From positions 1-58,518 of the forward strand of contig JABDAM010000006.1 in the NCBI GenBank assembly GCA_013289145.1: DNA of 58,518 bases. Direction: 5' to 3'. This document shows, one piece after another, positions 1 to 58,518 of this stretch. This stretch comes from Alphaproteobacteria bacterium (lineage in GTDB: Bacteria > Pseudomonadota > Alphaproteobacteria > UBA11073). Position 1 is the first letter of the stretch; every line of letters begins with the position of its first letter. The position numbers were made by a program, and so were the translations under genes. The notes below the pieces were generated by a model, which made no database searches, was not told the DNA's origin, and worked only from the letters and a program-made list of their open reading frames with translations.

Positions 1-97
1 CCCGGCTGCGCCCATAGCGCAACCCACCAGGTAGAGCTGCAAAGGTTCATAGAATTTTCTTAAATTTAGAGTATCATATGAAAGTAACGGAGGCGTT

Positions 98-802
98 ATG
101 ACTACAGAGAATTATTCCGTCGTTTATCATCAGGCTTTCCCCATCTTGAAAATCGACCTGCCGCCCAAAGGGGCGGTCAAGGCGAATGCCAGCGCGCTGG
201 TCGCGATGGACCGCAACGTGCAATTGACCGGCAAAATGGAAGGCGGCGTGCTCGGCGCGCTGTGGCGCAGTTTTTCGGGCGAAAGTTTTTTTCTCCAGCG
301 TTATGAAGCGAATGACAAGGGCGGCTGGGTCTGGCTGGGGCCGTCTTTGCCCGGCGCATTGCAACGCATCGACCTGGACGGCAAGGAAGATTACCTGGTC
401 CAGCGCGGCGGCTTCCTGGCGGGCGGACCGAATGTTGACGTCTCGACCAAGGTGCAAACCATCATGCGCGGCATGTTCAGCGGCGACGGCTTTTTCGTCG
501 TGCGATTGTCGGGCGTAGGCCCCGTATTTTTATCCTCCTTCGGCGGCATCGATACGGTTGAACTCGCCGAGGGCCAAAGCTGCGTGATCGATTTCTCCCG
601 CCTCGTCGCCTGGCCCGCGAGTATGAAATACAATATCACCATCCCCGCCAAAGGCCTGTGGAGCGCCGTCACCACCGGCCAAATCCTCGGCTGCCAATTC
701 ACCGGCCCGGGAAAAATTTACGTGCAAAGCATCTCCAGCATCCACTTCGCCAGCAGCGCCGCGCAAATGCTGTCGCCGTTTTTTGTGGCGAGTAAAAACT
801 GA
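98..802 (+). CDS. AIM24 family protein (TIGR00266/DUF124-like)
   Basis: 234-aa ORF with the SD-like ACGGAGG just upstream of the ATG. The pattern of Gly-rich beta segments (GGFLAGGPNVDV, GDGFFVVRLSGVGPVFLSSFGGI) matches what I recall of the AIM24/DUF124 family. Confidence 0.6.
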   Translation: MTTENYSVVYHQAFPILKIDLPPKGAVKANASALVAMDRNVQLTGKMEGGVLGALWRSFSGESFFLQRYEANDKGGWVWLGPSLPGALQRIDLDGKEDYLVQRGGFLAGGPNVDVSTKVQTIMRGMFSGDGFFVVRLSGVGPVFLSSFGGIDTVELAEGQSCVIDFSRLVAWPASMKYNITIPAKGLWSAVTTGQILGCQFTGPGKIYVQSISSIHFASSAAQMLSPFFVASKN

Positions 803-833
803 CCGTCATCCCGGCGAAGGCCGGGACCCAGAC
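803..833. repeat. Rep-C GC hairpin element, left copy (CCGTCATCCCGGCGAAGGCCGGGACCCAGAC)
   Basis: Contains the self-complementary core TCCCGGC-GAAG-GCCGGGA. It is the reverse complement of 1543..1573 with 1 mismatch in 31 nt. Confidence 0.85.
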
Positions 834-841
834 TTTAATTC

Positions 842-1462
842 TTATCCATGAATAAGTGCAGAAGGTGGTGGGGTATTATCTAGGCCTCGTGATATTTCTT
901 TATTCGGTCCTTTTTGTGTTATTAATAATCTATCTAGGCTCTGATTTATCACGGCAGGGCGAAGTAATATTACGCCCCCATTTTTAACGTCTTTAAGAAA
1001 TACTCCAGCCCCTTCTGAATCAATGGCAGTTCCAAGCACGCTCCAAGTCCTTTTGGTTTTAAGCTCTAAGCTTGTAGTTTCAACTATATCTCCAGCACCA
1101 ATTTTAAAGCCTTTGCTATCAAGGACTACAGTATTATCGTCCATTGGTTTTTCTGATCTCAAATTCTGTTGTTTAATTTGCGCTTGCGCACCTTCATTTA
1201 AAACACGCAATTCATCAGGATCAACACCTTCAGCGCGCATATCATCTTCTGAAACAACCTGAACTTTCAATAAATCAAAATCATTACGAGGCAACACTTT
1301 AACTCCGCCATCAGTGGAATAAGTGATAAGGGAAGCATCTGTGAGCTGATTTAGGACTATATGATGATTAACTTCGCCAGGAATATAGCTACTATTATTA
1401 TCGGGGTTTTGAGTACGTACAAACTGTCCAATTTCAATTTGGGTGCCGACTATATCTTTCAT
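842..1462 (-). CDS. hypothetical protein (AT-rich orphan)
   Basis: 206-aa ORF that is clearly AT-richer than its neighbours. No family recognised. It is bracketed by the inverted 31-nt Rep-C copies. Confidence 0.5.
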   Translation of the reverse strand: MKDIVGTQIEIGQFVRTQNPDNNSSYIPGEVNHHIVLNQLTDASLITYSTDGGVKVLPRNDFDLLKVQVVSEDDMRAEGVDPDELRVLNEGAQAQIKQQNLRSEKPMDDNTVVLDSKGFKIGAGDIVETTSLELKTKRTWSVLGTAIDSEGAGVFLKDVKNGGVILLRPAVINQSLDRLLITQKGPNKEISRGLDNTPPPSALIHG

Positions 1463-1542
1463 GGTCTTTCTCCTGCTCGATCATACTAACAAGAAATTAT
1501 TAAAATTCTGTGATAATTGCAAAGTATTTGATGCAAAATAAA

Positions 1543-1573
1543 GTCTGGATCCCGGCCTTCGCCGGGATGACGG
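1543..1573. repeat. Rep-C GC hairpin element, right copy (inverted)
   Basis: GTCTGGATCCCGGCCTTCGCCGGGATGACGG is the reverse complement of 803..833 with one mismatch. Confidence 0.85.
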
Positions 1574-1627
1574 TGAAGATCAAGGCATCAATAAAATCAT
1601 CGCGCGATCACCCGAAAGAATTCGCGA

Positions 1628-2560
1628 TCACATCTGCAAAACGTCTTTCGGGCCCCGCCGGTCCCGCCCAGGGCTTTGCCGGTATTGCTGCGACGGCGGA
1701 AGCCTATGCATCAATTTCGCGTCCATGTGCTGCAGGTAGGACAAACCGTATTCGCCGTTTTCCAGACCGTCATATAAATGTTGCGGCAAATCGATTGCCA
1801 TGGCCGGATCGCGCGAGGCGATCACCATGGCAATCGCGCAAACGGTATCGGCATCGATCTGGCGCCCCTGATTGACCGCCGCCACGAGCACGCCGGATAA
1901 GCTATCCGCCTGCATCACCGCATTCAGCGCTTGCTTAACGATGGTCAGGCCGTTGCCCATATCGGCAGCTTCTTCATTTGTTTGCCGCTGCCAGTCCGCG
2001 CCCAGATGATGCACGATAAAATCCGCCATATCGCTTTTGTGTCCGCCGTGATGAAGAAAATGCACGGCCAGCGCCATCGCCAAAGCTGACGTTGCGCCGG
2101 TTCGGGTGTCGTGCGTAATACGCCCTTGAAGTTCGGCCAGATATTTTACTTCCGCCACGTCGGACAACAAACCGATCGGCGCGACACGCATCGCAGCGCC
2201 GCTGGTGGTGCCGCGAGCAGCGTCGACCGAGCCACAAAAATCTTCAACACTTTTGGATGACCGAAGGGAGCGATACATATATCTGCCATAACCGACGCGC
2301 GGATCCCGGTGGAAAGCCGAGAGCCAGGCACGGATGAAATCATCTGGTTGCAGATTGGACGGCGCATCGGCTGCCAATAACAGCTCGGCATGAGCAAGTG
2401 ACATTTGCGTATCATCGGTATATTTGCCTGCCTGATATTCAGCAAATTTCGGATGCGGACCGTAAAACAGATCTTCAAGCGTCACGGGATCATGCTCAAC
2501 AAATTCAAGGCGCATTGCGACCGCGTCGCCGATGGCCATCACGGCTAGAAAATCTTTCAT
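1628..2560 (-). CDS. ADP-ribosylglycohydrolase family protein (DraG/ARH-like)
   Basis: 310 aa. N-terminal AIGDAVAMRLEF, the YTDDTQMSL motif and C-terminal DADTVCAIAMVIAS match the metal-binding signatures of the ADP-ribosylglycohydrolase family. Confidence 0.8.
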   Translation of the reverse strand: MKDFLAVMAIGDAVAMRLEFVEHDPVTLEDLFYGPHPKFAEYQAGKYTDDTQMSLAHAELLLAADAPSNLQPDDFIRAWLSAFHRDPRVGYGRYMYRSLRSSKSVEDFCGSVDAARGTTSGAAMRVAPIGLLSDVAEVKYLAELQGRITHDTRTGATSALAMALAVHFLHHGGHKSDMADFIVHHLGADWQRQTNEEAADMGNGLTIVKQALNAVMQADSLSGVLVAAVNQGRQIDADTVCAIAMVIASRDPAMAIDLPQHLYDGLENGEYGLSYLQHMDAKLMHRLPPSQQYRQSPGRDRRGPKDVLQM

Positions 2561-2620
2561 ATATTCTCCTGGGTTATACGGCCCTTATACCCTTTTGGGC
2601 CTATCCCAAGCAATGTTTTT

Positions 2621-3139
2621 CTATGGCATCAACAAAATCGAGGTGCCTTTATCCACATGTTCCCAGACGTTTTCCATCTGGTCGTCCGTCAGGGCGATAC
2701 AGCCGTTGGTCCAGTCGTGTTTCGGGTGGTCCATTTGCGCGGCGGTGCGGTCATTGGGGAGGCCGTGGATCATGATGTCGCCGCCGGGGCGCGCGTGATG
2801 CGACAGCGCCGCCGCCATATCCGCTGAATTCGGATAATCGATTTTCAAAGACTTATAATAGCGGCTGTTTTGGTTGCGGCCGATGATGGTGTAAATCCCC
2901 TCGGGCGTTTTGCCGTCGCCTTCGTGTTCCTTTTGCCCCTTGGGATTAAAGCCCAGCGCGATGGGATATTTCGCGATCATCGCGCCGTTGGACCATAATT
3001 CCAAAATATGGTCCGATTTGCGCACGACGATCAGATCCGCTTTTTGTTCCTGCGCACAGGCGGCGACGGGCAAAATCAAAGCGCATAACAGAATCCACAC
3101 TGGCGTAAAGCGCCGAAGCTGATTAAAACATGGCATCAT
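2621..3139 (-). CDS. L,D-transpeptidase (YkuD domain), secreted or lipoprotein
   Basis: I use the internal start MMPCFNQ at 3139. It gives a signal peptide ending LPVAAC and a YkuD core (GDGKTPEGIYTI ... IMIHG ... TNGCIAL). The longer track ORF (to 3448) overlaps the divergent gene. Confidence 0.8.
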   Translation of the reverse strand: MMPCFNQLRRFTPVWILLCALILPVAACAQEQKADLIVVRKSDHILELWSNGAMIAKYPIALGFNPKGQKEHEGDGKTPEGIYTIIGRNQNSRYYKSLKIDYPNSADMAAALSHHARPGGDIMIHGLPNDRTAAQMDHPKHDWTNGCIALTDDQMENVWEHVDKGTSILLMP

Positions 3140-4058
3140 GACTGACAAACTAATCCGATTCGCAATTCTGGTTTCCGTCTTTTTATACATAGGGGCCGCC
3201 CGCGCCGGGGACAATACAGTCGTCCGGCAGAGCGACCAGATCACCGGCACCGACCGCATTTTCACCGCCAGCGGCGACGACAATACCATGGCGAATATCG
3301 GCGAGACGACGGACACAGGTTTTGTCGCCCTGCGCGCCGCCAATCCCGATATCAATCCCTGGGCCATCGACAGCGGCAGTGACGTGATCTTGCCCGGCGC
3401 GGTGATTATTCCCGGCAACATTCCGCACAACGGCATCGTGATTAACATCGGCGAAATGCGCCTTTACGATTTCACGCAAAGCGCCACCACACCCAATGTT
3501 TACACCATCGGCATCGGGCGGGACGGCCTGACCACACCCATCGGCAATTATCATATCGGGCGGAAAACCGCGAACCCCACCTGGTATCCCACGCCGCGCA
3601 TGCTGGCCGAAGACCCGACGTTAAAACCCGTCGTGCCGCCGGGGCCGGACAATCCGCTGGGCAAATACGCGATGTATCTGGAAGGCACGCAGTACCGCAT
3701 GCACGGCACCGATAAACCCTGGAGCCTCGGCCGCCGCGCTTCGTCCGGCTGCATCCGCCTTTATGCGCCGCAGATTGACGCGCTGTTTCACCACGCCTCG
3801 GTCGGCACGCAGGTTCACATTATTTCCCAGCCCGTCAAAGCCGCCGTGAAAGACGGCGCGGTCTATCTGGAAGCCCACCCCGATGAAGACATGGCCGACG
3901 CCTATGAATACGATTACGCCATGGATTTCAAAGTCCCGCCGGGCACGATGAAAATGATCCTCAGCACTGCGGGCGATTTGCGCAGCAAACTCGACTGGGC
4001 GAAAATCCGCAATGTCCTGCTGCTGCGGCCTGGGTATCCGGTGCGGGTGTCGTCATGA
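3138..4058 (+). CDS. L,D-transpeptidase (ErfK/YbiS/YcfS/YnhG family) with N-terminal LysM-like region
   Basis: 306 aa with a signal peptide. YkuD catalytic signature YRMHGTDKPWSLGRRASSGCIRL. Confidence 0.8.
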   Translation: MTDKLIRFAILVSVFLYIGAARAGDNTVVRQSDQITGTDRIFTASGDDNTMANIGETTDTGFVALRAANPDINPWAIDSGSDVILPGAVIIPGNIPHNGIVINIGEMRLYDFTQSATTPNVYTIGIGRDGLTTPIGNYHIGRKTANPTWYPTPRMLAEDPTLKPVVPPGPDNPLGKYAMYLEGTQYRMHGTDKPWSLGRRASSGCIRLYAPQIDALFHHASVGTQVHIISQPVKAAVKDGAVYLEAHPDEDMADAYEYDYAMDFKVPPGTMKMILSTAGDLRSKLDWAKIRNVLLLRPGYPVRVSS

Positions 4059-4429
4059 GCGCAAATGAGCGTTATGACCGCGGCGTGGCTTTGCTGAAAT
4101 CGAAACGCCCGGACGAATATGATAATTTGACGCAAAGTCTGGCCGCCGCCGCGCCCGATGCGGCGAAATATGTGATTGAATTTGCCTATGGCGATATCTG
4201 GTCGCGCCCGGGCATGGATTTGAAAACCAAAGCGCTAGTGACGATTTCATGCCTGGCATCCATCGGCGGCGCCGAACCGCAATTAAAATCCCACATTGGC
4301 GGAGCGTTAAAATGCGGTTGCACAGAGATAGAAATTATTGAAACCTTTTATCAGATTATCCCCTATGCAGGCTTGCCGCGTGCGCTAAATGCCATCAAAT
4401 GTGCGAATGATGTTTTCGCATCAACCTGA
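4055..4429 (+). CDS. carboxymuconolactone decarboxylase (CMD) family protein
   Basis: 124 aa. FAYGDIWSRPGLD..KT..L..I..L and the following helices are typical of the CMD/PcaC-like family. The start overlaps the upstream stop by 4 nt. Confidence 0.7.
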   Translation: MSANERYDRGVALLKSKRPDEYDNLTQSLAAAAPDAAKYVIEFAYGDIWSRPGMDLKTKALVTISCLASIGGAEPQLKSHIGGALKCGCTEIEIIETFYQIIPYAGLPRALNAIKCANDVFAST

Positions 4430-4435
4430 TCGCAA

Positions 4436-5227
4436 ATGAAACCCACGCCCTTTTATCTTATTGATGCTTTTACCGATCGGATATTTGGCGGAAATCCTGC
4501 GGCGGTTTGTCCGCTGGAAGCATGGCTGCCCGATGACATTCTAAAGTCCATGGCGATTGAACATAATCAATCTGAAACGGTTTTCTTCGTGCCAACGCCG
4601 AATGGTTTTGAAATTCGCTGGTTTACATCCTTGGGCGAAATTAATTTATGCGGCCATGCCACGCTGGCATCGGCGCATGTGATTTTTGATCATCTGAATT
4701 ACCCCAAAAACGAAATCCATTTCACCACGCGTTTTGTCGGTGATATTAGCGTCAAAAAAGACGGTGCGCGTCTGACGTTGAACTTTCCCGCCTGGATGCC
4801 GGAAGCATTGGCGGCAATCCCCGAGAACGCCATCGCCGGGCTAGGCGGCGCAATCCCGCAAAAATCCTACCTAAAGCGCGATTATTTGTTCGTCTTTGCA
4901 AACCAGGATGAGCTGGCCGCCATCCGGCCTGATTTTAAAGTGTTGCAACAACTCGGCAAAATGATTTGTATCACCGCACCCGGGACAGATTGCGATTTCG
5001 TCAGCCGTTTTTTCTGTCCGGGCGATGCAGTGGAAGAAGACCCCGTTACCGGCTCTGCGCATAGCATGCTGACGCCTTATTGGGCGCAGCGCCTAGGCAA
5101 ATCCAAATTATTCGCCCGTCAAATTTCAAAACGCGGCGGCGAATTGCATTGTGAATTGCAAGGCGACCGCGTTCTGATTAGCGGCCAGGCGAAAACTTAT
5201 TTATCCGGCACGGTTTATTTGCCCTGA
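4436..5227 (+). CDS. PhzF family isomerase
   Basis: 263 aa. FYLIDAFTDRIFGGNPAAV, NQSETVFF, FEIRWFT and EINLCGHATLA are classic PhzF-family motifs. Confidence 0.85.
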   Translation: MKPTPFYLIDAFTDRIFGGNPAAVCPLEAWLPDDILKSMAIEHNQSETVFFVPTPNGFEIRWFTSLGEINLCGHATLASAHVIFDHLNYPKNEIHFTTRFVGDISVKKDGARLTLNFPAWMPEALAAIPENAIAGLGGAIPQKSYLKRDYLFVFANQDELAAIRPDFKVLQQLGKMICITAPGTDCDFVSRFFCPGDAVEEDPVTGSAHSMLTPYWAQRLGKSKLFARQISKRGGELHCELQGDRVLISGQAKTYLSGTVYLP

Positions 5228-5247
5228 TTTCCCGGGTAAGAAATCGT

Positions 5248-6543
5248 ATGTCCCAAGCTTCGATTAAACCCATGCGAATTTTACTCCTCGGCTCCGGCGG
5301 GCGCGAGCATGCGCTGGCGGATGCGATTAAAACATCGCCGCTATGTGCGGAATTGCACTCGGCGCCCGGCAATGCGGGGATCGCGCAGATTGCGGCGTGC
5401 CATGATGTGAAGGCGGAGGATGTTTCCGCCGTCGTCGCGCTGGCGCAAAAATTGGAAATTGATTTTGTCGTTGTCGGACCGGAAACGCCGCTGGTCGCGG
5501 GCGTTGTGGATGCTTTGGCGGAGAAAAATATTCTCGCCTTCGGCCCCAAACAGGCCGCTGCGCAACTCGAAGGCAGTAAAGCATTTATGAAAGATGTCGT
5601 GGTCGCCGCAAAAATCCCCACCGCGACGCACGAAGTTTTCACGGACGCGGAATCCGCCAAAGCCAACATCCAAAAACGCGGCGCGCCGATTGTCATTAAA
5701 ACCGACGGCCTGGCGGCGGGCAAAGGCGTGACGGTTGCCATGTCCTTAGACGAAGCACGCAACGCCATAGATGAAGCCATGACGGATAAAGTCTTCGCCG
5801 AAGCGGGCGCGAAACTCGTCATCGAAGATTATATGGAAGGGCCGGAGGTTTCCGTTTTCGCCCTGTGCGACGGCGCCCGCGCGATTTGCCTGGGCGCGGC
5901 GCAAGATCACAAACGCGTCGGTGATGGTGATACGGGCCCGAATACCGGCGGCATGGGCGCTTATTCGCCGGTGCGCATTGCGACGCCGGAATTTTTACAG
6001 GATGTGATGACGCGCTTCATTGAACCCACGCTGACGGAAATGCAAAAACGCGGCGCACCATATAAAGGCATTTTATACGCGGGCCTGATGGTGACGGCGC
6101 AAGGCCCCAAACTGATCGAATACAACATCCGTTTCGGCGACCCGGAAACGCAAGTCGTCGTGCCGCGATTACAGACTGATTTGCTCGAACTCTTTTACCT
6201 CGCCGCGCAAGGCAAACTGAACGAAGCGCCGGAAATTAAATTCTCGAGCCACCACGCTTTATGCGTCGTTATGGCGGCGAAAGGTTATCCGGGCGCGGTG
6301 GAGAAGGGGAGTATTATTCACGGCCTCGAAAAAGCCGCGCAAGAAAATGTGAAAATTTATCACGCTGGCACGAAGTTAAATTCGCAAAACGAAGTGACGG
6401 CCAACGGCGGCCGCGTGCTTAACATCATTGGTTTCGGCGCGGATTTGAAAACCGCGCAAGCCACGGCCTATGATGCGACCAAGCAAATCGATTGGCCCCA
6501 GGGTTTCTACCGCCACGACATCGGCTGGAGAGAGTTGCAATAA
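5248..6543 (+). CDS. purD: phosphoribosylamine--glycine ligase
   Basis: 431 aa. ILLLGSGGREHAL, the ATP-grasp core (VIKTDGLAAGKGV, DHKRVGDGDTGPNTGGMGAYSP) and C-terminal ANGGRVLN. Confidence 0.95.
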   Translation: MSQASIKPMRILLLGSGGREHALADAIKTSPLCAELHSAPGNAGIAQIAACHDVKAEDVSAVVALAQKLEIDFVVVGPETPLVAGVVDALAEKNILAFGPKQAAAQLEGSKAFMKDVVVAAKIPTATHEVFTDAESAKANIQKRGAPIVIKTDGLAAGKGVTVAMSLDEARNAIDEAMTDKVFAEAGAKLVIEDYMEGPEVSVFALCDGARAICLGAAQDHKRVGDGDTGPNTGGMGAYSPVRIATPEFLQDVMTRFIEPTLTEMQKRGAPYKGILYAGLMVTAQGPKLIEYNIRFGDPETQVVVPRLQTDLLELFYLAAQGKLNEAPEIKFSSHHALCVVMAAKGYPGAVEKGSIIHGLEKAAQENVKIYHAGTKLNSQNEVTANGGRVLNIIGFGADLKTAQATAYDATKQIDWPQGFYRHDIGWRELQ

Positions 6544-6584
6544 CTCCTATTGCCACATGCGATTTGCCTTTGTATCTTTACGGC

Positions 6585-7166
6585 ATGAAACGCTTCCCGC
6601 TTCTTCTGCTTATCTTCTCCCTCTTTCTAACTGGAACGATTGTTATGCCAAAGAAAACAAAAGCCGCTGATCCGGCGCAAACAAGTGCGCCGACCCTGAC
6701 CGATCCCGCCAACACCGTCGTGATGACCTTGGCAGGCGGCGATGTTTACCTGCAATTGCGTCCGGATCTGGCGCCCAATCACGCGGCGCGGATCAAGGAA
6801 CTGGTGAACAGCGGCTTTTACAACGGCATTATCTTTCACCGCGTGATCGATGGTTTCATGGCGCAAACGGGCGACCCCACCGGCACCGGCATGGGCGGCA
6901 GCGGCAAAAAACTCAAGGCGGAATTCACGCCGGAACCCTTTGTGCGCGGCACCATAGGGATGGCGCGCGCCGCATCGCCTGACAGCGCGGACAGCCAGTT
7001 TTTCATCTGCTTTGCCCCCGCATCGTTTTTGAACGGCCAATATACCGTCATCGGCAAAGTCGTTTCCGGCATGGAATTGATCGATAAACTCCCGCGCGGC
7101 GAGCCGCCGGAAAATCCGGGTAAGATCATCGCCATGCACATGGCGGATGCGAAACCCTCAAAATAA
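6585..7166 (+). CDS. peptidyl-prolyl cis-trans isomerase, cyclophilin type, secreted
   Basis: I use the internal start MKRFPLLLLIFSL (signal peptide). Motifs FHRVIDGFMAQTGDPTGTGMGGSG and SADSQFFI are present. The track ORF start at 6492 overlaps the end of purD. Confidence 0.85.
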   Translation: MKRFPLLLLIFSLFLTGTIVMPKKTKAADPAQTSAPTLTDPANTVVMTLAGGDVYLQLRPDLAPNHAARIKELVNSGFYNGIIFHRVIDGFMAQTGDPTGTGMGGSGKKLKAEFTPEPFVRGTIGMARAASPDSADSQFFICFAPASFLNGQYTVIGKVVSGMELIDKLPRGEPPENPGKIIAMHMADAKPSK

Positions 7167-7366
7167 AATTAGGGCCGAAAAAATAGTTGATTAAAGTTAG
7201 ATAAATTTTTATCTCTTAGGAATCTGTTAAGAGCCTTATGTTGTTATAGAAGGGTATTTTAGTGGATTGCTTTTGACTAGAATGCCTTTAAAATCCAATA
7301 GATTGGATTCGAGGCTTTTTTTGCTGCCTCAATCATGCCAAACGCTGTTTTAACGGAGGAAACACA

Positions 7367-7978
7367 ATGCAGCTTCGCAACCAAAAGGGTTTTACCCTAA
7401 TTGAAATCGCGATCGTTTTAACGATCGTGGGCCTTGTTATCGGGGGGATCTGGCTTGCCGCATCTACGGTGATCAATAACAACAAACGCCAAACCCTGAA
7501 TGCCAATATCGTTCAGGTTGTTCAGAACGTTAAAAGCCTTTTTGCCGGCCAGGGTTCTGGCGCGGTAACGACTGGTTTCACCCAGGCAAACGGGGTTAAC
7601 GCAGGGATTTTCCCGCCTGCGATGCTGGATGCGAACGGAAATCCTCCGGGTGTTGTCACGCCGTTTGACGCTTCCAACCCTGCGACAGGTAAAGACAGCG
7701 TAACCATCGCGGCATCCGGTGCGAACGGCATTAAATTGGTTGTCGGCGCGAACGCCGGTCTTATTACAACAGATTCTTGCACGTCTCTGCTAACAACGTT
7801 GGGAAGCCAGCAAAATATCAGCAAGCTTGGCATTACGTCTTTGGCGGGTACGGCGGGTACGGACCTCAGCGCGGGCGGTACGGCGCAGGTAACTGCTGCT
7901 GCTGCTGCGAGCGCTTGCACGACAGCGGGAAGCGGTACAGTGGGTAACTCCGTTACGGTTATCTTCAGCGCAACCTAA
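7367..7978 (+). CDS. prepilin-type N-terminal cleavage/methylation domain protein (type IVb-like pilin, paralog 1)
   Basis: MQLRNQKG|FTLIEIAIVLTIVGLVIGGIW: Gly-Phe cleavage motif, Glu at +5 and a hydrophobic helix. The C-terminal half has a Cys pair (TDSCTSLL ... ASACTT). An SD (GGAGGA) lies upstream and a terminator downstream. Confidence 0.8.
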   Translation: MQLRNQKGFTLIEIAIVLTIVGLVIGGIWLAASTVINNNKRQTLNANIVQVVQNVKSLFAGQGSGAVTTGFTQANGVNAGIFPPAMLDANGNPPGVVTPFDASNPATGKDSVTIAASGANGIKLVVGANAGLITTDSCTSLLTTLGSQQNISKLGITSLAGTAGTDLSAGGTAQVTAAAAASACTTAGSGTVGNSVTVIFSAT

Positions 7979-8000
7979 TTAACCCTGTAATTCATTTGAA

Positions 8001-8032
8001 AACCCCGGCGGCCATGCTGCCGGGGTTTTTCT
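8001..8032 (+). terminator. rho-independent terminator after pilin paralog 1
   Basis: Stem CCCCGGC (8003..8009) pairs with GCCGGGG (8019..8025), followed by TTTTTC. Confidence 0.75.
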
Positions 8033-8105
8033 TTGCCCCAGTCTTCATAATGTCTTCATAATAGCGTAAATTTTATATGTTACGATTCAGCCAGGACGGT
8101 TTCGA

Positions 8106-8714
8106 ATGTTTTCATCTTTAACATCTAAACTGCGTGGCCTAGGCCGCTCAATTTCAGGTTTTACCCTGCTGGAGGCCACAATCGTTCTGGCGATTTTGGG
8201 AATTGTCGTCGCCGGAATTTGGATCGCGAGCGCCGGCGCCATCAATGCGCAAAAGAAAAAACGCCTTGCTGAGGACGTGCTGACCACCGTCGCCAATATT
8301 CGCGACTATGTCAAAAATATTGATATCCCGGCGGGAAAGTCGCTCACGACCGCGGATATCCAAAACCTGGGATTGTTTCCGGCGGATGTCGTGCGTAACG
8401 GCGTCACCATAAATCCCTACAGCGGAATTTTTCAGGCAACCGCCGATAATAATCAAATCGTCATCATTGTGAATGGGCTGACCACTGACGCTTGCGTGGA
8501 TTTGCTTTACAATCACTTCGGCGGCTCAAGCAATGTCACGACCGGCAGCGCGACCACCGGCAACCAACCGCAAGACATCGGTTTTCTGGGCTATAGCACG
8601 GGCGCGGCATTTCCGCCGCAAAATACCAGCGTGACTTTTACCGCCATAACAACCGCCTGTAATGCGCCGCAGGGATCTGCACTGCCGACCTTCTATCTTT
8701 CGTTCAGCCCCTAG
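8106..8714 (+). CDS. prepilin-type N-terminal cleavage/methylation domain protein (type IVb-like pilin, paralog 2)
   Basis: 18-residue leader followed by G|FTLLEATIVLAILGIVVAGIW. Cys pair TDACVDLL ... TTACNAP. Confidence 0.75.
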   Translation: MFSSLTSKLRGLGRSISGFTLLEATIVLAILGIVVAGIWIASAGAINAQKKKRLAEDVLTTVANIRDYVKNIDIPAGKSLTTADIQNLGLFPADVVRNGVTINPYSGIFQATADNNQIVIIVNGLTTDACVDLLYNHFGGSSNVTTGSATTGNQPQDIGFLGYSTGAAFPPQNTSVTFTAITTACNAPQGSALPTFYLSFSP

Positions 8715-8721
8715 GCCATAA

Positions 8722-9444
8722 ATGATTTTCGCGCTTTTCATTATCTTTGTCTTCGCCGGGATTCTCAGCTTTGCGATGTTCGGTTCGCAGCCGAATGTCG
8801 CCACGCCGGCGGGACAGGTTTATGCCGCCAACATGACTGTTTTCCACCAGGCCGCGATGCTGCAATGGAGCGCGGATTTTACCGCCAATCCCGCCACTTC
8901 TTATACCAACTGCCTTCCCAACAGCACTTGTACCTATTTTATGAATCAACAAATTTATCCGGGCGCGCCCGCAGGGCAGCTTGCGGCTAATTGGCCGGAA
9001 TATAATTCCCTGGTCCCTGAAGGTTCGAGTTCAGGCTGGCAATCTTTTTTAGTCCGCAATATTGACGGCATCAGTTTGAACAACGGCTCGCGCGATTATA
9101 TCCTGACCATCTTTCGTGGCTTTGGCGCGGCCACCAGCACGACCACGACCGGTTCCGGCGCAGGCGGCATTTCTGCCGATAACGTTAGCTTGGGCCTGGC
9201 GAATACCGTGACGGAGCGATCGGGTTTGGGATTACTGAATTGCACCGGCGGAGCGGCCGGTTCGTGTCAATTTACGCGTTTCGCGGCGGACTCCACGGGC
9301 GCCGATAAACCGCTGCAATTCAATGTTGGCATTTTCATTGGCGCGGCTCCCAATTACGCTTTCAGCGCTGCTGACCTTGCCGCTAACAGCACCACCGGCC
9401 TGAACGGCAAAGTCGCGATGATGACCCAGGTTTCCGGGAATTAA
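8722..9444 (+). CDS. membrane-anchored Cys-containing hypothetical protein, possibly PilM-like pilus accessory protein
   Basis: 240 aa with an N-terminal TM helix and no G/FTLxE motif. The segment QVYAANMTVFHQAAMLQW loosely resembles the conserved N-terminal region of R64/PAPI-1 PilM as I recall it. Two Cys pairs. It lies 8 nt downstream of pilin 2. The PilM assignment is weak. Confidence 0.5.
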   Translation: MIFALFIIFVFAGILSFAMFGSQPNVATPAGQVYAANMTVFHQAAMLQWSADFTANPATSYTNCLPNSTCTYFMNQQIYPGAPAGQLAANWPEYNSLVPEGSSSGWQSFLVRNIDGISLNNGSRDYILTIFRGFGAATSTTTTGSGAGGISADNVSLGLANTVTERSGLGLLNCTGGAAGSCQFTRFAADSTGADKPLQFNVGIFIGAAPNYAFSAADLAANSTTGLNGKVAMMTQVSGN

Positions 9445-9445
9445 A

Positions 9446-9721
9446 TTAGGCGCTTTTGATTTGTTTTTTCACGTCGCGCAGCGCGGCGGACAATTTGCTC
9501 GCGGGCGTCGCCAAAACATAAGCATCCAGACCGCCATTATGCTCGATCGTGCGCAGGCCATGCGTGGTCACGCGCAATTTCACCGCGCGTTTCAACTTTT
9601 CCGACCAAAGGCTGATGGGCTGCAAATTCACATCAAACCGGCGGTTGGTTTTGTTGTTCGCATGGCTGACATTATGGCCGGTCATAGGCTTTTTGCCGGT
9701 TACATCGCATTGGCGGGACAT
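9446..9721 (-). CDS. rpmB: 50S ribosomal protein L28
   Basis: 91 aa. [29 protein letters not shown] is the canonical L28 N-terminus. Confidence 0.95.
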
Positions 9722-9792
9722 GGGGACTTACTCCTGAATGGCTTTGAGGGGTGGTTTTGGCCTAATTATACCCCAAATGTCAAGGAAATTTT

Positions 9793-9859
9793 GAGGAATT
9801 AGGCGTTTAGGAACCCTGCCTTCCTAATTCCTATAACTCCTGAAATCCTAGTTCCTAAA
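9793..9859. repeat. Rep-A TAGGA-type palindromic intergenic element, copy A
   Basis: GAGGAATTAGGCGTTTAGGAACC ... TTCCTAATTCCT ... ATCCTAGTTCCTAAATC. The arms are complementary and share motifs with copies at 25708, 28618, 35574 and 39036. Confidence 0.7.
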
Positions 9860-10978
9860 TCATGCCGCCCAGGCGCTGGTTTCCAGGTCGCTGAGTTTAT
9901 CCAGCAGGTAATCCACGTCGTCCCGGCTCATGCCGCGCGGGTCGGTGAGGATGCGCTCCACCAGGCGTTTGCGGTAGCGGTTAACGTCGTCCGGACCGCC
10001 GTCGAAATTGGTTTCATGCGCGATTTCCAGGGCGTGCCGGATCGCGGGCATAAAATTATTGCCCAGACTGGTGCGTTCATAAATCGCCTTTAATCCCGCG
10101 TCGCCCTGGTCGTGAATTAAAATCCGAGCGTTTTTCATCGGCACTTTTGCCGCCACGGCGAGGCAGGCTTCGAAAAATCCGATATCGCCCAGACACAAAG
10201 CGCGCAGCACCAGTGACGGCGTCAAGCGCCCGCTTTGCGACAATTGCCGCGCGACCTCTTCCAGTTCCGCATCACTGCGCCCGCGCCCCAGCATGCGCAG
10301 CGTCGCGCGTTCACGTCCTTGTTGCACGACTTCATCCATGTGCGGCTGATAATCAGGCCGCGATTTAATCTGCGCCGCCAATTCTGCCGTCGCGGCGGAA
10401 ACCAGATATTCCAAAATCCGCGCGGGCACGGCGGGACGCACGGCCAGGCGGCTGGCGATCATGCCCGATGCCGGAAAGCGTTCCAGCATATAAGCCATAT
10501 TATGTTCCGCGATATCCGCGCCCGGATTTCCGGCCAGAGTCGCCACGACTTCTTCATCGCCATGTTCGATCAGACAATTGACGAGGCGTTCGGAAACCTG
10601 TGGGCGCTGTGCGATCGCGCTTTGCCGCGCGCGGCCGGAACGGCGCACCATTTCAATCAAAAAACTGTCCGACAGCATCGGCGAGGATTGTAAAACCGGC
10701 AAAGCCAGACTTTCCACATCCGTCGCCAAACGCTCCGCCACATCGCGCGGCAAATGGCTGGAAGATTTCATCGTCTCAACCACCGCGCGGCGCACGGCGA
10801 CGGCGGCATCTTTGGCCAAGGCGCGGATGATTTCCTCGGCGAGGTGATATTCTTCCGCGCTTAGATTCTCACTATCCAAATTCACGGCGACTTTAACGGC
10901 CGTATCGGCGCGCGATGTTTCCGACGGATCGGTCAAAAGCCGCGCGACATCCGCCGCGGTGAGGGCGAAATTGGACAT
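9860..10978 (-). CDS. DUF2336 domain-containing protein
   Basis: 372-aa helical-repeat protein. The overall pattern matches the alphaproteobacterial DUF2336 family as I recall it. Confidence 0.6.
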   Translation of the reverse strand: MSNFALTAADVARLLTDPSETSRADTAVKVAVNLDSENLSAEEYHLAEEIIRALAKDAAVAVRRAVVETMKSSSHLPRDVAERLATDVESLALPVLQSSPMLSDSFLIEMVRRSGRARQSAIAQRPQVSERLVNCLIEHGDEEVVATLAGNPGADIAEHNMAYMLERFPASGMIASRLAVRPAVPARILEYLVSAATAELAAQIKSRPDYQPHMDEVVQQGRERATLRMLGRGRSDAELEEVARQLSQSGRLTPSLVLRALCLGDIGFFEACLAVAAKVPMKNARILIHDQGDAGLKAIYERTSLGNNFMPAIRHALEIAHETNFDGGPDDVNRYRKRLVERILTDPRGMSRDDVDYLLDKLSDLETSAWAA

Positions 10979-11078
10979 GCCCTCAGCTTAAGCGCTTCGC
11001 CTGGCTTGGCAAGAGATTTTGAGTGCAGCAGATTGTATGCGCATTGTATGCACAAGCGAAATCAGAAAGCGCGAAACT

Positions 11079-12233
11079 TCACGCCTGAAGGTTGATGCCT
11101 TCCGCCGGACGGATGGGTGTCTGGCGGGCAGGACGGGCCAATTCCTCCAGCACCACGACGGAGGCTTTGGCCGAAAGATCGCTTACTGTTTTTTCCACCA
11201 CCTGCAACAACCGTTCCGGATCCGCTTCGCGCCAGTTTTCCGGCAATTCAATCACGGCTTGGCCCGTTTCAAAGGACAGGGATTCCACCAGGGTTAAAAT
11301 CCGCTTTGTATTGCTTTTGACAACCTCCAAGGCTCCGCCAATCGTCTGGACCCGCCACAGAAAATTATACCTTTGCTCCAGCGTATCCTTATTTTCCTTG
11401 CGCTCTTTATTCTGGCGCCGGACTTCGCGCTCCGCCACCATCAGTTCCGCTTCTCTTGCAGGGTCGCACAAAATGGCATGGGTGCGATTCATGAGATCAA
11501 AATAGGGTTTGTATTTCCGCTCGTTCTGAAATGCGGGTGCTGTGCCATTCCAAATATACCACATTATCCGGCGGCATGCCGCTTTCAAGCCCGGCGGAAA
11601 GGGAAGCTCCGTTTTGTTTCCGGTACAGCCGAAACGGAATTTGTCCCTTGCATAGGCCTGATAAATAAGTTCTTCCAGTTTGCCCAATTCCCGGGGCTGC
11701 CCGCCAGCAAGTTTAAAGGCCGCAACTGTTCGAAAATCATCTCTCTGATAGCGTTCATGGTTTTGATTTTCACCATAGGCTGTATAGACTTCCAGATGCG
11801 TCTTTTCTCTTTCTTCTTGCAATTCCTCTTGGTAGCGTTCGCATTGCACACGCAGAGAACTCACCGCCTCCTCCGCGACATCCTCATACCGCTGCCAATG
11901 CTCCGCGATTTCATCCACCGTGACGGCAACGCGTGTTGCACTGAGCGGGCAATCCGTTTCAGCGACAGCGTAAAAACTGGCCGGCAAAAAAGAATCCGTT
12001 CTGATTTTCCGGCAGGTCAGACCGCCCGCCATAACCGTTTCCGGATCAGGCGGGGTCGGCGAACCGCCTTTGCCGCCGCTATTGCGGCCGCCTCTCACAA
12101 TAACCGGCGGCAATCCAGGGTAACGCACAACATAAAGATGGACGCTATCCGTTCCCGGGAAATGTTCAGATTTTCCAATCTTAAAAGCGTCCGTGCCAAA
12201 TTCCATTATCTTTATCCCTAAACTTAGCGTCAT
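11079..12233 (-). CDS. hypothetical protein (large orphan)
   Basis: 384-aa ORF with protein-like composition and a charged coiled-coil centre. The 282-aa ORF on the opposite strand looks like antisense noise. The start is uncertain (alternative MEFGTDAF at 12206). Confidence 0.55.
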   Translation of the reverse strand: MTLSLGIKIMEFGTDAFKIGKSEHFPGTDSVHLYVVRYPGLPPVIVRGGRNSGGKGGSPTPPDPETVMAGGLTCRKIRTDSFLPASFYAVAETDCPLSATRVAVTVDEIAEHWQRYEDVAEEAVSSLRVQCERYQEELQEEREKTHLEVYTAYGENQNHERYQRDDFRTVAAFKLAGGQPRELGKLEELIYQAYARDKFRFGCTGNKTELPFPPGLKAACRRIMWYIWNGTAPAFQNERKYKPYFDLMNRTHAILCDPAREAELMVAEREVRRQNKERKENKDTLEQRYNFLWRVQTIGGALEVVKSNTKRILTLVESLSFETGQAVIELPENWREADPERLLQVVEKTVSDLSAKASVVVLEELARPARQTPIRPAEGINLQA

Positions 12234-12309
12234 CCTGCCACCGCCAAATCTTGCAAGTCAATAAATTTCTGGTGTAGGGTAGGGCGCACATAAACTGGAA
12301 AGCAAGCCC

Positions 12310-13422
12310 ATGCACATCGGCGTCCCCAAGGAAATCAAAAACCACGAATACCGCGCGGGCCTGACGGCCAGCAGCGTGAAAGAGCTGACCTCGCGCGGCC
12401 ATAACGTGACGGTTGAAACCAGCCTCGGCGTAGGCGTCGGCATTTCCGACGATGAATACGTCAGCGCGGGCGCGAAGGTCGCGGCGAGCGCGAAAGACAT
12501 CTTCGCCAGCGCCGATATGATTATCAAGGTCAAAGAGCCCCAGCCGCAGGAATGCGCGATGCTGCGGCCCAAACAAATTCTGTTTACATTTTTACATCTC
12601 GCGCCCGATCCGGAACAAACGGATGCACTGTTAAAATCCGGCTGCTCCGCGATCGCTTATGAAACCGTGCAAACGGCGGACGGCCGATTGCCGCTGCTCA
12701 CGCCCATGTCCGAGGTCGCGGGGCGTTTGTCTATCCAAGTCGGCGCGCATTATCTGGAGCGCGAACACGGCGGACGCGGTATTTTACTGGGCGGCGTGCC
12801 GGGCGTGGCGCCCGCGGATATTTTGGTTATCGGCGCGGGCGTGTCGGGCAGCAACGCCATGCACATGGCCGTCGGCATGGGCGCGCGTGTTTCCGTTTTG
12901 GATAAAAACCTGAACCGCCTGCGCGAGATTGACCAGATTTACCAAGGCCGTGTGGAAACGTTATACGCCAACGCAGGCACGCTGGAATATAAACTGAGTT
13001 ACGCGGACCTCGTCATCGGCGCGGTCCTCGTGCCCGGCGCGGCCGCGCCGAAACTGGTGACACGCAAACAATTGGGCTTGATGAAGCAAGGCAGCGTAAT
13101 GGTCGATATCGCCATCGACCAGGGCGGTTGTTTTGAAACGTCAAAACCCACCACGCACGACAATCCGGTTTATACGGTCGACGGCATTGTGCATTACTGC
13201 GTCACCAACATGCCCGGCGCCGTGCCGCGCACGAGCAGTTTCGCGCTGAATAACGTCACGCTGCCTTATGCAGTCGCGCTTGCCGATCATGGTTTGGATG
13301 CCTTGAAAAAAGATCCCGCCCTGGCCGCGGGATTAAACGTGCACGCAGGCAAACTCACCAACGCCGCCGTCGCCGAAGCGCAGGATAAAAAATACATTGA
13401 GCCCTTAAAGGCGATGACGTGA
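12310..13422 (+). CDS. ald: alanine dehydrogenase
   Basis: 370 aa. MHIGVPKEIKNHEYRAGLT, the Rossmann motif VIGAGVSGSNA and AVLVPGAAAPKLVT. Confidence 0.92.
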   Translation: MHIGVPKEIKNHEYRAGLTASSVKELTSRGHNVTVETSLGVGVGISDDEYVSAGAKVAASAKDIFASADMIIKVKEPQPQECAMLRPKQILFTFLHLAPDPEQTDALLKSGCSAIAYETVQTADGRLPLLTPMSEVAGRLSIQVGAHYLEREHGGRGILLGGVPGVAPADILVIGAGVSGSNAMHMAVGMGARVSVLDKNLNRLREIDQIYQGRVETLYANAGTLEYKLSYADLVIGAVLVPGAAAPKLVTRKQLGLMKQGSVMVDIAIDQGGCFETSKPTTHDNPVYTVDGIVHYCVTNMPGAVPRTSSFALNNVTLPYAVALADHGLDALKKDPALAAGLNVHAGKLTNAAVAEAQDKKYIEPLKAMT

Positions 13423-13982
13423 AAAAAACATTAGTTTTTTTTCTGCTCACGCTGCTTTCCGCCTGCGGTTTCCACCCCATGTACGGCAATCAGGGCGCAA
13501 CGAAAAATAATACGGCGGCGCTCTCGAACATTCATGTGAATTTCATCCATGATGAATTGGGCCAAGCCTTGCGCAACGCCGTGCTGGACCGGATGCCGGT
13601 GCCCGTCGCCGAGCCGCGCTATCAATTGAATGTTTCGATGACGGAGGCGCAGATCGGCATTGCCCTCACTTCTAACAATACCGTAACGCGGCAGCAGTTG
13701 CGCGATACGCTGCATGCCGAACTGATCGACACACGCACGCAGGCGATGGTGTGGAAACAGGATTTGTTTGCCACGTCAGGCTATAACATTCTGAATTCGC
13801 AATTCTCGACTTTGACCGGACAGCAAGACGCCGAAGAGCGCAACGTCAATGATCTGGCCGAACGCCTGGTCGGTATGCTGGGCGGCTTTTTCGACCGCCC
13901 GGCGGAAGACCAAAAACTCCGTCCGCCGCCACCGCCCGTGCCAGCGGATTCGTCGATCTATTCGCATGTGTTTGGTAAATGA
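13419..13982 (+). CDS. lptE: LPS-assembly lipoprotein LptE
   Basis: 187 aa. Lipobox LLSACGFHPMY, LptE-like fold pattern and the conserved position upstream of holA. Confidence 0.7.
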   Translation: MKKTLVFFLLTLLSACGFHPMYGNQGATKNNTAALSNIHVNFIHDELGQALRNAVLDRMPVPVAEPRYQLNVSMTEAQIGIALTSNNTVTRQQLRDTLHAELIDTRTQAMVWKQDLFATSGYNILNSQFSTLTGQQDAEERNVNDLAERLVGMLGGFFDRPAEDQKLRPPPPPVPADSSIYSHVFGK

Positions 13983-15013
13983 AACTCCAAACCCGCGAGA
14001 TTGATAAATTCCTGGCCGCGCCGCCGCCGGTCTGCCGCGTTTTTGTGTTTTACGGCCCTGATGGCGGCCTGGTGACGGCGCGCGGGCGCGCGATGGCGCA
14101 AAAGTTCGCGCCGGATTTGAATGATCCTTTTGCCGTGACGCTGCTCGACGGCGATGATCTCGCCAAGAATCCGTCGCGCCTGATCGCCGAAGCGCAGATG
14201 CTCGCACCCAGTTATTTAGGGGGTGGTGGGCAGCGCCTGATCTGGCTGCGCGAGGCGGATGAAAAAAACGCGGGCAAGGCGGTGGAAAATCTGCTCCTTG
14301 CCGAAAACATTCCCGCCATCGTCGTGATCGAAGCGGGTGAGCTATCGCCCAAAAGCACCCTGCGCAAGTTGTCTGAAGCCGCCGCGAACGCCGCCGCCAT
14401 TCCTTGTTACGTCGAAGACCCGGCGCAGGTCGCCGGCTATGTCACGCGTGAACTCGCCGCCGCTGGATGGAAACTGTCGCGCGACGCCGCAACCTGGTTC
14501 GGGCAAAACCTGGGCGGCGACCGCGGCTTGGTGCAACAGGAACTGGAAAAACTGATCACCTATTTGGGCGCGCCCAATCCCGCGCAAAACAGTGTGGATA
14601 TCGACAAGCTGAAAAACATCGCGGCGGGCGGCGCGGTGCTGGAGGAAGATGAATTCATTGACGCCGTCGGCACGCCCGCCGCCGTTCCCATGGTGCAAAA
14701 ACTGATGGCCGAAGGGCAGGCGGCGCCGAACATCATCCGCACCCTGGGCCGCCATGTCTCCCGCCTTTACGCCACGCAGCTGAAAATCGCGGGCGGCGAG
14801 GATATGAAAAACGCGATGGACGCGCTGCAACCCAAACTGTTTTTCAAACGCGAGAACGCCTTCCGCGCGCAATTGAATAAATTTTCCCTGCGTTATCTCT
14901 CGCGCCTGCGCGGCGAATTGTGGCGCCTGGAGCAGCAGTGCAAACAAACCGGATCGCCGGATGAATTGCTGGTCTCGCAGCTCGTGCTGCTCCTCGGCGC
15001 GCGCGCCGCATAA
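13979..15013 (+). CDS. holA: DNA polymerase III subunit delta
   Basis: 344 aa. It starts overlapping the lptE stop (the lptE-holA arrangement is widely conserved), and the N-terminal VFVFYGPDGGLV pattern fits. Confidence 0.8.
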   Translation: MKLQTREIDKFLAAPPPVCRVFVFYGPDGGLVTARGRAMAQKFAPDLNDPFAVTLLDGDDLAKNPSRLIAEAQMLAPSYLGGGGQRLIWLREADEKNAGKAVENLLLAENIPAIVVIEAGELSPKSTLRKLSEAAANAAAIPCYVEDPAQVAGYVTRELAAAGWKLSRDAATWFGQNLGGDRGLVQQELEKLITYLGAPNPAQNSVDIDKLKNIAAGGAVLEEDEFIDAVGTPAAVPMVQKLMAEGQAAPNIIRTLGRHVSRLYATQLKIAGGEDMKNAMDALQPKLFFKRENAFRAQLNKFSLRYLSRLRGELWRLEQQCKQTGSPDELLVSQLVLLLGARAA

Positions 15014-15078
15014 ATATAATAGGCGTGACAAGGCCGCCGCTTTCGCGTTAAAATAACGGTTCAAATCAAGGGTCGTTA

Positions 15079-15717
15079 ATGCGCGCTATTTTTTCGTCCT
15101 GCCCCCATAATGCCCGGGGTTTCACACTGGTTGAAGTGGTGGTTGTTCTGTCCATCGTCGGGATCATCATCGGCGGCGTTTGGCTTTATGCCGCCCAGGC
15201 GAATAATGAAGTAAAACAACAAAAACTAACCTCCTTTGTTGTGCAAACCCTCAGTCAGGCGCACCAGTTCTTCAGCAATAATTCCATGCCCGGCACGAGT
15301 GGCGACATCACGGACAACGCCATCATCGCCAATATTTTTCCATCCGAGGTATTGGTGGCAAACGGCGGCGCGACAGCGTCCGGCTATAACGCCCAAGACC
15401 CTTATTTGCTGAACGGAGCGCCCGCGAATTTCACGCTCACTTACACCGTTAGTGCTGGGGGCGGCAGCGGCTCGTCCGCCGGGACGACGGGCATTAACCT
15501 TTTTGTTCCCGCTATTCCCAACGACGCTTGCGTTCATTTGCTTTCCTATCTGGCGAGCAATCCCAGCGTTATCCAGCAATTGGGATTGGTCAGCTATAAT
15601 TCTTCCGCCTCCAGCGGCGGCAATTCCTTTTCAAGCAACGCAAACGTGGCGGCATTCTCCACGTTTTGCGGCCAGCGCGGCGCCAATATGGGCCTTTATC
15701 TCTCCGCCATCATGTAA
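15079..15717 (+). CDS. prepilin-type N-terminal cleavage/methylation domain protein (type IVb-like pilin, paralog 3)
   Basis: MRAIFSSCPHNARG|FTLVEVVVVLSIVGIIIGGVW. Cys pair NDACVHLL ... STFCGQ. Confidence 0.75.
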   Translation: MRAIFSSCPHNARGFTLVEVVVVLSIVGIIIGGVWLYAAQANNEVKQQKLTSFVVQTLSQAHQFFSNNSMPGTSGDITDNAIIANIFPSEVLVANGGATASGYNAQDPYLLNGAPANFTLTYTVSAGGGSGSSAGTTGINLFVPAIPNDACVHLLSYLASNPSVIQQLGLVSYNSSASSGGNSFSSNANVAAFSTFCGQRGANMGLYLSAIM

Positions 15718-15718
15718 A

Positions 15719-16312
15719 ATGCCGAAACGGTTTTCTTCTCCTCTCGCGCGGCAACAAGGCTTCACCTTGATTGAATTGGCGATTGTCCTCAGCATCGTCG
15801 GTGTGATTATCGGCGGCACCTGGTATTACGCGGCGCAAACTTTGAACGATATCAAAAAAAATAAGATTATCGATCAAACCCTGCAAATCATTCAAAACAC
15901 CAAACGCACTTTTGCAAATGTGAATACCGCGCCTGTCAGTTCGACCGCAACCAATCTTACTGCATCCGCCATCACCGCCGGAATTTTTCCAAGCGATATG
16001 ATCGTCAACACAACCCAAGCTGCCGATCCCTATGGCCAGCCCGTGGTTCTGAGCACCTCCAGCGCCCAGATTTCCAGTTTTCATTTGCAATACAATGTTC
16101 GAACCGACGTATGTATCGCGCTCTTAACTAAATTGATTGCCAATACCACCACGCGGAACCGTTATGGCATTATCGGATATAACGCCAATGGCACTTTTAC
16201 GCCCGTTAGTTACAACTCCGTCGTTCCCATCTCAACACTGGCGAGTTCTTGCAGCAGCGCGAATGGCAGCAACACCCTGGTCACAACCGCGGTTGATTTC
16301 AGCTATAAATAA
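15719..16312 (+). CDS. prepilin-type N-terminal cleavage/methylation domain protein (type IVb-like pilin, paralog 4)
   Basis: I use the internal ATG at 15719 (MPKRFSSPLARQQG|FTLIELAIVLSIVGVIIGGTW). Cys pair TDVCIALL ... ASSCSS. The longer track ORF from 15452 overlaps paralog 3. Confidence 0.75.
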   Translation: MPKRFSSPLARQQGFTLIELAIVLSIVGVIIGGTWYYAAQTLNDIKKNKIIDQTLQIIQNTKRTFANVNTAPVSSTATNLTASAITAGIFPSDMIVNTTQAADPYGQPVVLSTSSAQISSFHLQYNVRTDVCIALLTKLIANTTTRNRYGIIGYNANGTFTPVSYNSVVPISTLASSCSSANGSNTLVTTAVDFSYK

Positions 16313-16381
16313 ATGCGGTTAACTTTTTTGAATTTTCTGAAATCCTTGCTTTTTATACCCTGAAAGCGTTACCCTGCGCGC

Positions 16382-18370
16382 ATGAATTCTTACGATGTCA
16401 TCGTCATCGGTGGCGGTCACGCAGGTACTGAGGCCGCTGCTGCTTCCGCGCGTATCGGCGCACGCACGCTACTGATCACGCATAAACGCGAGACTATCGG
16501 CGTCATGTCCTGCAACCCCGCCATCGGCGGTTTGGGTAAAGGCCATTTGGTGCGCGAAATCGATGCGCTCGACGGCATCATGGCGCGCGCGATTGACCAG
16601 TCCGGCATCCAGTTCCGCATGCTAAATGCCAGTAAAGGCGCGGCGGTGCGCGGCCCGCGCGCCCAAGCGGACCGCAAGCTCTACCGACAGGCGGTGCAGG
16701 ATATTCTATTCAATTACCCCAATCTAACAATCATTGAAGGCGCGGTTGAGGATTTGATCATCGCTCCTAATTGTCACCCCGGGCCATCGGCGCGCAAGCG
16801 CCGCATGATTGTCCCGTGGTCCGCCGAGACGCTTGAGCACTGTTTCAAAACCGAAAACACTTTTCTCGCGGAACCACAGACCCCGGGACAAGCCCGGGGT
16901 GACAGTGCGGGAATGCGTTGCGGGGGTATCATCCTCGCTGATGGCACGGAAATCCGCGCAGGTGCCGTTGTTTTAACAACCGGAACTTTCCTTAACGGCC
17001 TCATCCACCGCGGCAAAGAAACCATCCCCGCCGGCCGTGTCGGCGACGCGCCCGCGCTGAAACTCTCAGACCGCCTTGCCGCGCTGAACCTCAACCTCGG
17101 CCGCCTCAAAACCGGCACCCCGCCGCGCCTGGATGGCCGCACGATTGATTGGTCCGTCTGCATTGAACAACCCGGCGATGAAACGCCTATCCCTTTTTCA
17201 TATCTGAATTCTCGCATCTCCGTCCCCCAGATTCCTTGCCATATCACGCATACTACGCTCGCCACTCACCAGATCATCCAAGATAACCTCCACCAATCCG
17301 CCATGTATTCCGGCCAGATCTCCGGCACGGGTCCGCGTTATTGTCCCTCGATCGAAGACAAAATCGTCCGTTTCGCCGACAAAAGCCGCCACCAAATCTT
17401 CCTTGAACCCGAAGGCCTGGATGATCCCACGATTTACCCCAACGGCATTTCCACTTCCCTGCCTACGGACGTTCAAGACCAGATCCTAAAATCTATTCCC
17501 GGCCTAGAAAACGCAATTATATTCCAATATGCCTATGCAATTGAATATGATTATGTTGATCCAAGGGAATTATATTCCACATTAGAAACCAAAAAACTCC
17601 CCGGCCTATATTTGGCTGGCCAGATCAACGGCACCACCGGCTATGAAGAGGCCGGCGCCCAAGGCCTCCTCGCCGGCGCCAACGCCGCCCTGTCCTTGTC
17701 CGGCAAACTCAGCCTAACCATCGGCCGCGACCAAGGCTACATGGGCGTCCTGGTCGACGACCTCATCACCCGCGGCGCGACCGAGCCCTACCGCATGTTT
17801 ACCAGCCGCGCTGAATACCGCCTGAACCTCCGGGCCGATAACGCCGACCAGCGCCTTACCTCCCTGGCTGTCACCCTAGGTCTGGCCGGGCCCGACCGAG
17901 CCGCCGCCTGGGAGGCCAAGTCCACCCTCCTGAATAGCGCTCGTGAAACCTGTTCCAAACTTTCCGCTACCCCAGCCGCCCTGGGAAAAGCCGGTCTGGC
18001 CGTTAACCAAGACGGCATCCGCCGCTCCGTCTTTGACCTCCTGCGCTACCCTGATATCACCTGGGACCGCCTCACCACCATCTGGCCGGAACTGGCTGTC
18101 ATAAATGCCGCCAGTCGCGAACAAATCGAAATCGACGCCCACTATTCCGGCTACCTTGACCGCCAGGAAGCCGACATCCTAGCCTACCGCCGTGACGAAG
18201 CTCTGTCCCTTCCCACCAACCTGGACTACGCCGCTATCGGCAGCCTGTCCCGTGAAATTCAAGACAAACTCTCCACCGCCCGCCCCGAAACCCTAGGCGC
18301 GGCCGCCCGTATCCAAGGCGTCACCCCCGCCGCCGTCACCGCCCTCCTGCGCCATGTCCGTAAAAGATAG
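16382..18370 (+). CDS. mnmG: tRNA uridine 5-carboxymethylaminomethyl modification enzyme MnmG (GidA), carrying an in-frame insertion
   Basis: 662 aa. [40 protein letters not shown] and [17 protein letters not shown]. It is about 44-48 aa longer than expected in the VEDLI...[10 protein letters not shown] loop. Confidence 0.95.
16772..16904. mobile_element. 133-bp element bounded by inverted repeats, lying in frame inside mnmG (MITE/RPE-like)
   Basis: Perfect 13-bp terminal inverted repeats TGTCACCCCGGGC (16772..16784) and GCCCGGGGTGACA (16892..16904). A nested hairpin CCCCGGG-ACAAG-CCCGGGG lies at 16881..16899. The element encodes the extra peptide [43 protein letters not shown]. Confidence 0.65.
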
Positions 18371-18995
18371 TCCAGACGCGAATGTTTCACGTGAAACACT
18401 CGCCCTCTACGAACAAATCCTGAAAGACTGGCAAAGCCGGATTAACCTGGTGTCTGCATCCACCCTATCAGACCTCTGTAACCGCCATTTCCTGGACAGC
18501 CTCCAACTCGTTCCCGTTATCCAATCCATAACGCCTGCCCCGGCGCAGGCCGGGGTTTCATTTGAAACAATCCTGACCGACCTGGGTTCTGGGGCTGGAT
18601 TTCCTGGGATGGTCCTAGCGCTATCTGGTATTCCCAATGTCCACCTCATCGAATCCGACCAGCGTAAATGCGCTTTCCTGAGAGAAATTTCTAGAACCTG
18701 TTTCGATGTTTCACGTGAAACATTCCGTCCCACCATTCATAACGACCGGATCGAGAAATTAAATCTGAAAGCCGATATTATCACCTCTCGCGCTTTTGCT
18801 GATTTGAACAAAACCTTGGAAATCTCGGAAAATCTGCGTCATCCTGATACCCTATACCTCCTCCTAAAACCCCTGGACCTGCAAAAAGAATTGACAGAAG
18901 CCGCGCAAAACTGGTATTTTGACCACGAAATCATCCCTTCTATATCCGACGTCCGGGGTTGTATTCTGAAAATTTCCCGCGTAAATAAAAAGTAG
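18354..18995 (+). CDS. rsmG: 16S rRNA (guanine527-N7)-methyltransferase RsmG (GidB)
   Basis: 213 aa. VSRETL N-terminus, the SAM motif [10 protein letters not shown] and the position between mnmG and parA. Confidence 0.9.
18383..18398. other. parS centromere-like site 1 (TGTTTCACGTGAAACA)
   Basis: Perfect 16-bp palindrome identical to the parS consensus. It lies inside the 5' end of rsmG, where it encodes VSRET, about 600 bp upstream of parA. Confidence 0.85.
18707..18722. other. parS centromere-like site 2 (TGTTTCACGTGAAACA)
   Basis: A second perfect copy of the same 16-mer inside rsmG, again read as VSRET. Confidence 0.85.
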
Positions 18996-19003
18996 GAGCT
19001 ACA

Positions 19004-19789
19004 ATGCCTGCCAAAATAATAGCCATCGCCAACCAAAAGGGCGGCGTGGGCAAGACCACCACCACCGTCAACCTGGCCACCGCCCTGGCGGCTATATATA
19101 AGAAGGTATTGGTCGTAGACCTGGACCCGCAAGGCAATGCCTCCACCGGCTTAGGAATTCCCTCAGCTGCGCGGACTAAAGGCGTTTATGAACTGATCTT
19201 CGACGGCCTGGCTGTATCCGACACCATCGTTAAAACAGAAGTCCCCGGCCTGGACCTGATCCCCGCCACCATGGACTTGTCCGGCGCTGAGATCGAACTG
19301 GTCGGAATAGATGAACGGGAGTTCAAATTAAAGTCCGCTTTCCGCGCCGCCACTGAATATGATTATATTCTTATCGACTGCCCGCCGTCGCTAGGCCTGC
19401 TCACGCTGAATGCCCTGGTCGCCGCGCACTCCGTCCTCGTGCCATTGCAATGCGAGTTCTACGCGCTCGAAGGTTTATCACACCTCTCGCGCACCATCGA
19501 ACGCACGCGCCGCGCGCTGAATCCAAACCTGCATTTCGAAGGCATCGTTTTGACGATGTACGATAAGCGCAATTCCCTCTCGAACGGCGTCGCCGCCGAC
19601 GTGCGCGCCCACTTCCCCGGCATCGTTTACGACACGATGATCCCCCGCAACGTGCGTGTTTCCGAAGCGCCATCACACGGCAAACCCGTGATGATCTACG
19701 ACATGAAATCATCCGGCTCGATCGCCTACATCCAATTGGCGAAAGAATTTTTGGCAAGACAAAACAATACGCCCGCCGAAGCAGCCTGA
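19004..19789 (+). CDS. parA: chromosome partitioning ATPase ParA
   Basis: 261 aa. Deviant Walker A IAIANQKGGVGKTTT, and DLDPQGNAS. Confidence 0.95.
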   Translation: MPAKIIAIANQKGGVGKTTTTVNLATALAAIYKKVLVVDLDPQGNASTGLGIPSAARTKGVYELIFDGLAVSDTIVKTEVPGLDLIPATMDLSGAEIELVGIDEREFKLKSAFRAATEYDYILIDCPPSLGLLTLNALVAAHSVLVPLQCEFYALEGLSHLSRTIERTRRALNPNLHFEGIVLTMYDKRNSLSNGVAADVRAHFPGIVYDTMIPRNVRVSEAPSHGKPVMIYDMKSSGSIAYIQLAKEFLARQNNTPAEAA

Positions 19790-19795
19790 TAATCC

Positions 19796-20584
19796 ATGAA
19801 AGTTTTGATTAGCCCAATCAATGTTGCAGAAGCCGTCATTGCGCATGATTGCGGCACGGATATTATCGATATCAAAAATATCGATGCCAAAGTGACGGTG
19901 AATGGTGTAGCTGGCGGCTCGCTTGGCGCCAGCACAGCGGAAATTATTCGCGAAGTCATTACAACGATCAGCGATCCCAAGGTAATCTTTAGCGCAACAC
20001 TCGGCGATTTATCCGGCGATGATATTCCCCTTGCCCCTGCGCGCGCGCAAGATTTCATCGGCTGCGGCGTGAACTATATCAAGGTTGGCCTGTGTGATTT
20101 TGAAAATCCCGAACAAGCCACACGATTGATGAAAGCGGTGCGTGCGGTTTGTCCAAAAGAAATCACGCTGGTTGCCGCAGGCTACGCCGATGCCGCGCGC
20201 TTCGGCGGATTAAAACCGAACCAATTAATTAAAATCGCTTATCAATCCGGCGCGGATATGGTGATGCTGGATACTTTTGTTAAAGATGGAAAAACTTTAT
20301 TGCACGCCTTATCACCCAATGAATTATTCGGATTTACGAAAGCCGCGCATGATTGCAGGCTTGGTGTCGCCCTGGCTGGCTCAATTGGTATAGATGATTT
20401 TCCAATACTGCATGTCGTAGGCGCGGATGTTGTTGGTTTGCGCGGCGCGGTATGTGATCAGCATGATCGCACGACCATGATTAATCCCGATAAAGCCAAA
20501 GCTTTGATGGCCGCAGCTCGGGCGTTTCAATTTCAACCGGCGCCGTCACAAAGCTTCACCGCAGCCGCGCCGCATGCTTTTTAA
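19796..20584 (+). CDS. MfnB/DUF556-like protein ((5-formylfuran-3-yl)methyl phosphate synthase family)
   Basis: 262 aa. LISPINVAEA..G.DIIDIKN, YIKVGL, VAAGYADA, MLDTFVKDGKTLL, ALAGSI and VGLRGAVC match my recollection of the MfnB (UPF0264) TIM-barrel family. It is on the same strand as parA and parB, 6 nt after parA and 12 nt before parB. Confidence 0.65.
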   Translation: MKVLISPINVAEAVIAHDCGTDIIDIKNIDAKVTVNGVAGGSLGASTAEIIREVITTISDPKVIFSATLGDLSGDDIPLAPARAQDFIGCGVNYIKVGLCDFENPEQATRLMKAVRAVCPKEITLVAAGYADAARFGGLKPNQLIKIAYQSGADMVMLDTFVKDGKTLLHALSPNELFGFTKAAHDCRLGVALAGSIGIDDFPILHVVGADVVGLRGAVCDQHDRTTMINPDKAKALMAAARAFQFQPAPSQSFTAAAPHAF

Positions 20585-20596
20585 TGAGGAGATCCT

Positions 20597-21760
20597 ATGT
20601 CTGCAACGAATACCCCTGAACAAACCGCGGCGGAAAAAGCGGCGATAGGATTGCAACAGGCGATCGCGGATTCGACGCGTGTGATGGTGAAGGCGCATGC
20701 GGTCTTGGCGGCGGAAAAAACCACGGAAAAACCGAGCGCGCCTAAACGCGGGTTGGGGCGGGGGCTGGATGCCCTGTTCGCGGATGGCGAACAAGGGCGG
20801 GAGGCAAGAAGCGAGAAGCGAGAAAGTGAAATTGTGAATGCAGCGGTTGTGAAGCAAGAGGCGGGATCTCACGCCTTGCCTCTCGCTTCACAATCTCCGC
20901 GCACGCTGCCCATCACCGCGCTCATCCCCACGCCGTTTCAGCCGCGGAAAACTTTTGGCGCGGAGGATATGGAATCTTTGGTGCAATCCATTCATATGCA
21001 TGGGATTTTACAGCCGTTGCTCGTGCGTGCAGCCCCGGGTCAGCCGGATAAATATGAAATCATCGCGGGCGAGCGGCGTTGGCGGGCGGCGCAGCAGGCG
21101 CGGTTGCATAATGTCCCGGTCATTATCAAAACTTTGGATGACCGCCAGGCATTGGAACTCGCGCTGATTGAAAATATTCAGCGCGCGGATCTGACGCCGA
21201 TTGAAGAGGCCGAAGGCTATCAGCGCTTGATCGAAGAATTCGGCCACACGCAAGATGCGCTGGCGAAAGTCGTCGGGAAATCGCGCAGTCATATGACGAA
21301 TACGTTGCGTCTGCTGCAATTGCCCGCGGGCGTGCGCGAGATGGTGGGGCGCGGCGAATTGTCTGCGGGCCATGCGCGCGCGCTGGTCGGCCGCGCGGAC
21401 GCCCAAGAAGTCGCGGACATGGCGGCGCGCAAAAAATGGTCGGTGCGCGACATGGAAAAATTCACGCGCAAGCAAAAACAGCCGGTGGATTTCGCGCGCA
21501 TGTCGATCCAGGAACTCAACGCGCGGCGTCATGCCAAGAATGATAAAGATAATCCCTTTGGGCCTTTTCCGGGCATCGATCACGCCATGCCCAAAAGTCC
21601 GGATGTGGCGGCGCTGGAGGATGAAATGTCCTCGCTGCTGGGGCTGCGGGTGGAAATCCATTCCATGGCCGATGCCTCTGGTGTGCTGGGCGTGCATTTT
21701 TCCTCGCTCGATCAACTGGATGATTTGCTGCAAAAACTGACGCGGGCGAGCAGGGGATAA
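20597..21760 (+). CDS. parB: chromosome partitioning protein ParB (long form)
   Basis: 387 aa. RGLGRGLDALF, GILQPLLVR, IIAGERRWRAA and the HTH region. The N-terminal linker contains a Rep-B copy. An SD (GAGGAG) lies upstream. Confidence 0.93.
   Translation: MSATNTPEQTAAEKAAIGLQQAIADSTRVMVKAHAVLAAEKTTEKPSAPKRGLGRGLDALFADGEQGREARSEKRESEIVNAAVVKQEAGSHALPLASQSPRTLPITALIPTPFQPRKTFGAEDMESLVQSIHMHGILQPLLVRAAPGQPDKYEIIAGERRWRAAQQARLHNVPVIIKTLDDRQALELALIENIQRADLTPIEEAEGYQRLIEEFGHTQDALAKVVGKSRSHMTNTLRLLQLPAGVREMVGRGELSAGHARALVGRADAQEVADMAARKKWSVRDMEKFTRKQKQPVDFARMSIQELNARRHAKNDKDNPFGPFPGIDHAMPKSPDVAALEDEMSSLLGLRVEIHSMADASGVLGVHFSSLDQLDDLLQKLTRASRG
20801..20895. repeat. Rep-B GCGAGA-type element inside the parB linker region
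   Basis: GAGGCAAGAAGCGAGAAGCGAGAAAGTGAA is followed by the imperfect hairpin TTGTGAAGCAAGAGGCG-GGATCTCA-CGCCTTGCCTCTCGCTTCACAA. It is read in frame as EARSEKRESEIV...HALPLASQS. Confidence 0.6.
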
Positions 21761-21864
21761 ATGTTATTCCCTTGCAAGTAATTTTTTGCTTGCTTCCGGG
21801 GCCGGGGTTGGGACAGAATTCGTTCTCTGTGCCGACAATCTATTCATATTAAAAGGAAACAAAT

Positions 21865-22452
21865 ATGGCTTCGACTTCTTTGCCTTCAAACTTGCAAATC
21901 CACGTTCGCGACCTTGTCCCCGATATGATCAGACTGTTGGATGCGGTTTATCCCACGCATTCTGCGATAGATGCCGCCATCAGAAGGGAACTGCACAGTG
22001 AGCAGGCGGATATTTTTACCCTCGCGCGCGGTTGGGTGATCGCGAAAAAGAATTTTCATGATTTTCGCGAGAATATGCATTCAAAGGAAATTGAAAGTTT
22101 TAGCGCAGATCTGGCTTCTTTGTTCTCGGAAATAAACTATGGGCTCCAATGCGCGGGCGCAAGCCAGGTGACAAAGCTTATGCAGGATGCAAACCCGGAA
22201 AAGGTCAGCGATCCCGTGATCTATGGCATGAGGACTTTTTATCAAAGCCGGTCTTGGCCCGAAGGGGCGCGCGAGCATTCTTTGACGGAGACGTTGGGCA
22301 GTGTCATGGCTTGGGATATCAATCCCGTTGATTTTGGCAAGCTTTTGGGAATTCCAGAGGAAAAAAGTTCTGAAGTTGCAGCAATCATTACTTCTCGTCC
22401 GCCGCCGCCTCAGAAAAAGCGAAAAGAGTGGGGCGGTTGCGTTCTGCCTTAA
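21865..22452 (+). CDS. hypothetical protein
   Basis: 195-aa ORF with an SD-like AAAGGAAAC upstream. No family recognised. Pro/Lys-rich C-terminal tail. Confidence 0.5.
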   Translation: MASTSLPSNLQIHVRDLVPDMIRLLDAVYPTHSAIDAAIRRELHSEQADIFTLARGWVIAKKNFHDFRENMHSKEIESFSADLASLFSEINYGLQCAGASQVTKLMQDANPEKVSDPVIYGMRTFYQSRSWPEGAREHSLTETLGSVMAWDINPVDFGKLLGIPEEKSSEVAAIITSRPPPPQKKRKEWGGCVLP

Positions 22453-22477
22453 TGCGTTTCCGGCACGGGGAATTCGC

Positions 22478-23596
22478 ATGAAACGCTTCGCCGCTATCGC
22501 AGCAGTAAGTCTTGCCGGCGCAAACGTCCTGTTCGCGCAAGGACAATCCAAAAGCGCGCCCATCAGAAACCTTTCCGCGCAGGCCTCAGCGCGTCAGGCT
22601 TCGGATTCCTGGCGGGAGGCTTGCTGGAAAGCGCAAAACCAGAAATTATCCGCGGCGGAATTGCTGGGCACGATAGAAACCGTGATGAAAATCCCCTCGC
22701 ACGGCCCCTGCTGGTTCGCGCGCGCCACCGCGCCGCAACAAATTCAATTCATCCGTTCCTGCCTGTTCAAACAGTTTCAAGTTTTGCTGAAGAATAAAGA
22801 TACCGGCACCAAAGAAAGCCTCAAATCCGCCGGCATGATGCTGGCGCAGGGCATTCACGATCATTTCCATGCGCCGCAAAACTATCTACGCTGGACCAAT
22901 CAAGCGGACTGGAATTTCAAGGCAGCTTTGGCCGGGATGCCAGAATATAAAAACATGACCGATCGGCTCTACGCCAAGGGATCGGAAACGCTCCATTTGA
23001 AAGAGCTGGGCAAAATCGCGGAGCTTTATTTTTTAACCCATCACATGGAAAACGCCGATCTTTTGATTCACGCGCAAGATTCCAACAACTTAAACATGGG
23101 CGAAACCGACAAGTATGAAAATCTTTTTATCCTATCCTTCCATCCTGATCTGATTAAAACCAATCCGGCAACTTCTTCGTCTCAGATATTTGAAAGCAAG
23201 AATCATATTTGGGATGAAGCATTGGCGACGGGAAGCCATGAATTACGGCATGCTTCTCAAGCCTATCTCGATTCTGCGCAAACCGATCCTGATACGCCGA
23301 AAACCAGCATTTTCCGGTCGCCTGAATTCGGTTTGATGGCAAAACTTTATGATGGGAAAAGCTACAAAATTTGGGCCAAGATTTTAAATTTATGGCCGCT
23401 GGAGGATAAGGTGGGATTTAAGTTTTATAAGCTCATCCCGCATGAAAAAGACGCTTTTGAACATGAAATTATGGCGCGTGATTTAAAAGACGACAGCCTT
23501 GTGATCCACATGGCAAAGAGATCGCCGCCTACTTCCCGATACAAAAATCCGCAAAAATCCGGTCGAGCAAATCCTCCACATCCACACGGCCCGTGA
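22478..23596 (+). CDS. secreted hypothetical protein with HExxH motif (putative zinc metallopeptidase-like)
   Basis: I use the internal start MKRFAAIAAVSLAGANVLFAQG (signal peptide). The motif SHELRHA has further His/Glu residues (IPHEKDAFEHE) about 60 aa downstream. The 3' end overlaps the convergent mnmE by about 68 nt, so the exact stop and tail are uncertain. Confidence 0.5.
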   Translation: MKRFAAIAAVSLAGANVLFAQGQSKSAPIRNLSAQASARQASDSWREACWKAQNQKLSAAELLGTIETVMKIPSHGPCWFARATAPQQIQFIRSCLFKQFQVLLKNKDTGTKESLKSAGMMLAQGIHDHFHAPQNYLRWTNQADWNFKAALAGMPEYKNMTDRLYAKGSETLHLKELGKIAELYFLTHHMENADLLIHAQDSNNLNMGETDKYENLFILSFHPDLIKTNPATSSSQIFESKNHIWDEALATGSHELRHASQAYLDSAQTDPDTPKTSIFRSPEFGLMAKLYDGKSYKIWAKILNLWPLEDKVGFKFYKLIPHEKDAFEHEIMARDLKDDSLVIHMAKRSPPTSRYKNPQKSGRANPPHPHGP

Positions 23597-24860
23597 TCCG
23601 GCCCAGGGCGCGCAGGGCAAGGCGCAGGTCTTCGGCGCGGAGTTCAGGCAGATTCGCAGTGGCAGCGCGTTGCAAAGCAGCAAGAGATTCTTCCAGCGCC
23701 GCGCGGTGTCGTGCTCGCGTCAGGCTGGGCGTTTCGCGGCTTTGATAAAAGATTTTTTCCAAGCGTGTTTTGATGGCGGCGAGGAGTTCGGGGATGCCGG
23801 CGGCGGTGTGAGCCGATAGAAACGAGAGGCGAGAGGCAAGGGGCGGGAAATTTTCATCTCGCTTCTGATCACATTTTGTCACAACCACAATCGCATTTTC
23901 GTCGATTAAATCGCGCGTGGCTTTATCAGGTTCCGCGCCGCTGTCGAACAAACATAATTTCAAATCCGCATGCTCGGCGCGGGCGCGGGCGCGGCGGATG
24001 CCTTCGGATTCAATGGCGTCGGTGGTTTCGCGCAGACCGGCGGTGTCCAGCAATGTTACGGGCCAGCCGCCCAGATCCAAATGCACTTCCAAAACATCGC
24101 GCGTTGTGCCCGCGATATCGGTGACGATGGCCACGTCGCGCTGCGCCAGCGCATTCAGCAGCGTCGATTTCCCCGCATTGGGCGCGCCGACAATGGCGAT
24201 GGTGACGCCGTCACGCAGCCGCTCGCCGCGGTGATTGTCGGACAGGTGGTTTTGCAATTCGGCGATTAATTGTTCGATCTGTGCTTGCTGCGCGGCGATA
24301 ATATCAGGCGGCAGATCTTCATCGGCGAAATCAATGTCGGCTTCGGCGTGGGCGAGCAGGGCGGCGAGGCGGTCCGCCCAGCCGTGATACAAATCCCGCA
24401 GGGTGCCTGAGAGTTGCGAGAGCGCCTGGGTGCGCTGCTGCACGGTTTCGGCGTGGATCAGGTCGGCAATGGCCTCGGCCTGGGTCAGATCCATTTTGTT
24501 GTTTTCAAAGGCGCGGCGCGTGAATTCGCCGGGCTCAGCCAAGCGCAGGCCGGGCATCTTGCCGAGCGCCGTTAACAGTCCTTGCGTTGTCGCCCGCCCG
24601 CCGTGGAGGGTGAGTTCCATCACGTCTTCGCCGGTAAAGGAGTTGGGCGCGGGAAAATAAATCGCGATGCCGTCGTCGATCGCCGCGCCGGTTTCAGGGT
24701 CGCGCAACATCACGCGCACGGCCTGGCGCGGCAGGAAATCCGTTTTTTGTGATAGCTTTTGCCCCGCCGCCTGCGCCGCCGGGCCGGATAGGCGCACCAC
24801 CGCCAGCGCACCCACCCCGGGCGGCGTTGAAAGGGCGAAGATGGTGTGAATTGAAGTCAT
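23529..24860 (-). CDS. mnmE: tRNA modification GTPase MnmE (TrmE)
   Basis: 443 aa. G1 motif GAPNAGKSTLLN, DTAGLRE, and the C-terminal FCIGK tetrapeptide. Confidence 0.95.
   Translation of the reverse strand: MTSIHTIFALSTPPGVGALAVVRLSGPAAQAAGQKLSQKTDFLPRQAVRVMLRDPETGAAIDDGIAIYFPAPNSFTGEDVMELTLHGGRATTQGLLTALGKMPGLRLAEPGEFTRRAFENNKMDLTQAEAIADLIHAETVQQRTQALSQLSGTLRDLYHGWADRLAALLAHAEADIDFADEDLPPDIIAAQQAQIEQLIAELQNHLSDNHRGERLRDGVTIAIVGAPNAGKSTLLNALAQRDVAIVTDIAGTTRDVLEVHLDLGGWPVTLLDTAGLRETTDAIESEGIRRARARAEHADLKLCLFDSGAEPDKATRDLIDENAIVVVTKCDQKRDENFPPLASRLSFLSAHTAAGIPELLAAIKTRLEKIFYQSRETPSLTRARHRAALEESLAALQRAATANLPELRAEDLRLALRALGRITGRVDVEDLLDRIFADFCIGK
23823..23868. repeat. Rep-B GCGAGA-type element inside mnmE
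   Basis: CGAGAGGCGAGAGGCAAGGGGCGGGAAATTTTCATCTCGCTTCTG. Its reverse complement contains GCGAGATGAAAATTTCCCGC, matching 36384..36403 (GCGAGATGAAAATTCCCGC) apart from a single indel. It is read in frame as QKRDENFPPLASRLS. Confidence 0.6.
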
Positions 24861-24936
24861 GGGATGACGCAGAATTTCATTTGAATTATGCGGGGATTTA
24901 TGTTTTCATACTAGGGCAATATCGAAGGATATAAAT

Positions 24937-25434
24937 ATGTATAGCCGTTTCTCTGAACAGACTTTCCGGGCATCCGAATTGATTTCCTCTTTGTACCCCG
25001 CACCCACGGACCAAAAACTTACTAATTTTGAAAACAGCAAAGATGTCCTAATCGCAAGCACGGGCATGGTGTTTTGGAACGTGGAAAATATGGACAAGGT
25101 CATTGCCTTTCCCCAAAAATACGATTTGTTTTGTGATCATGGCGTTTTAATTCGGGACAAAATTGATGTGATGCGTGAAGAGGTTATGAGCCGGGATCCT
25201 ATTTTGTGGGACGCGACCGCCGTAAAAGAAATGTTATATCAGCAAGTCAGCGTTTATAAAGATACGGCTAGATTTCTTTACGGATTGCTTCAATCCATAA
25301 CGGAGGCCCCCCTGAAGAACGCTTTTAAGGACCAGGCTAATTTTACTTTCTGTTGCGCCGAAACAACAGAAATTATGTGGAAAAAGACGCCGACAGGGCA
25401 TTTATTGTTGCCGCCGCCGGATTTTAGACTTTAG
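24937..25434 (+). CDS. hypothetical protein (AT-rich orphan)
   Basis: 165-aa ORF. No family recognised. It overlaps the 3' end of the convergent ferredoxin gene by 11 nt. Confidence 0.45.
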   Translation: MYSRFSEQTFRASELISSLYPAPTDQKLTNFENSKDVLIASTGMVFWNVENMDKVIAFPQKYDLFCDHGVLIRDKIDVMREEVMSRDPILWDATAVKEMLYQQVSVYKDTARFLYGLLQSITEAPLKNAFKDQANFTFCCAETTEIMWKKTPTGHLLLPPPDFRL

Positions 25435-25708
25435 GTTCGGATTCGGAAATTATTTTTGCCGTTAAAATCCCGCACTTCTCTTCATCCGCCTGGGTGATCC
25501 ATTCTCCCGAAGGATAGCGGACGATGGCGGGGCCTTCGGCGCAGCGGCCGAGACAACCGGCGCGGTTGACGCGGATATCCTTGCGCCCGCGCGTGGCGGC
25601 CTTGAGCTGATCGAACAGCGGGCGGGCGCCGCGCTGGCAGCAATCGCCCTGCGGGTCATCCGCCGGGCGTTCGTTAAGGCAGACGAAAATGTGCTCTTGG
25701 TAGGTCAT
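25424..25708 (-). CDS. (2Fe-2S) ferredoxin domain protein (thioredoxin-like)
   Basis: 94 aa. HIFVCLNER...CC..G and CLGRCAEGP provide the four-Cys pattern of thioredoxin-like [2Fe-2S] ferredoxins. Confidence 0.75.
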   Translation of the reverse strand: MTYQEHIFVCLNERPADDPQGDCCQRGARPLFDQLKAATRGRKDIRVNRAGCLGRCAEGPAIVRYPSGEWITQADEEKCGILTAKIISESEPKV

Positions 25709-25788
25709 TAGGAGTTAGGAACTAGGAGTTTAGGGGGGTGAAGTCCAGGGACCGGCGGGATTTGCCTAAATATAATGTTCTAACTCCT
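25708..25788. repeat. Rep-A TAGGA-type palindromic intergenic element, copy B
   Basis: TTAGGAGTTAGGAACTAGGAGTTTAGG ... CCTAAATATAATGTTCTAACTCCT. It abuts the ferredoxin start codon. Confidence 0.65.
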
Positions 25789-25800
25789 GCGCGCAGCGCA

Positions 25801-25835
25801 AATAAAAACCCCGGGAAACCAGAGGTTCCCGGGGG
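25801..25835 (-). terminator. rho-independent terminator after the H1-like gene
   Basis: On the minus strand, the hairpin CCCCCGGGAACC-TCTG-GTTTCCCGGGG is followed by TTTTTATT. Confidence 0.75.
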
Positions 25836-25856
25836 CATTACCCAAAGAGTAATCAA

Positions 25857-26105
25857 TTAGAACAGACCTACGAAGCCGGTTGTGCCGGTGGATTTCGTGG
25901 GGGTCGCTTTCTTTTTCTTCGCGGCGGGCTTTTTCTTCTTAGCTGCCGTTTTTTTCGCCGCTGGCTTTTTGGTAGCTTTCTTAGCTACTTTTTTTTTTGC
26001 CGCTGGCTTCTTTTTAGCTACGGTTTTTTTAGCAGCTGGTTTTTTCTTCGCTGCTGGTTTTTTTGCAGCGGTCTTTTTCTTCGCTGCTGCTTTTTTCACT
26101 GCCAT
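25857..26105 (-). CDS. histone H1-like Lys/Ala-repeat nucleoid protein
   Basis: I use the internal start MAVKKAAAKKKTAAKKPAAKKKPAAKK, which has a strong SD (AGGAGG) upstream. 82 aa made almost entirely of AAKK/PAAKKK repeats. Confidence 0.75.
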   Translation of the reverse strand: MAVKKAAAKKKTAAKKPAAKKKPAAKKTVAKKKPAAKKKVAKKATKKPAAKKTAAKKKKPAAKKKKATPTKSTGTTGFVGLF

Positions 26106-26386
26106 GGTTGGTTCCTCCTGAGTTGTGATCAACCATTTATGAATATACGCGATTCGCGCGAAGATGCAGAGACGGTCCGCAAGTGCAATCATTAACTTTG
26201 CATCCGATGCAAATTTTTTCCTTGCACGCGATTTTTTTGCTTCGCGTTGTTTTGCATGATCACGCGCAACGCCATGAATTCCAATGCTTTGCGAATGATA
26301 TGATGAAAAAAATTTTACGCTTTATGATCGCGTCAAAGCATGCGTGGGCGGATTTTAAACTGTTGCATTGTTGCAACTGCGCTAGG

Positions 26387-27583
26387 TCAATTTCGACTTG
26401 CGGTCGAATGAGATGCGGTTGGATCATATTTTGAATCGTACAGCGCCGCACTTTCTGAATCGAAATATTTCGCTTCCTCACCACGGAAATTGATGAAGTG
26501 GTGATAACCTTCCTCACTCTTTATATAACGCTGCGGCGCCAGCGGCATTTTGCCCGCACCCGCGACATCCACCACATAATGCGGCACCGCGTGGCCGGAA
26601 AGCGAGCCTTGCAAGGCCTCAATGATTTCAAGGCCGCGCGCGACGGGTGTACGCAAGTATGACGAGCCGTAAATAGGATCGCATTGAAAGATATAATAAG
26701 GCCGGATGCGATGCCGCACGCAAAGCCGCATTAAGTCTTTCATCACTTCGATCTCGTCGTTTACGCCTTTTAATAATGGGATTTGCGTGGTCAGGACGAT
26801 ACCCGCGCGCGCCATACGATCCGCGGCTTTGATAAACTCTGGCGTGAATTCGCGCGGATGCAATAAATGCAATCCCATCCAGATGGCTTTGTCGCTCTTC
26901 AACGCGCGGATCAGTCCCGGCGTAATGCGTTGCGGCAAGACCGCCGGTGTTTTGGTGGAAAAACGGATGATCTCAATATGCGGGATGCTATCCAATGCGC
27001 CGATCAACCATTGAATGCGTTCATCGCCCAGCGCCAGCGGCTCGCCACCTGAGAGCAACACTTCGCGTATGGCGGGATTGTTTTTAATATAGGCAATGGA
27101 TGCTTCCCATTGCGACATGGGGATCAAATGCTCGCGGTCGAGTTTGCCGACCAAGCGTGAACGCATGCAATAACGGCAATAAACCGGACATTGATTGGTC
27201 ACCAGAAACAATACGCGGTCGGGATAGCGGTGCACGAGGTTGGGGGTGACGCGGTCTTTTTCCTCACCCAGCGGGTCGGCATATTCTCCCTCGGAAATCA
27301 GGAATTCATCCTCGCGCGGGATATGCGCGCGGCGCAGCGGATCTTCGGAATCGGTGCGCGACATAAGGGATGCATAATAAGGTGTCAGGGCAATCGGCAG
27401 GTTGCTTGTCCCGGCTTCGCCGTGTTGGCCGCCCGCCGCGTGCGCGATGGCGGTGCGCTCCGTTTCCGACAGATCGAAATGCCGGGCGAAATCCTCTGGC
27501 GCGCGCAGACGGTTACGCATCTGCCAGCGCCAGTCTTTCCAATCTGGGCTATGCGCGGGCGGGAATTTCGAGGCGTGGGGCAT
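26387..27583 (-). CDS. KamA family radical SAM protein (lysine 2,3-aminomutase-like)
   Basis: 398 aa. The CPVYCRYCMRS radical-SAM cluster motif, LLSGGEPL and overall KamA/EpmB-like layout. Confidence 0.85.
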   Translation of the reverse strand: MPHASKFPPAHSPDWKDWRWQMRNRLRAPEDFARHFDLSETERTAIAHAAGGQHGEAGTSNLPIALTPYYASLMSRTDSEDPLRRAHIPREDEFLISEGEYADPLGEEKDRVTPNLVHRYPDRVLFLVTNQCPVYCRYCMRSRLVGKLDREHLIPMSQWEASIAYIKNNPAIREVLLSGGEPLALGDERIQWLIGALDSIPHIEIIRFSTKTPAVLPQRITPGLIRALKSDKAIWMGLHLLHPREFTPEFIKAADRMARAGIVLTTQIPLLKGVNDEIEVMKDLMRLCVRHRIRPYYIFQCDPIYGSSYLRTPVARGLEIIEALQGSLSGHAVPHYVVDVAGAGKMPLAPQRYIKSEEGYHHFINFRGEEAKYFDSESAALYDSKYDPTASHSTASRN

Positions 27584-27694
27584 GGCTACCCCATAGCAGA
27601 GCGGGCCGCCCAGGGGCCAGTAAAAATTACTTTAAAATTTCCTTGCATTTCTGGGGCAAGAATCTTAATACATCTTTCGTCCTAAGGGGGGAAC

Positions 27695-28012
27695 ATGAAA
27701 GAGTCTAAAATTAATATTCTAAGGCGTGAAGCTTCGGCACTGGTTACCATTACCAATCCGGTAGGCTATAAAGGCGATCTAACCATTGAGGTTCCAGGCG
27801 GAACCCCGTCTTTTGATACCGTAACGCGCGAGGGCGGCATTATGAGAGGCCATAATCCAAATACACCCATTCGTCCCATATTAAGGGAGCCTTTCGAATT
27901 TCACAAACGCGACGGCGTTGTCGCGGAAGGCACAGATACGCTGATCAGTGTCAGCGGCGTACAAATCTGGGGGAAACTGGTTTCCAGCACCGTTTGCCCG
28001 CTCAGTGGCTGA
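27695..28012 (+). CDS. hypothetical small protein
   Basis: 105-aa ORF with an SD-like AAGGGGGGA upstream. Its stop overlaps a candidate GTG start of pyrE. No family recognised. Confidence 0.4.
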   Translation: MKESKINILRREASALVTITNPVGYKGDLTIEVPGGTPSFDTVTREGGIMRGHNPNTPIRPILREPFEFHKRDGVVAEGTDTLISVSGVQIWGKLVSSTVCPLSG

Positions 28013-28619
28013 TCTCGCCAAGGCCTTGCTTTCCACCGGCGCGCTGCGCGTGAATGTCACGCAGCCGTTCCGGTGGACATCGGGCATTTTGTCACCGATT
28101 TATGTCGATTGCCGCGCGGTCATTGGTTTTCCCGATCAGCGGCGCATGCTGGTGGACGGTCTGGTTGAACTGATCAAAACGCAAATCGGCGCGGATAATT
28201 TTGATGTCATCATCGGCGGCGTCACAGCCGGCATTCCGATGGCGAGCATTCTGGCTGAGCGTTTGGATAAACCCCTCGCCTATGTGCGCAAGGAGCCCAA
28301 GGGCCACGGCAAAGGCCAGCAGGTTGAGGGTGCCGAAGTTTCGGGCAAGCGCGTTTTACTGTTCGATGAATTGATTTCGCGCGGTTCGTCGGTGTCGGCT
28401 TTTTGCCCGGCCCTGCGCGCGGCGGGCGCGCGGCTGGATCACCTGCTCGTTATGCTGTCATACGATAGCGACGAAGTGCGTCAGGCCGCATCGGAATGCC
28501 AGGTGAAATTGCACAGTCTTTTGACCCTCGATCAGGCGCTGGCCTCGGCCGAACTATCCGATGCCGACCGCGCGGAAGTCGCGCGTTTCCGGGCCGATCC
28601 GCCCGCCTGGCGGGCTTAA
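27948..28619 (+). CDS. pyrE: orotate phosphoribosyltransferase
   Basis: FRWTSGILSPIYVDCR, the PRPP motif VLLFDELISRGSS and GGVTAGIPMA. The start is uncertain: GTG at 27948 (track) or GTG at 28005. The latter overlaps the upstream ORF's stop by 8 nt. Confidence 0.88.
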   Translation: MSAAYKSGGNWFPAPFARSVADLAKALLSTGALRVNVTQPFRWTSGILSPIYVDCRAVIGFPDQRRMLVDGLVELIKTQIGADNFDVIIGGVTAGIPMASILAERLDKPLAYVRKEPKGHGKGQQVEGAEVSGKRVLLFDELISRGSSVSAFCPALRAAGARLDHLLVMLSYDSDEVRQAASECQVKLHSLLTLDQALASAELSDADRAEVARFRADPPAWRA

Positions 28620-28690
28620 GGAACTGGGATTTTAGGATGATAGGATTTTAGAAGGGCGGATTTTCTCCAAAATCCTAATTCCTAATCATT
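28618..28690. repeat. Rep-A TAGGA-type palindromic intergenic element, copy C
   Basis: AAGGAACTGGGATTTTAGGATGATAGGATTTTAGAA ... TTCTCCAAAATCCTAATTCCTAATC. It starts at the pyrE stop codon. Confidence 0.65.
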
Positions 28691-28747
28691 AAAATTCACT
28701 AAAATTGCTTCAGACCGTCACAGTTCTGTAACCGTTTCCATGATGTA

Positions 28748-30265
28748 ATGAAAAATAGGAAATTACCTCATTGGAGATGGAATATGGTTCACTTTCCCGA
28801 CACGATTTTAACCACCGATGATATGGTTTTGGCGCTTGCCAACCTGAAATATCAGATCGATGAAAAAAAACTCAGCCCGGATCAGATTACAGCGCTGGTA
28901 GCAAAGTCCGGTTTGGAGAAAGAAGCGGGACTTAAAGGCTTTTTGCTCTCAGATGTGAGCAAAATGAATGGCGGCTATCGGGACGCGGCGGATGCATTTT
29001 TAAAGAAAGATGCGGATTTCAAAGATTCCGCCAAATGGGACGAAGTGAAAAAACTCGAAGAACAGGTGGAAAAAAGCGCGCCCGCAGCCAAGCATGATGC
29101 GCCGGCGGGAAAAGCCGATGATATTAATCTGCATGGTTTTTCCGATGATGCGGCGAAACTGGCGCGGCAGGGCTTTGATATGATGATGCGCGGGTTCGAT
29201 GCCTATCCCAACCCCAATCGCGCCAACGCGCCGCAACATTACCGCGCCAAATTGATCGAAGTGGAATCAAGCGCCAAAGATCCCAACGTGTCTTTTTTCG
29301 CGGGTCGTTTTATTTTCCATCTGGATGCCGGAATGGCCACAAATTCCGAAGCGCATACGGGCGAATATATCGAACGTTATAAGGGCAAAGCCTACGACGA
29401 TCTGGCGGAAAAATTAAAAAATGATGCGAAGGCGAAAATCGATGCCGAAGCGGCGGCGAAGAAATTAGCCGATGACGAGGCCAAGAAAAAAATAGAGGCC
29501 GAGGCAGCCGGAAAAAAACTGGCTGAGGAAGAAGCCAAGAAAAAGCTTGATGCTGAGACAGCGGCGAAAAATTTAGCCCAAGTCAAAAAAGAACTGGAAG
29601 CGGCCGCGATCGTGGCGGCTTCGCAAAAAAAATCCCTGCTGGACGAACCGGAAAAAACCGGCGAAAAAATGGAGTTCGGCAAAAAGCATGAAATCAAAAG
29701 CCGCTTGAAATTATTGTCAGATCCAAATTACGCAAAACAAGAAATCGATAAACTTAAAGGCTATCCGGATGGACAGGTCGTTGTATTTGATTCCATTCCA
29801 GATCAAGGAAATCGCAACAAACCGGACTTTGGTGATAAATACGTTAAAGTTGGAGATGGAAAAGACGGTGTTTGGTACAAAATTACTGATGAAGTAAAAG
29901 GAAAACATGACCGCAATGCCTTAGCTCATACCCGGGGCGATGGCATTGCCTCCGATGCGCTGATTGATAAAATGACGCCTAAGCTACAAACAGGTTCTGA
30001 CCTTGCAGATACTTCTGCGCGCGATGGCGGTTCCGCGCCGACGCTCAGAGATAAAATCACCATGAAATACGGCGTTATTTCCAAGGTGGTGATTGATGCA
30101 ACCACCGGCGATCTGGTTGAATTCAAAAAAGAAGCCGCAACGCAACAGGCGCGCATCGACCTTGAAAATAATGCGAAGAACAGCGTTGAAGTTAAGATCG
30201 GCGGTCAAAAAATGGTTGCGGAAAAAGTGGCGGGTGTGCAGCTGCAAGATTATAGTCCGAATTAA
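28748..30265 (+). CDS. hypothetical coiled-coil protein with internal 18-aa repeats
   Basis: 505-aa ORF (alternative start MVHFPD at 28784). The central region KIDAEAAAKKLADDEAKK / KIEAEAAGKKLAEEEAKK / KLDAETAAKNLAQVKK is repeated. No signal peptide or recognised domain. Confidence 0.55.
   Translation: MKNRKLPHWRWNMVHFPDTILTTDDMVLALANLKYQIDEKKLSPDQITALVAKSGLEKEAGLKGFLLSDVSKMNGGYRDAADAFLKKDADFKDSAKWDEVKKLEEQVEKSAPAAKHDAPAGKADDINLHGFSDDAAKLARQGFDMMMRGFDAYPNPNRANAPQHYRAKLIEVESSAKDPNVSFFAGRFIFHLDAGMATNSEAHTGEYIERYKGKAYDDLAEKLKNDAKAKIDAEAAAKKLADDEAKKKIEAEAAGKKLAEEEAKKKLDAETAAKNLAQVKKELEAAAIVAASQKKSLLDEPEKTGEKMEFGKKHEIKSRLKLLSDPNYAKQEIDKLKGYPDGQVVVFDSIPDQGNRNKPDFGDKYVKVGDGKDGVWYKITDEVKGKHDRNALAHTRGDGIASDALIDKMTPKLQTGSDLADTSARDGGSAPTLRDKITMKYGVISKVVIDATTGDLVEFKKEAATQQARIDLENNAKNSVEVKIGGQKMVAEKVAGVQLQDYSPN
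29435..29595 (+). repeat. about 3 tandem copies of a 54-bp coding repeat
   Basis: AAAATCGATGCCGAAGCGGCGGCGAAGAAATTAGCCGATGACGAGGCCAAGAAA is followed by two diverged copies, all in frame. Confidence 0.7.
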
Positions 30266-30302
30266 TCCTTTTGGATCCCGGATAAATTCGCCTGCATAAA
30301 AT

Positions 30303-30342
30303 CGAAAAACTCCTAACCCGGCTTCGCTAAAACTAAGCCGGG
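30303..30342 (-). terminator. hairpin terminator between convergent genes (rho side has a T-run)
   Basis: Stem CCCGGCTT (30317..30324) pairs with AAGCCGGG (30335..30342). On the minus strand it is followed by TTAGGAGTTTTTCG. Confidence 0.55.
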
Positions 30343-30349
30343 CGAGGCG

Positions 30350-31618
30350 TTATTTGCTTTGCATAGAATCAAAGAAATCCTGATTGGATTTGGTCGTTTG
30401 CAGTTTATCCAGCAGGAATTCAACCGCATCGACCGTGCCCATGGGCGACAGGATCCGGCGCAACACCCACATTTTGGATAGGGTGCTTTTGTCGACCAAA
30501 AGTTCCTCTTTCCGCGTGCCGGATTTCGCGACGTCGATGGCCGGGAAGACACGCTTATCGGCGACTTTGCGGTCGAGGATGATTTCGCTGTTACCCGTCC
30601 CTTTGAATTCCTCGAAGATTACTTCGTCCATGCGGCTGCCGGTATCGATCAGGGCGGTAGCGATAATGGTCAATGAACCGCCGTCCTCAATATTCCGCGC
30701 AGCGCCGAAAAAGCGTTTCGGTTTTTGCAAGGCATTGGCATCAACACCGCCCGTCAGGACTTTACCAGATGACGGCACCGTCGTGTTATAGGCGCGGCCG
30801 AGGCGGGTGATACTATCGAGCAAAATGACGACATCGCGGCCATGTTCGACCAGGCGTTTGGCTTTTTCAATCACCATTTCGGCGACTTGCACGTGGCGTG
30901 TTGCCGGTTCGTCGAAGGTTGATGATACCACTTCGCCTTTCACGGTGCGGGACATGTCCGTGACTTCCTCCGGACGTTCATCAATCAGCAGGACCATCAA
31001 ATAAACTTCAGGATGATTGGTCGTGATGGAATTCGCAATCGATTGCAGCATCATGGTTTTACCCACGCGCGGCGGCGCGACGATCAGGGCGCGCTGGCCT
31101 TTACCAATCGGCGCGACCAGTTCGATAATCCGGCCCAGCATTTCCTTGTTCTTCGCGCCGGCTTTTTGCTCGATCTCAAGCTTCATTTTTTCGTTGGGAT
31201 AAAACGGCACCAGGTTGTCAAAGGCGATACGGTGACGCAGTTTTTCCGGATCCTCGAAATTCACCTGTTCAATGGTGTCGATGGCAAAATAACGATCATT
31301 ATTTTTCGGCGGGCGTAATTTGCCGCTGACGGTATCACCCGTGCGCAGGCCGAATTTTTTGATCATGTCCGGCGGGACGTAAACGTCGTCGGGACCGGCC
31401 AGGTAATTTTCCTCTGCACTGCGCAGGAAACCGAAACGGTCGGGCAGAACTTCGATCACGCCGGAACCTTCTATGGTTTTGCCGTCTTCGGCCATGACCT
31501 TTAGGATATGGAACAGCATCTGCTGGCGCGGCAGGTTGGCCGGGCTTTCGATGTCTAGTTCTTCGGCGATTTTAAGCAGTTCAGGAGCGGACTTGCGCTT
31601 CAGTTCATCAAAATTCAT
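30350..31618 (-). CDS. rho: transcription termination factor Rho
   Basis: 422 aa. FGFLR, Walker A PPRVGKT and the RNA-binding and ATPase motifs throughout. Confidence 0.97.
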
Positions 31619-31755
31619 ACGTTACTCGTGCAGGGGAGAGGTTCAGAGGTGAAATAACACCAGTTTGTTTGGAAAAATCACGTAAAGAAGATAGAATATC
31701 AACGTGACGGGCCCATTTATAGGCATTTTGGACGCGAAGGTCAAGCGGAAAGTCT

Positions 31756-31806
31756 CATATATTATATATAATAATATTTATATTAAATATAATGATGTTG
31801 TTATTG
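31756..31806. other. AT-rich tract (putative DNA unwinding element)
   Basis: CATATATTATATATAATAATATTTATATTAAATATAATGATGTTGTTATTGG is nearly all A/T in an otherwise GC-balanced locus, directly flanking the DnaA-box cluster. Confidence 0.6.
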
Positions 31807-31853
31807 GTGGCGGGATAACGGGGATAAGCCTTATTCCACCAATTATCCCGCAT

Positions 31854-31862
31854 TTATCCACA
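31854..31862 (+). promoter_or_regulatory. perfect consensus DnaA box TTATCCACA
   Basis: Exact match to the 9-mer consensus. Confidence 0.8.
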
Positions 31863-32168
31863 GGGCGTGAGCCCGGGATAACTTTTGGGACAAAAGCGCA
31901 ACGAAATCTATAAACTATTGAAAAGTAAAGATAATTTTATTGCGTTAGCCTGGGGATAAATTTTATTGCCAAAAGTTATCCCAAAAAATACCCATGACAT
32001 TATCATTGGGGATAAATCCATGTCGGCATCATGCAAATAGGGGATAAAAGCCATGAAACCTATTCAAAAGGGATAATTTAAAGTTATCCCCAGACTTATC
32101 CCGCATCTTATCCGAAACTATTAATTTCCTTGAAGTTCAGGGGATTTTTGCGTCACAATGGCTTTGTA

Positions 32169-32810
32169 ATGACCCTACATTTAACGACAGACCAGCTTGC
32201 AGATATTCTATTCCAGCGCCCGGGGCGTGTGACCGAAGGGATTTTGGAGGAGCGCTCGGCTTTTGAAAAATTATCAGACCGGCTAATCTGGGAAGATCAC
32301 CGCCTGTCACGCCCCTATAAGGAAAATCCCATCCGACGCTGGGCAGCAAAGCATATGTTAGTTTTTGATGAACATGCGCAGGCGAAAGAGAATCCGCGCT
32401 CCCTGCGCCACGCGATTTTAGAGTTAAAAGCGCTTGGCTTCTCCTATGAGCAACTAAATAAATTTCGCTATCTATCGAAACAGTTTATGCTCGGCCTTGA
32501 TCCTTCTCCAATTCTTGAAAAGACAAAGAAATATTTTGGGGAAAGAGAAAAAATGATCTGGGAAAAAGGTAGCTTAGATTCTTATTGGTCATATTCATGG
32601 TCTGATAAAAGCGTTCTGGGGGCTGCCATTATCTGTGTGGAAAATGACCAGAAGCGGGTTGTATCAACCCATTTTTTCCCCGGCGAACTTGAGGAAGAAG
32701 CTTATGCCCTATTAAAAGAAAACATTCGGGTTCGCCATGAACGACAACCCGATAAAGTTCCCCTTATTCCGGCCTGCGCGCGCCATGTGCCCAAGGGATT
32801 AGAGGCGTAA
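32169..32810 (+). CDS. hypothetical protein (origin-adjacent orphan)
   Basis: The ATG at 32169 (MTLHLTTDQ) is preferred over the TTG at 32130. 213 aa, AT-richer than the backbone, no family recognised. Confidence 0.5.
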   Translation: MTLHLTTDQLADILFQRPGRVTEGILEERSAFEKLSDRLIWEDHRLSRPYKENPIRRWAAKHMLVFDEHAQAKENPRSLRHAILELKALGFSYEQLNKFRYLSKQFMLGLDPSPILEKTKKYFGEREKMIWEKGSLDSYWSYSWSDKSVLGAAIICVENDQKRVVSTHFFPGELEEEAYALLKENIRVRHERQPDKVPLIPACARHVPKGLEA

Positions 32811-32854
32811 TCCATATAGGCCACAGGGCCAGGCCGTGCTAAGGCAGATGCGTT

Positions 32855-33712
32855 ATGCACCTCGCCGAAACGAACCTGGATATTCATCACCTGCACCTCG
32901 TCTCCGATGCGACGGGGGAGACGATTAAGGGCATGACGCGCGCGGCGTTGGCGCAATTCGGGCCTTCGATTATCAAACGCCATCACTGGTTTTTAATCCG
33001 CACGCCGCAGCAGATGGAAAAGGTGCTGGCCAGTATCGCAGAGCATCCCGGGCTGGTTTTTTCGACCTTTGGCGAAAAGGAATTGATGTTTCAATTGGAA
33101 CGCGGCTGTGTCGATCTGGGCGTGCCGCATGTGGGCTTGATGGATAGCGCGCTGAATGCCTTGTCGGATTTTCTGGGCCAGCCGATTGAAAGCTCGATCG
33201 GCAAACAACATGCGCTGGACGAGGCCTATTTCCGCCGGATTGAGGCGATGGATTTCGCGCTGGATCACGATGACGGCCAGAACGCTTCGCGCCTGTCGGA
33301 CGCGGATGTGATTTTGCTGGGCGTGTCGCGCACGTCAAAAACGCCGACCTCGCTTTATCTCGCCAACCGGGGGATTAAGGCGGCGAATATCCCGCTCGTG
33401 CCAGGTGTGGAGGCGCCCGCGATTTTATATGAACTGAAGAAACCGCTGATCGTCGGCTTGACGTCGGAGCCCGAACATCTCGCCATGATCCGGCAATCGC
33501 GTTTGAAAAACCTCTCCGCGCGCGGCGTGGACGGTTATGCCGAGATCGACGCCGTTCACGAGGAAATCCGTGCCGCGCGCCGCCTCTTTAGCAAAAACGG
33601 CTGGCCGGTGGTGGATGTCACGCGGCGTTCGATTGAAGAAACCGCGTCGGAGATCATTGCCCTGCTCGACCGGCGGCGGGAAGAAAAAGGAGAAGAATTA
33701 ATTGAGTTCTAA
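32855..33712 (+). CDS. pyruvate, phosphate dikinase / PEP synthase regulatory protein (PpsR/DUF299 kinase-pyrophosphorylase)
   Basis: 285 aa. LVSDATGET, the P-loop-like ILLGVSRTSKTPTSLYLA and NIPLVPG. Confidence 0.88.
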   Translation: MHLAETNLDIHHLHLVSDATGETIKGMTRAALAQFGPSIIKRHHWFLIRTPQQMEKVLASIAEHPGLVFSTFGEKELMFQLERGCVDLGVPHVGLMDSALNALSDFLGQPIESSIGKQHALDEAYFRRIEAMDFALDHDDGQNASRLSDADVILLGVSRTSKTPTSLYLANRGIKAANIPLVPGVEAPAILYELKKPLIVGLTSEPEHLAMIRQSRLKNLSARGVDGYAEIDAVHEEIRAARRLFSKNGWPVVDVTRRSIEETASEIIALLDRRREEKGEELIEF

Positions 33713-34523
33713 TTTTCAAATCGCCGCCGTCATCGGCCATCCCATCGGGCATTCGCTCTCGCCGGATATTCATGGTTATTGGCTGAAGGAAAAAAATATT
33801 CACGGGGAATACCGGGCGCATGATGTGGTGCCCGCGGCTCTGGCAGATGCAATTAGAAAATTCGCGGGTGAAGGCTATGTCGGTTTGAATGTGACGCTGC
33901 CTCATAAAGAAACGGTGATGGCGTTGTGCGATGACCTGTCCGATGCCGCGCGCGCTATCGGCGCGGTGAATACGGTGGTTTTCGCGAATGATAAAATTTA
34001 CGGGGACAATACCGACGCGGCGGGTTTTGCCGATAATCTGCTCGAAGCGGATGAGGATAGGGTTTTCGATTCCGCGATTATTCTGGGCGCGGGCGGCGCG
34101 GCGCGGGCCGTGTGTTTTGCGCTGAAGAATTTGGGCGTGTTGGATTTTACGGTGTTAAACCGCGACATCGCGCGCGCGGAAAAATTATTATCGGAATTGG
34201 GATTGGCCGGCACGGCTGCGGCGCTGTCGGCGCAACATGATCAGGCGGATATTATCGTGAATTGCACTTCACTGGGCATGACGGGGCAGCCGCACTTGGC
34301 GTTTAATTTGGGGCAGGTCGGTAAAAATACGGTGGTGGCGGATATTGTTTATAAACCATTGCAAACCGAATTTCTCAAAGCCGCTCGCAAGCGCGGCTGC
34401 AGAACCGTCGATGGTTTGGGGATGTTGATTCACCAAGCCGCGGCGGCATTCGAACAGTTTTATGGTGAAGAGGCGGGTGAGATGGTAAAATTACGCGGGA
34501 TTTTGGAGAGGAAGTTAGCGTGA
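33702..34523 (+). CDS. aroE: shikimate dehydrogenase
   Basis: 273 aa. GHPIGHSLSP, LNVTLPHKE, GAVNT, NTDAAGF and LGAGGAARA. Confidence 0.92.
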   Translation: MSSNFQIAAVIGHPIGHSLSPDIHGYWLKEKNIHGEYRAHDVVPAALADAIRKFAGEGYVGLNVTLPHKETVMALCDDLSDAARAIGAVNTVVFANDKIYGDNTDAAGFADNLLEADEDRVFDSAIILGAGGAARAVCFALKNLGVLDFTVLNRDIARAEKLLSELGLAGTAAALSAQHDQADIIVNCTSLGMTGQPHLAFNLGQVGKNTVVADIVYKPLQTEFLKAARKRGCRTVDGLGMLIHQAAAAFEQFYGEEAGEMVKLRGILERKLA

Positions 34524-35098
34524 AACGCATTGGTCTGACGGGCTCCATCGGCGCGGGAAAAAGCGCGGCTTCGGATTGGCTGCGCGGGCAAGACTTTGCG
34601 GTGCATGACGCGGATGCCGCCGTACACGAAATCTATGCGCGGCCGGAGGTTCAGGCGTGGCTCCACGAACATTTCCCCGGTGCGGTGGATGCGGGCAAGG
34701 TCAACCGCCATTATCTGGCAGAGACGATTTATACGCAGCCCCGCATGCGCAAATTTCTGGAAGATTACATCCACCCCTTGGTCGCGGCGCACCGCGCGGA
34801 ATTTTTATACAAAGCGCGGCAGGCGGGACGCGGGTTCGCGGTGCTCGATATTCCGTTATTGTTTGAAACCGGACGCGAAGCGGAAATGGATGAAGTCTGG
34901 CTAGTGACCGCGCCGGTGGAAGTGCGCCGCGTCCGGGCATTGGCGCGCCCGGGCATGACGGCGGAAAAGTTCGACCGTATTAACGGCGCGCAAATGTCTG
35001 AAGATCAAAAAATCCTGCGCGCCAACCATGTGATTGAAAATAGCGGCACGCTCGCACAGCTGCATGAAAAACTCGCATGGCTGACTGGCAGGATATAA
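34520..35098 (+). CDS. coaE: dephospho-CoA kinase
   Basis: 192 aa. P-loop GLTGSIGAGKS, and D.PLLFE. Confidence 0.9.
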   Translation: MKRIGLTGSIGAGKSAASDWLRGQDFAVHDADAAVHEIYARPEVQAWLHEHFPGAVDAGKVNRHYLAETIYTQPRMRKFLEDYIHPLVAAHRAEFLYKARQAGRGFAVLDIPLLFETGREAEMDEVWLVTAPVEVRRVRALARPGMTAEKFDRINGAQMSEDQKILRANHVIENSGTLAQLHEKLAWLTGRI

Positions 35099-35577
35099 AA
35101 AAACGAGCGGAACAAATCACGCGGCGTCTGCGTGCCGTGCAGCCTGCCAATATCGTTTCGGGACAGGAAAATTTCCGGCCTTTAAAAGACCGTTTGCCGC
35201 GCCCGGGGCGCGTGGATTTGGCGGCCCAACCGCGCGTGAAAAAGGGAAATGAGATTTCAGGCGCGCAAATGGCGGCACTGAAAAACGGCGCGGTGAAAAT
35301 CGATGCGAAGTTAGACCTGCACGGCCTGACGCAAAGCGAAGCGCATCAGGAGCTCGGATATTTTCTGCATAAACAAATCACGCGCGGGGCGCGCATGCTG
35401 CTCATTATCACAGGCAAGGGAAAAAATAATGAAGGCGTGCTGCGCACCGCGCTGCCAGATTGGATCATGACGGGCGAATGGGCGCGTTATATTCTGACCA
35501 TTCATCCCGCGCACCTGCGCCACGGCGGTGACGGCGCGACATATGTTTTGCTGCGCAAAACAGGAAGTGGGCAATAG
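35077..35577 (+). CDS. Smr domain-containing protein
   Basis: 166 aa. LDLHGLTQSEAHQEL ... LLIITGKG is the Smr signature. Confidence 0.8.
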   Translation: MADWQDIKKRAEQITRRLRAVQPANIVSGQENFRPLKDRLPRPGRVDLAAQPRVKKGNEISGAQMAALKNGAVKIDAKLDLHGLTQSEAHQELGYFLHKQITRGARMLLIITGKGKNNEGVLRTALPDWIMTGEWARYILTIHPAHLRHGGDGATYVLLRKTGSGQ

Positions 35578-35652
35578 GATAATAATAGGATTTTAGAGAT
35601 TCCGCGCGGCCCGAAAACCTTCTAAAATCCGATCATCCTAAATTCCTAAATC
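35574..35652. repeat. Rep-A TAGGA-type palindromic intergenic element, copy D
   Basis: TAGGATAATAATAGGATTTTAGAG ... CTTCTAAAATCCGATCATCCTAAATTCCTAAATC. It spans the gap between the convergent smr and pirin genes, and its right arm supplies the last pirin codons (DLGI-stop). Confidence 0.7.
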
Positions 35653-36345
35653 AAACAACAGCAATTCGGAATCTTCATTCGCGATGACATTCCGCGCGGG
35701 TTCATCGATGATGCCCAGGCCGTCACCTTGGGAGAGTTGTTGGCCGCCATAAGTCACGCTGCCTTTGGCGACTTGCAGCCAGTATTTGCGGTTGCTTTCG
35801 ACAGGCATCGCGATGGATTGCCCGGATGATAATTGCGCGAGCGACAGGCGCGCATCGGCGGCGATGTCAAAGGTGTCGGCAATATTCTCGCTTGCGGGCG
35901 CGACAACCGTTTGCCATTTCCCGCGGCGGTCGTTCTCGTCCAGCGTGCGGTCCCAATAATCCGGCGCGAGGCCGCGCGTATGCGGCATGATCCAGATTTG
36001 CAGCAAATGCACCGGCGCGGTTTTGGAAGCGTTGAATTCGCTATGGGCAATCCCGGTGCCCGCGCGCATCATTTGAATTTGATTGGGCTTGATCGTCGCC
36101 TGGCCGCCGGTGTTGTCTTCGTGTGCCAATTCACCGTCCAGAACGATGGTGATAATTTCCATATTGTCATGCGGATGGGGCGGAAATCCGCCGCCAGGCG
36201 CGACGACGTCTTCGTTGATCACGCGCAGCGGGCCGAAATGATGCCATTCCGGATCGCGATAAGCGCCGAATGAAAAGGTATGTTTGCCGTCGAGCCAGGC
36301 TGTTTGCGTAACGCCGCGCGCGGCGGAGGGGCGGTGGAGGAGCAT
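35638..36345 (-). CDS. pirin family protein
   Basis: 235 aa. GFPPHPH..MEIITIVL.GEL.H.D cupin motif. Confidence 0.88.
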   Translation of the reverse strand: MLLHRPSAARGVTQTAWLDGKHTFSFGAYRDPEWHHFGPLRVINEDVVAPGGGFPPHPHDNMEIITIVLDGELAHEDNTGGQATIKPNQIQMMRAGTGIAHSEFNASKTAPVHLLQIWIMPHTRGLAPDYWDRTLDENDRRGKWQTVVAPASENIADTFDIAADARLSLAQLSSGQSIAMPVESNRKYWLQVAKGSVTYGGQQLSQGDGLGIIDEPARNVIANEDSELLLFDLGI

Positions 36346-36357
36346 ACTTTGTAATAT

Positions 36358-36412
36358 GGAGAGGCGAGAAGCGAGATGCTAGAGGCGAGATGAAAATTCC
36401 CGCTTCTATTCC
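36358..36412. repeat. Rep-B GCGAGA-type element, intergenic copy
   Basis: GGAGAGGCGAGAAGCGAGATGCTAGAGGCGAGATGAAAATTCCCGCTTCTATTCC lies between pirin and the Tim44-like gene. AGAAGCG and CGCTTCT form an inverted pair. Confidence 0.65.
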
Positions 36413-37080
36413 TTCGTTTCCACCAAATGCCACGCCGGATCGGTGCCGCGCGTGTCGCGGCGGAAGGTCCAGGTGTCGCGGATTTCTTCGCGCGCGGCGG
36501 GATCGCCGACGACGACATTGCCCGCGCCGTCACGCACCACGCTGGTTTGCTCGGAAATGAATTCAACCGTGACCTCTGCATCAAAACCGATCATGCGCGC
36601 GCCGGTAATGGTCGTGGTGGAAATTTTGTGCAGGGTGGTTTCCATCGTGTAATCTTTTTGCGCGCGCGCCTTCGCGTCCTCGGCAAAATGATCGTACAAT
36701 TTCGGCGATAATAAATTTTTCAATGTTTCCAGATCGCCGCGCGCATAGGCTTTGACAATCATTTCAAAGGCCGCGCGCGCGCCCTGCATAAAGCCGCGTT
36801 CATCGAAGTCGCTGTCGTAGTCTTTAATTTGTTGCAGGCCCTGGTTGACGGATAGCGGTTCATTTGTCGCGGGAACGCCGTCCGGTAATACTTTGGCATT
36901 CACGGGTTTCGCGTTCATCGCGCGGTCAACCGGGCTGCCGGACAAGGGCCGCAAGGACTGCGCCGCGAATGGATCGGACGCGGGCATTTGCGGTTCATTG
37001 TCATTGCGCACGCCCAGCACGCGCCAAAGCTGGTAAACCAGTGCAGCCACCACCACCGCTAAAATCACAATATCAATCAC
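36406..37080 (-). CDS. Tim44-like domain-containing protein
   Basis: 224 aa. N-terminal TM helix and a C-terminal Tim44-like fold pattern (FMQGARAAFEMIVKAYARGD ... WTFRRD). It is the conserved neighbour of secB in alphaproteobacteria. Confidence 0.75.
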   Translation of the reverse strand: MIDIVILAVVVAALVYQLWRVLGVRNDNEPQMPASDPFAAQSLRPLSGSPVDRAMNAKPVNAKVLPDGVPATNEPLSVNQGLQQIKDYDSDFDERGFMQGARAAFEMIVKAYARGDLETLKNLLSPKLYDHFAEDAKARAQKDYTMETTLHKISTTTITGARMIGFDAEVTVEFISEQTSVVRDGAGNVVVGDPAAREEIRDTWTFRRDTRGTDPAWHLVETKE

Positions 37081-37171
37081 TCAGGGCCTCCGAAGGCTTG
37101 CTATATTCCTGCCATCATATCATATTCGGCGCCGCTAACGCAAACGACCCGTCATAATTACAAGGAAACGC

Positions 37172-37657
37172 ATGCCTCCCAGCCCCCCGAGCCCATCAAT
37201 TATGCAAATCGGCCAATACCTCCGGGATTTGTCATTTGAGAATTTTTCCATGGAAGCGCAAGTGCCGCCAGGGACGATGCCCGCCATCGAAATGGGCGTG
37301 GATGTGGAAGTTCGGGCTCTGTCCGAACCCAAAATCACTGACGGTCACGCAGTTGGAGATTATGAATCCGGCCTAAAAATCCGCATTCTCGCGCGGTCTG
37401 CGGGGAAAGACGGCAAGGTCGCGGCAGAGGCGAAACCGGTGTTTATGATTGAAGTTGCCTATGCCGGGCGTTACCGCATGGCGGAAGTGCCGGAGGGCGA
37501 AGTCGAACCTTTTCTGGCCATCGAAGCGCCGCGGTTGCTTTTCCCCTTTGTCCGCCAGATCGTGGCCGAAGCCGCTATGCACGGCGGCCTGCCGCCATTG
37601 TTGATCGCGCCGGTGGATTTCATGGCGGTTTATCAGCAGCAAAAAACGGCTAAATAG
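37172..37657 (+). CDS. secB: protein-export chaperone SecB
   Basis: 161 aa. QYLRDLSFEN and LLFPFVRQIVAEA..HGG.PPL.I.P.DF. Confidence 0.9.
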   Translation: MPPSPPSPSIMQIGQYLRDLSFENFSMEAQVPPGTMPAIEMGVDVEVRALSEPKITDGHAVGDYESGLKIRILARSAGKDGKVAAEAKPVFMIEVAYAGRYRMAEVPEGEVEPFLAIEAPRLLFPFVRQIVAEAAMHGGLPPLLIAPVDFMAVYQQQKTAK

Positions 37658-37731
37658 CTGGAAAATACTTGCTTTTTTCCGGGCGATCAGTAATTTGATG
37701 GGAATAATAAACTAAACACAGCGAGCATAAC

Positions 37732-38340
37732 ATGACGGGTCTTTTCGAACTTAGTCCATTTTCAACGCAAGATGAATTCGCGGCGATGGTTGACCATATC
37801 GAAGCCCGAGCGCCGCAATCATTTGAAACAGCATTCTCAATGATATTGGGGAATCCGGAGATTCTCGGGTTGGAAGAAGTTCTGAGTAAACCAGCCACGC
37901 CTGCGCAACGGTTTGCCCAGTTAGACCCTCTTGCCGCAATTATGGCTCTCCCGGCGATTTGTGCGAATCCACCGGAAGGTTTTTTTGGGGATATCCCGAT
38001 TACGAATGAAGTGTCTTGCCAAAATGACTCTTCGGTTGCTTTTGCCTCTGGCACGATTTCCTGGGATGTCAGTAAACTTTTTACTTTTGCCAGAGATCAT
38101 TTTGGTAACGATAAATTGCGCGCGGCGGTGGATGTCGCAATCACGGAAGTTATGAAAGATGAAAAAGTCTCCGAATTGTTAGGACAGGATGCAGTGATCT
38201 GGTTTCAGACGTTAATCAGAGCGCGGAAAGAGTCATTAGGCAAAATCGGAGAACCTCGTGACAAAGCCGAGCATCATTCGTCCTTTGCCCCGCCTGCACG
38301 GGTGGCGCCGGCGGCTGCGGCTGGGAAATTTACCCTCTAG
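37732..38340 (+). CDS. hypothetical protein
   Basis: 202-aa ORF. No family recognised. It overlaps the convergent dnaQ by 4 nt. Confidence 0.45.
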
Positions 38341-39035
38341 GCGCTTTTGATTTTTTTCCAGATCGCTTTGTCGCCCATGGTTTCGATGAATTTTCCATGG
38401 GCTTCGATTTCCTCGGGCGGAACGATGAACTTACGCGCGGCGCGGATGATTTTTTCGGGCAGCGTGGCGGTTTCGTCCGATACTGCGAAATTGCTGGTGC
38501 GGCTGACGTCAAATAACTCCGGCTGGGCGCCGCCCATCAGATAAAAATAGACATCCGCCAAAAGATGAGAGTCCAGCAATGCGCCGTGGTGGTTCCGGCC
38601 TGAGTTATCCACGCCGAAACGGCGGCAAAGCGCATCCAAACTGGCCGGCTGGCCGGGAAATTTGTTGCGCGCCAATTGCAGGGTATCGCGCGCGCGGGAG
38701 AGCGGAATTTGCGCATGACCGGCCGTGGTCAATTCCGCATTGATGAATTTCATGTCAAAGCCCGCATTATGGATCACCAGCGGCGCGTCGCCGATAAAGG
38801 TCATGAAATCCGCCGCCACATCCATAAAACGCGGCTTATCGGCCAGGAATTCCGTGGTTAAGCCATGGATGCGGACGACTTCTTCGGGCACATCGCGTTC
38901 GGGGTTTAGGTAGGCGTGAAACGTCTTGCCTGTCGGGCGGTAATTATAAATTTCCACACAGCCGATTTCCACCAGCCGGTGGCCCGCGCCGGGGTCCATG
39001 CCGGTGGTTTCAGTATCGAAAATGATTTCACGCAT
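38337..39035 (-). CDS. dnaQ: DNA polymerase III subunit epsilon (3'-5' exonuclease)
   Basis: 232 aa. Exo I FDTETTG, Exo [13 protein letters not shown] and Exo [17 protein letters not shown]. Confidence 0.95.
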
Positions 39036-39127
39036 TTAGGAACTAGGAACTAGGATTTTAGGAACTAGAAAGCAAGGCATTTCCCGCGCATTTTTTCTAA
39101 TTTCTAGTTCCTAAAATCCCAGTTCCT
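39036..39127. repeat. Rep-A TAGGA-type palindromic intergenic element, copy E (best-preserved copy)
   Basis: Perfect 19-bp inverted repeat: GGATTTTAGGAACTAGAAA (39053..39071) and TTTCTAGTTCCTAAAATCC (39101..39119). It is flanked by extra AGGAACTAGGAACTAGG and CCAGTTCCT units and abuts the dnaQ start codon. Confidence 0.85.
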
Positions 39128-39163
39128 TTTTTCTCTTGCTTCAACCTATGCGTTCAGGTTCCA

Positions 39164-40036
39164 ATGGGCACCTTGAGTCGTTTTATGCAGCAAACCGCAG
39201 CCCCTTCCATGCCATCCATCCGTGTTCGCGCCAGCCTCACCGCAGCCCTGAACATGTTGACGGCGGAATGGCGCGAAGCGGCCAAAATTATATTGGCTCC
39301 CTATACCTTGATGATTTTGGGTTGGCTGCCCGTCATACTGATTTTGGCGCCAATCATGCAAGGCAATGATGCATCCTATATAGAGCCCAAGGTTATCATG
39401 GGAATCTTTTTGCAAAACATTCATTGGTTCGTTCTGGGCACGATTATTTCTGTTATCATCAACGCTTATATGGTTACCGGACTGGCGCGGTTTTTTATTC
39501 TCTCGCAACGTGCCAAGGTTATTTGGGCCTATCATGACACCCTGTGGTCGATGTTGTGGCGGCAGATTTTGATGACGGCTGCGATCATGTTTGTTATGGC
39601 GGGCGTGTTCATGGTAACGGCTTTTTTGGAAGTGGTCTTGCCCGGTCTGGGGACCGTGATTGCCGGTTTAATCGCCGCGGCCTTTATTTTTTCCGTTCTA
39701 TTCACACGTGTGAGTTTGGCGCCCTTCGCGGCGGCGGTGGGCGAAGATCCGAAATTTAGAACCTCTTGGCATAACACGCGCGGACAGGTGATGAGGATAT
39801 CTATGGTTTGGCTGGGATTTTTTCTAGTTTCCCTGTGTGTGGGGCTTGTGTCCGGCTTGCTTGAAATCGCCTTGGGCGTTTTTCCGGAAACCATAAAAAC
39901 GGTTTTGACGGTTGTGAAATCTATCCTTGTCTCGGGGGGAATTTTTGCCTTTGCCACGGCGCTCCAAACCGTTATTTTTGTCCATTTCTATCACCGCGCA
40001 TCGGTAACGCCGCAGGGGGGCAGTCATGTCCTCTAA
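39164..40036 (+). CDS. multi-pass membrane protein, function unknown
   Basis: 290 aa with about 6 predicted hydrophobic helices. No motif recognised. Confidence 0.6.
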   Translation: MGTLSRFMQQTAAPSMPSIRVRASLTAALNMLTAEWREAAKIILAPYTLMILGWLPVILILAPIMQGNDASYIEPKVIMGIFLQNIHWFVLGTIISVIINAYMVTGLARFFILSQRAKVIWAYHDTLWSMLWRQILMTAAIMFVMAGVFMVTAFLEVVLPGLGTVIAGLIAAAFIFSVLFTRVSLAPFAAAVGEDPKFRTSWHNTRGQVMRISMVWLGFFLVSLCVGLVSGLLEIALGVFPETIKTVLTVVKSILVSGGIFAFATALQTVIFVHFYHRASVTPQGGSHVL

Positions 40037-41357
40037 AGTCGCACGGTTCAAGCGTAAAGCACCGCCGCCCGCCCACAGTGTGGGGAACGCGCCTTCATCC
40101 TGGCATGCCGCGCAGGAAACTTATGCATTGGTGACGTTGAATTACAAATCCGTTGCGCGCATTGGCGCTGTACCATTGTTAATCGTCGGCACGCTCCAGG
40201 CGCTTTATGCGCTTTATCCAACCTTGTTGAATTTGTTATTGACGGTTTGCGGCAATCTCGCCGCGACGGGTATGTTCGCGGTGGGCCTACAACGCATGGT
40301 GGCCTCATCGGTGCAGCATCAATTATACCGTTTTCAATTCGCCGCGCAGCGCTGGCGTATCATAACAGCCGTAACCATGGCGCTGATCCCCGTGGTGTTG
40401 TTATCGTTGGGGATTTTGGCATTAGGTTATGTGCTGGCGCAAAATCTGCTTGCACCGTCGGTACTGGGGATTTTGCTGTTGATCGGCATCGTTATGGGGC
40501 TTGGCCTGGCGGCTTATACAGCGGTGCGTTTTTCCGTGATTATGCCCGCGATTGCGCTGGACGAGCCGATTGATCTGCAATCCGCCGTGCGCGCCACACG
40601 CGGCCGGGCATGGCAACTGTGGCGCGGTTTGCTCGCGACGCTTTCGCCGGTTTTGATTGTTGCGGCTGGGTTATCTTTTTACGCTGCGCGGAATGGCGGC
40701 GCGGCCTGGGCCGCAAGTTCTTTACAGGGTTTTACAGTCATCACCGCGGTGCCTTTATCGGTGGTGTTTTTAACTTTGTCTTATTTCCGTTACGTGCGGC
40801 GCGAAGCCAAGCCGAAAATGAAAATCATCGGCGAACCCGCGTGGTATGTGCGAGCCTGGTATGACATGCAGCGCGTTTTTGCTTTTGTGGCAAAGGTTGC
40901 GGTATTGGCCGCGCAACAATTCAAGGCGAAGCCAAAACCCGCTGCGAATCCGGTGGCCAAAAATTGGCCGCCGCAAAAGGCAAAAACTGCGACGGCCACA
41001 ACAGCGGTACGGCGCACACCAAGATTTGAAGCCGCTGCGCCGGGCAAGCCCGTTTCGGAAAAAGAACATTTGGCACGCAAGGTCGCTGAAAAATTAGCGG
41101 ATCTGGAAGAGGAAAAACTCGCGCAGCTCGCCGCGTTGCTCGAAAGAGGCGAGAAAAGAACCGGAACCGCGTCACCTTCCGCCCAGGCTGCAAAAACAGC
41201 GAAAGCCGCCGGTACGAAAAAATCCACGGCCGCCACAGCGCCGCAACAACCCGTGCGCCGCGTCAAAACCGCCCAGCGCAGCGCCGGCGCGCGCCAGTTA
41301 AATGACATGCTCGCGGCGAATGAAAATGGGAAGCAAGGGTTAGAAAGTAAAAAATAG
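40026..41357 (+). CDS. multi-pass membrane protein with Lys/Ala/Pro-rich C-terminal tail
   Basis: 443 aa. The topology resembles the upstream ORF, whose stop it overlaps by 11 nt. It has a long basic low-complexity tail. Confidence 0.6.
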   Translation: MSSKVARFKRKAPPPAHSVGNAPSSWHAAQETYALVTLNYKSVARIGAVPLLIVGTLQALYALYPTLLNLLLTVCGNLAATGMFAVGLQRMVASSVQHQLYRFQFAAQRWRIITAVTMALIPVVLLSLGILALGYVLAQNLLAPSVLGILLLIGIVMGLGLAAYTAVRFSVIMPAIALDEPIDLQSAVRATRGRAWQLWRGLLATLSPVLIVAAGLSFYAARNGGAAWAASSLQGFTVITAVPLSVVFLTLSYFRYVRREAKPKMKIIGEPAWYVRAWYDMQRVFAFVAKVAVLAAQQFKAKPKPAANPVAKNWPPQKAKTATATTAVRRTPRFEAAAPGKPVSEKEHLARKVAEKLADLEEEKLAQLAALLERGEKRTGTASPSAQAAKTAKAAGTKKSTAATAPQQPVRRVKTAQRSAGARQLNDMLAANENGKQGLESKK

Positions 41358-41361
41358 GCGG

Positions 41362-41955
41362 CTATGTCGCGCTAGGCGAGAAGGGCGAGCGAAAACTATA
41401 CGGAATAATATGGTTCCATCCTGCGGATCGCATACGTCTGGCAAAATGGTTATCATGCTCCCATAAATGAATAGGATCAGTCAGGCGCTGTTTGCGGGAT
41501 TGTCCAGACGCTCTTCGCCATACATAGGGCGCACGATCGCCAATCGGCAGGGCCAGAATTTTTTGAGATTTATTCAGGCTTTGCTTGTCGAGAAACTCAC
41601 AGATCAAGCTCGCGTTCCGTCCGACGGCATAGATCATTTGTTCTTTCAAGTTGTCAATTTTATGGATGCCCTGTCCGCTGCGGTCATATAGATAAATAAC
41701 GCGTAAATTCGTGCTTAGGTTCTCTGAGAGGAAGTCTTTGTCTCCCGTCACAATGATGGGGTTGGGATAGTCCAAAAGAAAGGTGTGCAATTCTTCATCC
41801 GGCTTGCCAGAGAATCCGAGCTCATGGACATGCACAATATTAAGGCATTCTGTATTCATGGCTTGAGTCAACTTCCGGAATGTCTGCACCATGCCGGGCG
41901 GCAGATTTTCATCAATCAAGATCATCGGAGCCCAACTATTCGTCGGTTCAAGCAT
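41362..41955 (-). CDS. PIN-like (DUF5615/Mut7-C-like) domain protein with C-terminal extension
   Basis: 197 aa, AT-rich. The N-terminal ILIDENLP...IIVTGDKDF pattern resembles DUF5615 PIN-like toxin domains. The last codons run into a Rep-B copy (41371..41395). Confidence 0.5.
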   Translation of the reverse strand: MLEPTNSWAPMILIDENLPPGMVQTFRKLTQAMNTECLNIVHVHELGFSGKPDEELHTFLLDYPNPIIVTGDKDFLSENLSTNLRVIYLYDRSGQGIHKIDNLKEQMIYAVGRNASLICEFLDKQSLNKSQKILALPIGDRAPYVWRRASGQSRKQRLTDPIHLWEHDNHFARRMRSAGWNHIIPYSFRSPFSPSAT

Positions 41956-42031
41956 GGGGAAATTATAACAGATTCTTAAAATGTGATGAGGGGGGAGTAT
42001 ATGGTTCGTCGGGACGTTAAGTTATTCGGCG

Positions 42032-44608
<2,577 letters not shown>

Positions 44609-45862
44609 TCAAACGTCCTGGAAATCCAGGTTCTTGCCGAATGTTTCCTGCAAGCGTGCCAGCGCGATAAAGGCGATGAAAATCATCACGCCAATCACGG
44701 TGAGGCCGCTGTACGTCACGCCCAGATGCGGGGTTAAAGCCTGAAAGGCGATGGTATAGGGAACTGTCAGGCCGCGCACGAAATTTGGCGCACAGGTGGC
44801 GGCGGTGGCGCGGATGTTGGTGCCGAATTGCTCTGCGCCGATTTGGATGAACATGCACCAATAACCCATGCCGATACCGAGAAGGCTGCACATCAGATAA
44901 TAAACCGCGAGATCATTGAGGCGGCCTGCGAAGACATAAAGGGCGACACTCGCGGCCAGCCATAAAATCCATATCGCCACGGCCTTTTTGCGGCTTTTGA
45001 GTTTTTGGCTGAGCAGGCCGATGCATAACGCGCCAATTGAGCCGCCGATGTAAAAAGCCAATGTGGCATTCGCGGCGGTGGGAATGACCGTCATGCCTAA
45101 GGCCTTGGCAAATTCGGGCGTAAAGGTGATCAGCAGGCCGTTCACCGCCCAAACCGGCGCGCCGACCCAAACGACTTTCAGAAACCGGCGCAGGAGTTTT
45201 AAGTTACGGAAGAAAATCATCACATTACCGCGCGCGATATCGGGAGCATCGTTCATGAGTTTTTCATGCAATGCGGACTCTGCCACATTTACGCGCATAA
45301 CCAATAATAGCAGGCCGATGACGCCGCCCGTAATGTAGGCAATCCGCCAGTCGGTATAAGCCGCGATGACTACACCGAAAATCACACCCAGTAATCCGAG
45401 GACGGAAATAAACGTCGTGCCGATCCCGCGCAGGCGGGCGGGTAAAAGTTCGGATGCCAGGGTCACGCCCGCGCCGAGCTCGCCTGCCAGGCCAATGCCC
45501 GCAATAAAACGCATGATGGCATAAAGCGGGACGTCATGCACAAAACCATTGGCAATATTCGCGATGGAATAGAGCAGGATCGAGCCGAACAAGACCGAGC
45601 GGCGCCCGATTTTATCGCCCCAAATGCCCCATAAAATCCCGCCGATCAGCAGGCCCGCCATTTGACAGTTGATGAGCAGGATGCCGGTGGAGAGCATATC
45701 TGCGGCGGGAACGCCTAAATCTTTCAGGCTTTGCACACGCACGATGGCAAACAGCGTCAGATCAAAAATATCGACGAAATATCCCAGCGCGGCGACCAGA
45801 ATGGTGAACAATGTAATCGTGGTTATTTGTTCTTCTTTGATTGCCGTTTTGATGCCGAACAT
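44609..45862 (-). CDS. MFS transporter
   Basis: 417 aa with 12 hydrophobic segments. GDKIGRRSVL is the MFS loop 2-3 signature. Confidence 0.85.
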   Translation of the reverse strand: MFGIKTAIKEEQITTITLFTILVAALGYFVDIFDLTLFAIVRVQSLKDLGVPAADMLSTGILLINCQMAGLLIGGILWGIWGDKIGRRSVLFGSILLYSIANIANGFVHDVPLYAIMRFIAGIGLAGELGAGVTLASELLPARLRGIGTTFISVLGLLGVIFGVVIAAYTDWRIAYITGGVIGLLLLVMRVNVAESALHEKLMNDAPDIARGNVMIFFRNLKLLRRFLKVVWVGAPVWAVNGLLITFTPEFAKALGMTVIPTAANATLAFYIGGSIGALCIGLLSQKLKSRKKAVAIWILWLAASVALYVFAGRLNDLAVYYLMCSLLGIGMGYWCMFIQIGAEQFGTNIRATAATCAPNFVRGLTVPYTIAFQALTPHLGVTYSGLTVIGVMIFIAFIALARLQETFGKNLDFQDV

Positions 45863-46980
45863 TATGCGCGCATCGGCATGAGGACGTAGATGCCGCTGGC
45901 GTCACTGGCGTCCTGCACGATGGCGGGTTGAGAGCCGTCGGAGATACGCAGTTGGCAGGCTTCGCCGTCGATTTGGCCGGTGATGTCTTGCAAATAGCGC
46001 GCGTTAAAGCCGATTTCGATGGGCGGCCCGTCATAGCGGACTTCGATTTCCTCAACCGCGCTGCCGGATTCGGCGGATGATGCGGTCAGGACCATTGTCT
46101 GGCCGTCGACGTTGCATTTGATGATGCGGGTTTTGTCGGAGGCAACGGTGGAAACACGGTCAACGGCGGCAAGGAAGGCGCGCGTGTTGATTTCCAGGAT
46201 GTTATCATTCGCTTGCGGAATGGCTTTTTCGTAATCGGGATATTTGCCGTCGATGAGTTTTGATGTCAGGCGCAGGTTGCCGAATTTGAATTGCACCTTG
46301 GTATCGGACAAGGAAACTTCAACCGGGCTGTTATCTTCATCGAGCAGGCGGCGCAGTTCCGTCACAGTCTTGCGCGGGATAATCACGCCAGGAATTTCCG
46401 CCGCGCCTTCGGGCAATGGCATATCCACGCGTGCCAAGCGGTGGCCGTCGGTGGCGACGGTGCGCAGCACGGCAACATTGCCCGCGCGGGCGGCGTGCAA
46501 ATACATGCCGTTGAGGTAATAACGCGTTTCCTCCATCGACATCGCAAAACGCGCGCGGTCGATGAGGTTGCGGAGTTCCGACGCGGCCAGCGTGAATTTG
46601 CGCGTGAAATCATTACTCGCGATCTGCGGGAAATCCGACACAGGCAGGCAGCCGAGTTTGAAGTTCGAACGGCCCGACGATACCGTAATCACCGGCGAAT
46701 TCGCCGCCAGGGCAATTTCCACCTGGCTGCCGTCCGGCAATTTGCGCACGATGTCGTACAGCGTATGCGCGGGCGCGGTGGCGGAGCCGGATTTGGACAC
46801 CGTTGCGGGCACGGTTTCAATGATCTGAATATCCATATCCGTCGCGGAAATAGACAGATTTTGCCCATCAGCCTGAAGCAGTAAGTTGGACAGGATGGGA
46901 ATGGTATTCCGCCGCTCCACCACGCTTTGCGTATGGGCGAGGGTTTTGACGAGTGCGTTACGGTCTATGACGAGTTTCAT
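45862..46980 (-). CDS. dnaN: DNA polymerase III subunit beta (sliding clamp)
   Basis: 372 aa. MKLVIDRNALVKTLAHTQSVVERRNTIPILSNLLL, ending MPMRA. Confidence 0.95.
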   Translation of the reverse strand: MKLVIDRNALVKTLAHTQSVVERRNTIPILSNLLLQADGQNLSISATDMDIQIIETVPATVSKSGSATAPAHTLYDIVRKLPDGSQVEIALAANSPVITVSSGRSNFKLGCLPVSDFPQIASNDFTRKFTLAASELRNLIDRARFAMSMEETRYYLNGMYLHAARAGNVAVLRTVATDGHRLARVDMPLPEGAAEIPGVIIPRKTVTELRRLLDEDNSPVEVSLSDTKVQFKFGNLRLTSKLIDGKYPDYEKAIPQANDNILEINTRAFLAAVDRVSTVASDKTRIIKCNVDGQTMVLTASSAESGSAVEEIEVRYDGPPIEIGFNARYLQDITGQIDGEACQLRISDGSQPAIVQDASDASGIYVLMPMRA

Positions 46981-47161
46981 CCGGGCGGCCTTTCAGGCGG
47001 AAATCCCTGCTTTTTTGCCGGATTTTTGTGCGGGGAGCAAGGGGGAACGAGTATTTTACGTCCTATAAGACTTACTAAATTAAGGTTGTGGAGGGGCAGA
47101 TCCCCTCGCTGCAATCAGGCATAAGGCCAGAAGGTAAGTCGCCTGAAATCAGAATGCAAAA

Positions 47162-48274
47162 TTATAGGGGGGCGCTTTCATTTCTGCGAGAAGGGCCGAT
47201 TTTAAAATGACGACGCGGGATAAGTCCGTTTGCTTTGCTTTTAATATCTTTATCCGCATATGGCGATTTTAAAATTATGCGGGCCATGGCTGTTTTTTCA
47301 TCCGGCTCACATTGTTCAGCCGTATAAAGTAAAAGATTCAACACCCTGGATTTTTCTGTTTGCGGTTCAGGTTTAGAGGCCAATGCCGTAATGATATTTC
47401 GGCAGGCTGGCAGGCGCAGCTCTTTATTATAAGAGGCCATTCGGATGGCCGCAGCTTTTAAAACTTCAATCCCCGCCGCGGGAGATTCAAGAATATTTTG
47501 AATAGCAGGCAATTTCTGCGCGGGGTCATAATGTTCAGCTCGATAAAGCAAGGTTTCCAAGGTATCCGTATTTTCTGCCCCTGCCTCTGCCTTTGTTTTC
47601 GTCTCAAGAAAAGCAATAATGGCTCGCGTGCTTGGTAACTGGTTTTCCGGAGCGTAGGATGGAGCCGTTAACGCCAAACTTTTTATCACATCATAATCGA
47701 CCAATGGCGATTGCAAAACATAATTTACAACCTCTAATTGATGGCCTGGAGCATAATTCTTAACATTCACCGCAACGGTATCTAGCGTCTGACGATTAGC
47801 TTGCGGAGATGAAATGATCGCTTGGGTGATCGCCAGCTCATGATCTTTCACATAAGAAGAATTACAGAAACTAAGAATGGGACAAATAGCAATCAGCTCT
47901 TTCCAAGCAAGCTCTAAGCCTTCAAAGGCAGATTGACGATCGCCGACGCATACACTCATCGAATTTAACATCTCGGCAGTGACGTAAGGCGATTGAGCAA
48001 TCGCTGTCACCAATGGCAACTGAACATCTGCGCTGTATGCAGGGGCGAAAAGATACAGGACGTTTAATATCTCGGGGCTTACTTCGGTGGATTGGATTAA
48101 ATCCAGGAAAAAAACAGATATGCCATTTTTCACTTCTTCAGAAACGTTCGAAGCTAAAAGCGCGATAGCCAGAATGGATACTGCGACGTCGTCGGATAGG
48201 GTGACGTCACCCGCTGAATTTTCCTGTTTCACCTTATCAAGAATTTGCCGAACTTCTTTTGCGGACCGTGCCAT
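47162..48274 (-). CDS. hypothetical helical-repeat protein (about 7 degenerate 35-40-aa repeats)
   Basis: 370 aa, AT-rich. Recurring unit [AN]xxYxPxxxLPxxxxIIxSPxxxxxxL, for example APAYSADVQLPLVTAIAQSPYV, VKNYAPGHQLEVVNYVLQSPLV and AEHYDPAQKLPAIQNILESPAA. Confidence 0.55.
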   Translation of the reverse strand: MARSAKEVRQILDKVKQENSAGDVTLSDDVAVSILAIALLASNVSEEVKNGISVFFLDLIQSTEVSPEILNVLYLFAPAYSADVQLPLVTAIAQSPYVTAEMLNSMSVCVGDRQSAFEGLELAWKELIAICPILSFCNSSYVKDHELAITQAIISSPQANRQTLDTVAVNVKNYAPGHQLEVVNYVLQSPLVDYDVIKSLALTAPSYAPENQLPSTRAIIAFLETKTKAEAGAENTDTLETLLYRAEHYDPAQKLPAIQNILESPAAGIEVLKAAAIRMASYNKELRLPACRNIITALASKPEPQTEKSRVLNLLLYTAEQCEPDEKTAMARIILKSPYADKDIKSKANGLIPRRHFKIGPSRRNESAPL

Positions 48275-48463
48275 TTTGCGCCTCTAAATATTGACTGTGC
48301 CAAGGTACCATATGCCACCTTAAAAAACCAAGTTAATTTGTATTTTTATAGTCTTTTCAATAACTTGCTATCGAAACCGCTCGTCTGGCAGCGGGGCTGT
48401 TCGGAATTTAGTTGATTTTAAAGACCAAAAAGAGCAATATAATTATATTACAAGGTGTAAATT

Positions 48464-49261
48464 ATGGAATCTCAACACATTTATATGGCCTTACAGATAA
48501 TTCAAAGCTGGGACCAAGAAGGTAATTGGGAACCGTCCTCCGATTATCTGCGCAATGCAAAGAGACTGCACATTAAACCAGATATTCCCAATACGTATGA
48601 GGTATTGGCGCGCGATAAAGCCGGTAGCGCAGGCTTTATTACTGAGTTTGAGTCTGATGATTTGATCGAGCTGGACTGTAAAATTCTGGATCTTGCGATG
48701 GAACTTTTAAAATCTCCCAACCGCTCAAAAGCCAGACTTCATATTAATCTTGAGCCTAGCACGGTCATGAGTGACAGATTTCCAGAATATTTGGCCAAGT
48801 TAAAAGGCAGCCGCCGTTATAAGGAATGGCTTGTGATCGAAATAACAGAAAGATCCGTGCCCGATGCGCAGATTGATGAATTACGCAATCGCGTGAGTGA
48901 GATATATGATGTGGGTTTCGCGATTGCGTTGGATGATTATTCCATTCAAGCACCGGCGCCTCATCATAAAGCCCTATGGCCCATGGCATCGACCGTTAAA
49001 GTGGATATGGTGGAATTATACAATGCAGGTTTAGACAAAATGGATCCGTTCAATGCGGCGGCTGCGGACAAAACCGTTGTTGTGGAGCGTATTGAGAAAC
49101 GCGAGGAGAAAAGGGCTATAGAGGCCCTAAAGACGCAGGACATTATGCTCCAAGGCTATTTCTTTGGCCGCCCGGAAATTATGCCGGACTTTTCAGCGCA
49201 GCTTCCTCGTTCAGCTCGGCCAAATCAGGAAGCGGGCAATACTAAGAAATATATACTTTAA
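48464..49261 (+). CDS. stand-alone EAL domain protein (putative c-di-GMP phosphodiesterase)
   Basis: 265 aa. EVLAR, INLEP, EITE, ALDDY, VKVD, VERIE and QGYFFGRP follow the order of the EAL-domain signature motifs. Confidence 0.75.
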   Translation: MESQHIYMALQIIQSWDQEGNWEPSSDYLRNAKRLHIKPDIPNTYEVLARDKAGSAGFITEFESDDLIELDCKILDLAMELLKSPNRSKARLHINLEPSTVMSDRFPEYLAKLKGSRRYKEWLVIEITERSVPDAQIDELRNRVSEIYDVGFAIALDDYSIQAPAPHHKALWPMASTVKVDMVELYNAGLDKMDPFNAAAADKTVVVERIEKREEKRAIEALKTQDIMLQGYFFGRPEIMPDFSAQLPRSARPNQEAGNTKKYIL

Positions 49262-49276
49262 GCAAAAAATAATTCA

Positions 49277-50032
49277 TCACCACCGGAACCGTTCACCCAA
49301 ATAAACGCGGCGGACTTCGGGATCATTGGTGATTTCTTCGGGGGTGCCATGCATCAAAACATGGCCGTCGTGGATGATGTAGGCGCGGTCGACGATGCCC
49401 AGCATATCACGCACGTTGTGGTCGGTGATGAGGACGCCGATGTCGCGGCGTTTCAGGTGGACGATGAGTTCGCGAATGTCGTTCACCGCGATGGGATCGA
49501 TACCTGCCAGCGGTTCGTCGAGCAAAATAAAATTCGGTTGGGCGGCAAGGCAGCGGGCGATCTCGGTACGGCGGCGTTCACCGCCTGACAGGGACATGGC
49601 CTTGCTGGCGCGCAGATGGGTCAGGTTAAATTCTTTCAGCAGATCTTCGAGTTGTGCTTCGCGCAAGGTGGCGTCGGGCTGTGCCACTTCCAGCACCGAT
49701 AAAATATTTTCTGCAACGGTGAGCTGGCGGAACACGCTCGCTTCCTGCGGCAGGTAGCCGAGGCCGAGGCGCGCACGGCGGTACATGGGCAATTCGGTGA
49801 TGTTTTGATTATCCATGATAATCTCACCGCCGTCGGATTTGATCAGGCCGGTGATGCAATAAAAACAGGTCGTCTTCCCTGCGCCGTTGGGGCCGAGCAG
49901 GCCTACCGCTTCGCCGCGTTCCAGGCGCATGGAAACATCGCGCACCACGAGGCGGCCGCCGTAGGATTTACGCAGATTATTGGCGACAAGGCCTTGCAGG
50001 CCTGTGTTGCTGGAGACGATTTGCAGCGCCAT
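49277..50032 (-). CDS. lptB: LPS export ABC transporter ATP-binding protein LptB
   Basis: 251 aa. GLLGPNGAGKTT, LSGGERRRTEIAR and ILLDEP. Confidence 0.92.
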   Translation of the reverse strand: MALQIVSSNTGLQGLVANNLRKSYGGRLVVRDVSMRLERGEAVGLLGPNGAGKTTCFYCITGLIKSDGGEIIMDNQNITELPMYRRARLGLGYLPQEASVFRQLTVAENILSVLEVAQPDATLREAQLEDLLKEFNLTHLRASKAMSLSGGERRRTEIARCLAAQPNFILLDEPLAGIDPIAVNDIRELIVHLKRRDIGVLITDHNVRDMLGIVDRAYIIHDGHVLMHGTPEEITNDPEVRRVYLGERFRW

Positions 50033-50160
50033 GCCGTTAAACTATTCCGATAATGCGCGTTGGGCAATGGTTTGATAAAGTTCTTTGGAGCCCGGGCCGT
50101 ATCCCTTCGGCCAGGCAACCGTTATTACCTGGCCCAAAGGGTGGAAAAAATCTGCAGAGT

Positions 50161-50655
50161 TTAAAGGGTTTTCGCCGGAGGTTTGGGCTGCGGTCTCACC
50201 GCCGCTTTTCGCGCTCTTTCACGGGCGACCTCGCGACTCTTGTTAATTCTTTCATTCGCGACTACGCCGATCAGCCCCAGGGCAAGCGTTACGCCTGCCG
50301 CATAAAAGCCGTTTCTGGTGTTAAAAGTATCTCCTGAATTTTTAACTAAATAACCGCTTGCCATAAAAGCGGCTGCCGCGGTTAGAAAAAACGCCATAAA
50401 TTTCCGCATTTCTTTGGTGCCCGGAGGCGGCGGCGTGTTAACCTTGGTTTTGACCGGATCAGCGGCGACGGGCGCTTGCCGTTGTATGGGCTGGATAGGG
50501 CGCGCTTGTCCGGGCGGGGGGGAAATCGTGGTAGACGACAGGATTGTTACCCCTCCTGTGTCATGGTCTTTGATCAGTCCACTCTGCAGTAGTCGTTGTT
50601 CGTCAGCATATATATCTTCTGGCGTTTTTGGGCGGGGAGCGGGCTCATTGCTCAT
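50161..50655 (-). CDS. hypothetical membrane protein (Pro-rich N-terminus, two TM helices)
   Basis: 164-aa ORF sitting between lptA and lptB. No family recognised. Confidence 0.5.
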   Translation of the reverse strand: MSNEPAPRPKTPEDIYADEQRLLQSGLIKDHDTGGVTILSSTTISPPPGQARPIQPIQRQAPVAADPVKTKVNTPPPPGTKEMRKFMAFFLTAAAAFMASGYLVKNSGDTFNTRNGFYAAGVTLALGLIGVVANERINKSREVARERARKAAVRPQPKPPAKTL

Positions 50656-50750
50656 TTGAATTACCTTTCTGTGTTTGGAATGGAAGTATCTGTCCTGACT
50701 AGTACCAAAAATACATACCTTCTGTCAAGATTTTCTAAACCGTCCCGATT

Positions 50751-51572
50751 CTAACGATTTTGGTATAAAATCGCCCGCACCCGGTGATCGGGGGAGGCTG
50801 GGTTGGTGCTGGGCAACAGGCGCGACAGGCCGGAATTCATATCAATTTCCGCGCGGTCGCCGTTCATCTGATTTTGGCCGCGGGAGAGGCGGACGTTGCC
50901 GGTCAGAAGGGCGGTATTATGCTGGGCGTCGTAAAAAGCCGTGTCGGACATGGACACGCTGGGGTTCGGTGTGCCAATGCCCGTCGTAATCACAACATGG
51001 CCCGTCGCTGTGCCGGTTTGCAATTCCCAATTACCTGTTTGGTCCTTCACGAATTGCCCCTCCAGTTTATCCGACACCAATTTGCGGTCGGGGCGCGTCA
51101 TGACGGGTGAGCCGACGGCAAAGGCCTTGCCGGTTTTATCGTTGAATTGGATTTGTTGCTGCGCGGAAATCGTTTCGCCTTTGACCGTGGTGATTTTTAA
51201 ATCCTGCCCGGTCAAATCCATATCGCCCGTGACCATATTATATTGCCCGTGCGGCGCGGTGGCGATGGAGCCGTTGTCGTTGATGATGACATGGCCGCTC
51301 GCTTCTAGGAATTGAATTTCATTCTGGCCATTTTGTTCGACGTAATGCGCGATCAATTCATCGCCTTTGACATTCAAAGCGCCGCGCGTGGCCGAGGCAT
51401 CGCCGATGGCGTGATAGGTTTTATCGGATTGTTGCCAGATCAGGCTGCCCGATGCCTCGATTTGGATCGGTTCTTTGGATGGAGCGGAATTATTTTGCGC
51501 CGCCGGGTAGGTTTGCTGGGCCAGCGCCGGTGTTGCCAGCAGGAGCAGCGGCAGAATGATCAGTCGTTTCAT
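50751..51572 (-). CDS. lptA: LPS transport periplasmic protein LptA (OstA-like)
   Basis: Signal peptide MKRLIILPLLLLATPALAQ and an OstA-type beta-jellyroll repeat pattern. Upstream ATGs at 51578 and 51584 are alternative starts. Confidence 0.8.
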   Translation of the reverse strand: MKRLIILPLLLLATPALAQQTYPAAQNNSAPSKEPIQIEASGSLIWQQSDKTYHAIGDASATRGALNVKGDELIAHYVEQNGQNEIQFLEASGHVIINDNGSIATAPHGQYNMVTGDMDLTGQDLKITTVKGETISAQQQIQFNDKTGKAFAVGSPVMTRPDRKLVSDKLEGQFVKDQTGNWELQTGTATGHVVITTGIGTPNPSVSMSDTAFYDAQHNTALLTGNVRLSRGQNQMNGDRAEIDMNSGLSRLLPSTNPASPDHRVRAILYQNR

Positions 51573-52146
51573 TGTCATTTCCATGCAGGATCAGTTTCGC
51601 AGGCCCGGTAAAGGTAAGCAAGCCTGTGATGTGGTTATAGGTAAATCCATTGGCGGTCAGGCTGAATTTGGGGCCATCGCCGGTGATAGCGTCCTTGCCC
51701 GCGATTTCTTTGGTTTTCAAATTCACGTCGGCGGCATCGGTGGTAAAGGTATCGCCATTGGGCGTAATCATCATCACATCGTGCGCCAGCACCAAGAATT
51801 GGTCTTTGCTGTTATAAATACCGTCTTTGGCCTGGACTTTGGAGCCCAACGTACCGTCCGGTTTTTCCAGCTGCGCGGCGGGTGCGATGAGGGTGACGTG
51901 ATCCGCATCAGCACGCACCTGAATCGCGCGCTCGGCGGTCAGGACATAACGCTGGCCGTCTTTTTCCTTGCCTTCGTAATGCGGGTTCACCAATTCGGTG
52001 CGGTCGCCGCGGATGATGGCCTTGTCCACATGCGGCATGCGAATGCGTGAGATCGTGGGCCACATGAAAAATAAGATCAGCAGCAGCGCGCCGATGGCGG
52101 GGATGATGATGCGCAGGGTGCGGATGACAGAGGAATAGGAAGGCAT
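51490..52146 (-). CDS. lptC: LPS export system protein LptC
   Basis: 218 aa. A single N-terminal TM helix followed by a beta-rich domain, located upstream of lptA. Its tail overlaps the lptA start by about 80-95 nt. Confidence 0.7.
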   Translation of the reverse strand: MPSYSSVIRTLRIIIPAIGALLLILFFMWPTISRIRMPHVDKAIIRGDRTELVNPHYEGKEKDGQRYVLTAERAIQVRADADHVTLIAPAAQLEKPDGTLGSKVQAKDGIYNSKDQFLVLAHDVMMITPNGDTFTTDAADVNLKTKEIAGKDAITGDGPKFSLTANGFTYNHITGLLTFTGPAKLILHGNDNETTDHSAAAPAGNTGAGPANLPGGAK

Positions 52147-52237
52147 TGGGAGTACAAAATAATAAATACGTTTACAGCGCCCAGTTTACCAGCAAATAAT
52201 TTGGAATTACAATTCTATACCGGATTACAAACCATTA

Positions 52238-52798
52238 TTAATTTGGCTTTGCCCCAAGAAGGGCGGCAAAATCTACGCTTCCTACAGGGGTTCCCGAAAC
52301 CAAGTATTTTTGTAAAGCTGTTACAGCATCACGTTTTTCAGTCGAATCTACGATAGGTCTTGCTAATTCATCAATGCCAAGACGCACAATCATCGAACGT
52401 TGATCCTCCGCGCATAGTTCAATATTCTCTGCAAGGCCTTTAAGCGCATCAAGACGTTCACCCTCCATTTTCGGAAGTCCGGCCTTGATTGCCTTTCTAA
52501 CCGCCTCTGCCTGTCTGGTTGGCTCTAAAAGATGCGCATATTGGCAAATTGCCGTCAATCCATGACCGCCTAAGGCTTCAAAGCCTTTGTCATCTCTGAA
52601 TTCCCGAAGATTATCCATGTTGTCTATAAGGCTGGCAGTAACCGCTTGCCGTTGATCTGGTGTGTTTTCAACACTCTTCAAAACAAAACGGACTGCTGCT
52701 GCATCGCTAATTCTATCTATACTGCCGCGAGGGGCATAATCTCCCGAAAGCATGATGGCTTTAATTGGGTCAAGAAAATGAGCAGGGGTGTTGGACAC
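52238..52798 (-). CDS. hypothetical protein (AT-rich orphan, GTG start)
   Basis: 186-aa ORF between kdsD and lptC. No family recognised. Confidence 0.45.
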   Translation of the reverse strand: MSNTPAHFLDPIKAIMLSGDYAPRGSIDRISDAAAVRFVLKSVENTPDQRQAVTASLIDNMDNLREFRDDKGFEALGGHGLTAICQYAHLLEPTRQAEAVRKAIKAGLPKMEGERLDALKGLAENIELCAEDQRSMIVRLGIDELARPIVDSTEKRDAVTALQKYLVSGTPVGSVDFAALLGAKPN

Positions 52799-52890
52799 AA
52801 TGATACCTAATCCTAGTTATTTGTTTCTACAAACTAACATATAGTCTTTAAGGTTTTGTGACAAATCTGAAAAATTTCTGATTTTAAAAA

Positions 52891-53844
52891 CTACGCCACT
52901 CCAGCGCGCAGCAGGTCGTGGATGTGCAGGATGCCTACGGGCGCGCCTTGGGGATCGACGACGAAGAGGGTGGTGATGTTTTTCATCTGCGCGAGCGCCT
53001 CGGCCGCCAGGGCATCGGGGCGCGTTGTGCGCGGCGCGGCGGTCATGATGTTCCCGGCGTGTTCATTCAAAAGATGATCGCTCATATGACGGCGCAGATC
53101 GCCGTCGGTGATGATGCCGGAGAGTTTCTGGTTTTGCACCACGCCGACGCAGCCGAAACCTTTTTCGCTCATCAAAACCAGCACATTTTTCATGCCGGTA
53201 TCGGGCGCGCAGAGCGGCAGGTTGTCCGCACCGTGCATCAGGTCGGAAACTTTGAGCAATTTGCGGCCGAGTTTGCCGCCGGGATGATAATGATTGAATT
53301 GATCCGCCGTGAAACCGCGCGCGGCCATTAATGCGGCGGCGATCGCATCGCCCAGGCCGAGCATCAGCGTGGTGGATGTCATCGGTGCGAGTTCGAGGGG
53401 GCAGGCTTCGGGCAATTTGGGTAACAGCAATGCGATATCCGCATGACGCGACAATTCGGAATCCGTGCCGGATGTGACGGCGATCAATGGAATTTCAAAC
53501 CGGCGCGTATAGGCGATCAAATCCGTCAGCTCATGTGTTTCACCAGAATTGGAGAGCGCCAAAACCAGATCGTCCGCCGTGATCATGCCGAGGTCACCGT
53601 GGCTCGCCTCGCCCGGATGAACGAAATAGGCGGGCGTGCCGGTGGAGGCCAACGTTGCGGCAATCTTGCGTCCCACATGGCCGGATTTGCCCATGCCGGA
53701 GACGATCACACGCCCGCGAATGGATTTTATTTTTTCGATGGCGGTGGTGAAGTTAGAATCTAATTTTTCAGACAGCGTTTTTAATGCATCTGCTTCAGCG
53801 ATAAGAACACGCTTGGCTTCGGAAATAGTTTGTGACGTCACCAT
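52891..53844 (-). CDS. kdsD: arabinose-5-phosphate isomerase (KpsF/GutQ/KdsD family)
   Basis: I use the internal start MVTSQTISEAK at 53844. SIS domain GMGKSGHVGRKIAATLASTGTP plus tandem CBS domains. The longer track ORF reads through intergenic hairpins. Confidence 0.9.
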   Translation of the reverse strand: MVTSQTISEAKRVLIAEADALKTLSEKLDSNFTTAIEKIKSIRGRVIVSGMGKSGHVGRKIAATLASTGTPAYFVHPGEASHGDLGMITADDLVLALSNSGETHELTDLIAYTRRFEIPLIAVTSGTDSELSRHADIALLLPKLPEACPLELAPMTSTTLMLGLGDAIAAALMAARGFTADQFNHYHPGGKLGRKLLKVSDLMHGADNLPLCAPDTGMKNVLVLMSEKGFGCVGVVQNQKLSGIITDGDLRRHMSDHLLNEHAGNIMTAAPRTTRPDALAAEALAQMKNITTLFVVDPQGAPVGILHIHDLLRAGVA

Positions 53845-53856
53845 CACTCCCTCCGA

Positions 53857-53931
53857 CCCGCTTCGCGGGCCACCTTCCCCCTCAAGGGGGAGGAAATATT
53901 TAATCTCGCATCTCGCATCTCGTTTCTTGCC
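53857..53931. repeat. two GC hairpins plus a Rep-B GCGAGA-type copy between rnd and kdsD
   Basis: CCCGC-TTC-GCGGG (53857..53869), CCTTCCCCC-TCAA-GGGGGAGG (53873..53893), then AATCTCGCATCTCGCATCTCGTTTCTTGCC (53902..53931), which is the reverse complement of GGCAAGAAACGAGATGCGAGATGCGAGATT. Confidence 0.65.
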
Positions 53932-53935
53932 TTTA

Positions 53936-54550
53936 TTAATGATGCGCAAAAATATCTTTGCTTTCCCAGCCGGCGAGGTCGAGCATCGCGCGGACGGGGA
54001 GGAATTCAACGCAGGCCTGGAACAAACCCATACGGCCTTCGCGCAGCAGCATGGTATCGAGTTTCTCGCGCAGAGCATGCAGATGCAAAACATCCTGCGC
54101 GGCGTATTCCAACTGTTCGGACGTCAGGCTGTCGTTGCCCCAGTCGGAGGATTGCGCGGTTTTATTCAGATCAATACCGAGGAGTTCTTTGACCAGATCT
54201 TTGAGGCCGTGCCGGTCCGTATAGGTGCGCACCAGGTTGGATGCGATTTTGGTGCAGTAAATCGGATAGGGCAAAACATCCAGCGCGTTTTTAATCGCGG
54301 CCAGATCGAAACGCGCGAAGTGGAAAATTTTTACGACGCTTTCATCGGACAGTAAACGCACCAGGTTCGGCGCGTCGAATTCATGCGGCGAGAAACGCAC
54401 CAGATGCACTTCGCCATTCAGGCCGCGCAATTGCACCATGCACAAACGGTCGCGCGCGTGATTTAGGCCCATGGTTTCCGTATCCACCGCGACGCTTTGC
54501 GGAAAGGTAATATCGCTGGGTAGATCGCCGTGGTGGAGGGTGATGGTCAT
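53936..54550 (-). CDS. rnd: ribonuclease D-like 3'-5' exonuclease (short form)
   Basis: 204 aa. VAVDTETMGL, the DEDD exonuclease motifs, and YAAQDVLHLH. Confidence 0.8.
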   Translation of the reverse strand: MTITLHHGDLPSDITFPQSVAVDTETMGLNHARDRLCMVQLRGLNGEVHLVRFSPHEFDAPNLVRLLSDESVVKIFHFARFDLAAIKNALDVLPYPIYCTKIASNLVRTYTDRHGLKDLVKELLGIDLNKTAQSSDWGNDSLTSEQLEYAAQDVLHLHALREKLDTMLLREGRMGLFQACVEFLPVRAMLDLAGWESKDIFAHH

Positions 54551-54581
54551 GCCCTATTTGTGCGGGAAAGGGCGCGCGAAA

Positions 54582-55730
54582 TCAAGCGGCCAAGGCGGAC
54601 TTTCCAAAGAACTTGCGCACTTCGGTGATGATCGTGTTTTGGGTTTTTTCGTCCAGATAAGGATGGAAGGGCAGAGACAATACCTTGCACATCACGTCTT
54701 CGCTGTGGGGTAAAGCACCGCCGACGGAAGGATATTTTTTATAGGCGGGCTGGAGGTGCAGCGGGCGCGGATAATAAATCGCGGTGGGGATGCCGGCGGT
54801 TTTCAGATGTTCTTGCAGTTTTTTCCGCTGCTCCGCACCGTCCGGCAGCGTTATTGTATATTGCGCCCAGGTTGATGTGTAGCCATCCGGAACTTGCGGC
54901 GTGCCGACAATGTCTTTTAATCCGGCGGTATAACGCGGCGCGATTTTATTCCGCGCGGCGATTTCGTCTTTAAAGATTTTTAATTTTTCGAGCAGGATGG
55001 CGGCCTGGATGGTATCGAGGCGGCTGTTCATGCCGACGCGCACGTTGTCGTATTTATCCGTGCCTTGGCCATGAACGCGCAGGGAGTGCAGGATTTCAAT
55101 ATCACTTTCGTCGTTGGTAAAAATCGCACCGCCGTCGCCGTAGCAGCCGAGGGGTTTGGCGGGGAAAAAACTTGTCGTCGCAAAACGGCCCATGGAGCCG
55201 GTCGTGCGGCCTTTATAAGTGCCGCCGAAACCCTGGGCGCTGTCCATAATCAGCCATAGGTTGTTTTCATTCGCGATGTCGTTCAGCGCATCAAAATCCG
55301 CGGGCAGGCCGAACATGTCCACACCAATGATGCCACGCGGTTTGAATTTATTTTCTTTTTTGCATTCCGCAATCGCCGCGCGCAGGCTGTCCGGACACAT
55401 ATTAAACGTATCCGGATTGATATCGACAAAATATGGCGTCGCGCCAAGCCAGCAGACAACCTCAGCCGTGGCGGTAAAGGTGAATGACGGCACAAAAACC
55501 GCATCGCCAGGGCGAATGCCCAGGCGCATCAACGGCAGCGCAATCGCATCCGTGCCGTTGGCGCAGGCTACGCAAAACTTCGCACCGCAAAATTCGGCGA
55601 GTTGCTGTTCGAGGGCGCGTACTTCAGGGCCAAGAATATATTGGCCGTGTGACAGAACGCGCATAACGGAAGCTTCGATTTCAGATTTAATGCGCGCTTG
55701 CTGCGCGGCCAGGTCGATAAAGGGGATCAT
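54582..55730 (-). CDS. DegT/DnrJ/EryC1/StrS family sugar aminotransferase
   Basis: 382 aa. IPFIDL, ANGTDA, DSAQ, and SFFPAKPLGCYGDGGA with the PLP lysine. Confidence 0.9.
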   Translation of the reverse strand: MIPFIDLAAQQARIKSEIEASVMRVLSHGQYILGPEVRALEQQLAEFCGAKFCVACANGTDAIALPLMRLGIRPGDAVFVPSFTFTATAEVVCWLGATPYFVDINPDTFNMCPDSLRAAIAECKKENKFKPRGIIGVDMFGLPADFDALNDIANENNLWLIMDSAQGFGGTYKGRTTGSMGRFATTSFFPAKPLGCYGDGGAIFTNDESDIEILHSLRVHGQGTDKYDNVRVGMNSRLDTIQAAILLEKLKIFKDEIAARNKIAPRYTAGLKDIVGTPQVPDGYTSTWAQYTITLPDGAEQRKKLQEHLKTAGIPTAIYYPRPLHLQPAYKKYPSVGGALPHSEDVMCKVLSLPFHPYLDEKTQNTIITEVRKFFGKSALAA

Positions 55731-56662
55731 GCCGCCTCCAATAATTGTTCGAGAATGGTTGAAACCCGCAGCGCGTGTTCACCGCCGGTCAGCGGTTCCG
55801 CGCGGGTTTCCAGACAGGTGATGAAATGCTTCATTTCGCGCCCCAGTGGTTCATCCATCTCCAGCGCGATGGCTTGGTGCACCGCCGCGCCTTCGGGGCG
55901 GGAGAGGATTAATTTTTCATCCCAATTTTTGCCATCGTCGAAAACCAGCGCGCCGGTTTCGCCGATGACGGTGAAGCGGTGTTCTTTAAAAGGATTCAAA
56001 CGTGACAAATATAAATGCGCGGCGACTTTGCCGTAATGCAAAATCACCTTGGCAATATCGGCGTTAGGTTCTTGCAAATAACTGTAACCGCGCACGGCGA
56101 TGTCATCAGGCAAGGCGGGAATAATGCCGTCAATCATCGCCAGATCATGCGGCGCGAGGTCGGCGAGGACGCTTTCATCCGGATGGGCGGGCCAATAATG
56201 AATGCGGTGCGCGGCGATGTGGCGCACACGGCCGATCGCGCCTGCGTTGGTTTGCTCAAGTAATTTCATAAAGGCCGGATGGTAGCGCAGCAAATGGCCA
56301 ACCATCAAAATCCGTTTATTATCACGTGCGGTTTTAAGCAGGCTGTCGGCTTCGGCACGCGTCAGCGATAAAGGCTTTTCAACAAAGACATCCTTGCCTG
56401 CCTGCAATGCCGCGCCCACCAGCTCGCCATGTGTCACAACGGGCGTAACAATCGCCAAAGCGCGGTGCTCTTCTGACTTCAAGGCTTCATCTAAGCTGAC
56501 CGCGCGTACCCCGTAATTTTCGGCCAGCGCCGCCGCGCGCATCACGTCCCGGTCCGCCACGGCGCCCAGCGCGCCCAGGGCCGCCAAGTTGCGCACGATG
56601 TTTTTGCCCCAATGGCCGCAGCCGATCACGGTAATTTTAGGGCGCGAAGTGAAATTATTCAT
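55727..56662 (-). CDS. Gfo/Idh/MocA family oxidoreductase
   Basis: 311 aa. N-terminal Rossmann VIGCGHWGKN and EKPL. It overlaps the aminotransferase start by 4 nt, the usual WbpB/WbpE-like pairing. Confidence 0.85.
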   Translation of the reverse strand: MNNFTSRPKITVIGCGHWGKNIVRNLAALGALGAVADRDVMRAAALAENYGVRAVSLDEALKSEEHRALAIVTPVVTHGELVGAALQAGKDVFVEKPLSLTRAEADSLLKTARDNKRILMVGHLLRYHPAFMKLLEQTNAGAIGRVRHIAAHRIHYWPAHPDESVLADLAPHDLAMIDGIIPALPDDIAVRGYSYLQEPNADIAKVILHYGKVAAHLYLSRLNPFKEHRFTVIGETGALVFDDGKNWDEKLILSRPEGAAVHQAIALEMDEPLGREMKHFITCLETRAEPLTGGEHALRVSTILEQLLEAA

Positions 56663-56834
56663 ACCCTTGTGTTAATCTTATTCGCCCTAGCAACAAGCCC
56701 GCTCGCCATCACAAAGCGTAAGCCAGCGTTAACCCGGTTTGGGTTCCGGACTAAAAATTACAAAAAAATTTGCATGCAGGGGTATGGACGATGATTCGGT
56801 TTCACGCTAATAGCGGGTAAGAGGAGAGCATGCG

Positions 56835-58518
56835 ATGGCGTGTCAGAGGCTCAAAACGAGCGGAATTTCAAGGATTTTGGCGGCTTTAGCGGTTGTATTC
56901 GCGCTGTCTTTGCCTGCCTGGGCGGCCAATAGCGCTCCAGATGGTCCAGTTCCCGCCAGGGATCAAAATCAAGGGGAACTGCCGTCCATCAGTCCTGAAG
57001 CCCTGAATGAATTGGTGGCGGAACTCAAAGATTCCCCGCCACCTGCACTGGAAGCGCAAAAAGGCACTTCGCTGAATGATTTGCAAAGCCAGCTTGGGCC
57101 CAATGCGCGCCGTCCGGCAGCCAAAACGGCGGATGCCGATGCTGCCAGACAAACAGCGCTGGAAAAATTAAAGGCTGCCATGCAAATGGCGGCAAATAAA
57201 AATTCCGCAGATCAAAATCCGGCGGATGAAGATTTAAAGCCGTTGGATTTAGGAGGTTTGTCACCGCTGGAGGCCGCTTATTCCCGCCGCGCGGGCCAGC
57301 GCCTGGAACAATTCGGCTATGATATTTTTTCAGAGCCGGACAAATCGCGCCAACCCGCACCCGCAACGCTGGGCGATAATTATACGCTGGGTCCGGGAGA
57401 TAAAGTTTTGGTTGTCTTGCGCGGCGCGACATCGCGCAGTCAGACCTATTTGATCGGTGATGATGGGCGCATCGCGATTGATGATGTTGCGCCCGTTTCC
57501 GCGGCGGGCCGTTCTTTGCACGATGTCGCGCGCGAAATCGAAGAGGAAATTGCGGCAAAATTGTTGGACACGCAGGCCTTTGTTTCCCTGGCGCAGTTAC
57601 GTTCATTGAACATACAAGTGTTGGGCGAAGTCGCCCGGCCCGGGCGTCAAACCATGTCGGCCTATGGCGGCGTGATTGATGCGTTGAACGCCGCGGGCGG
57701 TGTGCGTAAGACAGGGTCGTTGCGGCGCATTCAATTATCGCGCGGCGACGGCACGCAGCAGATGGTTGATTTGTATCAGCTATTATTGACGGGATCTCGC
57801 GAAGTGGATGTGCAATTGAAAGACGGCGACCGCCTGTTGGTGCCGCCGATGGGCGCGACGCTGGCCGTGGCGGGGCCGATCAAGCGCGCAGGGATTTACG
57901 AATTGCCGGATAAAAATCCGGATATCACCTTGCAGCAGGCGTTATACTTGGCGGGCGAAACACATCAGCCGCAGGGCCTGCGTTTCATGCGCGTACGCAC
58001 CGACAAAGGCGGCAATGAACAATTCGTCAGCCTGATGGATCCCGACGCGGCATTATTGTCGGATCAGGATGTCATCATTGCGCAATCGCGGGGGGATGCG
58101 CCGCGGCGCGTAGTGACAGTGATGGGCAACGTGCGCGCGCCGGGGCCCGTGCCCCTGGATGAAGCGCGGACTTTATCCGCGCTGCTCGGCGACGGCGCGA
58201 ATATCGGTGACAATACTTATCCGTTAATGGGCGTGATTGAACGTACGGATCATAAAACCTTGGAGAAACAATATGTGGCATTCGATCCTGCGGCGGCTTT
58301 GACGGGCAAGGACGCGACGCCGCTCCAGGAAGGCGACAAGGTTAAATTATTTTCGCAACAAGAGGTGAAAAGCCTGACCCGGACGCCAACCGGCACGGAT
58401 AAAAGCAAGGCCGCGATGTTTGATAGCGGCAACAGCGTTGATGCGGCGCGCGATAATCTTTCCCCTACTCAGCGCGTTGTGCAGGATCATGTCGTGACAC
58501 TGAACGGCGCTGTCGCCA
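56835..58518 (+). CDS. polysaccharide export protein (Wza-like, multiple SLBB domains), 3'-partial
   Basis: Not in the ORF track because it has no stop inside the window. An ATG at 56835 follows the SD GAGGAGAG. Signal peptide ...ALSLPAWA|AN. My manual translation is open to 58518 and shows Poly_export/SLBB-like segments (YTLGPGDKVLVVLRG, VLGEVARPGRQT, DGDRLLVPP, VMGNVRAPGP). Confidence 0.75.
   Translation, partial: MACQRLKTSGISRILAALAVVFALSLPAWAANSAPDGPVPARDQNQGELPSISPEALNELVAELKDSPPPALEAQKGTSLNDLQSQLGPNARRPAAKTADADAARQTALEKLKAAMQMAANKNSADQNPADEDLKPLDLGGLSPLEAAYSRRAGQRLEQFGYDIFSEPDKSRQPAPATLGDNYTLGPGDKVLVVLRGATSRSQTYLIGDDGRIAIDDVAPVSAAGRSLHDVAREIEEEIAAKLLDTQAFVSLAQLRSLNIQVLGEVARPGRQTMSAYGGVIDALNAAGGVRKTGSLRRIQLSRGDGTQQMVDLYQLLLTGSREVDVQLKDGDRLLVPPMGATLAVAGPIKRAGIYELPDKNPDITLQQALYLAGETHQPQGLRFMRVRTDKGGNEQFVSLMDPDAALLSDQDVIIAQSRGDAPRRVVTVMGNVRAPGPVPLDEARTLSALLGDGANIGDNTYPLMGVIERTDHKTLEKQYVAFDPAAALTGKDATPLQEGDKVKLFSQQEVKSLTRTPTGTDKSKAAMFDSGNSVDAARDNLSPTQRVVQDHVVTLNGAVA

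Follow-up and report, generated by a model that had tools for sequence, protein, structure and literature searches.

The mnmG (gidA) gene of a free-living soil alphaproteobacterium contains 144 nt of extra DNA that are missing from its closest orthologues. We consider it probable that this DNA represents a head-to-head dimer of CGTC/TGTC-tagged REP units, non-autonomous selfish DNA that inserted in frame and is now carried as a loop of about 48 residues in a working enzyme. All positions refer to the window, which is the whole stretch of 58,518 nucleotides that was analysed. The in-frame insertion of a palindromic repeat is real, but events of this kind have been described before, and only the recurrent use of one loop of MnmG and an anomaly in sequencing depth go beyond the literature.

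In the explanation that we favour, the dimer would consist of two units (each with the 8-bp stem ACCCCGGG, the 5-nt loop CTTGT and a short tail), which have their tags outward and a 53-nt spacer between them. It would have inserted into the mnmG codons for a beta-hairpin turn after the split from the nearest sequenced relatives, and we infer from the dimer architecture of the family that it arrived as a single unit. Out of all such insertions, the persisting ones would be those that are in frame, free of stop codons and located at a tolerant surface turn, and the insert would then be translated as a disordered loop. A hairpin expansion of 24 nt (8 codons) in the left unit would have occurred later with the frame kept, and a change by a multiple of three fits continued selection on the frame.

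The extra DNA in mnmG and its anatomy

The coding sequence of mnmG is intact (16382..18370, forward strand) and specifies the insert-bearing protein of 662 aa, as assigned from the ORF list, from matches to MnmG structures in the PDB and from the Pfam GIDA domains for P0001. In the comparison with PDB MnmG structures (E = 3e-203), two blocks are aligned, residues 3-128 and 180-661, and residues 129-179 are unaligned to solved MnmG structures, including that of E. coli. The extra DNA relative to close orthologues, as delimited by protein alignment, by DNA alignment to the relative L001 and by translation, covers 16772..16915 on the forward strand and corresponds to 48 codons (CHPGPS...GDSAGM). 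According to the DNA alignment with L001 and the sequence itself, it is made up of a 133-bp element and of 11 further extra nt (GTGCGGGAATG; 16905..16915, forward strand), with which the length of the insert becomes divisible by three.

None of the nine closest MnmG orthologues (P0002-P0010; 613-627 aa, with a BLASTP identity of 71-79% to the window protein) has the segment: in the protein alignment they possess 2-3 residues where there are 50 in the window. Their loop reads VEDLIV-(E/V)N(N/Q)-RCxG-VILADG, as compared to VEDLII-APN followed by the 48 extra residues in the window. The preliminary description had proposed such an alignment to find the insertion boundaries, which are hereby set at 16772-16915. 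It had also counted about 66 loop residues as compared to about 18 in E. coli; the alignment changes both counts, to 68 and 20, and leaves the excess of 48 as it was. A homologue of MnmG with more than 79% identity to the window protein was not found among the 5.8 billion proteins searched, and an exact-sequence look-up of the window protein matched no contig.

Across the insert, the frame of the gene is the sole stop-free one of the three forward frames, and the ORF list bears out the open frame of 662 aa and the peptide as first quoted. All residues that are invariant among 17 orthologues have been kept in the window protein. Placement of the loop on a structure, which had also been suggested initially, was done with an AlphaFold2 model based on the ortholog alignment (mean pLDDT 71.6). 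Residues 132-175 have a pLDDT <50 and are located between strands 122-129 and 178-185, so that the insert is placed at a beta-hairpin turn; the loop is predicted to be disordered and to lie at this turn in the FAD-binding region of MnmG. The 144 nt are a multiple of three, contain no stop codon in the gene's frame and fall on a surface turn. A functional enzyme with a floppy loop of about 48 residues is therefore the most likely product of the gene, and it is for this reason that the copy would have survived in a slowly evolving gene.

The first 13 nt of the 133-bp element (16772-16784) are TGTCACCCCGGGC, and its last 13 nt (16892-16904) are the exact reverse complement, GCCCGGGGTGACA; no further matches without mismatch exist in the window. 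Pairs of perfect inverted repeats with arms of 13 nt or longer and a distance within 200 nt were found at only three loci in the window, while a mean of 0.35 pairs per window was obtained in first-order Markov simulations, and the 13-bp inverted repeat pair exceeds chance. The perfect 13-bp termini of the preliminary description are thus correct to the base, but they are part of a longer structure, as the full terminal inverted repeat extends over 26 nt, with matches at 25 of these positions, and is split in the left arm by a mini-hairpin of 24 nt. Without this mini-hairpin, the element comprises 109 nt.

Each end of the element is formed by one REP unit. The right unit (16877..16904, reverse strand) is intact and consists of the tag TGTC, a perfect 8-bp stem (ACCCCGGG and CCCGGGGT) that encloses the 5-nt loop CTTGT, and the tail CTG; it was identified by a hairpin scan, by k-mer depth and by core matches in genomes. 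The nested hairpin CCCCGGG-ACAAG-CCCGGGG, which had been noticed at the outset, is located at 16881-16899. The left unit (16772..16823, forward strand), with its tag outward, was recognised from its sequence, from a comparison with the family consensus and from a self-alignment in which the 24 nt were left out. It has the same tag and the same stem (ACCCCGGG and CCCGTGGT, with one mismatch), the tail CCG, and a loop that is enlarged by the 24 nt, which follow upon the initial C and precede TTGT. The first stem pair of the window element is A-T and the second is C-G. The mini-hairpin itself (CATCGGCGCGCAAGCGCCGCATGA; 16785..16808, forward strand) is predicted to form its own stem-loop and is frame-neutral with its 8 codons; it is unique in the window even when 3 mismatches are allowed, and is missing from canonical units. 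The 53-nt spacer between the units (16824..16876, forward strand), delimited by the fold and by the one covering contig in the source metagenome run, has complementary ends (CCGAGA / TCTCG) and a centre that is richer in A+T.

A 153-nt region folds as RNA with -78.2 kcal/mol (z = -6.8, with none of 200 shuffles as good) and as DNA with z = -6.95 relative to shuffles. There is no Rfam family at the gathering threshold over the whole window, and an E-value scan at the element gave nothing better than E = 0.07. An intrinsic terminator was not found at the element, and promoter-like sites are not in excess. At the insert, which is flanked by AAT and GTG, no target-site duplication is visible, and no empty-site allele was found.

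As a conserved gene is interrupted and as the extra segment starts with Cys, it might be argued that this segment is spliced out as an intron or intein, from the transcript or from the protein. We consider this extremely unlikely, because 48 residues are far below the size of an intein, no His-Asn is present ahead of the downstream junction, no intron or other RNA family is detected at threshold, and the segment has the anatomy of a REP dimer instead.

Copies of the REP unit and relationship to known repeats

Copy number was assessed in run X1, a soil metagenome represented by k = 31 contigs and the single public run in which the window is present; no RNA-seq run contains the gene. Contig breaks occur at 16877-16904, the position of the right unit, where depth is about 1465 as compared to 37.5 and 16.1 in the two adjoining contigs and to 10-40 across the window. 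The right-unit stretch is common to 20 X1 contigs with differing flanks, these being copies within the metagenome that are not assignable to this organism. Positions 16785-16867 are covered by a single X1 contig, even when likeness down to 80% is accepted, so that repetition concerns the terminal hairpin and not the 133 bp as a whole; a second copy of the 53-nt spacer or of the whole element was not found in this run. The preliminary description had proposed to count copies of the 133-bp element in the genome; its terminal hairpin is multi-copy, but its full length is not, since the spacer is single-copy in X1 and the unit is a REP hairpin of about 28-37 nt. Within the 58.5-kb window, the hairpin scan detected one intact unit of the right-unit type only. 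A scan of JGI metagenomes for the spacer yielded two loci. In one of them (L122), a similar spacer is accompanied by a CGTC-like unit that is degenerate, and the second locus looks like a chance match; this is too weak to define a spacer subfamily.

The 23-nt core CCCCGGGACAAGCCCGGGGTGAC was scanned in one genome per species and has exact matches at 118 loci or more, the matches listed being from Sphingomonas, Parvibaculum, Tepidicaulis, Rhodospirillales, Microvirga, Methyloceanibacter and others. The 166 units among the matches listed have the consensus (C/T)GTC-ACCCCGGG-CTTGT-CCCGGGGT-CCA, with CGTC as tag in 93 and TGTC in 69. Of the same 166 listed units, 146 have the tail CCA and 122 have CTTGT as their loop, and the second stem pair is C-G in 137 and T-A in 27. 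Stem position 8 covaries (G-C in 116 of the listed units, C-G in 36, A-T in 11, unpaired in 3), and therefore it is the hairpin itself that is conserved. Among the listed loci, 55 of the 73 pairs that are less than 300 nt apart have their tags outward (GTCA ends outside), with a span of 66-128 nt and modes near 83-87, 94 and 106. Long open frames across the 144 elements in other genomes, again among the matches listed, provided 45 candidates for in-frame copies; on reading, the ten longest looked like spurious G+C-rich frames or like elements located upstream of real starts. The elements in those genomes appear to be mainly intergenic. The 50-aa insert peptide gave no candidates when compared with the large protein collection, an outcome that probably stems from the word index of that search and does not speak for a lack of in-frame copies. 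A literature search with the sequence of the repeat itself returned unrelated primer matches only, and a search for gidA together with RPE returned nothing relevant.

The sequence of the window element fits membership in the superfamily of CGTC-tagged REPs (Di Nocera, De Gregorio & Rocco 2013, BMC Genomics 14:522; PMC3733652). As described in the text of that paper, the tag CGTC is often changed to TGTC, with CCTC being an accepted variant, stems are 8-9 bp and loops 4-5 nt in length, the tail is mostly CCA, and complementary A-T pairs are "almost invariably" found at the first and second stem positions. The units are described there as being mostly organised as HH dimers (tags outside) with spacers of 20-100 bp, the ends of which are often complementary, as occurring in every order of the alpha-Proteobacteria, including Micavibrio, and as having neither a linked transposase gene nor an associated RAYT. 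They are also reported within ORFs in several species, where the dimers encode 20-30 or more residues; the interrupted genes listed in this source (PMC3733652) include those for tRNA-modifying enzymes, and gidA/mnmG is not among the genes that it names.

The window element agrees with this description in its TGTC tags, its G+C-rich stem of 8 bp, its 5-nt loop and its short tails. It also agrees in being a head-to-head dimer, in the complementary ends of its 53-nt spacer, in having an alphaproteobacterial host, and in having no linked transposase among the 60 window ORFs that were scanned. The many copies of the unit in the metagenome run X1 may be a further point of agreement. It differs from the described REPs in the second stem pair, which is C-G and not A-T, in the tails CCG and CTG, and in the extra 24-nt hairpin within the loop of the left unit. 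From the text description in the paper, the unit is closest to CGTC-2 (8-bp stem, 5-nt loop). The hairpins near 803-833 and 1543-1573, to which the preliminary description had drawn attention as being similar, are indeed of the same superfamily; they are CGTC-1-type units (CGTC-ATCCCGGC-GAAG-GCCGGGA(C/T)-CCA), and the CGTC-1-type units of the window are also multi-copy in X1, with a depth of 328.

Rickettsia palindromic elements (RPEs) are palindromic selfish DNA, found in frame in housekeeping genes and carried as extra peptide segments (Ogata et al. 2000 Science 290:347, as summarised in PMC10969869 and PMC3733652). The text of the latter paper assigns two of them from R. conorii to the CGTC superfamily, RPE-6 to CGTC-1 (8-bp stem, 4-nt loop) and RPE-4 to CGTC-4 (9-bp stem, 5-nt loop), and the analogy to RPEs is therefore sound at the superfamily level. 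The initial interpretation as an RPE-like palindrome, inserted in frame and tolerated as an extra loop, has been upheld, given that the orthologues lack the segment, that the loop is predicted to be disordered and that the terminal hairpin is multi-copy. As with RPEs, the insert is in frame in a conserved gene and at a site compatible with the fold; unlike RPEs, it has a host from another lineage, a free-living soil alphaproteobacterium, and its unit would be of a different class, RPE-4 and RPE-6 being compared by their description in the text. RPE-1 is longer (about 150 bp) and has a conserved peptide, whereas the window element is conserved only at its ends of about 28 nt. Judged by the published descriptions, the element probably lies outside the RPE families of Rickettsia.

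REPINs are inverted REP doublets which can fold into one long hairpin and are mobilised by RAYT transposases (Bertels & Rainey 2011; PMC3116915). The window element is likewise an inverted REP doublet that can form one long hairpin, with the doublet as the presumed mobile unit. However, REPINs and RAYTs go with GTAG-tagged REPs while the window tag is TGTC, and no transposase-like Pfam match (including Y1) was obtained for the 60 ORFs that were scanned among the 62 window ORFs of at least 90 aa. Membership in the REPIN/RAYT system fails for these two reasons, the wrong tag and the lack of a transposase in the 60 scanned ORFs. Bacterial MITEs inside genes include ERIC, BOX, Correia, Nezha and the Anabaena MITEs (review PMC10969869). 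The window element resembles MITEs, which are small, non-autonomous and strongly folded, have terminal inverted repeats and occasionally form in-frame fusions; unlike MITEs, it is conserved in a short hairpin unit and not over its full length, and it has no parent IS with matching ends. Classical MITE membership fails because there is no target-site duplication and because there are no full-length copies in run X1.

Sequencing depth and the integrity of mnmG

The depth of the X1 contigs is 13.7 for positions 1-831, 40.4 for 802-1571, 37.5 for 1550-16904, 16.1 for 16877-20867, and 4.5-16.5 onward to the end of the window. A 16.1-kb block (802-16904), which is 100% identical throughout, has about three times the depth of its flanks, and it is delimited by the CGTC-1 unit at 802 on one side and by the right REP unit in mnmG on the other. 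Another X1 contig, with a length of 13.7 kb and a depth of 43.4x, starts with the right-unit sequence and continues into unrelated DNA. As the contig with the 5' part of mnmG is at 37.5x and that with the 3' part at 16.1x, some 5' copies may not continue into an intact gene, and there may be extra partial copies or a REP-bounded amplification.

These data could be taken to mean that insertion or rearrangement has inactivated mnmG, which would then be a young and still undecayed pseudogene, or would exist mainly as truncated 5' copies that end at the REP. The block of about threefold depth ends exactly at the right REP unit and the 43.4x contig departs from that unit into unrelated DNA, both of which speak for this view, and mnmG is dispensable in laboratory bacteria. 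We nevertheless judge inactivation to be unlikely, as the invariant residues of the 17 orthologues are all retained on both sides of the insert, the length of the later 24-nt change is likewise divisible by three, and five other lineages have kept mnmG genes of full length that carry an insert in this loop. Furthermore, the gene order across the junction (AlaDh-LptE-344 aa-pilin-mnmG-rsmG-parA) agrees with that in the relatives L001 and L121, so that the intact gene represents the ancestral arrangement.

The breaks of the k = 31 contigs at the unit and the difference in depth across it would also be compatible with an assembly artefact, where the contig was misjoined through the repeat and the in-frame gene is not a single molecule. 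This is very unlikely, since one contig of 15,355 nt runs from the left junction through the spacer to the end of the right unit, and another carries the right unit together with the 3' part of mnmG. The repeated unit has 37 nt at most, so that longer k-mers or read pairs resolve the join. In addition, the join restores perfect collinearity with MnmG as well as the ancestral synteny, and run X1 has no other mnmG 3' part.

Recurrent insertion in one loop of MnmG

Of the 120 closest MnmG homologues, 107 have a loop of 7-8 residues, while in six of them, the window protein included, it comprises 26-55 residues. The four nearest neighbours of each of the six have no insert (e.g. P0096 lacks it, although it is 93% identical to the insert-bearing P0097), and the six insertion events are therefore independent. 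At least three of the six inserts are CGTC/TGTC-tagged in their DNA (the window, L124 and L125). The insert in P0047 (L124) is a clean CGTC-1 HH dimer (CGTCATCCCGGCGCAGGCCGGGATC...GATTCCGGCTTTCGCCGGAATGACG), that in P0088 (L125) is a decayed TGTCAT...ATGACA dimer, and that in P0108 (L126) begins with CGTCATG. The insert in P0097, seen as a peptide (SLRKQGS...DPRLHGES), mirrors CGTC-1 dimer peptides that are given in the published text (PMC3733652), and in P0011 (L121) the palindrome is another one, of the AAGAGGCAAG type. Judged from these sequences, three or four of the five inserts other than that in the window would be CGTC-type (two of them with both ends shown in DNA), and one would come from a different palindromic family.

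Inserts of at least 12 residues occur at only one other internal site of the protein, near residue 441, where six sequences carry peptides with a VSRET-type motif. This motif corresponds to the palindrome GTTTCACGTGAAAC as in rsmG, and at residue ~441 it is known from peptides alone. The rsmG gene, which follows mnmG, also carries in-frame palindromes. A GAGGCAAG-type motif in mnmE was considered as a further in-frame insert and was rejected, as MnmE can be aligned with its E. coli counterpart over the entire length.

With the same loop having been colonised repeatedly in other lineages, with a very stable structure (-78 kcal/mol, z = -6.8) and with palindromes also in frame in the next gene, a co-option might be envisaged, where the new loop or a strong mRNA hairpin has taken on a function, such as modulation of the MnmE-MnmG interaction, or pausing or processing of the mnmG-rsmG transcript. 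Such a gain of function is quite unlikely, as the sequences of the loop inserts are wholly different between lineages, the nearest relatives do well without an insert, neither an Rfam match nor a terminator was found, and the loop is predicted to be disordered.

Besides the favoured interpretation as a selfish REP dimer tolerated by the protein, a more far-reaching idea has, in our view, a small chance of being correct. The beta-hairpin turn and the second site near residue 441 may be preferred DNA landing sites for small palindromic repeats in Alphaproteobacteria, beyond mere tolerance by the protein, and the REP in mnmG may also end a REP-bounded 16-kb segment that has been amplified or rearranged. 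If true, the six independent inserts in one window of 3-4 codons among 120 homologues, with none elsewhere except at the second site, would reveal the target choice of the machinery that moves CGTC REPs, and the 16-kb REP-bounded segment would show that intragenic repeats can serve as recombination breakpoints.

The REP dimer described here extends the RPE phenomenon, in which selfish palindromes reside within genes of the essential type, from Rickettsia to a free-living soil alphaproteobacterium, and also to mnmG, a gene not previously listed. Since a single loop of MnmG has received inserts independently on six or more occasions, it stands out as highly permissive within an enzyme that is conserved universally, which makes it useful for tagging or loop engineering. 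As the six events are independent, they constitute a small natural data set on the target choice of CGTC REPs. For genome annotation, conserved proteins of odd length in Alphaproteobacteria can reflect REP dimers and need not be sequencing errors.

In-frame palindromes in mnmG and rsmG

MnmG has another insertion hot spot near residue 441 of the protein encoded in the window, where six of its 120 closest homologues (P0038, P0084, P0095, P0105, P0108 and P0109) carry 12–24 extra residues that include a VSRET-like peptide. Judged from these peptides, the extra residues suggest in-frame insertion of a GTTTCACGTGAAAC palindrome. At the MnmG loop that is also occupied in the window, the mnmG gene of P0011, a relative at 70% identity, carries a different palindromic insert, GCAAGAGATAAGAAACAAGAGGCAAG...CTTGCCTCTTGCATCTTGC (positions 5379-5448 of its locus, L121), and positions 20801, 23826 and 36361 of the window likewise carry the GAGGCAAGA motif of this insert.

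The window rsmG likewise contains in-frame palindromes, at 18536-18570 and 18700-18725. One consists of a CCCCGGCGCAGGCCGGGG hairpin followed by GTTTCATTTGAAAC, while the other is a perfect TGTTTCACGTGAAACA, coding for VSRET. The extra residues at both sites are common to the close relatives represented by loci L001 and L121, but are absent from more distant RsmG proteins.

Gene content and other repeats

Among the genes of the window is a set (dnaN, gyrB, mnmE, rho, mnmG, rsmG, parAB) that is usually located close to the chromosomal replication origin. parA (19004-19789) and parB (20597-21760), usually neighbours, are separated here by a gene (19796-20584) whose product has a 4-HFC-P synthase domain (PF04476). 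A 111-aa ORF on the minus strand (25857-26192) is composed of 15–18-nt tandem repeats, and its score against the Pfam family of the histone H1-like protein HC2 is 29.9 bits, below the cut-off of 40.

A further repeat family, made of TAGGAACTAGGA / AGGATTTTAGGA motifs, occurs mostly between long ORFs, at 39038-39134, 28610-28655, 35618-35646 and 25708-25734; at the first of these sites the repeats form an inverted repeat with 34-nt arms that are 88% complementary.

REP-bounded segments and read depth

Two REP units of the CGTC-1 type (the CGTC-tagged family with an 8-bp stem and a 4-nt loop) are found at 802-840 and 1536-1574, with their tags pointing outward and 39-nt arms that are 95% complementary. 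Between them is an A+T-rich stretch of about 700 bp, with a G+C content of 38% compared to 55–57% in the flanking sequence. Its single ORF, an orphan of 206 aa on the minus strand (842-1462), has no match in Pfam or PHROG. The enclosed DNA looks like foreign DNA within a REP dimer.

On a larger scale, a 16.1-kb block with REP units at both ends (802 and 16904) is present at a k-mer depth of about 38–40x in the soil metagenome run X1, the sole public run containing the window sequence, whereas depth elsewhere in the window is 4.5–16.5x in this same run. The higher depth could be due to a REP-bounded amplification, to extra partial copies or to a shared segment.

Follow-up and report, generated by a model that had tools for sequence, protein, structure and literature searches.

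In the window analysed here (a stretch of 58,518 nucleotides of alphaproteobacterial DNA), the genes mnmG, rsmG, parA, ORF262 and parB follow one another in this order, and the list of open reading frames (ORFs) places all of them on the + strand (Table 1). An earlier note on this DNA had claimed that a 262-aa ORF lies between parA and parB, with gaps of 6 and 12 nt, and that parB is preceded by a GAGGAG Shine-Dalgarno sequence of its own; the ORF list and the sequence agree with it on each of these points. The left junction reads ...GCC TGA TAATCC ATG... and has no Shine-Dalgarno site for the ORF262 start codon, which makes translational coupling to parA likely, while the right junction reads ...TTT TAA TGAGGAGATCCT ATG.... 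The distance between parA and parB is thus 807 nt, occupied by ORF262, and the direct succession of the two genes seen in the canonical operon is missing.

Table 1. Features of the parA-parB region in coordinates of the window.
Feature	Position	Strand	Description
mnmG (gidA)	16382..18370	+	662-aa ORF; heads the mnmG-rsmG-parA-ORF262-parB string
rsmG (gidB)	18354..18995	+	PF02527 GidB, E 1.3e-32; contains the parS cluster
parS, perfect consensus TGTTTCACGTGAAACA	18383..18398		Inside rsmG
Second perfect parS	18707..18722		Inside rsmG
parA, Soj-type partition ATPase	19004..19789	+	PF13614, E 6e-64; PF01656
Left junction, TAATCC	19790..19795	+	6 nt, parA stop to ORF262 start
ORF262, divergent MfnB-like PF04476 protein	19796..20584	+	262 aa, ATG start; TIM barrel, predicted class I aldolase
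9-residue insertion K32-G40 of ORF262	codons 19889..19915	+	Alignment gap versus homologues
Right junction	20585..20596	+	12 nt, including the parB GAGGAG Shine-Dalgarno
parB, Spo0J-type	20597..21760	+	ParB_N, HTH_ParB and ParB_C domains
Second variable slot, parB to mnmE	21865..23596	+	ORFs 21865-22452 and ~22475-23596
mnmE	23529..24860	-	Pfam TrmE_N, MnmE_helical; convergent with parB

The partition genes on either side of ORF262

The genes that flank ORF262 are a genuine chromosomal ParABS system, with a Soj-type ParA, a ParB that has its full set of domains and consensus parS sites nearby. ParA matches AAA_31/CbiA in Pfam and is 82-87% identical to the ParA proteins of clade relatives, compared to at most 68-69% for those of GTDB representatives. 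ParB scores 197 bits against TIGR00180 and, as seen when the N-termini are aligned, has an N-terminal extension typical of the clade ahead of its ParA-interaction motif KRGLGRGLDALF. A third parS copy, with 3 mismatches, is found at 18554-18569, bringing the matches in the window to 3, where 0.28 were expected and 0 of 100 shuffles reached 3. Further upstream, the mnmG product has 52-63% identity to the MnmG proteins of alphaproteobacterial relatives, and the GIDA Pfam family is recorded on the syntenic mnmG genes of clade relatives.

The window shares its gene order with the canonical origin-proximal gidA-gidB-parA-parB (soj-spo0J) operon of Alphaproteobacteria, along with the parS sites adjoining parA and the ParA-interaction motif of ParB. 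It differs from this operon in two respects: a foreign gene splits parA from parB, and the mnmG-parB block is, judging from gene order, inverted relative to mnmE and rho in a clade-specific manner. In the outgroup loci, mnmE immediately precedes mnmG and has the same orientation (45/45).

It is extremely unlikely that this gene order arose by chimeric assembly or as an MDA artefact and exists in no cell. The source run, from soil, is a small metagenome with 12 Mb of contigs, and a fold-back contig of 89 nt occurs nearby, inside parB, but a separate Logan contig, independently assembled from a soil-metagenome run, spans 16877-20867 and both junctions at 100% identity, with zero differences and an even depth of 16. 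The reading frames and ribosome-binding sites are moreover tidy, and analogous insertions occur at the same point in two other lineages (L091 and L143, see below). The sequence itself occurs in only one DNA run.

ORF262 belongs to the MfnB family

ORF262 is a member of the PF04476/UPF0264 family of 4-HFC-P synthases (MfnB), with a (beta/alpha)8 barrel and an intact catalytic tetrad. The earlier note had proposed the MfnB/DUF556 family from the motifs LISPINVAEA, DIIDIKN, YIKVGL, VAAGYADA, MLDTFVKDGKTLL, ALAGSI and VGLRGAVC, all of which are present in the translation, and had named the lack of a significant profile match as an outcome that would speak against it. The match to PF04476 is in fact strong (E 1.9e-56; 191.8 bits for a gathering cut-off of 22.4), with residues 3-237 covering positions 1-227 of the 228 in the profile. 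The aldolase fold that it suggested is equally borne out by the AlphaFold (AF2) model, which has a pLDDT of 93.5 and a pTM of 0.89 and for which the best Foldseek match is 4rc1 (E 2.7e-24, TM 0.83/0.92, rmsd 1.7 A), followed by the CutC and RPE folds at E ~1e-9.

MfnB converts two molecules of D-glyceraldehyde-3-phosphate to 4-HFC-P. The structure 4rc1, together with 4u9p, is that of MJ1099, the MfnB (4-(hydroxymethyl)-2-furancarboxaldehyde-phosphate synthase) of Methanocaldococcus jannaschii, to which ORF262 is ~40% identical (E 3e-36). In MJ1099, Asp25, the Schiff-base lysine Lys27, Lys85 and Asp151 were reported to be essential, and Lys155 to bind the substrate (PMC6604932, PMC11365854); these five residues align to D25, K27, K96, D159 and K163 of ORF262. 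The two proteins have their Pfam family and fold in common. They differ in that ORF262, known here from its sequence and model, comes from a bacterial host without a methanofuran gene context, has a beta-hairpin of 9 residues two residues past the Schiff-base lysine, and has TAE in place of FPW at the start of helix 1 and DIPL in place of the KPGT loop after strand 2. The remainder of the model is a plain TIM barrel, with no added domain and no DNA- or ParB-binding feature, and ends in a disordered C-terminal tail of 18 residues that reaches up to the parB ribosome-binding site.

ORF262 as an outlier of its family

Within the family sample, sequence comparison shows ORF262 to be the most aberrant member. 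Its best match among 5.8 billion proteins is only ~52-57% identical, and it forms a 50%-identity cluster of its own among 1.84 billion representatives. Its two best NCBIfam matches are MfnB equivalog models, and it falls below the cut-off of both (205.7 bits versus 304 for NF002575 and 178.1 versus 341 for NF002573), whereas its nearest homologues reach E 3.7e-101 on NF002575. The extra loop past the Schiff-base lysine, to which the earlier note had drawn attention, corresponds to residues 32-40, an insertion that is absent from MJ1099 and from all 119 best homologues. It makes up most of a predicted beta-hairpin (residues 32-41; DSSP strands 32-35 and 38-41; pLDDT ~89-91 for the inserted hairpin) that comes directly after Lys27-Asn28. 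As a result, the spacer between Lys-Asn and GSLG is 12 residues long in ORF262; among the matched sequences, it has 3 residues in 117 of 118 close homologues and in 91 of 92 diverse family representatives. The family motifs FPW, after GSLGA, and KPGT (xPGT), after strand 2, are the ones lost to TAE and DIPL. Altogether, ORF262 deviates at 17 of the 86 positions with a conservation of 90% or more, for a sample median of 1, and these deviations are clustered in two adjacent loop/helix segments rather than scattered.

From TIM-barrel topology, the changed beta1-alpha1 and beta2-alpha2 loops are predicted to sit on the catalytic face of the barrel, and the remodelling (new hairpin, FPW to TAE, KPGT to DIPL) would thus be expected to change substrate or product specificity, or oligomerisation. 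If so, ORF262 would provide enzymologists with a natural experiment on the re-tuning of a multi-step furan-forming active site, in which the tetrad is kept and a hairpin is new.

The same divergence, which is the highest count of conserved-position deviations in the sample, would also fit an acquired pseudo-enzyme that is decaying as a neutral passenger and is tolerated because the expression of parB is undisturbed. The lack of partner genes, the restriction of ORF262 to one lineage and the disordered tail, which extends as far as the parB ribosome-binding site, point the same way. We nonetheless consider this scenario improbable: the ORF is intact over the full length of the profile, none of the catalytic residues is altered and 69 of the 86 highly conserved positions have the family residue, confidence in the model is high and extends to the inserted hairpin, and the concentration of the changes in two neighbouring segments resembles remodelling more than drift. 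An intact, full-length ORF with its catalytic residues preserved argues instead for selection for some function.

The third-position GC content of ORF262 looks foreign, with a GC3 of 0.475 compared to 0.695 for parA and 0.652 for parB.

Gene contexts of the homologues

The sequences closest to ORF262 (50-57% identity) include P0002, from a Paludibacterium MAG, P0003 and P0009, as well as homologues from Massilia and Streptomyces, and belong to the NCBIfam subgroup NF002575. They head clusters whose subsequent genes encode a kinase of the isopentenyl-phosphate-kinase-like type, two polyprenyl synthases, a HAD phosphatase and a UbiA prenyltransferase; in some of these clusters, there is also a gene resembling Asn-synthase-type amidotransferases or DHQS-II/3,4-AHBA synthases. 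We found no description in the literature of such prenyl-type clusters with MfnB homologues. Their MfnB-like genes keep FPW, KPGT and the 3-residue spacer, unlike ORF262, which also stands alone: the Pfam scan of the ~57 ORFs of the window detected no gene of the AA_kinase, UbiA or polyprenyl-synthase type. An alphaproteobacterial homologue has an aldehyde dehydrogenase gene on one side and an SDR gene on the other, and a search of genome contigs with the ORF262 protein as query returned one locus, at 44% identity and in a different context.

The earlier note had associated the bacterial members of the family with H4MPT-dependent methylotrophs. This holds for Orf22, the MfnB homologue of Methylorubrum (PMC8141765), and fails for the closest homologues of ORF262, which occur in prenyl-type clusters. 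In Methylorubrum extorquens, orf22 is part of an 'archaeal-like' cluster with orf21 (mfnE), orf9 (mfnF), fhcABCD and H4MPT genes (PMC8141765). ORF262 shares its family with Orf22 of M. extorquens and other H4MPT-dependent proteobacteria, but none of the orf21, orf9, fhc or H4MPT genes lies within the 58.5 kb, and its syntenic relatives lack ORF262. The earlier note had likewise seen no other methanofuran or H4MPT gene in the window, in line with our scan of the ~57 ORFs, which gave no match to a methanofuran or H4MPT family (mfnE, mfnF, mfnC/D, fhcABCD, H4MPT biosynthesis). Nor did the databases searched contain a close relative with this gene beside a methanofuran pathway, a finding that the note had held would weigh against its reading. 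For annotation, the consequence is that the closest 'MfnB' homologues lead clusters of the prenyltransferase type, not C1 clusters.

These contexts bear on the possibility that ORF262 is a true MfnB orthologue, making 4-HFC-P for a methylofuran/H4MPT C1 pathway whose genes lie in another part of the genome, with the par operon providing constitutive expression. The conservation of the equivalents of Asp25, Lys27, Lys85 and Asp151, and of Lys155, the identity of its two top NCBIfam models and the use of an MfnB homologue, Orf22, by proteobacterial methylotrophs (PMC8141765) are all consistent with this idea. It is unlikely, however, given the scores below both equivalog cut-offs, the loss of FPW and xPGT together with a unique insertion at the active-site face, the non-C1 contexts of the nearest homologues and the absence of the gene from the slot in six syntenic clade relatives; known methylotrophs, moreover, cluster mfnB with mfnE, mfnF and fhc, none of which is present in the 58.5 kb.

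The slot between parA and parB in related genomes

We compared the parA|parB slot in a small sample of seven lineages of one uncultured clade of soil Alphaproteobacteria (the window, L090, L091, L092, L142, L143 and L144), two of which come from one sequencing run. The relatives were found by a ParB protein search and contig look-ups; a scan of metagenome contigs with ParB peptide patterns yielded only distant ParB proteins, at most 54% identical over a partial match. The gene order ald/lptE-pilin-mnmG-rsmG-parA-(slot)-parB, with mnmE convergent, is shared by these lineages, and the ParA proteins are 82-94% identical. The slot is empty in four of the seven lineages (L090, L092, L142 and L144). 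In L091, it contains a YhcG/DUF1016 nuclease gene that matches the PADLOC candidate defence gene PDC-S02 (E 1e-156) and, in L143, an 88-aa gene, a PIN gene (27.4 bits, cut-off 23.6) and a 191-aa gene, the PIN-domain toxin gene being overlapped by the small gene upstream of it. The cargo begins 9-10 nt past the parA stop codon in both L091 and L143, and the cargoes of these two lineages and of the window are mutually unrelated. ORF262 itself is absent from parA|parB in all six syntenic relatives.

Outside the clade, parA and parB are adjacent in each of the 80 nearest GTDB species representatives, with at most 180 nt between the aligned parts, and no MfnB-like gene was found near parA-parB in any of them. 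These 80 outgroup loci, together with the four empty clade loci, bear out the view of the earlier note that the two genes normally adjoin. We found no description in the literature of a chromosomal parAB interrupted by another gene.

The slot behaves as an insertion hot spot, since the orthologous genes on either side of it enclose unrelated genes, or none, from one related genome to the next. Chromosomal hot spots, including defence islands, gather horizontally transferred genes between conserved core genes. The parA|parB slot resembles known hot spots in that one pair of core genes brackets unrelated accessory genes and the site is empty in other relatives, and resembles defence islands in that a candidate defence nuclease and a toxin-antitoxin-like pair are among its contents. 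It differs from known hot spots in its location inside an operon, between genes that are normally adjacent and co-regulated, in a cargo that is always co-oriented with gaps of only 6-12 nt, and in the absence of an integrase, tRNA or repeat. No tRNA gene was detected in the 58.5-kb window, and around ORF262 we found no integrase and only short direct or inverted repeats at chance level; junctions of 6 and 12 nt are too short to accommodate an attC-like element. Both ParA and ParB are most similar to those of clade members, indicating that only the middle gene, ORF262, is foreign.

A second variable slot lies between parB and mnmE. In the window, it holds two ORFs of low GC3 (0.53-0.54) for which there was no Pfam or PADLOC match; it is empty in L090, L092, L142 and L144, and contains a different ORF, of 159 aa, in L091.

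The sister loci also bear on the two interpretations offered in the earlier note, that a metabolic enzyme is co-expressed with the segregation machinery, or that a paralogue has been recruited to a different role. Neither agrees well with slots that are empty in four sisters and filled with unrelated cargo in two. That ORF262 has taken on a role in segregation or in regulating it, for instance as a moonlighting partner of ParA or ParB or as a link between segregation and central carbon status, would be suggested by its position and predicted co-transcription with parA and parB. We regard it as very improbable, because the slot is empty or occupied by other genes in sisters that share the ParABS system, none of the 80 outgroup genomes has such a gene and the protein is a plain TIM barrel lacking an added domain or a DNA- or ParB-binding feature. 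The occurrence of empty slots and unrelated genes at the same syntenic position points to a landing site for foreign genes and not to a functional tie with ParAB.

A model for the acquisition and role of ORF262

Taken together, ORF262 is probably an intact, horizontally acquired accessory gene that resides in a hot spot no more than ~10 nt from the parA stop codon and is expressed by operon read-through. ORF262 would have landed between parA and parB at the insertion hot spot of the clade and would be transcribed by read-through of the gid-par operon, as suggested by the common strand, the 6- and 12-nt gaps and the absence of a promoter- or terminator-like signal between the genes (none was found on the + strand between 19.0 and 20.6 kb). 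In the empty-slot relatives, parA and parB are separated by a conserved spacer in which promoter-like hexamers can be read by eye; it is lost in the window, where the 12-nt right junction stands in place of an ancestral spacer of ~36-56 nt. Translation of ORF262 would probably start by coupling to the parA stop codon, with parB apparently keeping its own ribosome-binding site. By analogy with MfnB, the protein is most likely still a class I aldolase, in which a phosphorylated triose would be bound as a Schiff base to Lys27, as D-glyceraldehyde-3-phosphate is in MfnB, and Asp25, Lys96 and Asp159 would serve as acid/base groups. Its product may feed an accessory, strain-specific function rather than methanofuran or methylofuran synthesis, and the protein would have no mechanistic part in chromosome segregation.

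The nature of the other cargoes raises the possibility that the slot is a miniature defence or addiction island, and that ORF262 is a metabolite-based defence or toxin-like enzyme that, for example, produces a reactive furan aldehyde or depletes triose phosphates upon infection. The other two cargoes, the PDC-S02 nuclease (E 1e-156) and the PIN-domain toxin pair, belong to this class, and ORF262 looks foreign in composition and is a single gene without pathway partners. On balance, we find this hypothesis improbable: ORF262 has no match in PADLOC-DB v2 at E <= 0.01, the MfnB family is known solely as biosynthetic, the nearest homologues occur in biosynthetic-looking clusters, a toxic activity would be costly under constitutive operon expression, and the argument is one of guilt by association with just two other cargoes. 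A stronger version of this idea, to which we give little credence, is that the post-parA junction is a dedicated gene-capture site functioning as a miniature defence/addiction island, with ORF262 as a new kind of conflict enzyme, metabolite-based and encoded by a single gene, that evolved from a furan-forming aldolase. If it were true, new cargo would be guaranteed constitutive, origin-proximal expression.

The accessory-gene reading that we favour has consequences beyond ORF262 itself. The general view of parA and parB is that they adjoin and are under tight common regulation, yet in this clade an essential-type operon has repeatedly accommodated between one and three foreign genes at this point, and one may ask how ParA and ParB are then kept in balance. 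From the point of view of genome evolution, the slot would be a compact hot spot with co-oriented and tightly joined cargo, which could be surveyed across metagenomes.

Base composition around the junctions

The cumulative GC-skew minimum of the window is at 19.7 kb and a cluster of DnaA boxes is found at 31.85-32.09 kb. The idea of a replication origin in the slot, raised by the position of the minimum, was rejected, because an origin would not fit into gaps of 6 and 12 nt. A switch in strand composition coincides with the parA-parB junction, the GC3 skew being -0.34 in parA and +0.33 in parB. We also considered from these GC3 skews that ORF262 and parB might have been acquired as one foreign block. 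This was rejected on the grounds that ParB is closest to the ParB proteins of empty-slot members of the clade (64-66% identity to P0122) and that a difference in skew between parA and parB, although milder, is also present in the empty-slot relatives.

ORF262 lies between the genes of a chromosomal ParABS system

Our analysis showed that ORF262, the 262-aa gene described in the earlier note, does lie between parA and parB on their strand, as the ORF list and the sequence of both junctions agree. The left junction reads parA-TGA-TAATCC-ATG(ORF262), a gap of 6 nt, and the right one ORF262-TAA-TGAGGAGATCCT-ATG(parB), a gap of 12 nt that retains the strong Shine-Dalgarno site of parB. The N-terminus MKVLISPI agrees with the family consensus, which identifies the ATG at 19796 as the genuine start of ORF262. 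The flanking genes constitute a genuine chromosomal ParABS system; the window holds three matches to parS (TGTTTCACGTGAAACA) where 0.28 are expected, two of them perfect and all just upstream of parA. A simple scan of the + strand from the parA start to parB found no promoter-like or terminator-like site, consistent with a single transcript (site counts in the 8-kb region scanned did not exceed the shuffle expectation). That the arrangement is an assembly artefact is extremely unlikely, as a Logan contig from a soil-metagenome run (16877-20867) spans both junctions with zero differences at a depth of 16; the arrangement is real and rare. An imperfect inverted repeat inside parB coincides with a break in the Logan contigs and a low-depth 89-nt fold-back contig, and is probably an amplification or assembly artefact rather than biology.

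Features of the window and of related loci
Feature	Position	Strand	Basis or content
Prepilin-motif genes	7367-9444; 15079-16312		several with prepilin N-terminal methylation motif; one bundlin-like domain
mnmG	16382-18370	+	ORF list
rsmG	18354-18995	+	ORF list
parS, perfect	18383-18398; 18707-18722		within rsmG
parS, degenerate	18554-18569		within rsmG; 3 mismatches
parA	19004-19789	+	AAA_31 match, E 6e-64
ORF262 (window slot)	19796-20584	+	ORF list; PF04476
parB	20597-21760	+	ParB_N, HTH_ParB, ParB_C domains
Inverted repeat in parB	20797-20900		arms 20-23 nt, 80-83% complementary
parB-mnmE slot	21865-23596		ORFs of 195 aa and ~373 aa, GC3 0.53-0.54
mnmE	23529-24860	-	convergent with parB
Low-GC3 ORFs	24937-25434; 28748-30265; 37732-38340; 47162-48274		no Pfam match; GC3 0.41-0.50
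AT-rich stretch	31600-32130		65-67% AT
DnaA-box-like sites	31854; 31951; 32007; 32084		31854 perfect
Called ORF	32130-32810		TTG start, no Pfam match, GC3 0.46
Slot, L090, L092, L142, L144			empty; spacers ~36-95 nt as called, ~36-56 nt with the L090 parB start corrected
Slot, L091			359-aa YhcG/DUF1016 PD-(D/E)XK nuclease; 10-nt gaps both sides
Slot, L143			88-aa gene, PIN-domain gene (8-nt overlap), then 191-aa gene
parB-mnmE slot, L091	L091:3109-3588		unrelated 159-aa ORF
Homologue clusters	L083:8001-16726; L085:8001-16744; L087:128-8868		MfnB-like gene, IPK-like kinase, polyprenyl synthases, UbiA prenyltransferase in common
MfnB-like gene, L089	L089:8556-11572		between aldehyde dehydrogenase and SDR

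ORF262 is a divergent member of the PF04476 family

The proposed kinship with MfnB/DUF556 proteins was confirmed by profile and by predicted structure. ORF262 is a full-length member of PF04476 (4-HFC-P synthase, formerly DUF556/UPF0264; E 1.9e-56) and matches the solved MfnB of Methanocaldococcus jannaschii, MJ1099, with an E of 3e-36. Its AlphaFold model (73 homologues; pLDDT 93.5, pTM 0.89) superposes on the MJ1099 structure 4rc1 with TM scores of 0.83/0.92 and an rmsd of 1.7 Å, other TIM barrels being far behind. Two lysines and two aspartates are reported to be essential in MfnB, with Lys27 forming the Schiff base, and Lys155 serves in substrate binding (PMC6604932, PMC11365854). The essential residues and Lys155 align with D25, K27, K96, D159 and K163 of ORF262.

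ORF262 is nevertheless an outlier of its family. Its closest homologue, the best of 1900 among 5.8 billion proteins, is ~52-57% identical, and among 1.84 billion 50%-identity cluster representatives it forms its own cluster, the next match having an E of 3e-47. It falls below every NCBIfam MfnB cut-off (205.7 bits vs 304; 178.1 vs 341), while its nearest homologues match the first of these models at E 3.7e-101. The extra loop reported behind the Schiff-base lysine is also present: the spacer between the Lys-Asn motif and the GSLG loop has 12 residues, compared with 3 in 117/118 matched close homologues and 91/92 matched diverse representatives, and in the model the additional residues fold into a beta-hairpin (residues 32-41). 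TAE replaces FPW at the start of helix 1, DIPL replaces KPGT in the loop after strand 2, and, of the 86 positions with a conservation of 90% or more, 17 deviate, the highest number in 73 sequences (median 1). The deviations are concentrated in the beta1-alpha1 and beta2-alpha2 segments, which TIM-barrel topology, rather than the model coordinates, would place on the catalytic face beside Lys27. It is quite unlikely that ORF262 is a decaying passenger, as this clustering in two segments resembles directed remodelling that preserved the chemistry, not random decay. In mechanism, ORF262 should remain an aldolase that forms a Schiff base through Lys27 and takes phosphorylated trioses as substrates, and its remodelled face could confer altered specificity or assembly.

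The ~57 ORFs scanned with Pfam across the window are ordinary origin-proximal housekeeping genes, including purD, type IV pilins, ald, lptE, rho, a DUF299 gene, aroE, coaE, secB, dnaQ, gyrB, dnaN, lptABC and kdsD, among others. As the earlier note had stated, none is a methanofuran, methylofuran or H4MPT gene; nor is there an AA_kinase, UbiA or polyprenyl-synthase gene among them. In methylotrophs, by contrast, mfnE, mfnF, fhcABCD and H4MPT genes share a cluster with the MfnB homologue Orf22 (PMC8141765). The suggested tie of the bacterial family to H4MPT-dependent methylotrophy holds for Orf22, but not for the closest homologues of ORF262 (P0002, P0003 and P0009), which head a conserved gene string of prenyl rather than C1 type. 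Its isopentenyl-phosphate-kinase (IPK)-like kinase scores 108 bits, just below the cut-off of 120. The strings of P0002 and P0003 (loci L083 and L087) also contain an Asn-synthase-like amidotransferase and a HAD phosphatase, in place of which L085 has a DHQS-II/3,4-AHBA-synthase-like gene and a reductase. This cluster, present in Paludibacterium and other MAGs, is apparently undescribed. Its content is suggestive of a furan or aromatic product bearing a prenyl group, and the automatic name 'MfnB' may be misleading; our literature search found no determined product for this homologue subgroup. Another non-C1 context is seen at locus L089 of an alphaproteobacterial MAG, whose MfnB-like protein also lacks FPW (APVE there). 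These contexts point to several bacterial uses of PF04476 beyond C1 coenzymes. ORF262 itself cannot be named MfnB, since it scores below the equivalog cut-offs, departs from the loop motifs and has no such pathway context in the window, and it is rather unlikely to be a true MfnB serving a distant C1 pathway.

A variable slot behind parA

parB directly follows parA in all 80 GTDB species representatives whose ParA comes closest to that of the window (identity at most 68-69%; Alphaproteobacteria, Rhodospirillales-like and others), and their 5-kb flanks contain no MfnB-like gene. A ParB search recovered closer, uncultured relatives (ParB 54-64% identical), six of them readable, with ParA proteins 82-87% identical to that of the window and 82-94% among themselves. 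All six share with the window the order pilin-mnmG-rsmG-parA-slot-parB and a convergent mnmE, with ald or dnaA upstream and radical-SAM and phosphoribosyltransferase genes downstream on the longer contigs. The L091 nuclease matches the PADLOC candidate defence gene PDC-S02 (E 1e-156); the PIN gene of L143 (27.4 bits vs a cut-off of 23.6) and its 88-aa partner resemble a toxin-antitoxin pair, and the 191-aa gene has no family match. The cargo of each of the three filled slots has the orientation of its flanking genes and starts 6-10 nt past the parA stop. The window's ParA and ParB both have their nearest relatives within the clade, so that only the gene between them is foreign. This gene has a GC3 of 0.475, compared with 0.695 for parA and 0.652 for parB, a value that falls among those of the remaining unannotated, probably accessory ORFs in the window. 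The insertion bears no mark of an integrase, a tRNA or flanking repeats.

On balance, ORF262 appears to be an accessory gene taken up as cargo at a hot spot specific to this clade, immediately behind parA; it would be expressed by operon read-through and would still be an aldolase, with altered specificity or assembly. Translational coupling would probably contribute to its expression, as the 6-nt gap has no Shine-Dalgarno site. The proposal that ORF262 was recruited to segregation was not borne out and is very unlikely, given that the slot of syntenic relatives is empty (four) or holds unrelated genes (two). The nature of the latter is the sole hint that ORF262 might be a new conflict or defence enzyme, which we consider improbable. 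As a genomic feature, the slot resembles core-gene-flanked hot spots and defence islands, but it differs in lying inside the parAB pair, in its tightly joined, co-oriented cargo and in being without recombinase hallmarks. An interrupted chromosomal parAB pair was not described in the literature searched.

The empty slots of L090 and L092 have a conserved spacer (…AATTTG[TC]TCCTATT[TC]ATCAAAAT…TTATAACA…; L090:6906-7000, L092:6945-7000), in which -35/-10-like hexamers and a Shine-Dalgarno site can be seen by eye, so a separate promoter for parB may lie there. In L143 a part of this spacer persists downstream of the cargo (51 nt, 2027-2077, retaining the TTCCTATT motif of empty sites), and the window and L091 have lost it. 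ParB of the window has ~48 residues before the KRGLGRGLDALF ParA-interaction motif (20597-20750; alignment), an extension that is long in all three filled-slot loci and L092 and short in P0124, P0125 and P0128.

The interval between parB and mnmE is a second variable slot. Its two ORFs in the window have no Pfam or PADLOC match, the second starting with a signal-peptide-like MKRFAAIAAVSLAGANVLFA by eye, and four relatives have nothing there. The four low-GC3 ORFs (housekeeping genes, 0.60-0.75), one of which has dnaN on one side and an EAL-domain gene on the other, probably represent additional foreign insertions in this origin-proximal stretch. The window and all long clade contigs have a prepilin-motif pilin gene immediately before mnmG.

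Strand composition and the replication origin

The + strand GC3 skew changes from a mean of -0.17 in the 17 genes left of 19.8 kb to +0.16 in the 33 genes to the right (p = 4e-8). Gene by gene it runs from -0.50 (mnmG) through -0.34 (parA) and -0.18 (ORF262) to +0.33 (parB). The switch lies at ~19700-20600, at the parA/ORF262/parB junction; the cumulative G-C minimum, at 19.7 kb, falls exactly between parA and ORF262. Syntenic relatives show only a weak form of this flip. The sole DnaA-box cluster in the window (31.85-32.09 kb) is 12 kb from the minimum. The AT-rich stretch that holds it separates rho (- strand) from the DUF299/RP001-aroE-coaE string and is the canonical origin position in Alphaproteobacteria. 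The ORF called beside it, at 32130, may not be a real gene.

In each of the 45 outgroup loci, mnmE immediately precedes mnmG and shares its strand. In the window (16382-24860) and all six relatives the mnmG-parB block is inverted relative to mnmE, which lies convergently downstream of parB; if the origin is at ~32 kb, this clade inversion puts the gid-par operon head-on to replication.

Follow-up and report, generated by a model that had tools for sequence, protein, structure and literature searches.

The 550-bp gap at positions 31619-32168 of the 58,518-nucleotide alphaproteobacterial DNA analyzed here (the window) is very likely an oriC, from which the main chromosome of an uncultured and deep-branching alphaproteobacterium would be replicated in a DnaA-dependent manner. 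An initial annotation had proposed the gap as a candidate chromosomal origin. The proposal is supported by the DnaA boxes, an adjacent AT-rich tract, the kinase gene on the right, a position and polarity in common with the origins of relatives, a parS cluster and a sign change in the GC skew. Judged by gene order, we regard the locus as the positional homologue of the hemE-DUF299 origin found in Caulobacter, Rickettsia and Azospirillum. By position it would descend from this alphaproteobacterial origin, and in its elements it resembles a generic DnaA-dependent oriC. It is very probably an ordinary representative of a well-known kind of oriC in a locally scrambled neighbourhood.

DnaA boxes, AT-rich tract and other elements of the gap

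The gap is bounded on the left by the start of rho at 31618 (30350-31618, - strand; NF006886, 2.6e-203), which is read away from the gap, and on the right by the ATG of a 213-aa ORF at 32169. From left to right, it consists of the rho leader with a putative rho promoter (31619-31755, - strand; 137 bp of ordinary composition, 55% A/T), the AT tract (31756-31806), the boxes (31810-32116) and the stretch upstream of the ORF (32117-32168, + strand; 52 bp). The gap had been described as lacking a credible ORF. This is essentially right; one mechanical ORF, a 69-aa frame with a GTG start at 31704-31913, crosses the AT tract. No RNA gene was found in the whole 58.5-kb window by Rfam (gathering threshold) or tRNA scans. 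In the rho leader, TTGACC (31744-31739) and TATAAA (31721-31716), separated by a 17-nt spacer, were read by eye. Tentatively, this promoter-like element may be the rho promoter, and it would fire away from the AT tract. It was not listed by the promoter scan because the -10 hexamer lacks the final T. A weak hairpin with a T-run (32126-32144) is present in the 52-bp stretch. Since the scan for terminator-like sites gave one site against 0.7 expected, the hairpin is not significant.

Thirteen exact TTATCC/GGATAA cores were detected in the gap, all within 307 bp (31810-32116). At least 14 had been counted previously; the fourteenth, at 31831, is no more than a degenerate TTATTCCAC. The frequency of TTATCC outside the gap is 0.00076 per bp, which corresponds to 0.23 expected per 307 bp and to a Poisson probability of ~8e-19 for 13 or more. 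TTATCCC accounts for 11 of the 13 cores; the whole window holds 18 TTATCCC, and thus 7 are found in the remaining 58 kb. Eleven 9-mers of the gap are within one mismatch of TTATCCACA or TTATCCCCA.

Two groups of boxes can be distinguished, each with boxes on both strands. The left group (31810-31881) contains five boxes. TTATCCCGC at 31810 and TTATCCCCG at 31819 (both - strand) abut as a tandem pair, TTATCCCGC at 31843 and TTATCCACA at 31854 (both + strand) are separated by an 11-bp step, and TTATCCCGG at 31873 (- strand) is single. The perfect DnaA box TTATCCACA annotated at 31854-31862 was confirmed. The right group (31951-32116) contains eight boxes: TTATCCCCA at 31951 and 32007, TTATCCCCT at 32039 and TTATCCCTT at 32068 on the - strand, TTATCCCAA at 31976 on the + strand, and a same-orientation array of three boxes on the + strand with 12-bp steps (TTATCCCCA at 32084, TTATCCCGC at 32096 and TTATCCGAA at 32108). 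The four boxes of an extended variant in the annotation are present, as TGGGGATAA at 31951 and 32007, AGGGGATAA at 32039 and TTATCCCCA at 32084.

The two groups are separated by a box-free AT-rich spacer of 69 bp (31882-31950). It contains an IHF-like TTTCAATAGTTTA (31911-31923, - strand), a weak match with one mismatch to WATCAANNNNTTR; there are only 3 exact IHF consensus sites in the whole window. An 11-nt repeat, AATTTTATTGC, has copies at 31933, inside the spacer, and at 31959.

The cluster at 31810-32116 is the only DnaA-box cluster within the 58.5-kb window. Among the intergenic gaps of at least 120 bp, every other one has at most one core, except for 57607-58518 with four TTATCC, which appears to be a coding frame running past the window end. 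No boxes were found upstream of dnaN (46981-47161) or in an AT-richer gap (48275-48463), and the two sites were rejected as alternative origins for this reason.

The almost pure A/T tract described at 31756-31806, left of the boxes, was confirmed. It is 51 bp long and a candidate DNA-unwinding element; its A/T content is 90.2%, compared with 46.4% in the window, and 3 bp separate it from the first box. When the 58.5 kb were scanned, the sole 40-mer with at least 36 A/T was located in this tract. The tract has internal AT palindromes (I6 and I10), and no 13-mer direct repeats were found in it.

A DnaA-trio/BUS-like element can be read at 31785-31809 (+ strand). Four NAN triplets at 31785-31796 (AAA TAT AAT GAT) are followed by a 13-bp spacer (31797-31809) that leads to the tandem boxes 31810/31819. 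By the BUS rule, a box with at most 2 mismatches, to which a second box may be added, is separated by a spacer of up to 16 bp from 3 or more NAN triplets (PMC8287927). The pattern is formally matched, with low specificity, as it is easily met by chance in AT-rich DNA. The proximal box is within 2 mismatches only against the TTATCCCCA consensus of the lineage, and the triplets differ from the preferred 3'-GAT-5'.

As annotated, the gap has no full CtrA site; TTAA-N7-TTAA is absent from the gap and from the whole window. GANTC (CcrM) is absent from the gap, against 79 copies in the window, and GATC is also absent from the gap. Because CtrA, GANTC and GATC sites are all missing from the gap, CtrA/CcrM control as in Caulobacter and Dam/SeqA control as in E. 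coli are unlikely. Given the absence of CtrA/CcrM sites, control is therefore probably by DnaA alone.

From this arrangement, DnaA binding, unwinding of the AT tract and origin firing at the gap can be predicted. ATP-DnaA would fill the 13 TTATCC(C/A)NN boxes, namely the five-box group by the AT tract and the eight-box group past the 69-bp spacer. The same-orientation arrays with 9-12-bp steps (31810/31819, 31843/31854 and 32084/32096/32108) would back DnaA oligomers, and the tandem pair 31810/31819 would steer the oligomer into the AT tract. The tract would then melt and take the helicase, and replication forks would depart from the gap in both directions.

The predicted layout has counterparts in other origins. 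In the DUE-R1 region of E. coli, the unwinding element lies beside a box with GGATAA on the same strand. E. coli oriC thus shares with boxes 31810/31819 of the gap an AT-rich element next to a box with GGATAA on the same strand. The same-orientation arrays with approximately helical-repeat spacing, and possibly the IHF-like site between groups, also have counterparts in E. coli and generic oriC. The tandem pair, the 13-bp spacer and at least three NAN triplets formally match the generic BUS oriC (PMC8287927). In contrast to E. coli oriC, the gap has no GATC/Dam sites, no 13-mer direct repeats were found in its AT tract, its triplets are not 3'-GAT-5', and it is not beside gidA-mioC or dnaA.

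Gene neighbourhood and origin loci of relatives

Experiments mapped the Caulobacter origin to the interval from hemE to the DUF299/COG1806 gene, and a like position is predicted for the Rickettsia origin; in some lineages, the boundary genes were changed by rearrangement (PMC1914354, PMC6393856). In Wolbachia, the origin moved with hemE and not with COG1806 (PMC1914354).

To the right of the gap, the gene annotated as a PpsR-like kinase (32855-33712, + strand) was confirmed as PF03618, a DUF299/COG1806 kinase-pyrophosphorylase (PF03618, 3.8e-89; NF003742, 5e-95). DUF299/COG1806 is the conserved right boundary gene of alphaproteobacterial origins. Rightward from the gap, the order is the orphan ORF, the kinase gene, aroE, coaE, an Smr-domain gene, pirin, a Tim44-like gene, secB and dnaQ, and farther right gyrB, an MFS transporter gene and dnaN. 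Leftward, rho is followed by a 505-aa ORF without assignment, pyrE, a KamA-family radical-SAM gene and mnmE. Past mnmE there are two unassigned ORFs, parB, an MfnB-like gene, parA, rsmG, mnmG, a pilin-like gene and holA. Thus, the conserved flanking genes named in the annotation (rho, mnmE, mnmG, rsmG and parAB on one side; the kinase, aroE, coaE, dnaQ and secB on the other) are found on either side of the gap, and dnaN, gyrB and holA add to this origin-linked set. In its gene map, dnaN has to be corrected to 45862-46980, which is not the adjoining ORF, and no recF is present. The reported absence of hemE and dnaA from the window is correct, and hemH is absent too. With hemH and hemE gone from the locus, the AT tract adjoins rho.

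Scans with Rho and the kinase gave only distant relatives, and no close relative was found. The best Rho matches are ~72% identical and the best kinase matches ~53%, mostly from Rhodospirillales-type genomes. Genome contigs contained no exact match to a 22-mer that spans the tandem boxes, and exact-protein look-ups returned same-strain Logan contigs only. An identical Logan contig (L081) spans rho and the gap. Because no close relative was found, conservation of position was tested in place of conservation of sequence. We mapped 29 window proteins onto 161 fetched loci. The order parB-parA-rsmG-mnmG-mnmE-rho, an interval of 0.6-7 kb, and kinase-aroE-coaE-dnaQ is near-universal, being common to ~100 loci. 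The flanks of the gap depart from this order by inversions of the mnmG-parB and dnaQ-secB-tim44 blocks and by the insertion of at least 9 genes.

For the 99 loci that have both rho and the kinase gene, DnaA-box-like 9-mers were counted in 400-bp windows. The densest window fell in the rho-kinase interval in 78 loci, and this interval makes up only 18% of each locus. In 67 of the 69 relatives with at least 3 boxes, the boxes lie between the kinase gene and the AT-richest tract, and the same polarity was observed here. In the origin gaps of relatives, TTATCCCCA and TTATCCACA are equally frequent, and position 7 is most often C. The extended variant of the annotation, TTATCCCCA, is simply the common alphaproteobacterial box. 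The strict core count of 13 is about twice that of any of 122 relatives, whose origin gaps have 2 at the median and at most 7.

Two predicted origins among the relatives (loci L119 and L065) illustrate the comparison with Azospirillum and other Rhodospirillales and with Bartonella. In Azospirillum lipoferum, rho, hemH and hemE are followed by TTATCCCCT, a short AT tract, TTATCCACA and more boxes, directly upstream of the kinase gene. In Bartonella florencae, the gap between the kinase gene and rho is 598 bp, contains boxes and the locus-wide AT maximum, and has no hemE. Its boundary pair of rho and kinase is identical to that of our gap except for the orphan ORF, and the polarity is the same. 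The TTATCCCCA-type box is shared between these origin gaps and ours. However, the AT tract of the gap is much longer, and purer relative to the GC content of the genome.

The gap was also compared with Cori of Caulobacter and the hemE-RP001 origin of Rickettsia. The right boundary gene is common (DUF299/COG1806, PF03618; CCNA_00001 in Caulobacter), and so is the wider cluster of rho, mnmE, mnmG, rsmG and parAB on one side and aroE, coaE, dnaQ and secB on the other. In both, as in the gap, the AT-rich tract is on the hemE/rho side and the boxes are toward the kinase gene. Cori also has a promoter-like element beside the AT tract that is directed away from it, as in the gap; there, the hemE promoter is required for replication (PMC6393856). 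The gap differs in that hemE and hemH are missing, its left neighbour is rho, and the orphan ORF stands between the boxes and the kinase gene. When a Cori-type origin is defined by the boundary from hemE to DUF299, the position of the gap is homologous but the boundary pair is different. Cori has 2 moderate G-boxes and 5 weak W-boxes, whereas the gap has 13 strict TTATCC-core boxes including the perfect TTATCCACA. Furthermore, Cori has five CtrA sites and five GANTC (PMC6393856), and the gap has none of either. The gap therefore differs from Cori in its lack of CtrA and GANTC sites, and it falls short of the narrow definition of Cori on the hemE boundary, the CtrA sites and the GANTC sites.

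The orphan ORF (32169-32810, + strand; 213 aa) sits between the boxes and the kinase gene. It has no Pfam or NCBIfam match, and scans of genome contigs and metagenome contigs with the ORF gave no match. Its only homologues, few in number and 36-44% identical, lie beside atpI/atpB (the ATP-synthase operon) on other contigs and not at an origin. The annotation had counted a small orphan as part of the conserved neighbourhood; this does not hold, as the ORF is missing from all 165 origin-region loci. We regard it as an insertion specific to this lineage, by which the putative origin and the kinase gene were separated. The centre of the AT tract is 388 bp from the ATG of the ORF, and in relatives the distance from the AT tract to the kinase start is typically 330-400 bp. 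Since the two distances are alike, the ORF looks like a clean insertion.

GC skew, parS and gene orientation

A parS cluster was detected inside rsmG (18383-18722, + strand), with two perfect copies of TGTTTCACGTGAAACA (18383 and 18707) and a further copy at 18554 that has 3 mismatches. Three matches compare with 0.28 expected, and none of 100 shuffles reached three. The cluster is 13 kb from the gap and serves as an origin-proximal marker. In Caulobacter, parS is located ~8 kb from the origin.

The GC-skew check suggested in the annotation was performed within the window. A sign change of the origin type was observed, but the cumulative G-C minimum was at 19795 and not at 31.9 kb. To avoid amino-acid bias, the skew at fourfold sites was used in place of the GC3 skew. 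On the + strand, it was -0.185 (+ genes) and -0.074 (- genes) at 1-19.8 kb, weakly positive at +0.078 (+ genes) and +0.095 (- genes) at 19.8-31.6 kb, and +0.140 (+ genes) and +0.147 (- genes) beyond 32.2 kb. Because genes on both strands have skew of like sign, the asymmetry resembles that caused by the strand of replication, and its sign flips in the origin direction. Between 19.8 and 31.6 kb, the skew is positive where that of a left replication arm should be negative.

A one-step change-point model favours 19.8-20.6 kb (best-fitting change point 19790-20600, at the parA/mfnB-like/parB junction), ~12 kb left of the gap. When all genes are included, such a result would rarely arise from a true switch at 32.17 kb (~2% by the location of the estimate; P ~0.001 by the fit deficit). 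This preference rests on the mnmG-rsmG-parA-parB block, which is inverted in place relative to all relatives. The gene skew values of mnmG (-0.54), parA (-0.32) and parB (+0.31) are at the 2nd, 7th and 100th percentiles of relatives. When the mnmG-parB block was removed, the fit was flat from 21.9 to 32.9 kb, and a switch at 32.17 kb was not rejected (P = 0.10, or 0.25 without rho); the switch can then be placed only within ~15-33 kb. The negative coding-strand skew of rho is specific to the gene and is seen in 82% of relatives. Since the interval from the block to the gap consists mostly of genes without a counterpart at the origins of relatives, it may be off compositional equilibrium.

Three accounts of the offset were rejected. 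The first places the origin at the skew minimum, 19.8-20.6 kb. This stretch has one TTATCC and no AT tract, and there is no room for an origin because it is fully coding (parA stop, 19789; mfnB-like, 19796-20584; parB start, 20597). The second, a single inversion as the cause of the offset, is contradicted by rho and mnmE, which keep their ancestral orientation toward the cluster, and by the mixed skew in the inverted block (mnmG, parA and parB). The third, replacement of parB by horizontal transfer, is unsupported by identity patterns. Thus, the skew supports an origin in the window and is compatible with 31.9 kb, without pinpointing that site.

The annotation had also stated that many essential genes on both sides would be head-on to forks from the gap. 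Genes are indeed mostly head-on: of 56, only 18 (32% of coding bases) are read in the direction of such forks. Because the corresponding value for 20 kb is 35% of coding bases, orientation cannot separate 31.9 kb from 20 kb. The inversions of mnmG-parB and dnaQ-secB-tim44 explain part of the head-on bias. The head-on orientation remains a peculiarity of this genome and speaks mildly against the origin assignment.

Alternative explanations and significance of the locus

The cluster in the gap might be an auxiliary locus for DnaA titration or regulation, like datA/DARS of E. coli and the clusters of Bacillus, or a relic of the ancestral origin, with firing elsewhere. Initiation would then take place next to hemE or dnaA at a new location, or closer to the ~20-kb skew change point. 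We consider this unlikely. The best skew change point ~12 kb left of the gap and the unfavourable gene orientation speak for it, and so do the missing hemE and hemH, given the precedent of Wolbachia, where the origin followed hemE (PMC1914354). Thirteen cores, far over the maximum of 7 in 122 relatives, might suit titration, and datA/DARS and the DnaA-box clusters of B. subtilis are likewise dense, intergenic and origin-proximal. However, those clusters have no adjacent unwinding element and are not at a conserved origin position, whereas the gap has both; its cluster abuts the only strong AT tract of the window, with the polarity and spacing of relatives. At 19.8-20.6 kb there is no intergenic space, box cluster or AT tract, and the skew offset is no longer significant (P = 0.10-0.25) when the inverted mnmG-parB block is left out. 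In addition, Bartonella has an equal rho-origin-kinase layout without hemE.

A related alternative, which we consider improbable, is that the evolutionary site of fork divergence lies ~12 kb to the left (parA/mfnB-like/parB, by parS), and that the cluster in the gap is a very recently re-positioned origin or a DnaA-binding relic. If this were true, the origin would be uncoupled from the compositional switch in this lineage, and about two thirds of the origin-proximal genes (mnmG, parAB, dnaQ, gyrB and dnaN) would be tolerated head-on.

It is very doubtful that the TTATCCC motifs are operators of another transcription factor for divergent rho and orphan promoters, unrelated to replication. The motifs do lie between two divergently read genes, the 3' half of the 9-mer is variable, and the three-box array is 53-85 bp upstream of the orphan ATG. 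However, TTATCCACA, TTATCCCCA and TTATCCCCG dominate the hemE-kinase gaps of 122 relatives, which have no orphan ORF and mostly no adjacent rho, one box is the perfect DnaA consensus, and thirteen sites far exceed the need of an operator. It is scarcely credible that the contig is a metagenomic mis-assembly with an artefactual neighbourhood and skew pattern: the window does appear metagenome-derived and the skew flips abruptly within an operon, but the independent Logan contig L081 reproduces rho, the gap and the orphan ORF with 1 mismatch in ~835 aligned bp, and another independent Logan contig, L165, reproduces mnmG-rsmG-parA-mfnB-like-parB across the 19.8-kb junction. Tetranucleotide profiles of five segments correlate (r = 0.89-0.97). 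An assembly chimera at 19.8 kb was rejected, since L165 spans the junction and the composition is homogeneous.

The assignment of the gap as oriC is what a standard origin finder would give, and only the local skew offset and the strong head-on orientation are unusual. It locates the likely oriC of an uncultured alphaproteobacterial lineage without a close sequenced relative. Such a call is useful for the orientation and closure of the genome and for coverage-based estimates of growth rate (peak-to-trough ratio). The locus also provides a data point on the evolution of the ancestral hemE-DUF299 origin, in which the heme genes would have been lost from the locus and a gene inserted; the box count is high, and there is no CtrA or CcrM signature.

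Inverted gene blocks around the predicted origin

When the window was compared with the order in about 100 alphaproteobacterial loci, two blocks were found to be inverted in place: the mnmG-rsmG-parA-parB block (positions 16382-21760) and the dnaQ-secB-tim44 block (36406-39035). As a result, forks that leave the predicted origin would meet both blocks head-on. Across all genes, the share of coding bases co-directional with these forks is just 32%.

The fourfold GC skew of the coding strand was extreme in two genes of the first block. In mnmG (16382-18370), it was -0.54, at the 2nd percentile of the relatives. The opposite extreme was observed in parB (20597-21760), with +0.31 at the 100th percentile. 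A single inversion fails to account for both values. At 387 aa, the ParB protein is long as well, and its ParB_N domain is preceded by an N-terminal extension of approximately 100 residues.

parS sites and the parA-parB junction

Two perfect copies of the parS consensus (TGTTTCACGTGAAACA) were detected at 18383-18398 and 18707-18722, together with a parS-like site at 18554-18569 carrying three mismatches to it. The coding sequence of rsmG contains all three, a short way upstream of parA. Between parA and parB, a gene is inserted (19796-20584) that resembles MfnB/4HFCP_synth, (5-formylfuran-3-yl)methyl phosphate synthase, with a match to NF002575 (8e-61) under the curated cutoff. The junction of parA, this gene and parB was confirmed by an independent contig (L165). 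The cumulative GC-skew minimum coincides exactly with the MfnB-like gene.

dnaN-gyrB side and low-GC ORFs

dnaN (45862-46980) possesses three beta-clamp Pfam domains. In the dnaN-gyrB interval (within 44609-48274), an MFS transporter is present, not recF. A 370-aa ORF next to dnaN (47162-48274, GC 45%) gave no match in the family search, and an ORF with an EAL domain is located at 48464-49261. The ORFs at 842-1462 (39% GC) and 47162-49261 (45%) are low in GC relative to the window mean of about 54%, and their third-position composition is atypical; these ORFs are possibly acquired DNA. Just downstream of gyrB, a 197-aa ORF (41362-41955) with PIN_10/DUF5615 domains possibly encodes a nuclease of the toxin-antitoxin type.

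Predicted origin gap and putatively inserted genes

In Bartonella florencae (L065, 9403-10001), only 598 bp separate the DUF299 kinase gene from rho. Both TTATCCCCA-type boxes and the AT maximum of the whole locus fall within this gap, in the same rho-origin-kinase layout as that of the window. Within the window's gap, an exact 11-nt direct repeat, AATTTTATTGC, flanks the DnaA box at 31951 on both sides (31933-31943 and 31959-31969).

The orphan ORF adjoining the box cluster (32169-32810) belongs to a small unannotated family, whose other members (36-44% identity; loci L162-L164) lie beside the ATP-synthase genes atpI/atpB on unrelated metagenomic contigs. For at least nine of the genes near the predicted origin, none of 165 origin-region loci contains a counterpart. 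Besides the orphan, pyrE and pirin, they comprise a KamA-like radical-SAM gene, two ORFs of 165 and 202 aa, an unknown gene of 505 aa and two further unknown ORFs. Those other than the orphan are at 21865-23596, 24937-25434, 26387-30265, 35638-36345 and 37732-38340. Their absence from the 165 loci suggests that genes have been inserted repeatedly near the predicted origin.
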